32,415 nucleotides of DNA. Source: Thermoanaerobaculia bacterium. Lineage in GTDB: Bacteria; Acidobacteriota; Thermoanaerobaculia; Multivoradales; UBA5704. Below the pieces are notes generated by a model that had not been told where the DNA came from, searched no databases, and saw nothing but the letters and a program-made list of their open reading frames with translations. This document shows positions 1-32,415 of the stretch, piece after piece; the stretch's first letter is position 1, and every line of letters starts with the position of its first letter. The position numbers and the translations under genes are program-made. The DNA lies in contig JBJMGZ010000079.1 of NCBI GenBank assembly GCA_045807605.1, positions 1 through 32,415 of the forward strand, given 5' to 3'.

Positions 1-3000
1 CGCCCGCAGGACCAGGGTGTTGACGAAGAACCCGATCAGCCCCTCGATCTCTGACCGGCCGCGGCCGGCCACCGGGGTGCCCACCGGCACGTCGGCGCGG
101 TCGGCGAGCCGGCCGAGCAGCGCCTGGAAGGCGGCGAGCAGGACCATGAACGGGGTCGCGCCGCAGCGCCGGGCGAGCGCCTGGACGCCGTCGCGCAGAG
201 CGGCGGGCGGAGCCACCGGGAAGACGCCGCCCCGGCCGCTCGGCACCGGTGGCCGGGGCCGGTCGGCCGGCAGCTCCAGCACCGGCGGCGCGCCGGCCAG
301 GTGCTCCCGCCACCAGCCGAGCTGCCGCGCCAGCGTGCCGCCCTGGAGCCACTGCCGCTGCCAGGCGGCGAAGTCGGCGTACTGGACCGGCAGATCGGGG
401 AGGAACGCTCCGCCGTAGAGCGCGGTCAGCTCGCGCAGCAGCACGCCGATCGACCAGCCGTCGGAGACGATGTGGTGCTGGGTGAGGAGCAGCGTGTGAT
501 CGTCCTCTCCGGTCCGCACCAGCACCGCGCGCAGGAGAGGCCCGCGCGCCAGGTCGAACGGCCGCCGGGCCTCCTCGCGGGCCAGGCGCTTGAGCTCCCC
601 TGGCACGCCGCGGAGGTCGACCACCGGCAGCTCCGTCTTCGCCGGACCGATCACCTGGAGGACCCGGCCTTCGGAGCCGACGGCGAACGTCGTGCGCAGC
701 GACTCGTGGCGCCGGACGATCTCGCCCAGGGCCGCGGCGAGCGCCGCCGGGTCGAGCCGGCCGCGCAGGTGGAGGGCGGCAGGGAGGTTGTACGAGGCGC
801 GGTCGGAGCCGAAGCGGTCCAGGAACCAGAGCCGCTCCTGGGCGAAGGAGGCCCGCAGCTCGCCGTCACGATCGACGGGCACGATCGGCGGCGCCTGGAG
901 GTCCAACGCCTCGCCGCGCACCGCTTCGATCCTCGCCGCCAGCCGGGACAGGACCGGCGTCTCGAACAGGGCGCGGAGGGGCAGCTCGACGCCGAGCAGC
1001 TCGCGCACCCGAGAGACGACTCGGGTAGCGAGCAGCGAATGGCCGCCCAGATCGAAGAAGCCGTCCTCCGGCGCCACCGGCCCGCACTTGAGCACCTCGG
1101 ACCAGATCCCGGCGAGCAGCTCCTGGACGGGCGACATGCTTGCTACGACGGCCGCGGGCTCGCGCTCCGGCTCGACGCGGGCCAGCGCCCTGCGGTCCAC
1201 CTTGCCGTTCGGAGTCAGCGGCAGGGCGGGCAGGACGACGAAGGCCGAAGGCACCATGTAGGCCGGCAGCCGCGGCTCCAGCCAGGCCCGCAGATCGGCG
1301 GCCTCCCCGACGACGAACGCCACGAGCCGGCGCTCCCCGCCCTCGCCGAGCGCGAGCACCACGGCCTCCCCCACCGCCGGGTGCGCCAGCAGCGCGGTCT
1401 CGATCTCCCCCGGCTCGATCCGGAACCCGCGCACTTTGACCTGATGGTCGATGCGGCCCAGGAACTCCAGCTCGCCGCCGGCATTCCAGCGCGCCAGGTC
1501 GCCCGTGCGGTACATCCGCTCGCCGGCTCCGCCGAACGGGTCGGGCACGAACGACGATGCCGTGAGGTCCGGCCGGTTCAGGTAGCCGCGCGCCAGCCCC
1601 TCGCCGGCCAGGCACAGCTCGCCAGGCACGCCGAGCGGCAGAAGGTGCAGACCGCGGTCCACCACCCAGGCCCGCGTACCCGCGACCGGCACGCCGATCG
1701 CCGGCTCCCGGTCCACCCGGTCCATACTCCGCGGCACGCGCACCCAGGTCGAGTAGGTCGTGTCCTCCGACGGCCCATAGAGGTTGTGGACCGCCTCGAC
1801 GTGAGGCAGCGCGTAGATCCGATCCACCAGCGCCCGCTTGAGCGGCTCCCCCGCCAGGTTGACCGTGCGCACGGACTCCGGCACCGCTCCGAGCCGCAGC
1901 AGCTCGGCCATGGCCGACGGCACCGTGTTGACGAGCCGCACCTGGTCCCGCGCCGGGAGATCCGGCAGGGCGAGAGCATTCTCGGCCAGGATCACCCGGC
2001 CGCCGCGCGCCAGCGGCAGGAACAGCTCGAAGACGGACAGGTCGAAGGTGATCGACGTCGAGGCCAGGACGCCCGACAGGTCCTCCGGTCCGAACACCTC
2101 CGCGGCCCAGGCGAGCAGCGCGTCCGCGCTCCGGTGCTCGATCGCCACACCCTTCGGCCGGCCCGTCGAGCCCGACGTATAGATCAGATAGGCCAGGTTG
2201 CCCGGCTCCGCCGCGCCGGGCAGGCGCCCGTCGGCCTCCAGATCGAGCTCCAGCAGGCTCTCCCGGGTGACGACCACGGGGCATCCGGCGTCCTCCAGGA
2301 TCAGCGCCAGCCGCTCCCGCGGGTAGGCCGGATCGAGCGGCACATACGCTCCTCCCGTCTTGAGAATGGCGAGCAGCGCCACCACCAGGTCGGCCGAGCG
2401 CTCCAGGGCGACGCCCACCCTCGCCTCCGGCCCGGCGCCGAGCCTCCGCAGCCGCCGGGCCAGGCGGTTGGCCCGCCGGTCCAGCCCGGCGTACGTGAGC
2501 GCTTCGCCACCGCAGACGACCGCCTCGGCCTCCGGCGTCCGGTCCGCCTGCGCCTCGAAGCGCTCGTGCAGGCAGGCGGCCGTGCCCGGGATGGCAGGAG
2601 CATCGTTCCAGTCCAGGAGCTGCCGGCGCTCGGCCAGGTCGAGCAGCGGCAGCTCGGAGACCGGCATCCCCGGATCGGCGGCGATCCCCTCCAGCAGGAC
2701 GCGGAAGTGCTCCAGCAGGCGGAGCACCGTCGGCCGGTCGAACAGGTCGCGGCTGGCCTCGGCCTGGACGGCGAGCGCATCCCCGTCGCACCCGGATACC
2801 GCGAGCGTCAGGTCGAGCTTCGCGGTGTCCCGCAAGGAAAGGTGGAAGGGATCGAAGCCCAGCGCGCCGGGCTCCGGCGCCGGGGCCGGCGGATCGGTCT
2901 GGACGAGGAGCATCACCTGGAAGAGAGGCGTGTGAGCCAGGCTGCGCTCGGGTTGCAGCGCCTCGACGAGCTTCTCGAAGGGCAGGTCCTGGTGGTCGTA

Positions 3001-6000
3001 CGCCTCCAGGGCCGTCTCCCGCGTCCGCCGCAGGACCTGGCGGAAAGTGGGCTCGGCCGACGATTCTCCCGACAAATCGCCACGCAGGACCAGGGTGTTC
3101 ACGAAGAAGCCGACGAGCCCCTCGACCTCCGTCCGGTTGCGGTTCGCGATCGGCGTGCCGACGGGCAGGTCGTCCTGGCCGGTGTAGCGCCGCAGGAGGA
3201 CCTGGAAGGCGGCGAGCAGGGTCATGAACAGCGTCGCGCCGCCGCGCCGGCCCAGCGCCGCCAGGCCGGCGGCGAGCTCCGCGGAGAGGACCGCCCCCGC
3301 CACCTCGCCATGGGAGGTGCGCACGGCCGGCCGCGGCCGGTCCGCCGGCAGCTCCAGCACGGCCGGGGCGCCGGCCAGCCGCTCGCGCCACCAGGCGATC
3401 TCCGCCTCCAGGGTCTCGCCGGCCAGCCAGCCCCGCTGCCACACGGCGAAGTCCGCGTACTGGACCGGCAGCGGAGGCAGGGCGGCCGGCTTGCCCGCCG
3501 CGAAGGCATCGTAGAGCGCTCTCAGCTCGCGGAGCAGCACGCGCATGGACCAGCCGTCGGAAACGATGTGGTGCATCGTCAGGAGCAGGACGTGGTCCTC
3601 GGCGCCGAGGCGCAGGAGGGCCGCGCGCAGGAGCGGGCCGGCCTGGAGGTCGAACGGCCGGCGGGCATCCTCGACGGCGAGGCGCAGGGCCTCGGCGTCG
3701 GACAATCCATCCACGACCGGAAGCGGCAGGCCCGCCTCCGGGGCGATCCGCTGGAGCACGGCGCCGTCCGGCGACAGGGAGAAGGTGGTGCGCAGCGACT
3801 CGTGGCGGTCCGCCAGCGCATCCAGCGCGGCGGCCAGCGCCGGCACCGAGAGCGCGCCGCGCAGCCGCAGCGGCGACGGCAGGTTGTAGGCGGTCTCTTC
3901 GCCGCCGAGCTGGTCCAGGAACCAGAGCCGCTCCTGGGCGAAGGAGGCCGGCAGGTCGCGATAGCGCGGTACGGGATCGACCCGAGGCAAGGCGCTCCGG
4001 CGCGCGGACTCCACGCGCGCGGCGAGGCCCGCCACGGTCGGCGCCTCGAAGAGCGCGCGCAGCGGCAGGTCGGCGCGGAAGAGCTCGCGGACCCGCGACA
4101 CGAGCTGCGTCGCCAGCAGCGAATGGCCGCCCAGGCTGAAGAAGTTGTCATGCGCGCCGACCCGGCCGATCTTCAGGACGTCCTGCCAGATGCCGGCGAT
4201 CAGCTCCTCCGCGGCGGTCCGGGGGGCATCCGGCGTCACATCCCTGTCGACCCGGCCGGGCGCGCGGCCCGCGAGGGCCTTGCGGTCCACCTTGCCGTTC
4301 GGGGTCAGCGGCAGAGCGTCCAGGAAGACGAAGGAGGCGGGGACCATGTAGGCGGGCAGGCGGAGCTCCAGCCAGCTCCTCAGGTCTCCCTCCCCCACGA
4401 CGAACGCCGCCAGCGACCGGTCGCTCCCCTCTCCCAGCGCCAGGACCACGGCCTCGCGGATGCCCGGGTGCGCCAGCAGGTGCGACTCGACCTCGCCGAG
4501 CTCGATGCGGAATCCCCGCACCTTGACCTGATGGTCGATCCGCCCCAGGAAGTCCAGGCGGCCGTCCGGCAGCCGGCGGACCAGGTCGCCGGTGCGGTAC
4601 AGGCGCTCGCCGTCCCGGAACGGATCGGGGACGAACGCCGCCGCGGTCAGGTCCGGCCGGTTCAGGTAGCCGCGGGCCAGGCCGGCGCCGGCCAGGAACA
4701 GCTCCCCGGGCACGCCGACCGGGAGCGGCCGGAACCAGCGGTCGAGGACGTGCGCCCGCGTATTCGCGACGGGCACGCCGATCGTCGGCTCCTCGCCCCG
4801 CGCCACCCTGGTCCACGTCGAGTAGGTCGTATCCTCCGAGGGTCCGTAGAGGTTGTAGACGCTCTCCACCGTGGGCACGGCGTAGAGGGCCTCCACCAGC
4901 GCCCGCTTGAGCGGCTCGCCCGCCAGGTTCACGGTGCGCACCGAGGCAGGAAGGCCGGCGTCGCGCAGCAGCGCGCCGATCGCCGAAGGCACGGTGTTGA
5001 TCAGGGTCACGGAATCCCGGGCCGGCAGCTCGGACAGGGCCAGGGCGTTCTCCGCCAGCACGAGCGTGCCGCCGCGGGTGAGCGTCAGGAAAATCTCGAA
5101 GACGGACAGGTCGAAGGTGACCGAGGTCGAGGCCAGCACCGTCTCCTCCGGCCCGAAGACCCCGGCCGCCCAGTCGAGGAGCGCGGCGGCGCTGCGGTGC
5201 TCGATCGCCACGCCCTTGGGCCGCCCGGTGGAGCCGGAGGTGTAGATGAGGTAGGCGAGGTTGCCCGGGCCGGCCAGCGGCGGGAGCGGACCGGCGTCCT
5301 CGGCGCCCTCCTCGGGCGCGAAGCTTCCTGCATCCGTGATCAGGACCGGCTCCGCGAGGCCGGCCTGCGCGTCCTCCAGGATCGTCGCGAGGCGCTCGCG
5401 CGGATAGGCCGGATCGAGCGGCACGTAGGCGCCGCCGGCCTTCTGCACCGCGAGCAGGGCGACGATCAGGTCCGGGGTCCGCCCGAGAGCGATGCCGACC
5501 CGCGACTCGGGGCCGACGCCGCGCGCGCGCAGGCGGCGGGCCAGGCGGTTCGACCGGGCGTCCAGCTCCGCGTAGGTCAGCGTGTCCTCTCCATGCACGA
5601 GGGCGACGGCTTCGGGGGTGCGCGCCGCCTGGGCCGCGAAGCGCTCGGGCAGCGTGCGACCGGAACCGGGCGCGGCTGTGTCGTTCCACTCCACGAGGAG
5701 CTGGTGGCGGCTCTCCCCGGCGAGGACCGGCAGGCTCCAGAGCGGGCGCCCGGGGTCGTCCGCGATGCCCTTCAGCAGCGCGCGATAGGACTCCAGGAGG
5801 CGCAGCGCGTCCGTGCCGTCGAGCAGGTCGGCGTCCCAGTCGAGACGCACGCGCAGGCCCTGCGGCGTCTCCTCGGCGAAGAGGGCGAGATCGAACTTGA
5901 CCGCGCCCTCTCCGCGGTCGCCGGCCTCCAGCGGCGCGACCGTCAGCCCCTCCAGCTCCGGACCGCGCTCGGAGGCCCGCTCCTGGAGCGAGAACGTCAC

Positions 6001-7112
6001 CTGCACCAGCGGGTTGAGCGCCAGGCTGCGCTCCGGCTGCAGCTCCTCGACCAGGCGCTCGAAGGGGACGTCCTGGTGGGCGAACGCTCCGAGCGCGCTC
6101 TCCCGCACCCGCGCCAGCAGCTCGCGGAACGTGGCGGCGCCCGCCAGCCCGGTGCGCAGCACGACGGTGTTCACGAACAGGCCGATCAGCCCCTCCGTCT
6201 CCACGAGCGTCCGTCCCGACACCGGCGTGCCGACGAGCAGGTCCTCCCGGCCCGTGCAGAGGTGGAGCAGGACCTCGAACGCGGCGAGCAGGGACATGAA
6301 GAGGGTGGCCCCTGCGCTCCGTGCGACCTCGCGCACGGCCTCGGAGACCGGCCGCGGGATCTCCAGCGAGCGCCAGGCTCCGCGGTGGCTGGAGACCGGC
6401 GGGCGCGGCCGGAAGGGCAGCTCCAGGACCAGCGGCGCGCCGTCGAGCCGCGCCTTCCACCAGGCGAGCTGCCGCTCCAGGTCCTCCAGGAGATCGCGCT
6501 GCCAGACGGCGAAGTCCGCGTACTGGATCGGCAGGGCGGGCAGGAGCGCCGGAACCCCCGCGGTCCGCGCGCGATAGAGGAACGCGAGCTCGGACTGGAA
6601 CACGCCGAGCGACCACCCGTCGGCCACGGCATGATGGAAGCCGGCGAGGAGCGCGTGGTCCTCGCCGCCGAGGCGCAGGAGGGCGGCGCGGAAGAGCGGC
6701 CCGCGCTCCAGGTCGTACGGCCGCGCCGCCTCCGCGGCGACCAGCCGCCGCGCCTCGGGCTCGCGCCGCTGCGCGGGCAGCGCCGCCAGGTTCACGACCG
6801 GCAGGAACGGGAAGGAGCCCGGGCCGGGCGGCGCCACGACCTGCACCGGCTCGCCCTCCTCCACGGCGAAGGTCGTGCGCAGCGGCTCGTGGCGGGCCAC
6901 GAGGCCGGCCAGCGCCGCCTCCAGCGCCAGAGGGTCGAGCGGCCCGCGCAGGCGCCACGCGAACGGCAGGTTGTAGACCGGGCTGCCGGGCGCGAGCTGG
7001 TCCAGGAACCAGAGCCGCTGCTGGGCGTAGGAGGCCGGGAAGACGAAGACGCCGTCCTCGGGGCCGGAGGGCTCGGGCGCGGCGCCCTGCCGGGGAGCCA
7101 GGGAGCTGATCG

Positions 7113-7116
<4 letters not shown>
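1..7116 (-). CDS. NRPS, 3'-truncated by the window edge: C-A(Ala)-T-C-A(Ala)-T-C(partial); at least 2372 codons
   Basis: Not in the ORF track, which is consistent with no stop codon before position 1. I translated the key segments by hand. ATG at 7116 overlaps the upstream TGA (ATGA) and follows GGAAAGAGG. N-terminus MTISSLAPRQGAAPEPSGPEDGVFVFPASYAQQRLWFLDQL. C motifs HHAVADG (~6620), HHIVSDG (~3560) and HHIVSDG (~465). Two LAYLIYTSGSTGRPKGV motifs (~5240, ~2170). T motifs FFSLGGHSLL (~4125) and FFDLGGHSLL (~1045). Both A domains read FDLSVFE / (I/V)NTVPS / VNLAGE / NLYGPSEDTTY, giving code DLFNNALTYK (Ala-type). Confidence 0.95.
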
Positions 7117-13453
<6,337 letters not shown>

Positions 13454-13457
<4 letters not shown>

Positions 13458-16400
13458 GCCGGGCCTCCCTGGTCCGCCGGCCGGACGCGCCGGTGCGCCG
13501 CGCGCGAGGCGGCCTGGACGCGCGGACCCGCGGGCGTTCCGGACGCGCCGGCCTCGCGCACGGCGCGCGACAGGCCGCCGACCGTCGGCGCCTGGAACAG
13601 GCTGCGCAGCGGCAGGTCCACCGCGAGCTCCCGGCGCACCCGGGCCATCACCCGCGTGGCCAGCAGCGAGTGGCCGCCGAGGCGGAAGAAGTCGTCGTGG
13701 AGACCCACGCGCTCGAGGCCGAGCACGTCGGCCCAGATCCCGGCGAGCGTGCGCTCCTCCGGCGTCTCGGGCGGCACGAAGCCGTCGCCTCCCGCCGACA
13801 GGTCGGGCCGGGGCAGGGCCTTGCGGTCCAGCTTGCCGTTCGGCGTGCGCGGCAGGGCATCCAGCATCACCCAGGCGCCCGGGACCATGTAGGACGGCAG
13901 CCGCGCCGCGAGGTGCCCGCGCAGCTCCTCGACCTCCACGGGAGGCGCCACATAGGCAGCCAGCCGCCGGTCGCCATCAGGATTGGCGGCATCCACCGCC
14001 AGCACCGCCGCCTCGCGCACGGCGGGGTGGGCCAGGAGCGCGGCCTCGATCTCTCCGAGCTCGATGCGGAACCCGCGCAGCTTGACCTGGTGGTCGATGC
14101 GGCCCAGCAGCTCCAGGCTGCCGTCCGCACGCCGGCGGGCGAGGTCGCCGGTGCGGTAGAGCCGCTCTCCGGGACCCGAGAAGGGGTCGGGCAGGAAGCG
14201 CTCGGCGGTGAGGTCCGGCCGGTGGAGATAGCCGCGGGCCAGGCCGGCGCCGCCCAGCCAGACCTCGCCCGGGATGCCGGCCGGAACCGGGTTGCCCCAC
14301 GGGTCCAGGAGCACGGCGCGCGTGCCCGCGACCGGCCAGCCGATGGTGGCCGGCCCGCCGGGCCGCCGCAGGGCGAAGGTCGAGTAGGTCGTGTCCTCGG
14401 ACGGCCCATAGAGGTCGAAGACCCGGCCGGCCGCGGTGCGCTCGTAGATGCGGTCCACCAGGGCCGGGACCAGCGGCTCGCCCGCCAGGTTGACGGTCCG
14501 CACCGACCGCGGCACCGCCGCCAGGCGCAGCAGCTCCTCCATGGCCGAGGGCACGGTGTTGACGAGCGTGACCCGCTCCGCCGCCGGCAGGCCGGCCAGG
14601 GCGAGCGCGTCGTCGCCGAGGATCACGGCGCCGCCGCGGGAGAGCGGCAGGAAGAGCTCGAAGACCGAGAGGTCGAAGCAGACCGAGGTGGCGGCGAAGA
14701 CGCCGGCCAGGTCCTCGGCGGAAAAGACCTCCGCGGCCCAGCGCAGCAGGTCCACGGCGCTGCGGTGCTCGATCGCCACGCCCTTGGGCCGGCCGGTGGA
14801 GCCGGAGGTGTAGATGACGTAGGCAAGGTTGCCCGAGCCGGCGCCACCGTCCAGCTCCGGTCCTTCCCCGTCCAGATCCAGCAGCTCGGCAGCAGTGATC
14901 ACCCGGCGCGCGCCCGAGTCCTCCAGGAGGAAGGCCGTCCGCGCCTCCGGGTACGCTGGATCGAGCGGGACGTAGAAAGAGCCCGACCGGAGCACGGCCA
15001 GCAGCGCGGCGACCAGGTCGGGCGTGCGCTCCAGGAGGACCCCCACGGCCACCTCGGGGCCGGCGCCCGCGGCGCGCAGCCGGCGGGCGAGGCGCGCGCT
15101 CCGGGCGTCCAGCTCGCGATAGGTGACCGTCTCCGCGCCGAAGATCACGGCCGGGGCGTCGGGCGTGCGGGCTGCCTGCGCCGTGAACAGGCCGTGCAGC
15201 GTGTCCGGAGCCGAGACCGGCAGCGCCGGGCCGGCCCAGCCGCGTACGAGCTGCTCCTCCTCTGCCGGGTCCAGCATCGGCTGCCGGGAAAGACGGCGCT
15301 CCGGGTCTTCCAGCAGGCCCTGCAGGAGCCGCTCGTGATGGGCGGCGAGGCGCGCCACGGTCGCCGGATCGAAGAGGTCGCGGTCGTAGCGCCAGAGCAG
15401 GCGCAGGCCGTGCGGCCCGGCGTCGATCACTCCGATCTCCAGGTCGAAGCGCGACTCGCCGCGCCGGACCGGCACCGTCTCCGTGGCGAGGCCGGGCATC
15501 TCCAGGACGTCGGCGCCGCTCTCCTGGAGCGTGAGCATGGCCTGGAACAGGGGCGTGTGCCCCAGGTTCCGCTCCGGGGCCAGCTCCGCCACCAGCTTCT
15601 CGAACGGCAGCTCCTGGTGCGCATGGGCCGCCAGGGTGGACCGCCGCGCCGCGTCCAGCAGCCCGGCGAACCCGGGATCGCCCTCCCAGCGCAGACGCAG
15701 CGCCAGGGTGTTCACGAAGAAGCCCACGAGCGGCTCGATCTCGCTGCGGGTGCGCCCCGCGACCGGCGAGCCCAGCACCACGTCCGGCCGGCCGGCGTAG
15801 CGCGCGAACAGGGCGGCCAGGGATGCCAGGAGCCCCATGAACAGGGTCGTCCCCGACCGCCGGCCGAGCCCGCGCAGGGCTGCGGCCGTCGCGGGCGGCA
15901 GATCCCGCTCCACCTGGGCGCCGCGATAGGCCTGCACGCGCGGCCGGGGCCGGTCGAGCGGCAGCTCGAGCAGGGCCGGCGCACCGTCCAGGGCCTCGCG
16001 CCAGTGGGCGACCAGGGATGCCAGGAGCCCGCCCTGGAGCCGCTCCCGCTGCCAGACCGCGAAGTCCGCGTACTGGACCGGCAGCGCGGGCAGGGCGGCG
16101 GGCTGCTTGTACAAAACCGCCAGCTCGCGCAGGAGGAGCCCCATGGACCAGCCGTCCGCGACGATATGGTGCAGGGTGAGGGCGAAGCGGTGCTCCTCCG
16201 CGGTTTCCGCCGATAGGCGGAGCAGGAGGAGGCGCACCAGCGGCCCGCGCCGCAGATCGAACGGCCGGCGGGCCTCCTCGTGCAGCAGCCGGTCGGCCTC
16301 GGCCTGCCGCTGCGCCGCGGGCAGGTTGGAGAGGTCGGCCACCGGGAGAGCCGGCGCGAGGTCCGGGAGCACGGACTGCGCGGGCTGCCCCTCCAGCGCG

Positions 16401-19400
16401 GCGAACGTGGTGCGCAGGGCCTCATGCCGCCTGACGGCCGCCGCCATGGCCGCGGCCAGCGCGGGCACGGCGAGCGGGCCGGCCAGGCGGAAGGCCCGGG
16501 CGATGTTGTAGGCGGAGGCGCCCGGGATGAGCTGGTCGAGGAACCAGAGCCGCTCCTGGGCGAAGGACAGCGGCGCGGGCCCGGTATCGCCGGGACTGCG
16601 GGCTCGCCGCCGGATCGGCGTCGCCGCCTCGATTCGCCCGCCGCGCATCGCCTCCTCGACGGCCCGCGCGAGGCCCGCGACCGTGGGCGCTTCGAACAGG
16701 GCCGACAGCGGCACCTCGACGCCGGCCGCGTCGCGGACCCGCGACAGCAGCCGGGTGGCGATCAGGGAGTGCCCGCCGAGCTTGAAGAAGTTGTCGCGCA
16801 CGCCGACCTCGACCCCCAGGACCGCACTCCAGATGCCGGCCAGCGTCTCTTCCAGCGGCGTGCGCGCAGCCCCGCTCTCCTCGCGCGCTCCCTCGCGCCA
16901 TACCGGCTCGGGCAGAGCGCGTAGGTCCACCTTGCCGTTCGGCGTGAGCGGCAGCCCGGGCAGGACGACGAACGCCGACGGGACCATGTAGGCCGGCAGG
17001 CGGTCGGAAAGGAAGCTCTCGAATGCCCCCTCCCCCACCACGTACGCCACCAGGACCGGATCGCCGTCCCGCTCCCGCACCGCCACCGCCGCCTCGCGCA
17101 CTCCGGGGCAACCGGCGAGGACGGCCTCGATCTCGCCCAGCTCGATCCGGAACCCGCGGATCTTGACCTGGTGGTCGATCCGCCCCAGGAACTCCAGCTC
17201 GCCGCCGGACCGCCAGCGGGCAAGGTCGCCGGTGCGGTAGAGGCGGCCCCCGTCCGGGTCCGGCACGAACCGCTCGGCCGTCAGGTCCGGCCGGCCGAGA
17301 TAGCCGCGCGCCAGACCAGCGCCGCCAACGCACAGCTCGCCGGGAACGCCCGGCGGCACCCGCCGCCCGTCGCGGTCGAGCAGCCGGACCGAGAGGCCGC
17401 CGGTCGGCCGGCCGATGGACGGAGCCCCTGCCCGCCCCGGCTCCACCAGGCCGGCCGTCGTGATCACCGTGCTCTCGGTAGGCCCGTAGTGGTTGACCAG
17501 CGCGAACGGGAGCGGGCGCACCGGAGCGCGGCGCAGCCGGTCGCCGCCGGTCAGCAGAGCGCGCAGCGCGAGCCCCGCCGGCACCTCCTGCTCCGCGATC
17601 TCGACGAGCGCCTCGGCCAGAGGCGTCGGCAGGAACGCGAGCGTGATCCGCTCGGCAGCCATCCAGGCCAGCAGCCGGCGAGGATCGGAGCGCGTCTCCG
17701 CCTCCGGCACGTGCACGCTCGCGCCCGCCGCGAGATAAGGCCAGACCTCCCAGACCGACGCGTCGAAAGCCGGCCCGGCCAGCATCGTGGCCCGGTCCGC
17801 CGGAGTCACCCCATACGCCTGCGCATGCCAGTCCGCCAGGTTTGCCAGCCCACCGTGCCCGACCGCCACACCCTTGGGCCGTCCCGTCGAGCCCGAGGTA
17901 TAGATCACGTAGGCCAGGTCACCCCCCGGCCCCCTCTCCCGGGCAGGCGGGCCCGGGCGGGCTGGGAGAGGGGGCCGGGGGGCGAGGCCCAGCTCCAGCT
18001 CCACCACCGCCATCGCCGCTCCCATCTCCGTCACCAGGTCCCGATACTGCGGCCGCACCACCACCGCCCGGGCCCCCGAGTCCTCGAGCAGGAAGCGCAG
18101 GCGCTCCGCCGGGTACGACGGATCGAGCGGCAGCCAGGCCCCGCCGGCCTCCAGCGCTCCCAGGGCCGCCACCACCGCCTCGGGCGAGCGCTCGGTCAGC
18201 ACCGCCACCACCGTCTCCGGCCCCACCCCGATCTCCGCCAACCGCCCGGCCAGCGCCCGCGCCTCGGCCAGAAGGCCGGCATAGCTCAGCTCCACGCCGT
18301 TGCCGGCCAGAGCGAGCGCGTCCGGCGTGCGCTCCGCCCAGGAGGCGACCTGGAGGTGCACCGGAGCCCCGTCCGCCCGGGAGACCGGGCCGTGGCCCCA
18401 GGCCTGGAGCTGCCGGCGCTCGGCCGCGGTCAGCAACGGCAGCTCCGAGATCCTGCGCCCCGGGTCCTCCACGAACGCCGCGAGCAGCGCCTGGTAGTGG
18501 GTCCACATGCGGTCGATCGTCGCCGCCTCGAACAGGTCGCCGCTGTACTCCCAGATGAACGTCATGTCCTCGGAGGCGCCTTCCGAGCCGAAGCCGAGGC
18601 GCTGCTCGGCGCGGGGCTTGGCGACCACGTTGAGGTCCGACTTGGCCGAGCCGTTGTGGCGCTCGTAGAGCTCGCCGGCGAGGCCCGCGAAGTCGAGGTC
18701 CGGCACCGGCGAGTCGTGGAAGCTGAACAGCACCTGGAAGAGCGGGTTGCGCGACAGCTCGCGGTCCGGCTGCAGCTCCTCGACGAGCTTCTCGAAGGGG
18801 AGGTCCTGGTGCGCCTGCGCCTCCAGCATGGTGCGCCGCGCCCGCGCGGCCAGCTCGCGGAAGGTCAGGCCCCCCTCCACCGCCGTGCGCAGGACGACCG
18901 TGTTGACCACCATGCCGATCATCTCTTCCAGCTCGCGCAGCCGCCGGTTCGCGATGCCGCTGCCGAGCACGATGTCCTCCTGCCCGGTGTAGCGGTAGAG
19001 CAGGGCATAGAAGGCGGACAGCGACGTCATGAACAGCGTGACCCCTTCGCGCCGGCCGGCCGCGCGCACCCCGGCGTACAGCTCCCGCGGCAGGTCGGCC
19101 CGCAGGGCGCCGCCGCGGAAGCTGTGCGTCCTGGAGCGCGGCCGGTCCGCAGCCAGCTCGAGCACCGGCGGGCTCCCCGCCAGCCGCTCCTTCCACCAGT
19201 CGAGCTGCCGGGCGAGCGCGTCTCCCTGCAGCCACCGCCGCTGCCAGAGGACGAACTCCCGGTACTGCACCGGCGGCTCGGGCAGCGGCGACGGCCGGCC
19301 TTCCCGGATCGCCGTGTACAGCTCTTTCAATTCGCGCAGGAACACGGCCAGCGACCAGCCGTCGTGGACGAAGTGGTGCTCGACGTGCAGCAGGAGGTGG

Positions 19401-21616
19401 TCGTCCTCGTCCAGCCGCAGCAGGAGCCAGCGCAGGAGCGGCAGGCGCTCGAGGTCGAACGGCCGGCGGATGTCCGCCTGGACGATCCGCAGCGCCACGG
19501 CCTCGCGCTCGGCAGGAGGCACCGCGCGGAGATCCACGACCGGCACCACGGCCGCCCACGGCTCGTGGATCACCTGCACCGGCCCGCCGTCGACCGCCGG
19601 GAACGTGGTGCGCAGCACCTCGTGGCGGCGGACGATCTCGGTGAAGGCGGCCTCCAGGACCGGCAGCCGCAGCGGGCCGCGGAAGCGGACCGTGAACTGG
19701 AAGTTGTAGGCGTAGTTGCCCGGCGAGAGCTGGTTCAGGAACCAGACCCGCTCCTGGGTGAACGAGAGCGGGATCGGCCCGGTCCGGACCTCGCCGGAGA
19801 CCAGCGGCGGCAGCTCCTCGCCGGCACCGCCGCCTTCCTCGCGCAGGCGGTCCAGGCGCGCGGCCAGGGCGGCCACCGTGGGGTGCTCGAAGACGGCCGG
19901 CAGCGGCAGGTCCACTCCCAGCTCCTCGCGCACCCGCGTGACGATTTGCGCGGCGAGCAGCGAGTGGCCGCCCAGCTCGAACAGCGAGTCGAGCGCACCG
20001 ACTCCGTCGATGCCCAGCAGCTCGCCCCAGATCCGCGCCAGCGCCTCTTGCGTGGCGCCGCGGGGCGCCACCCAGTCGTTGTCCAGCTCCGGCCGCGAGC
20101 TGCCCGGCGCCGGCAGGGCCCGGCGGTCCACCTTGCCGGTGGGGGTCATCGGCATGGACTCCAGGAAGACGAACGCCGCCGGCACCATGGCCTCGGGCAG
20201 CCGCTCCGCGAGGAACGCGCGCAGGGCGCTCACCGTCAGGGCCGGATCGCGGCGGACGACGTAGGCGACCAGGCGCTTCGCCCCGCCGTCCTCGCGGGCC
20301 GGCAGCGCCGCGGCGACCGCCGTCTGCACGCCGTCGTGCTCGCCGAGCACGGCCTCGATCTCCCCGAGCTCGATGCGGACGCCGCGGATCTTGACCTGGA
20401 AGTCGACGCGGCCGAGGAAGAGCAGGTCGCCGTCCGGCAGCCGGCGGGCGAGGTCGCCGCTGCGGTACAGCCGGGCTCCGGGATCGACCGAGAACGGATC
20501 GGGGATGAAGCGCTCGGCGGTCAGCTCCGGCCGGTTCAGATAGCCGCGCACGACGCCGACGCCGCCCAGGCAGAGCTCGCCGTCGCCTTCGCCCGCCACC
20601 GTCTCGCCGTCCTGGTCCATCAGGTGGACGGACAGGTTCTCGATCGGGCCGCCCAGGGTGGGGATCCCAGGGCCGGAGCAGAACGCGGCGGTCGCGAAGA
20701 CCGTGGCTTCGGTGGGCGCGTAGGCGTTGATCATCCGGCGCCCTCCCGTCGACCAGCGGGCCGCCGTGGCCGCCGAGCAGGCCTCGCCGCCCACCAGGAT
20801 CGAGCGCAGGCTGGGAAGCTCGTCCTCCATCCCCGCCGGCAGCGTGTCGAGGAGCGACGGCGGCAGGATCATCGTGGTGACGGCCTGCTCGCGCAGCTCG
20901 CGCCCCAGGGCCTCGCCGGAGAGCAGCGTCTCCCGCGGCGTGACCACCAGGCTGGCGCCGCAGGTCAGGGCCGTGAAGATCTCCAGCACCGAGGCGTCGA
21001 ACCCGAGCGAGGCGAGCTGCAGCATCCGGTCGCCGGGACGGACGTCCATCAGCCGGGCGCCCTCGCGGACCACGTTCACCACGCCGCGATGCGGGACGAC
21101 CACGCCCTTGGGCCGGCCGGTCGAGCCGGAGGTGTAGATGACGTAGGCGGTGTTCTCCGGCCCGACCCGGTGGGCCGGAAGCGGGAGGCCTTCCGCGCCT
21201 TGCAGGTCCTCCAGGAACAGCGCGCCGTCGGACGGGAGCAGGCCGGCGAGCGCGCGCTGCGTGAGCAGGACCCCCGGCCGGCCCGGCAGGTTGCCGCGGC
21301 GGGCGTCCTCCCAGATCCAGGCGAGGCGCTCGGCCGGATAGCCGGGGTCGAGCGGGACGTAGGCGCCGCCCGCCCGCAGGATGCCGAGCACGCCGCAGAT
21401 CATGTCGAGCGAGCGCTCGACGGCCAGGCCGACCAGCGTGTCCGGCCCGACTCCGCGGGAGCGCAGGACCGCCGCCACCCTCCCGCTCCTCTCCAGAAGC
21501 TCGCGGCAGGTCAGGCGCGCGGCGCCGAACGCCAGGGCTTCCGCCTCCGGAGTCCGCGCCGCCCGCTCCTCGATCAGATCATGGATGCAACAGGCATCCT
21601 CCAGATTCGACGACAC
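13454..21616 (-). CDS. Starter NRPS, about 2720 aa: A-T-C(ureido-forming type)-A(Leu-like)-T-C-A(Ala)-T
   Basis: The track ORF is 13454..21646. I prefer the in-frame GTG at 21616 because GGAGG (21626-21622) lies 5 nt upstream. The protein begins directly with an A domain. First C motif EHHFVHDG, second HHIVADG. Three GGHSL T domains. A codes by eye: DALILGAVFK (unassigned hydrophobic), DAWFLGHVIK (Leu-like) and DLFNNALTYK (Ala). Confidence 0.96.
17922..17982. repeat. Palindromic REP/RPE-like element (perfect 19-bp inverted repeat, 23-nt spacer) in frame inside an NRPS A domain
   Basis: Left arm CCCCCCGGCCCCCTCTCCC (17922-17940) is the exact reverse complement of right arm GGGAGAGGGGGCCGGGGGG (17964-17982). 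It translates as APRPPLPARPGPPARERGPGG immediately before DLAYVIYTSGST. Confidence 0.8.
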
Positions 21617-21635
21617 CGTATCCTCCATTGTAAGC

Positions 21636-21676
21636 AACAAATTCAACCCGGGGACGCCGGGAGGGGGAACGCCTCC
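21636..21676 (-). terminator. Possible weak intrinsic terminator or attenuator between the selenoprotein gene and the NRPS operon
   Basis: After the TAG on the minus strand there are two short overlapping hairpins, GGAGG-CGTTCCC-CCTCC and CCCGG-CGTCC-CCGGG, followed by TTGAATTTGTT. The stems are only 5 bp and the U tract is interrupted. Confidence 0.25.
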
Positions 21677-21678
21677 GT

Positions 21679-24117
21679 CTACTCATCGCCAAGGAGCCTC
21701 CGGACCTGCTCCGCGAACACCACGCCGTTGAAACGGCGCTCCTTGGGTAGGCCCTGCTTCTCGATCCACATGAAGTAGGGCGGGACGGGTGGTTTCGGCC
21801 CCTCCCACCGGACGCCCGGCGGGAAGATCATGTACGTGTCGTAGGCAGCCTCGTCGTCCACCACGCCCAGCGCCTGCGCCCAGGTGTCCGAGAGGACGTT
21901 GTCGTCGGTCCAGAAGTGAGTCGCCCGCGCGTCCGGGATGTTGACCGTGGCCTTGCGCGCGTCGGCCCCCGTGTCCCCCACCTCCATCGGACCCCAGACG
22001 ACGTAGAGCCGCAGCCGGGGATCGTCGATCGCCTTCATCACGTAGCGGGACACCACACGGGCGTCCTGGAGGCAGACCGGTCACGTCGGGGACAGGAGAA
22101 TGACCAGGCGCAGGTTGCCCTGGTCGCGGTTGAAAAGCTCTTTCAGCTCGTCGCCCCGGCCGGCGAGGAGGTGCAGGTCGGGTTGCGCCGGCTCCGGCCG
22201 GTCCGCGCCCGCCTCGCCGATGCGCTGCAGGGCGAACTCGAAGGTCTTGCCGTCCTCGAGGAGCGTGCCCGAGATCGTGCGGCCGTCCGCCGACAGCTCG
22301 CCGTCGAAGCGGACGTCCACGGCCGCCACCGCGCCCTCGGCCGGACGGTGGATCTCGAACCCCACCTTCCGGTCTTCGCCGACCGACACCGCGCTCAGCG
22401 GCACGAACTGGAGCCCCTGCGTCGGCAGGTCGGCGTCGCCGCTCCAGCCCGCGGGGCCCCCCTGGAACAGCTCCACCATCAGCTCGACCTCCAGCCAGCC
22501 GCGCTGGATGAAGATCACCCCCTCCCACAGGCCCTCGGCGTTGCGCGCGGCAACGGCGGCGGCCGCAGGAGGAGCCGGAGCTGGAATCGGAGCTGGAAGA
22601 GGGGCCTCCGCCGGCGCGGGCTCGGGCGGCGCCGGCATGGTGAAGGCGACCTTGGGCGCCTCGGCGGCGCAGGCGACGTCCAGCCCTTCCGCCGTGCCGC
22701 GGCCCACGAAGCCGGCCAGGATCGACCGCACGCACGGCGAGCGGCCGACATGGGCGCCGCGGCGCAAGACCACGTGCCGCGAGCGGCTCAGGGTGCGCGC
22801 CGCCTGCTCGCCCCAGCGCGGCGGCGTCGCCGGATCGCGGTCGCCGGAGAGCAGGAGCACCGGCACGGCCGAGCGCACGTCCTCGGCGAACCCGGGCGGC
22901 AGCTTGGCGCGCGGCCAGGCCGAGCAGGCCCGCACCTGCTGATCCACCCGGTAGGTGCCGAGGAAGGACCCGCGGGCCAGGCGCTTCGCCTCCTCCGCGT
23001 CGATGAGCGGCACGTCCTCGGCGCAGGTGACCGAGAGGTACGTGCCGAGGCTCAGCGCGGCGCCCGAGGCGAGGGCCCGGCGCTGGCGCAGGATCGTGGC
23101 CGCCAGCTTGTTGAAGTTGCCCTCGTAGGCCTTGTGGATGTACTCGGGGATTGGGCTCGGCGCCTCGGTGTAGAGCCGCCAGCGCAGCTCCTCGTTGAAC
23201 AGGTCGAGCGGGATCGTCAGCTTGACCCGCTTCTTCGTCTTGGGGTCCGCGATCTCGACCACCGCCGGCGCCTTGGCCAGGCGCTCCTGGACCGCGGCGA
23301 GCTTCCGCTTCAGGTCGGGCCAGGCCGCGCGGCAGGCCGCGTCCGCCTCGCACTCGCCGAGCAGCAGGTCGAGCGAGCGCTGCGAGTCCTCGGCGTGGTG
23401 GAGCGGGACCGCGATGTTCGTCGGGGCGACGCCCTGGAGGACCGCGCTCCGCACCCGGTCGGGATGGCTGCGCAGATAGACCAGCGCGATCCGCGAGCCG
23501 TAGGAGACGCCGTACAGGTCGATCTTCGCGGCGCCGAGCGCCGCGCGGACCGCATCCAGGTCCTCCACGGCCTCCGCCGTCGTGTAGAGCGCGGGGTCGC
23601 TGCCGAGCTGGCGGAGCCGCGCCGCGCAGGCGCGCACGGCCTCCAGCGGCAGGAAGTCGCCGAGGTAGCCCTGCGGGTCGTCGTCGCTGCCGGGCAGCGC
23701 GCAGTCGAGCCGGTTCGAGCCGCCGGTGCCGCGCAGGTCCACGAGGACCACGTCGCGCTCGCCGCGCACCCCGCCCAGGAGCTGCGCGAAGATGGCGGCG
23801 TTGGCCACCGCCGACTCCCCCGGGCCACCCGCGACGGCGAAGACCGGATCGGGCGCGGGAGAGGTGCCGCCTGCCGGGCGCGCCGGCAGGACCGCGACGT
23901 TCAGGGAGATCCGATGACCGTCCGGACGCTGCCGATCCTCCGGCACTTCCAGCTTGCCGCAGCGGGCCTCCTCTTCCAGGCCCGGGAGCTTGCAGGGCGC
24001 GAGCGCGAGCCCCGCCGGATCGGCCGCAGCGTTCATCCCTCCCAGGAATCCCAGGAAGACCGTGGCCAGGACCATGCGACGCCTCCGGAGAGCGCCAACA
24101 GCCGATGGGAGAGCCAT
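21679..24117 (-). CDS. Predicted selenoprotein, 812 aa: signal peptide + TAP-like (peptidase S33) alpha/beta-hydrolase + Pro/Ala linker + small beta-rich domain + thioredoxin-fold domain with UxxC (Sec at TGA 22083-22081)
   Basis: Track ORFs 22081..24117 and 21679..22056 are in the same frame, separated by one TGA and 8 sense codons: ...LRLVILLSPT-TGA-PVCLQDAR-VVSRYVMK.... Hydrolase motifs: GGPG, DLRGTGGS, GVSYG (nucleophile Ser, 23497-23511), GDRDPATP (Asp) and GAHV (His). The N-terminus RRRRMVLATVFLGFLGGMNAAA resembles a signal peptide. The hydrolase call alone is very secure; the confidence given is for the readthrough fusion. Confidence 0.85.
22048..22066 (-). promoter_or_regulatory. Candidate bacterial SECIS element
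   Basis: mRNA after the UGA: 14 nt, then stem GGACGCC, loop CGUGU, stem GGUGUCC (7 bp, one G-U pair). The loop begins 21 nt after the UGA and has G in its second position followed by U. This fits the general bacterial SECIS consensus (hairpin just 3' of UGA, G among the first two loop bases). Confidence 0.7.
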
Positions 24118-24123
24118 TTACAA

Positions 24124-24154
24124 ATGCTATACTAACTTGGCCGACAAATTTCAA
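24124..24154 (-). promoter_or_regulatory. Candidate sigma70-type promoter for the selenoprotein gene, possibly giving a leaderless transcript
   Basis: On the minus strand, TTGAAA (24154-24149), a 17-nt spacer, then TATAGC (24131-24126). Alternatively TAGCAT (24129-24124) ends 6 nt before the ATG at 24117. There is no Shine-Dalgarno before this ATG. Confidence 0.35.
24125..24133 (+). promoter_or_regulatory. Candidate extended -10 promoter (TGcTATACT) for the DUF5916 gene
   Basis: TGn-TATACT in the AT-rich divergent intergenic region, about 90 nt upstream of the TTG start. Confidence 0.5.
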
Positions 24155-24222
24155 ATGCCCTGACTGCGCATCAGCAATGGCTCCGTAGTGCGTCCATTTT
24201 TCTGTTCGTAGGAGGACACCGC

Positions 24223-26508
24223 TTGCGCAACGAGAGATCCCGTGCCCGGTTCCCGCTCCTCGCAGCCGCCGCAATCGTTACCGTTGCCGCAGCCGTCGTG
24301 CCTGCCGCGGCGTCCGCCCAGGCGCCGGCCCCGGCCGGCCCGGCGGCCTTCGGTCCGAAGCAGGAGCACGCCATCCGCCCGGCAGCCTCGGAGATCCGGG
24401 TCGACGGCGTTCTCGACGAGGCGGCCTGGGCCGACGCGACCGTCGTGCCGCTCACGCGCGAGTGGTCCCCCGGGGACAACATCGAGGCGCCGGTGGCGAC
24501 CGAATGCCTGGTGACCTTCGACAACGACAACCTCTACGTCGGCTTCCGCGCGCACGACCCGAACCCGGCGCAGATCCGCGCCTACCTGGCCGACCGGGAC
24601 ACGGCCTTCCTGGACGACAGCGTCGGCTTCTTCATCGACACCTTCAACGACCGGCGGCGCGCCTACGAGTTCCGGGTCAACCCGCTGGGCGTGCAGATGG
24701 ACGGCACGGTCAGCGACGTGGAGCAGAGCGAGGACTGGTCCTGGGACGCCATCTGGGACTCCAAGGGCCAGATCACGGCCGACGGCTACGTGGTGGAGAT
24801 CGCGGTGCCCCTCAAGCAGATCCGCTTCCCGCGCGCCGGCGAGAGCCAGACCTGGGGCTTCCTCGCCCTGCGGACCTACCCGCGCTCCGTCGTCCACGAG
24901 ATCCGGTCCACCTACAACAACCGCGAGCAGGAGTGCCAGGTCTGCCAGTTCGAGACCGTCACCGGCTTCCGCAACATCCAGGCGGGCTACAACCTGGAGA
25001 CCACGCCGACGCTCACCGCCAAGCGCACGGACTCGCGGCCGGTCCTGACGGAGCCTCTCGCGAGCGGGGACGAGGAGATCGAGGCCGGCCTGTCGGTGCG
25101 CTGGGGTATCACGCCGAACGTCAGCCTGAACGCGGCGGTGAACCCCGACTTCTCGCAGGTCGAAGCGGACGTGGCGCAGCTCGACGTCAACGAGCGCTTC
25201 GCGCTCTCCTTCCCGGAGAAGCGCCCCTTCTTTCTGGAGGGGGCCGACTTCTTCGACACCCCCTACACGGCGGTCTTCACCCGCACCGTCTTCGATCCGA
25301 CGTTCGGGCTCAAGCTGACCGGCAAGGAGAAGGAGAACGTCTTCGGCGTGTTCCTCACCGAGGACCGGGTCACCAGCCTGCTCGTCCCGGGCCGCGAGAG
25401 CTCGACCCTCTTCACCCTGGACGATACGGTGCGCAGCGGCGTGGTGCGCTACCGCCGCGACCTCGGCAGCGCCTCGACCGTGGGTGTGCTCTACACCGGC
25501 CGGGAGGGCTACAGCTACTCGAACCGGAACTTCGGGTTCGACGGCAGCGTCCGGCTCGCGAAGTCCGACACCATCCGCTTCCAGGCCCTGGGCTCGCGCA
25601 CCGACTACCCGCTCGACATCGCGAAGGCCGCCGGCCAGGACGCCGACCCGTTCAGCGGCGAGGCCGTCGTGGTCGAGTACTCCCACGCCACCCGCAACTG
25701 GCTCTGGCGGGGGAGCTACAACTCGATCGACGACGACTTCCGCGCCGACAGCGGCTTCCTGCCGCAGATCGGCATCGAGGAGCTGGGCGGCCAGCTCCAG
25801 CGCACCTTCTGGGGCCGCAAGGGGGGCTGGTACAGCCGCTTCACGGTGAACCTCAACTCGAGCACCAAGAACGACAAGAGCGGCGAGCTGCTGGAGCAGG
25901 ACTTCAACCTGTTCCTGACCTACAACGGGCCGATGCAGAGCGTCGTGCGGGTGCGCCTGCTGCCGAACAACGAGAGCTTCCGGGGCAACGAGTTCTACAA
26001 CTACCGGCAGGACCTCCTGCTCTCGATCCGGCCGAGCGGCCACCTCGGGCTCTCCTTCTTCCTGCGCGGCGGCGAGATCATGGACTTCACCAACGTCCGC
26101 CAGGTGGACTTCCTCCAGATCCAGCCCTCGCTCGACTTCCGGATCGGCCGCAACATCTCCGGCAACTTCGACTACAACCACCAGGAGTTCGAGACCCGCG
26201 GCCAGCAGTACCTGAAGGCCGTGCTGACCCAGGGCACGCTGCGCTACCACCTCAACGTGCGCACCTTCGTGCGCGCCATCCTCCAGTACCGCGACGTGGA
26301 CCGGGACCTGGCGCTCTTCCGCCCCGGGATCAAGCTGGAGCCGAAGGAGCAGACCTTCTTCTCCCAGTTCCTCTTCTCCTACAAGCTGAACCCCCAGACC
26401 GTGCTGTTCGCGGGCTACTCGGACAACCACCTCGGCACCCAGGAGGTCGACCTCACGCAGAGGGACCGCACGTTCTTCGTGAAGCTGGGTTACGCCGTGC
26501 TGTGGTAG
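24223..26508 (+). CDS. Outer-membrane protein with N-terminal CBM9-like carbohydrate-binding domain and DUF5916-type beta-barrel, 761 aa
   Basis: AGGAGG (24210-24215) lies 7 nt before the TTG. Ala-rich signal peptide. Family-typical motifs IRVDGVLDEAAW, DNLYVGFRAHD, IDTFNDRRRAYEFRVNPLGVQMD and NPDFSQVEAD...FPEKRPFFLEG. The C-terminal amphipathic strand FFVKLGYAVLW ends in an aromatic residue. Strong C/G third-position bias in this frame. Confidence 0.9.
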   Translation: MRNERSRARFPLLAAAAIVTVAAAVVPAAASAQAPAPAGPAAFGPKQEHAIRPAASEIRVDGVLDEAAWADATVVPLTREWSPGDNIEAPVATECLVTFDNDNLYVGFRAHDPNPAQIRAYLADRDTAFLDDSVGFFIDTFNDRRRAYEFRVNPLGVQMDGTVSDVEQSEDWSWDAIWDSKGQITADGYVVEIAVPLKQIRFPRAGESQTWGFLALRTYPRSVVHEIRSTYNNREQECQVCQFETVTGFRNIQAGYNLETTPTLTAKRTDSRPVLTEPLASGDEEIEAGLSVRWGITPNVSLNAAVNPDFSQVEADVAQLDVNERFALSFPEKRPFFLEGADFFDTPYTAVFTRTVFDPTFGLKLTGKEKENVFGVFLTEDRVTSLLVPGRESSTLFTLDDTVRSGVVRYRRDLGSASTVGVLYTGREGYSYSNRNFGFDGSVRLAKSDTIRFQALGSRTDYPLDIAKAAGQDADPFSGEAVVVEYSHATRNWLWRGSYNSIDDDFRADSGFLPQIGIEELGGQLQRTFWGRKGGWYSRFTVNLNSSTKNDKSGELLEQDFNLFLTYNGPMQSVVRVRLLPNNESFRGNEFYNYRQDLLLSIRPSGHLGLSFFLRGGEIMDFTNVRQVDFLQIQPSLDFRIGRNISGNFDYNHQEFETRGQQYLKAVLTQGTLRYHLNVRTFVRAILQYRDVDRDLALFRPGIKLEPKEQTFFSQFLFSYKLNPQTVLFAGYSDNHLGTQEVDLTQRDRTFFVKLGYAVLW

Positions 26509-26509
26509 G

Positions 26510-27151
26510 TCACTGCTTGCCGGGCCCGAGCCGCCAGCCGAGGACCAGGCTGGCCTCGGGCCCCGAGGCGTCGTAGATCACGGTCAGGTTGTCCCCCTGG
26601 TCCACCTTGTCGTCGGAAAAGAGGTACCGGTACCGGGCTTCGGGCCGGACGAAGAGGCTCTTGCCGAGGTCCCACTCGTACGCGACGCCGGCGTGCGCCG
26701 TGAAGATGTTCCGGGTGCTGGTGTCCGAGAACGACTCGCCGAAGAGGCTGGAGGTGAAACGGGCCTCCAGCCGCGACATCCCGCCGCCGCCGAAGACCAG
26801 GAACCCGCGTTCCCGCGTCCACGGATACCACTGCGCCGAGAGGTCGAGATGAAGGATCTGGAGCTCGAACTTGAAATCCAGGGTCGGGAAATCGGGCTCG
26901 TCGTTCTCCGGCAGGGTGTCCGACAGGTCGGACCGGCTCAGGGCGGCCTCGAGGGCGAAGGAGGGGCTGAGGAGGTGGCCGGCGCGGACCCCGAACACCT
27001 GGGCGTTGTCGACCGTCTCGTCCTCCGCGGGATCGAAGGCGCCGCCCGCGACGCCGAACCACGTCTCGGCCCGCGCCGGCGCCGGGGCCATCCCCCAGGC
27101 CAGCGCCAGGGCCAACAGAGATCCCTTCACCCATTTCGGCTGTGCAAGCAT
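26510..27151 (-). CDS. Small outer-membrane beta-barrel protein (OmpA-like transmembrane / porin family), 213 aa
   Basis: AGAGGAG lies 5 nt before the ATG. Signal peptide ending APARA. Alternating amphipathic strands FGVRAGHLL, FALEAALS, FLVFGGGG, AHAGVAYEW, FVRPEARYRY and ASLVLGWRL. Confidence 0.85.
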   Translation of the reverse strand: MLAQPKWVKGSLLALALAWGMAPAPARAETWFGVAGGAFDPAEDETVDNAQVFGVRAGHLLSPSFALEAALSRSDLSDTLPENDEPDFPTLDFKFELQILHLDLSAQWYPWTRERGFLVFGGGGMSRLEARFTSSLFGESFSDTSTRNIFTAHAGVAYEWDLGKSLFVRPEARYRYLFSDDKVDQGDNLTVIYDASGPEASLVLGWRLGPGKQ

Positions 27152-27188
27152 GGACGCTCCTCTATGGACTGCTTCTGGAGAGCATAGC

Positions 27189-30100
27189 TCAAACCGGCTG
27201 CGCCGTTCTCGACCGCGGCTCCGGCACCCTTCCCAGGCAGCGCCGGAGGTGCTCCGCCAGGGTGCGGACGTGCGGCGGCTCGTGCATGGTCATGTGGTCT
27301 CCCGGCACCACGTGGACGTCGGTGCCGCCCTGCATCAGCTCGATCCAGGGCAGCTCCGGCCGCGGCGGGTCGCCCGGCCGCCGGGTCTGCGCGCGGAAGT
27401 AGACCATCGCGCCCGGGTGCGGACGCGGCTGGTAGCCGTAGAGCGCGTCCACGTTCGCGGCCAGCACCCGCACCCGCCGCCGCACCTCCTCCGCGTCGAG
27501 GCCGGCGGATATTGCCTCGGTGGCCCGCCCGAGCGCCAGCTCGAGCTGCGCTTCCGGCCCGTGCTTGCGCAGCTCCTCCGGACAGAGGTCGAGCCGGCCG
27601 CGGAAGACCGCGGCCACCGCGTCGGCGTGATCCTCCCGCGCCGGCATCTGGTCCAGGCACGGGGTGTCCATCAGGGCGAGCAGGGCCGCCTCCTCTCCCA
27701 GGGCCTGGAGCTGGTGGGCCATCTCGAAGGCCACCATGCCGCCCATCGAGGCGCCGCCCAGCAGGTAGGGGCCTCGCGGCCGGACCTCGCGCACCAGCCC
27801 GAGGTAATGCCTCGCCATCTCCTCGATCGTGCGCAGCGGCTCCTCCCCCTCCTCCAGCCCGAGCGAGCGCAGCCCATAGACCGGCCGGTGCGGGCCGAGC
27901 TCGCGCGCCAGGGCGCGGAAGGTGAAGGCGTAGCCGCCCACTTGATGGACCAGGAAGACCGGCGGATGCCGGTCGGGATCGCCGGCCTGCAAGCGGACCA
28001 GACAGGTCGGCCGGACCGGCGCCGCGTCCGCGGAGGCCGCGGCCAGCCGCTTCGCCATGGCCGACACGGTCGGCGTCTCCAGCAGCAGATCGGCCGGCAG
28101 CGACATGCCGAGCGCCCGGCGCAGCCGGGAGCTCATCTGGAGGCCCAGCAGCGAGCTGCCGCCGATCTCGAAGAAGTCGTCGTGCAACCCGACCCCGTCC
28201 AGGCCGAGCAGCTCGCACCAGACCCGCGCCACGCTCTCCTCCAGCGGAGTCTGCGGGCCGGCCGCAAGCGCGGGGACCGGCTCCTCCGGCAGCGGCTCCA
28301 TCAGCTCCACCTGCGGCTCCACCCAATACCGCCGGCGCTCGAAGGGATAGGTCGGCAGCGGGATGCGCCGCCGCCGCTCGCCCGCATGGACCGCGGCCCA
28401 GTCGATCTCGGCGCCCGACAGCCAGAGCCGGCCGAGCGCGCCGAGCAGGACGTCCAGGTCCGGCCGGTCCTCCCTGGGGCGCCGGAGGGAGCGCAGGACC
28501 AGGTCGGCGGACCTGCCGGCGAACGTGCCGAGCGTGGCGCCGGGGCCGACCTCCAGCAGCGCGGTTCTCCGGCGGCCATCGGGGGGGCCGAGCAGCGTCG
28601 CCAGGCCGTCGGCGAAACGGACGGTGCCGCGCAGGTGCCCCGTCCAGTAGGCCGGGTCGGTGGCCTCGTCCGCGGTGATCCAGGTGCCGGTCCGGTTGGA
28701 GACGAACGGGATGCGCGGCGGACGCATGCCGATCCCCTTCAGCAGCTCGGCGAAGGGCTCGAGGACCGGGTCCATCAGGGCCGAGTGGAAGGCGTGCGAG
28801 GTATGGAGCCGCCGGCAGTCCACGTCTTCTCCCAGGCGCTCGCGGAAGGCGCGGACGTCCTCCTCCATCCCCGAGACCACGCAGGCGGCCGGGCCGTTGA
28901 CCGCGGCGAGCGCGAGCGGACCGCCCCGATCCTCCAGGAGGCGGGCGACCTCCGCCTCGGGCAGCGGCACGGCGAGCATGGCGCCGGGCGGCTGCTCCTG
29001 CATGAGCCGGCCGCGGGCGGCGACGAGGCGCAGGGCGTCCTCCAGGGAGAAGACCCCGGCCAGGCAGGCGGCCACGTACTCGCCCACCGAGTGGCCCAGC
29101 AGCGCCTCGGGCCGCACGCCCCAGGACATCCACAGCCGCGCCAGCGCGTGCTCGACCGCGAACAGGGCCGGCTGCGCCAGGGCCGTTTCGTCGAGGCCCG
29201 CGCCCGCGGCATACAGCGCCTCCCGCAGGTCCATCCCCAGCTCCGGCCGCAGGATCTCGCAGGCCTCGTCCAGCGCTTCGCGGAAGACCGGCTCCAAGGC
29301 GTACAGCTCCTCCGCCATGCCGCAATGCTGCGCGCCCTGGCCCGGAAAGAGGAAGGCGACCGCGAGCGGGTCGGGGGAGGTGGTCCGGCTCCATACCCGG
29401 GCCGGGTCCGAGGAGCGCAAGAGGTCCACGGCCTCCGCCCGGCCGCGGCAGACCAGCGCGCGGCGGCAGCGCAGGGCCTTGCGGCCGGCCTGGAGGGTCC
29501 AGGAGGCGTCGGCCAGGTCCGCGTCGGCCAGCGCCTCCAGGTGCCGGGCGAGGTTGGCGGTGGCGGCCTCCAGGGCGGACGGCGTGGCCGCCGAGAGCAC
29601 GAGGAGCTGCGCGGGACGGTCCGTGCGGGCGGGAGCGGGCGCGCAAGGCGCCTCTTCCAGCACCACGTGGGCGTTGGTCCCGCCGATCCCGAACGAGCTG
29701 ACGCCGGCCCGCCGCGGGCCGCAGGTCTTCCACCCGGTCAGGCCGGCGGCGACGTAGAAGGGGCTCCCCGCAAAGTCGATCGCCGGGTTGGGCGTTTCGA
29801 AATGCAGGCTCGGCGGGATCTCTCCATGCTTCAGGGCGAGCACGGTCTTGAGCAGGCCGGCGATGCCGGCCGCGGCGTCGGTATGCCCGAGGTTCGACTT
29901 GACGGAGCCGAGACCGCAGAAGCCGGTCCTGCGCGCTCCGCCGGCGCGGAACGCCTCGGTCAGGCCGGCGATTTCAACAGGATCGCCCAGGGGCGTGCCG
30001 GTGCCGTGCGCCTCGACGTAGCCGATCGTCTCCGGGTCGACCCCGGCGGCGAGGTGGGCCTTGCGGATGACCCGCGCCTGCCCTTCGACGGCCGGAGCCG

Positions 30101-32415
30101 TGAAGCCGACCTTGCGGGAGCCGTCGTTGTTGAGCGCCGAGCCGAGGATCACCGCGTGCACGGTGTCTCCATCCGCCAGCGCGTCCTCCAGCCGCCGGAG
30201 GACCACCGCGCCGGCGCCGCTGCTGCGCACGGTGCCGGCCGCGCGCGCGTCGAAGGCGCGGGTGTGGCCGTCCGGCGAGGCGATGCCGCCCTCCTCGTAG
30301 AGGTAGCCGGCCTGCTCGGGCACGCGCACCGAGGCGCCGCCGGCGAGCGCCAGGTCGCACTCCCCGTCGAGCAGGGCGCGGCACGCCAGGTGGACGGCGA
30401 CGAGCGCGGTCGAGCAGGCGGTCTGCACCGCGAGGGCCGGCCCCTGAAGCCCGAGCTTGTACGAGACCCGGGTGGCCAGGTAGTCGGGGTTGTTCGCCAG
30501 CGAGACCGAGTACCGCCCCACGGCCGCGAGCAGGGATGGATGGCCGAGGATCTGGTGGACGTAGGTGTTCTCGCTCGCCCCGGCGAAGACGCCGGCCTCG
30601 CCGCGCCAGCGCTCGGCACCGTAGCCGGCGTGCTCCAGCGCCTCCCAGGCGGTCTCCAGGAAGAGCCGCTGCTGCGGGTCGAGGATCTGGGCCTCGCGCG
30701 GCGTGTGCTCGAAGAGGCCGGCGTCGAAAAGGTCCGTCCCGTCCAGCACGCCGCGCGCCCTGACGTAGGCCGGGTCCGCGAGCAGCGTGGGATGGACGCC
30801 CGCCGCGAACAGCTCCTCGTCGGTGAAGAAGCGGATCGACTCGACGCCGTCGCGCAGGTTGCGCCACAGCTCTCCCAGGTCGCGGGCGCCGGGGAAGCGG
30901 CCGGCCATGCCGACGACGGCGATGCGGCCGCCGGCCTGCGGGAGAGGGGGCGCCGCCGCCGGCTCCGGCTCCGCCGCGCCCGCAAGCGCCTCGGCCAGGG
31001 AGCCCACGGTCGGATAGCGGAAGAGATCGACCATGGGCAGCTCGCGGCCCAGGATCTCGGAGAGGCGCGCCTGCACCCGGGCGAGCAGCAGGGAGTGGCC
31101 GCCGAGGTCGAAGAAGTTGTCGTCCATGCCGACCGCGGCGACGCCGATCACCTCGCGCCAGACCGCGGCGACGACGCGCTCCATCTCGGTGCGGGGCACC
31201 CCGGCGACGGCCTGGACCGCCTCCTGCCGCGGCGCGAACGGGGCCGGCAGCGCCTTGCGGTCGAGCTTGCCGGTGGCCGAGAGCGGCCACTGCTCCAGGG
31301 TGACGAACGCGGCCGGCACCATGTAATCCGGCAGGCGCTCCAGGCACCAGGCGCGCAGCTCGGCCAGGCTGGGAGGCACCTCGGTGCGCGCCGGGATGAG
31401 ATAGGCCGCCAGCCGCTGATCTCCCGGCGTGTCCTGGCGGACCATGGCCACGGCCTCGCGCACGCCCGGGTGCGCCGCGAGCACGGTCTCGATCTCGCCG
31501 AGCTCGATGCGGTAGCCGCGCAGCTTGACCTGGGAGTCGAGCCGGCCGAGGAACTCCAGCGTGCCGCCGGTCCGGTAGCGCGCCCGGTCGCCCGTGCGGT
31601 AGAGGCGCGCGCCGGCTTCCGGACCGACCGGATCGGGAACGAAGCGGTCCGCGGTCAGGTCCGGCGCCTGCGCGTAGCCCAGGGAGAGGCAGGGACCGCC
31701 GATATGGAGATCGCCCGGCACGCCGGCCGGGCACGGTCTCAGCTCCGGGTCGAGCACGTGGTAGCGGGCGTTCGCGATCGGCCGGCCGTAGGGGATGCTC
31801 TTCCACGCCGGGTCCACCTCGCCGACCGGATGGAAGTTCGACCAGATGGTGGCCTCGGTGGCGCCGCCGAGGCTCACCACCCTGGCGCCCGTGAAGGCCT
31901 CGCGGACCCGGTCGGGCAGGCTCACCGGGATCCAGTCGCCGGAGAGGAAGACCAGGCGCAGGGCCGTCCCGCTCGCCGCAGCGGGGAAGAACGGCACGAG
32001 CTGCTGCAGGGCGGCCGGGGCCGAGTCCCAGAACGTGATCCCCTCCTCGGCCAGGATGCGCGCCAGGCGCTGCGGATCGCGCGACTCCGCCCGCGAGGCG
32101 ATCCGCACCGTGCCGCCCGCGGCGAGGACGCCGAGCAGGTCGTAGACGGAGAGGTCGAAGGACAGGGCCGTCACGAAGAGCAGCCGGTCGGAGGGGCCGA
32201 CGCCGAAGGTGCCGTTCACCCAGCGCACCAGGTTGACCGCGGGCCGGTGCCGGACCATGACGCCTTTGGGCGTGCCGGTCGAGCCCGAGGTGAAGATGAC
32301 GTAGGCGAGGTCGTCCGGTCCGGCGCGGCGCGCGACCGGCGCCCCGGCTCCCGGCTCGTCCAGGCAGACGGCACCGGCAGCGGGCAGCCCGGCCTCCCCG
32401 AGCGCCTGCCGGCGG
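27189..32415 (-). CDS. Hybrid NRPS-PKS, 5'-truncated: ...A(Cys-like)-T-KS-AT(malonyl)-ACP-TE
   Basis: The frame stays open upstream of the track start (32258) to the window edge and reads ...GPDDLAYVIFTSGSTGTPKGVMVRH. A domain: FDLSVYD / FWDSAP / FLSGDW / SLGGATEATIW. T: FFDLGGHSLL. KS: VQTACST, HGTGT, KSNLGH. AT: GHSVG with HAFH. ACP: FFEIGGSSLL. TE: GASMG and GDH. No KR, DH or ER. Confidence 0.96.
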   Translation of the reverse strand, partial: RRQALGEAGLPAAGAVCLDEPGAGAPVARRAGPDDLAYVIFTSGSTGTPKGVMVRHRPAVNLVRWVNGTFGVGPSDRLLFVTALSFDLSVYDLLGVLAAGGTVRIASRAESRDPQRLARILAEEGITFWDSAPAALQQLVPFFPAAASGTALRLVFLSGDWIPVSLPDRVREAFTGARVVSLGGATEATIWSNFHPVGEVDPAWKSIPYGRPIANARYHVLDPELRPCPAGVPGDLHIGGPCLSLGYAQAPDLTADRFVPDPVGPEAGARLYRTGDRARYRTGGTLEFLGRLDSQVKLRGYRIELGEIETVLAAHPGVREAVAMVRQDTPGDQRLAAYLIPARTEVPPSLAELRAWCLERLPDYMVPAAFVTLEQWPLSATGKLDRKALPAPFAPRQEAVQAVAGVPRTEMERVVAAVWREVIGVAAVGMDDNFFDLGGHSLLLARVQARLSEILGRELPMVDLFRYPTVGSLAEALAGAAEPEPAAAPPLPQAGGRIAVVGMAGRFPGARDLGELWRNLRDGVESIRFFTDEELFAAGVHPTLLADPAYVRARGVLDGTDLFDAGLFEHTPREAQILDPQQRLFLETAWEALEHAGYGAERWRGEAGVFAGASENTYVHQILGHPSLLAAVGRYSVSLANNPDYLATRVSYKLGLQGPALAVQTACSTALVAVHLACRALLDGECDLALAGGASVRVPEQAGYLYEEGGIASPDGHTRAFDARAAGTVRSSGAGAVVLRRLEDALADGDTVHAVILGSALNNDGSRKVGFTAPAVEGQARVIRKAHLAAGVDPETIGYVEAHGTGTPLGDPVEIAGLTEAFRAGGARRTGFCGLGSVKSNLGHTDAAAGIAGLLKTVLALKHGEIPPSLHFETPNPAIDFAGSPFYVAAGLTGWKTCGPRRAGVSSFGIGGTNAHVVLEEAPCAPAPARTDRPAQLLVLSAATPSALEAATANLARHLEALADADLADASWTLQAGRKALRCRRALVCRGRAEAVDLLRSSDPARVWSRTTSPDPLAVAFLFPGQGAQHCGMAEELYALEPVFREALDEACEILRPELGMDLREALYAAGAGLDETALAQPALFAVEHALARLWMSWGVRPEALLGHSVGEYVAACLAGVFSLEDALRLVAARGRLMQEQPPGAMLAVPLPEAEVARLLEDRGGPLALAAVNGPAACVVSGMEEDVRAFRERLGEDVDCRRLHTSHAFHSALMDPVLEPFAELLKGIGMRPPRIPFVSNRTGTWITADEATDPAYWTGHLRGTVRFADGLATLLGPPDGRRRTALLEVGPGATLGTFAGRSADLVLRSLRRPREDRPDLDVLLGALGRLWLSGAEIDWAAVHAGERRRRIPLPTYPFERRRYWVEPQVELMEPLPEEPVPALAAGPQTPLEESVARVWCELLGLDGVGLHDDFFEIGGSSLLGLQMSSRLRRALGMSLPADLLLETPTVSAMAKRLAAASADAAPVRPTCLVRLQAGDPDRHPPVFLVHQVGGYAFTFRALARELGPHRPVYGLRSLGLEEGEEPLRTIEEMARHYLGLVREVRPRGPYLLGGASMGGMVAFEMAHQLQALGEEAALLALMDTPCLDQMPAREDHADAVAAVFRGRLDLCPEELRKHGPEAQLELALGRATEAISAGLDAEEVRRRVRVLAANVDALYGYQPRPHPGAMVYFRAQTRRPGDPPRPELPWIELMQGGTDVHVVPGDHMTMHEPPHVRTLAEHLRRCLGRVPEPRSRTAQPV

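What the first reader, a model, noticed from the sequence alone, without database searches (positions are those of the whole stretch)
21679..24117. Hidden selenoprotein: exported peptidase fused through an in-frame UGA to a UxxC thioredoxin-fold domain, between two NRPS loci
Seen: the 678-aa hydrolase ORF ends at LRLVILLSPT-TGA, and the same frame continues CCG GTC TGC (PVC) into the 125-aa ORF, which has no SD of its own. This gives a hydrophobic beta-strand, then SPT-U-P-V-C, then a helix-like stretch and a second hydrophobic strand (LRLYVVW). Known: a strand followed by CxxC/UxxC is the thioredoxin-fold active-site arrangement, and UxxC is a common selenoprotein motif. Inference: one 812-aa protein with U679 and C682 that standard gene callers would split in two. 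I know of no described fusion of a TAP-like S33 hydrolase with a Sec-thioredoxin domain, nor of one associated with an NRPS cluster, but I cannot run a search to confirm novelty.
Basis: partly seen in the sequence, partly recalled or inferred. Interest (0 to 1): 0.92.

Follow-up and report, generated by a model that had tools for sequence, protein, structure and literature searches.

The report
Hidden selenoprotein: exported hydrolase–thioredoxin fusion
A soil bacterium's gene that annotators cut in two at a TGA codon most likely encodes one 812-residue exported enzyme, a serine hydrolase joined to a thioredoxin-like domain with selenocysteine in its active site, from a widespread protein family that no database has yet named.

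Summary
On the minus strand, a 678-codon ORF (24117..22084) ends at TGA (22083..22081). The same frame runs on for 133 codons to TAG (21681..21679), giving LRLVILLSPT-U-PVC.

- In one search, 9 of 31 homologues carry Cys at the TGA column. The other 22, the window's own included, stop exactly at ...LSPT.
- Five independent relatives' DNA has TGA there and one has TGT.
- The codons after the TGA are under stronger purifying selection than those before it.
- The host MAG encodes selA, selB, tRNA-Sec(TCA) and a selD that itself contains UGA.
- A 7-bp hairpin 21 nt after the UGA fits the bacterial SECIS model. That fit is weak evidence alone: 23% of control codons fit the model and 9.6% have a hairpin as stable.
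- An AlphaFold model (pLDDT 94.9) puts U679 at the N-terminus of helix 1 of a TlpA/DsbE/ResA-like thioredoxin fold, after an 8-strand beta-barrel.
- No Pfam or NCBIfam model recognises the barrel+thioredoxin module, yet it has 1096 representative relatives.
- The module is also fused to an amidohydrolase and to an S9 peptidase, and it recurs beside NRPS genes.

It is a new selenoprotein family or architecture of a known kind (thioredoxin-fold UxxC). Its function is inferred, not shown.

The parts
21679..24117 (-). Whole gene: 812 codons including UGA679, plus the TAG stop (21681..21679)
   Evidence: full-length Cys homologues of 789-808 aa
24022..24117 (-). Likely signal peptide (residues 1 to about 32: RRRR, hydrophobic MVLATVFLGFLGG, then AAA). 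Read from the sequence only; no predictor was run
   Evidence: sequence. All stand-alone relatives begin with a similar hydrophobic leader
22618..24000 (-). TAP-like S33 alpha/beta hydrolase domain (residues about 40-500). Triad Ser205 (23505..23503), Asp428 (22836..22834), His456 (22752..22750)
   Evidence: Pfam PF00561 and PF08386 above their cut-offs. S205, D428 and H456 are invariant in 29 aligned homologues, and C139, C164, C365 and C398 are invariant with six more Cys at 90% or more
22531..22638 (-). Pro/Ala-rich linker (residues about 494-529)
   Evidence: sequence
22225..22527 (-). Eight-strand antiparallel beta-barrel domain (residues 531-631)
   Evidence: AlphaFold models. Only weak calycin/FABP-like fold matches. 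The same domain precedes S12, S9, S15 and S33 hydrolases in other genomes
21688..22176 (-). Thioredoxin-fold domain (residues 648-810) with the redox motif U679-P-V-C682
   Evidence: model pLDDT 94.9, pTM 0.91. Foldseek matches to DsbE 1lu4, CcmG 1kng, ResA 2f9s, TlpA, GPx and AhpC, probability about 1.0
22081..22083 (-). UGA read as selenocysteine (U679). The partner Cys682 codon is 22074..22072
22048..22066 (-). SECIS-like hairpin GGACGCC-CGUGU-GGUGUCC: 7 bp, 5-nt loop with G at position 2, loop 21 nt after the UGA, -10.2 kcal/mol
13457..21646 (-). NRPS gene (A-T-C modules) whose listed start lies 32 nt downstream of the stop, same strand. This linkage is conserved in relatives

Best explanation
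SHOWN BY COMPARISON. One gene encodes an 812-residue selenoprotein. UGA679 is decoded as selenocysteine by the host's SelB/tRNA-Sec system, helped by a hairpin that starts 14 nt after the UGA.

ARCHITECTURE. The protein has a signal peptide and a TAP-like S33 serine hydrolase domain (Ser205-Asp428-His456). A Pro/Ala linker then leads to an 8-strand beta-barrel and a TlpA/DsbE-like thioredoxin-fold domain. The redox centre of that last domain is U679-x-x-C682.

INFERRED. The protein is exported. The barrel+thioredoxin module carries out thiol-disulfide (selenylsulfide) exchange on a peptide-like substrate, which the attached hydrolase then cleaves.

MORE WEAKLY INFERRED. The substrate may be the product or a precursor of the adjacent NRPS. 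The gene sits at the head of an NRPS operon in all close relatives, and the module recurs beside NRPS genes. I put this last step at about one in three.
For: 1. FRAME. The frame is continuous through a single TGA.

2. CYS/SEC PAIRS. Of 31 proteins found with residues 530-812, 9 span the site with Cys and 22 end at ...LSPT. Among the 149 newly listed representatives, 86 have CxxC at the site and 13 end right at it. Other short hits start just after it, at query positions 152-160.

3. RELATIVES' DNA. L054/L059, L055, L056, L057 and L060 have TGA in that column. L058 has TGT.

4. SELECTION. In 4 of 4 Sec-form comparisons, dN/dS for the 133 codons after the TGA is 0.12-0.24, against 0.35-0.63 for the 133 codons before it.

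5. SEC MACHINERY. selD scores 338 bits and has its own in-frame TGA. selB scores 351 bits, selA 441 bits and tRNA-Sec 72.7 bits with anticodon TCA. selA is found in 199 of 201 sampled genomes of the class.

6. HAIRPIN. It meets all four constraints of the bSECIS model quoted in PMC13188914 (Fig. 2 legend passage; measured). It is kept in 8 relatives, with 89% of cells paired and an AU-to-GC compensatory change in 3 of 8. The host's own selD has a similar 5-bp hairpin with a CGGGG loop.

7. FOLD. U679 lies between strand 139-145 and helix 150-165 of the module model. Fold matches are to periplasmic thioredoxin-like oxidoreductases.

8. HYDROLASE LINK. The module is also fused to an amidohydrolase (own contig C419), an S9 prolyl oligopeptidase (P0030) and another TAP-like hydrolase (P0032). 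The barrel alone is fused to S12, S9, S15 and S33 hydrolases.

9. NRPS LINK. Synteny with the downstream NRPS holds in 6 of 6 close loci. NRPS genes lie next to the full module in 4 of 9 loci examined.
Against: - No experiment shows selenium in the protein.
- The hairpin alone is weak evidence. 23% of 7881 control codons in this GC-rich window are followed by a hairpin meeting the bSECIS model, and 9.6% by one as stable as the observed one.
- In a 44-nt or 86-nt context the fold is no better than shuffles.
- Folding energy after the codon does not separate 17 Sec forms from 10 Cys forms (p = 0.09).
- One Cys form (L021) keeps the same 5-bp stem.
- Covariation rests on 8 related sequences per set.
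- Export is read from the sequence only.
- The NRPS link may partly be chance or shared descent. These genomes are very NRPS-rich: at least 88 condensation domains in each of G000, G041 and G065.
- 5 of 9 full-module loci and 0 of 12 thioredoxin-only loci show no NRPS next to the module. One of the five (L065) has only a weak 26%-identity adenylation-like match 5 kb away, which I counted as none.
- A weak terminator-like site lies between the gene and the NRPS.
- The RNA-library contigs do not bridge the UGA.
Confidence: 0.85

Rival explanations
1. The TGA is a true stop. Either the gene is a recent nonsense pseudogene, or there are two separate genes: a 678-aa hydrolase and a small downstream ORF.
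For: Gene callers and public annotation treat it this way. 22 of 31 database proteins end at ...LSPT, and three are named 'alpha/beta hydrolase' by their source. An AGGA lies 9-6 nt before the internal GTG at 22056.
Against: - The TGA is kept at the same column in 5 further relatives at 41-91% module identity, and in more distant family members.
- The downstream codons are under stronger purifying selection than the upstream ones.
- A stop there would cut the thioredoxin fold between strand 1 and helix 1 and remove the first redox residue.
- Cys homologues are continuous through the site.
Confidence: 0.04
2. Both products are made. UGA679 works as a selenium-dependent switch. With selenium the full enzyme is made. 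Without it, a 678-residue hydrolase+barrel lacking the redox domain is released.
For: From general knowledge, not tested here: bacterial Sec insertion competes with release factor 2 and is often inefficient. The truncated product would still contain a complete hydrolase and barrel.
Against: Nothing here measures efficiency. The truncated form would end with an orphan beta-strand of the thioredoxin domain. This does not exclude the main reading.
Confidence: 0.15
3. It is a real selenoprotein, but the NRPS neighbourhood is incidental. The enzyme is a general extracytoplasmic scavenger that reduces disulfide-bonded peptides and degrades them. Alternatively, the thioredoxin domain only helps fold the Cys-rich hydrolase domain.
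For: - Most relatives are stand-alone barrel+thioredoxin proteins of about 300-350 aa.
- The module and the barrel join at least four unrelated hydrolase classes.
- 5 of 9 full-module loci have no NRPS nearby, and the genomes are NRPS-rich.
- The hydrolase part has 4 invariant Cys and 6 more conserved at 90% or more.
Against: Immediate same-strand adjacency to an NRPS recurs in 4 loci whose modules are only 32-46% identical. One of these lies in the middle of an NRPS gene row (G041:C132).
Confidence: 0.45
4. UGA679 is read by something other than Sec: near-cognate read-through (Trp/Cys) or a reassigned TGA codon.
For: None specific. The frame is also open under any code that reads TGA.
Against: The complete Sec machinery is present. 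The site pairs with Cys in a CxxC redox motif, the classic Sec position. Only single TGAs at this one column are seen in family members.
Confidence: 0.03

Closest known systems
TlpA/ResA/CcmG(DsbE)-like extracytoplasmic thioredoxin-fold oxidoreductases, including the 'thiol-disulfide isomerase-like' UxxC selenoproteins (cd02966) listed in PMC13188914
   Same: Predicted thioredoxin fold with the redox pair at the N-terminus of helix 1. The best fold matches are Mtb DsbE 1lu4, CcmG 1kng and ResA 2f9s. It has the UxxC motif and a likely exported location.
   Different: No sequence-level membership. No Pfam thioredoxin, Redoxin or AhpC-TSA hit was found for the window protein (E up to 1) or for 67 relatives (E up to 0.1). 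Only 1 of 67 weakly touches NCBIfam DsbE (E 0.0021). The PDB profile search found nothing better than E 0.15. The domain is always preceded by an 8-strand barrel in this subfamily, and here it is fused to a hydrolase.
TAP-like (Streptomyces tripeptidyl aminopeptidase type) S33 alpha/beta hydrolases
   Same: PF00561 and PF08386 score above their cut-offs. The Ser-Asp-His triad is invariant. The protein has a signal-like N-terminus.
   Different: It carries about 280 extra C-terminal residues (barrel + Sec-thioredoxin domain). I found no description of such a fusion.
Known Trx-fold UxxC selenoproteins (thioredoxin, glutaredoxin, Prx-like, DsbA-like, DsbG-like, Redoxin family)
   Same: Same logic: Sec replaces the N-terminal Cys of CxxC, Cys-form homologues are common, and the SECIS lies inside the coding region just after the UGA.
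   Different: None of their Pfam or NCBIfam models hits this protein. The multidomain hydrolase architecture and the NRPS neighbourhood are not in the review's table of 119 families.

Membership tests
Bacterial selenoprotein (UGA decoded as Sec) | In-frame UGA with conserved, selected coding sequence on both sides | tested here: met
   dN/dS after the UGA is 0.12-0.24 in 4 of 4 Sec-form comparisons
Bacterial selenoprotein (UGA decoded as Sec) | Homologues with Cys aligned to the UGA | tested here: met
   9 of 31 hits. 86 of 149 representatives have CxxC at the site
Bacterial selenoprotein (UGA decoded as Sec) | bSECIS hairpin as quoted in PMC13188914: loop 3-9 nt, stem 4-16 bp, G in the first two loop positions, 16-37 nt from the UGA, MFE no higher than -7.5 | tested here: met
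   Loop 5 nt (CGUGU), stem 7 bp, spacing 21 nt, -10.2 kcal/mol. The test has low specificity: 23% of 7881 control codons pass it. Conservation and covariation are modest
Bacterial selenoprotein (UGA decoded as Sec) | Host encodes selA, selB, selC and selD | tested here: met
   all are above the curated cut-offs
Bacterial selenoprotein (UGA decoded as Sec) | Selenium demonstrated in the protein | not testable with these tools
   Needs 75Se labelling or mass spectrometry
Thioredoxin-fold TlpA/DsbE/ResA-like oxidoreductase | Thioredoxin fold with CxxC/UxxC at the start of helix 1, after strand 1 | tested here: met
   Prediction only: (probability about 1.0; TM normalised to target 0.55-0.65)
Thioredoxin-fold TlpA/DsbE/ResA-like oxidoreductase | Match to the family's sequence models (Pfam Redoxin, AhpC-TSA, Thioredoxin_x; NCBIfam DsbE) | tested here: not met
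   In one search, 1 of 67 matched at E 0.0021, below any cut-off. CDD cd02966 could not be run
Thioredoxin-fold TlpA/DsbE/ResA-like oxidoreductase | Conserved cis-proline loop facing the active site | not tested
   No coordinates are returned by the tools. A Pro is common in relatives two residues before the W/Y of the 'AWD' motif, but it is Ala in the window protein
TAP-like S33 alpha/beta hydrolase | Pfam PF00561 + PF08386 above gathering scores, and a Ser-Asp-His triad | tested here: met
Selenoprotein families catalogued up to 2026 (PMC13188914, Table 1) | Hit to one of the listed NCBIfam or Pfam models at the Sec-bearing domain | tested here: not met
   No NCBIfam or Pfam hit on residues 530-812. 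I read the table. Families defined only by CDD ids could not be tested

The most novel reading that the evidence does not exclude
The barrel+Sec-thioredoxin module is a dedicated extracytoplasmic tailoring, activation or self-protection device for nonribosomal peptides. It does selenium-based disulfide chemistry on the secreted product while the fused hydrolase trims it. That would make it the first selenoenzyme tied to NRPS secondary metabolism. It would also define a new, widespread accessory module (1096 representative relatives) that couples redox chemistry to at least three unrelated hydrolase classes.
Probability: 0.3. Interest if true: 0.8.

Novelty: new variant of a known kind. Interest (0 to 1): 0.66.

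Why it matters
- ANNOTATION. Public annotation truncates this protein and its Sec-form relatives at the UGA. 22 of 31 database entries end at ...LSPT, so a redox domain is invisible in every one of them.
- NEW FAMILY. Recognising it adds a selenoprotein family with no Pfam or NCBIfam model to the roughly 119 catalogued families.
- NEW ARCHITECTURE. It shows Sec in an exported multidomain hydrolase.
- TESTABLE LINK. It gives a concrete hypothesis linking selenium to natural-product (NRPS) biology in soil Acidobacteriota. MAG record titles of relatives read Thermoanaerobaculia or Holophagales.
- TOOL BUILDING. The Cys/Sec pairs and the two SECIS types found here could seed a family model for genome annotation.

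Tried and rejected
- FOLDING ENERGY AS A TEST. Whole-region folds around the UGA are no more stable than shuffles. Folding energy of 48 nt after the codon did not separate Sec from Cys forms (p = 0.09). I therefore dropped energy as evidence and used position, conservation and a base-rate control instead.
- RFAM. A scan of 21600-22300 gave only chance-level hits.
- PROMOTERS AND TERMINATORS. The scan found no promoter and one terminator-like site at chance level.
- BETA-BARREL FOLD. The fold search gave only weak calycin/FABP-like matches (E at least 0.06, TM about 0.4). These included the N-terminal barrel of the pyoverdine enzyme PvdP at rank 10. This is too weak to name a family.
- PDB SEQUENCE PROFILE. 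The search found nothing significant.
- SELA AS A DISCRIMINATOR. selA is in 199 of 201 genomes of the class, so it cannot separate Sec from Cys lineages.
- NEIGHBOUR GENES OF DISTANT THIOREDOXIN-ONLY MEMBERS. I abandoned this because spurious high-GC ORFs made the ORF lists unreadable.
- RNA EVIDENCE. An RNA-library run (X15) gave two contigs, on either side of the UGA but not across it. The tool warns that DNA can be present in such libraries, so I claim no expression. Parts of the gene without cover in runs X5 and X15 say nothing.
- NOT SEEN. Supplementary files of the papers were closed. The selenoprotein lists in supplements of the cited surveys could contain this family without my seeing it.
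- NOT DONE. A-domain substrate prediction, SignalP/TatP and CDD cd02966 were not available.
Full report
OBSERVATION. The feature lies on the minus strand. A 678-codon ORF starts at ATG 24117 and ends at TGA 22083..22081. The same frame continues CCG-GTC-TGC and runs 133 more codons to TAG 21681..21679. Read through, it gives 812 residues with U679 and C682 in the context LRLVILLSPT-U-PVCLQD. Pfam confirms the N-terminal part as a TAP-like alpha/beta hydrolase, with PF00561 over residues 92-239 and PF08386 over 385-483. Neither Pfam nor NCBIfam sees anything in residues 530-812.

NEIGHBOURS. An NRPS gene whose listed start is 32 nt downstream on the same strand spans 21646..13457, and a second NRPS ORF spans 13344..1. 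A divergently oriented CBM9/DUF5916 gene lies at 24223..26505, and an outer-membrane beta-barrel ORF at 27151..26513. An NRPS-PKS ending in a thioesterase lies at 32414..27192.

IS THE TGA REAL? Contigs of two sequencing runs from two studies bridge 22081-22083 with no differing letter there; one of them may be the window's own source. More tellingly, five relatives' loci carry TGA at exactly this codon. These are L056 and L057 (91% and 88% module identity), L054/L059 and L060 (78%), and L055 (41%). One relative, L058 (79%), carries TGT.

CYS/SEC PAIRS. A search with residues 530-812, restricted to proteins of 446-1421 aa, returned 31 proteins. Nine run through the site and have Cys there: LSPTCPVC in seven, SPDCPIC in P0030 and SPTCPKC in P0032. 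The other twenty-two, the window's own call included, end exactly at ...LSPT. An exhaustive phmmer search with the 282-residue C-terminal module found 1096 representative proteins at E no higher than 1e-3, and 62 at no higher than 1e-30. Most are stand-alone proteins of about 300-350 aa. Of the 149 newly listed, 86 have CxxC at the site and 13 end right at it. Other short hits begin shortly after it, at query positions 152-160. That pattern is what gene callers produce when they split Sec forms.

SELECTION. Against four Sec-form relatives, dN/dS for the 133 codons after the TGA is 0.12-0.24. For the 133 codons before it, dN/dS is 0.35-0.63. The tail is therefore translated and constrained, which argues against a pseudogene.

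SEC MACHINERY. The host assembly is a MAG of 844 contigs, 79% complete. It has selD (338 bits, itself with one in-frame TGA at GG-U-AAK) and selB (351 bits). It also has selA (441 bits) and tRNA-Sec (72.7 bits, anticodon TCA). selA is present in 199 of 201 sampled genomes of the class. Sec use is thus the norm in this lineage, and selA cannot discriminate Sec from Cys lineages.

SECIS. Fourteen nt after the UGA lies GGACGCC-CGUGU-GGUGUCC (22066..22048), with 7 bp, a 5-nt loop and -10.2 kcal/mol. It satisfies the four constraints of the bacterial SECIS model as quoted in PMC13188914 (passage of the Fig. 2 legend). Those constraints are a loop of 3-9 nt, a stem of 4-16 bp, G in the first two loop positions and 16-37 nt spacing (21 here), with MFE no higher than -7.5.

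I tested how specific that is. Among 7881 other codons of the minus-strand genes of this window, 23% are followed by a hairpin passing the model. 9.6% are followed by one as stable as the observed hairpin. The hairpin alone is therefore weak evidence.

It gains some weight from conservation. In 8 Sec-form relatives the same columns pair in 89% of cells, against 32-64% for slid registers. One pair switches AU to GC in 3 of 8, and one switches G-U to A-U in 1 of 8. A second, thioredoxin-only branch of the family has a different hairpin, CUGCGGGG-GGY-CUCCGCAG, starting 9 nt after the UGA. In that branch 97% of cells pair, and two pairs show compensatory changes. There the rare Leu codon CTT co-varies with GAA, and CTG with GCA. 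The host's own selD hairpin (AGGUC-CGGGG-GACCU) has a similar loop.

Three results run against over-reading this. Folding energy does not separate 17 Sec from 10 Cys forms (p = 0.09). One Cys form (L021) keeps the 5-bp stem. All the sets are small and related.

STRUCTURE. With a 67-sequence alignment, AlphaFold2 models residues 531-812 at pLDDT 94.9 and pTM 0.91. Module residues 1-101 form eight antiparallel strands. Residues 118-280 form a beta-alpha-beta thioredoxin-type domain. U (module residue 149) sits between strand 139-145 and helix 150-165, the canonical CxxC position.

Foldseek against the PDB returns secreted or periplasmic thioredoxin-like oxidoreductases at probability about 1.0: M. 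tuberculosis DsbE 1lu4, CcmG 1kng, ResA 2f9s and TlpA, followed by GPx and AhpC. At sequence level the relationship is invisible. No Pfam hit was found in 67 members. One weak DsbE hit (E 0.0021) appeared in 67 against NCBIfam. The best PDB profile hit has E 0.15.

The barrel modelled alone (pLDDT 91.3) gives only weak calycin/FABP-like matches. In the alignment some relatives have lost the CxxC, as is usual in thioredoxin-fold families.

HYDROLASE. Ser205 (in GVSYG), Asp428 and His456 are invariant in 29 homologues. Ten Cys in this part are conserved, four of them invariant and six at 90% or more, which fits an exported, disulfide-bonded protein. The N-terminus (RRRR, a hydrophobic stretch, then AAA) looks like a signal peptide. 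This is read from the sequence, not predicted by a tool.

FAMILY CONTEXT. The host has two more Sec-containing paralogues. On contig C419 an amidohydrolase (PF01979) is fused to the same barrel+thioredoxin module, which is 46% identical and reads SPT-U-GVC. On contig C1 there is a short, lipoprotein-like, thioredoxin-only form reading APT-U-GGC. Elsewhere the module follows an S9 prolyl oligopeptidase (P0030) and another TAP-like hydrolase with DUF3471 (P0032). The barrel alone, placed right after a signal peptide, precedes S12 beta-lactamase-like + DUF3471 proteins in 3 of 5 proteins examined. It precedes S9/S15/S33-type hydrolases in the other 2 of 5. The barrel is thus an accessory domain of exported hydrolases, and barrel+thioredoxin is a unit that is either free or tethered to a hydrolase.

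NRPS LINK. In 6 of 6 close loci the gene is followed at once by the orthologous NRPS. In the 5 loci whose contig reaches that far, it is preceded by the divergent CBM9 gene. This is expected from shared descent. Less trivially, NRPS genes also lie next to the full module at own contig C419, at G189:C12 and at G041:C132. At G041:C132 the stand-alone module sits in the middle of an A-C-A-C row. These modules are only 32-46% identical to the window's. That makes 4 of 9 full-module loci examined. One of the five without an adjacent NRPS (L065) has only a weak 26%-identity adenylation-like match 5 kb away, which I counted as none, and one contig (L061) ends 150 nt after the module. 0 of 12 thioredoxin-only loci have an NRPS within about 8 kb.

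The caution is strong. These genomes are packed with NRPS genes. At least 88 condensation domains were scored in each of G000, G041 and G065, 46 in G189 and 9 in G097. G065 is the richest, yet neither of its two full modules is near one. The NRPS C domains beside the modules are 51-55% identical in two of the loci (L062, L077), so the cassettes may share ancestry. I treat the link as a hypothesis at about one in three.

MECHANISM. I commit to the following.
- Shown by comparison: UGA679 is decoded as Sec.
- Inferred from fold and motif: U679/C682 carry out thiol-disulfide exchange through a selenylsulfide.
- Inferred from the signal-like N-terminus, the conserved Cys and the fold relatives: the protein acts outside the cytoplasm.
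- Inferred from the repeated fusions: redox action and hydrolysis bear on the same peptide-like substrate, which the barrel may help to hold.
- Open: whether that substrate is the neighbouring NRPS product.

COMPARISON WITH WHAT IS KNOWN. The kind is well known: a thioredoxin-fold selenoprotein with UxxC, Cys homologues and an intragenic SECIS. I read Table 1 of the 2026 review PMC13188914 (section 7, parts 1-2), which lists 119 families. [quoted passage not shown] The Pfam models do not hit this protein, and cd02966 could not be run. The words 'hydrolase' and 'peptidase' do not occur in that review's main text.

Passages found in the Sargasso Sea survey (PMC1088965) and in deep-Sep (PMC12013277) show no such fusion. 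Three full-text searches listed no paper describing a hydrolase-thioredoxin selenoprotein or a selenoprotein in an NRPS cluster. I did not see supplementary tables. Public annotation truncates the Sec forms.

VERDICT. It is a new, unmodelled selenoprotein family and architecture within a known kind, so I rate it 'new variant of a known kind'. Interest is moderate to high. New bacterial selenoprotein families are still reported regularly. The distinctive points here are the exported multidomain hydrolase context, the breadth of the barrel+thioredoxin family, three Sec paralogues in one genome, and the possible NRPS link.

Noticed in passing
G000 contig C419 (L049:1947-4373, +): A second hidden selenoprotein in the same genome. 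An exported amidohydrolase (PF01979/PF07969) is fused to the same barrel+thioredoxin module, reads SPT-U-GVC, and is followed at once by an NRPS (A-C-A-C).
   Followed up: partly
G000 contig C1 (L050, minus strand, TGA at L050:1220..1218): A third Sec paralogue: a short, lipoprotein-like, thioredoxin-only protein reading APT-U-GGC. It has a different SECIS type (stem UUCGGGG/CCUCCGAA, loop GGC).
   Followed up: partly
G000 contig C491 (L001, TGA at about L001:1531): The host's selD is itself a selenoprotein (GG-U-AAK). It has a 5-bp hairpin with a CGGGG loop 11 nt after the UGA.
   Followed up: partly
G059:C62 (L024/L067) and G195:C17 (L069): A Cys-form and a Sec-form thioredoxin-only paralogue lie 1.2-1.9 kb apart on the same strand in two genomes.
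   Followed up: no
alignment A1: Several stand-alone family members have lost one or both redox residues, for example SPTSVPG and SPGQHGS. The family therefore includes members with no redox pair.
   Followed up: no
L031, L035, L045, L032, L044: The 8-strand barrel alone, right after a signal peptide, precedes S12 beta-lactamase-like + DUF3471 proteins (3 of 5 examined). It precedes S9/S15/S33-type hydrolases in the other 2 of 5. It looks like an unnamed accessory domain of exported hydrolases.
   Followed up: partly
window 24223-26505 (+) and 26513-27151 (-): A CBM9/DUF5916 protein is encoded divergently from the selenoprotein gene. This arrangement is conserved in 5 relatives' loci. An outer-membrane beta-barrel ORF (PF13505) lies next to it.
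   Followed up: partly
G000, G041, G065 whole genomes: These genomes are extraordinarily rich in NRPS. At least 88 condensation domains were scored in each (100-173 candidates). One open frame in G189 is 18228 aa long.
   Followed up: no
window 24118-24160 (minus strand, upstream of the ATG): By eye, TTGAAA-17 nt-TATAGC ends about 9 nt before ATG 24117, which would imply a very short leader. The promoter scan did not list it. A GGAGG lies 6 nt before the in-frame ATG at codon 15, which the database gene call uses as its start, but that Met is not conserved in relatives.
   Followed up: no
protein P0114: A 598-aa representative matches only the part after the Sec site, at its own residues 2-123. 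This may be a downstream fragment joined to something else.
   Followed up: no
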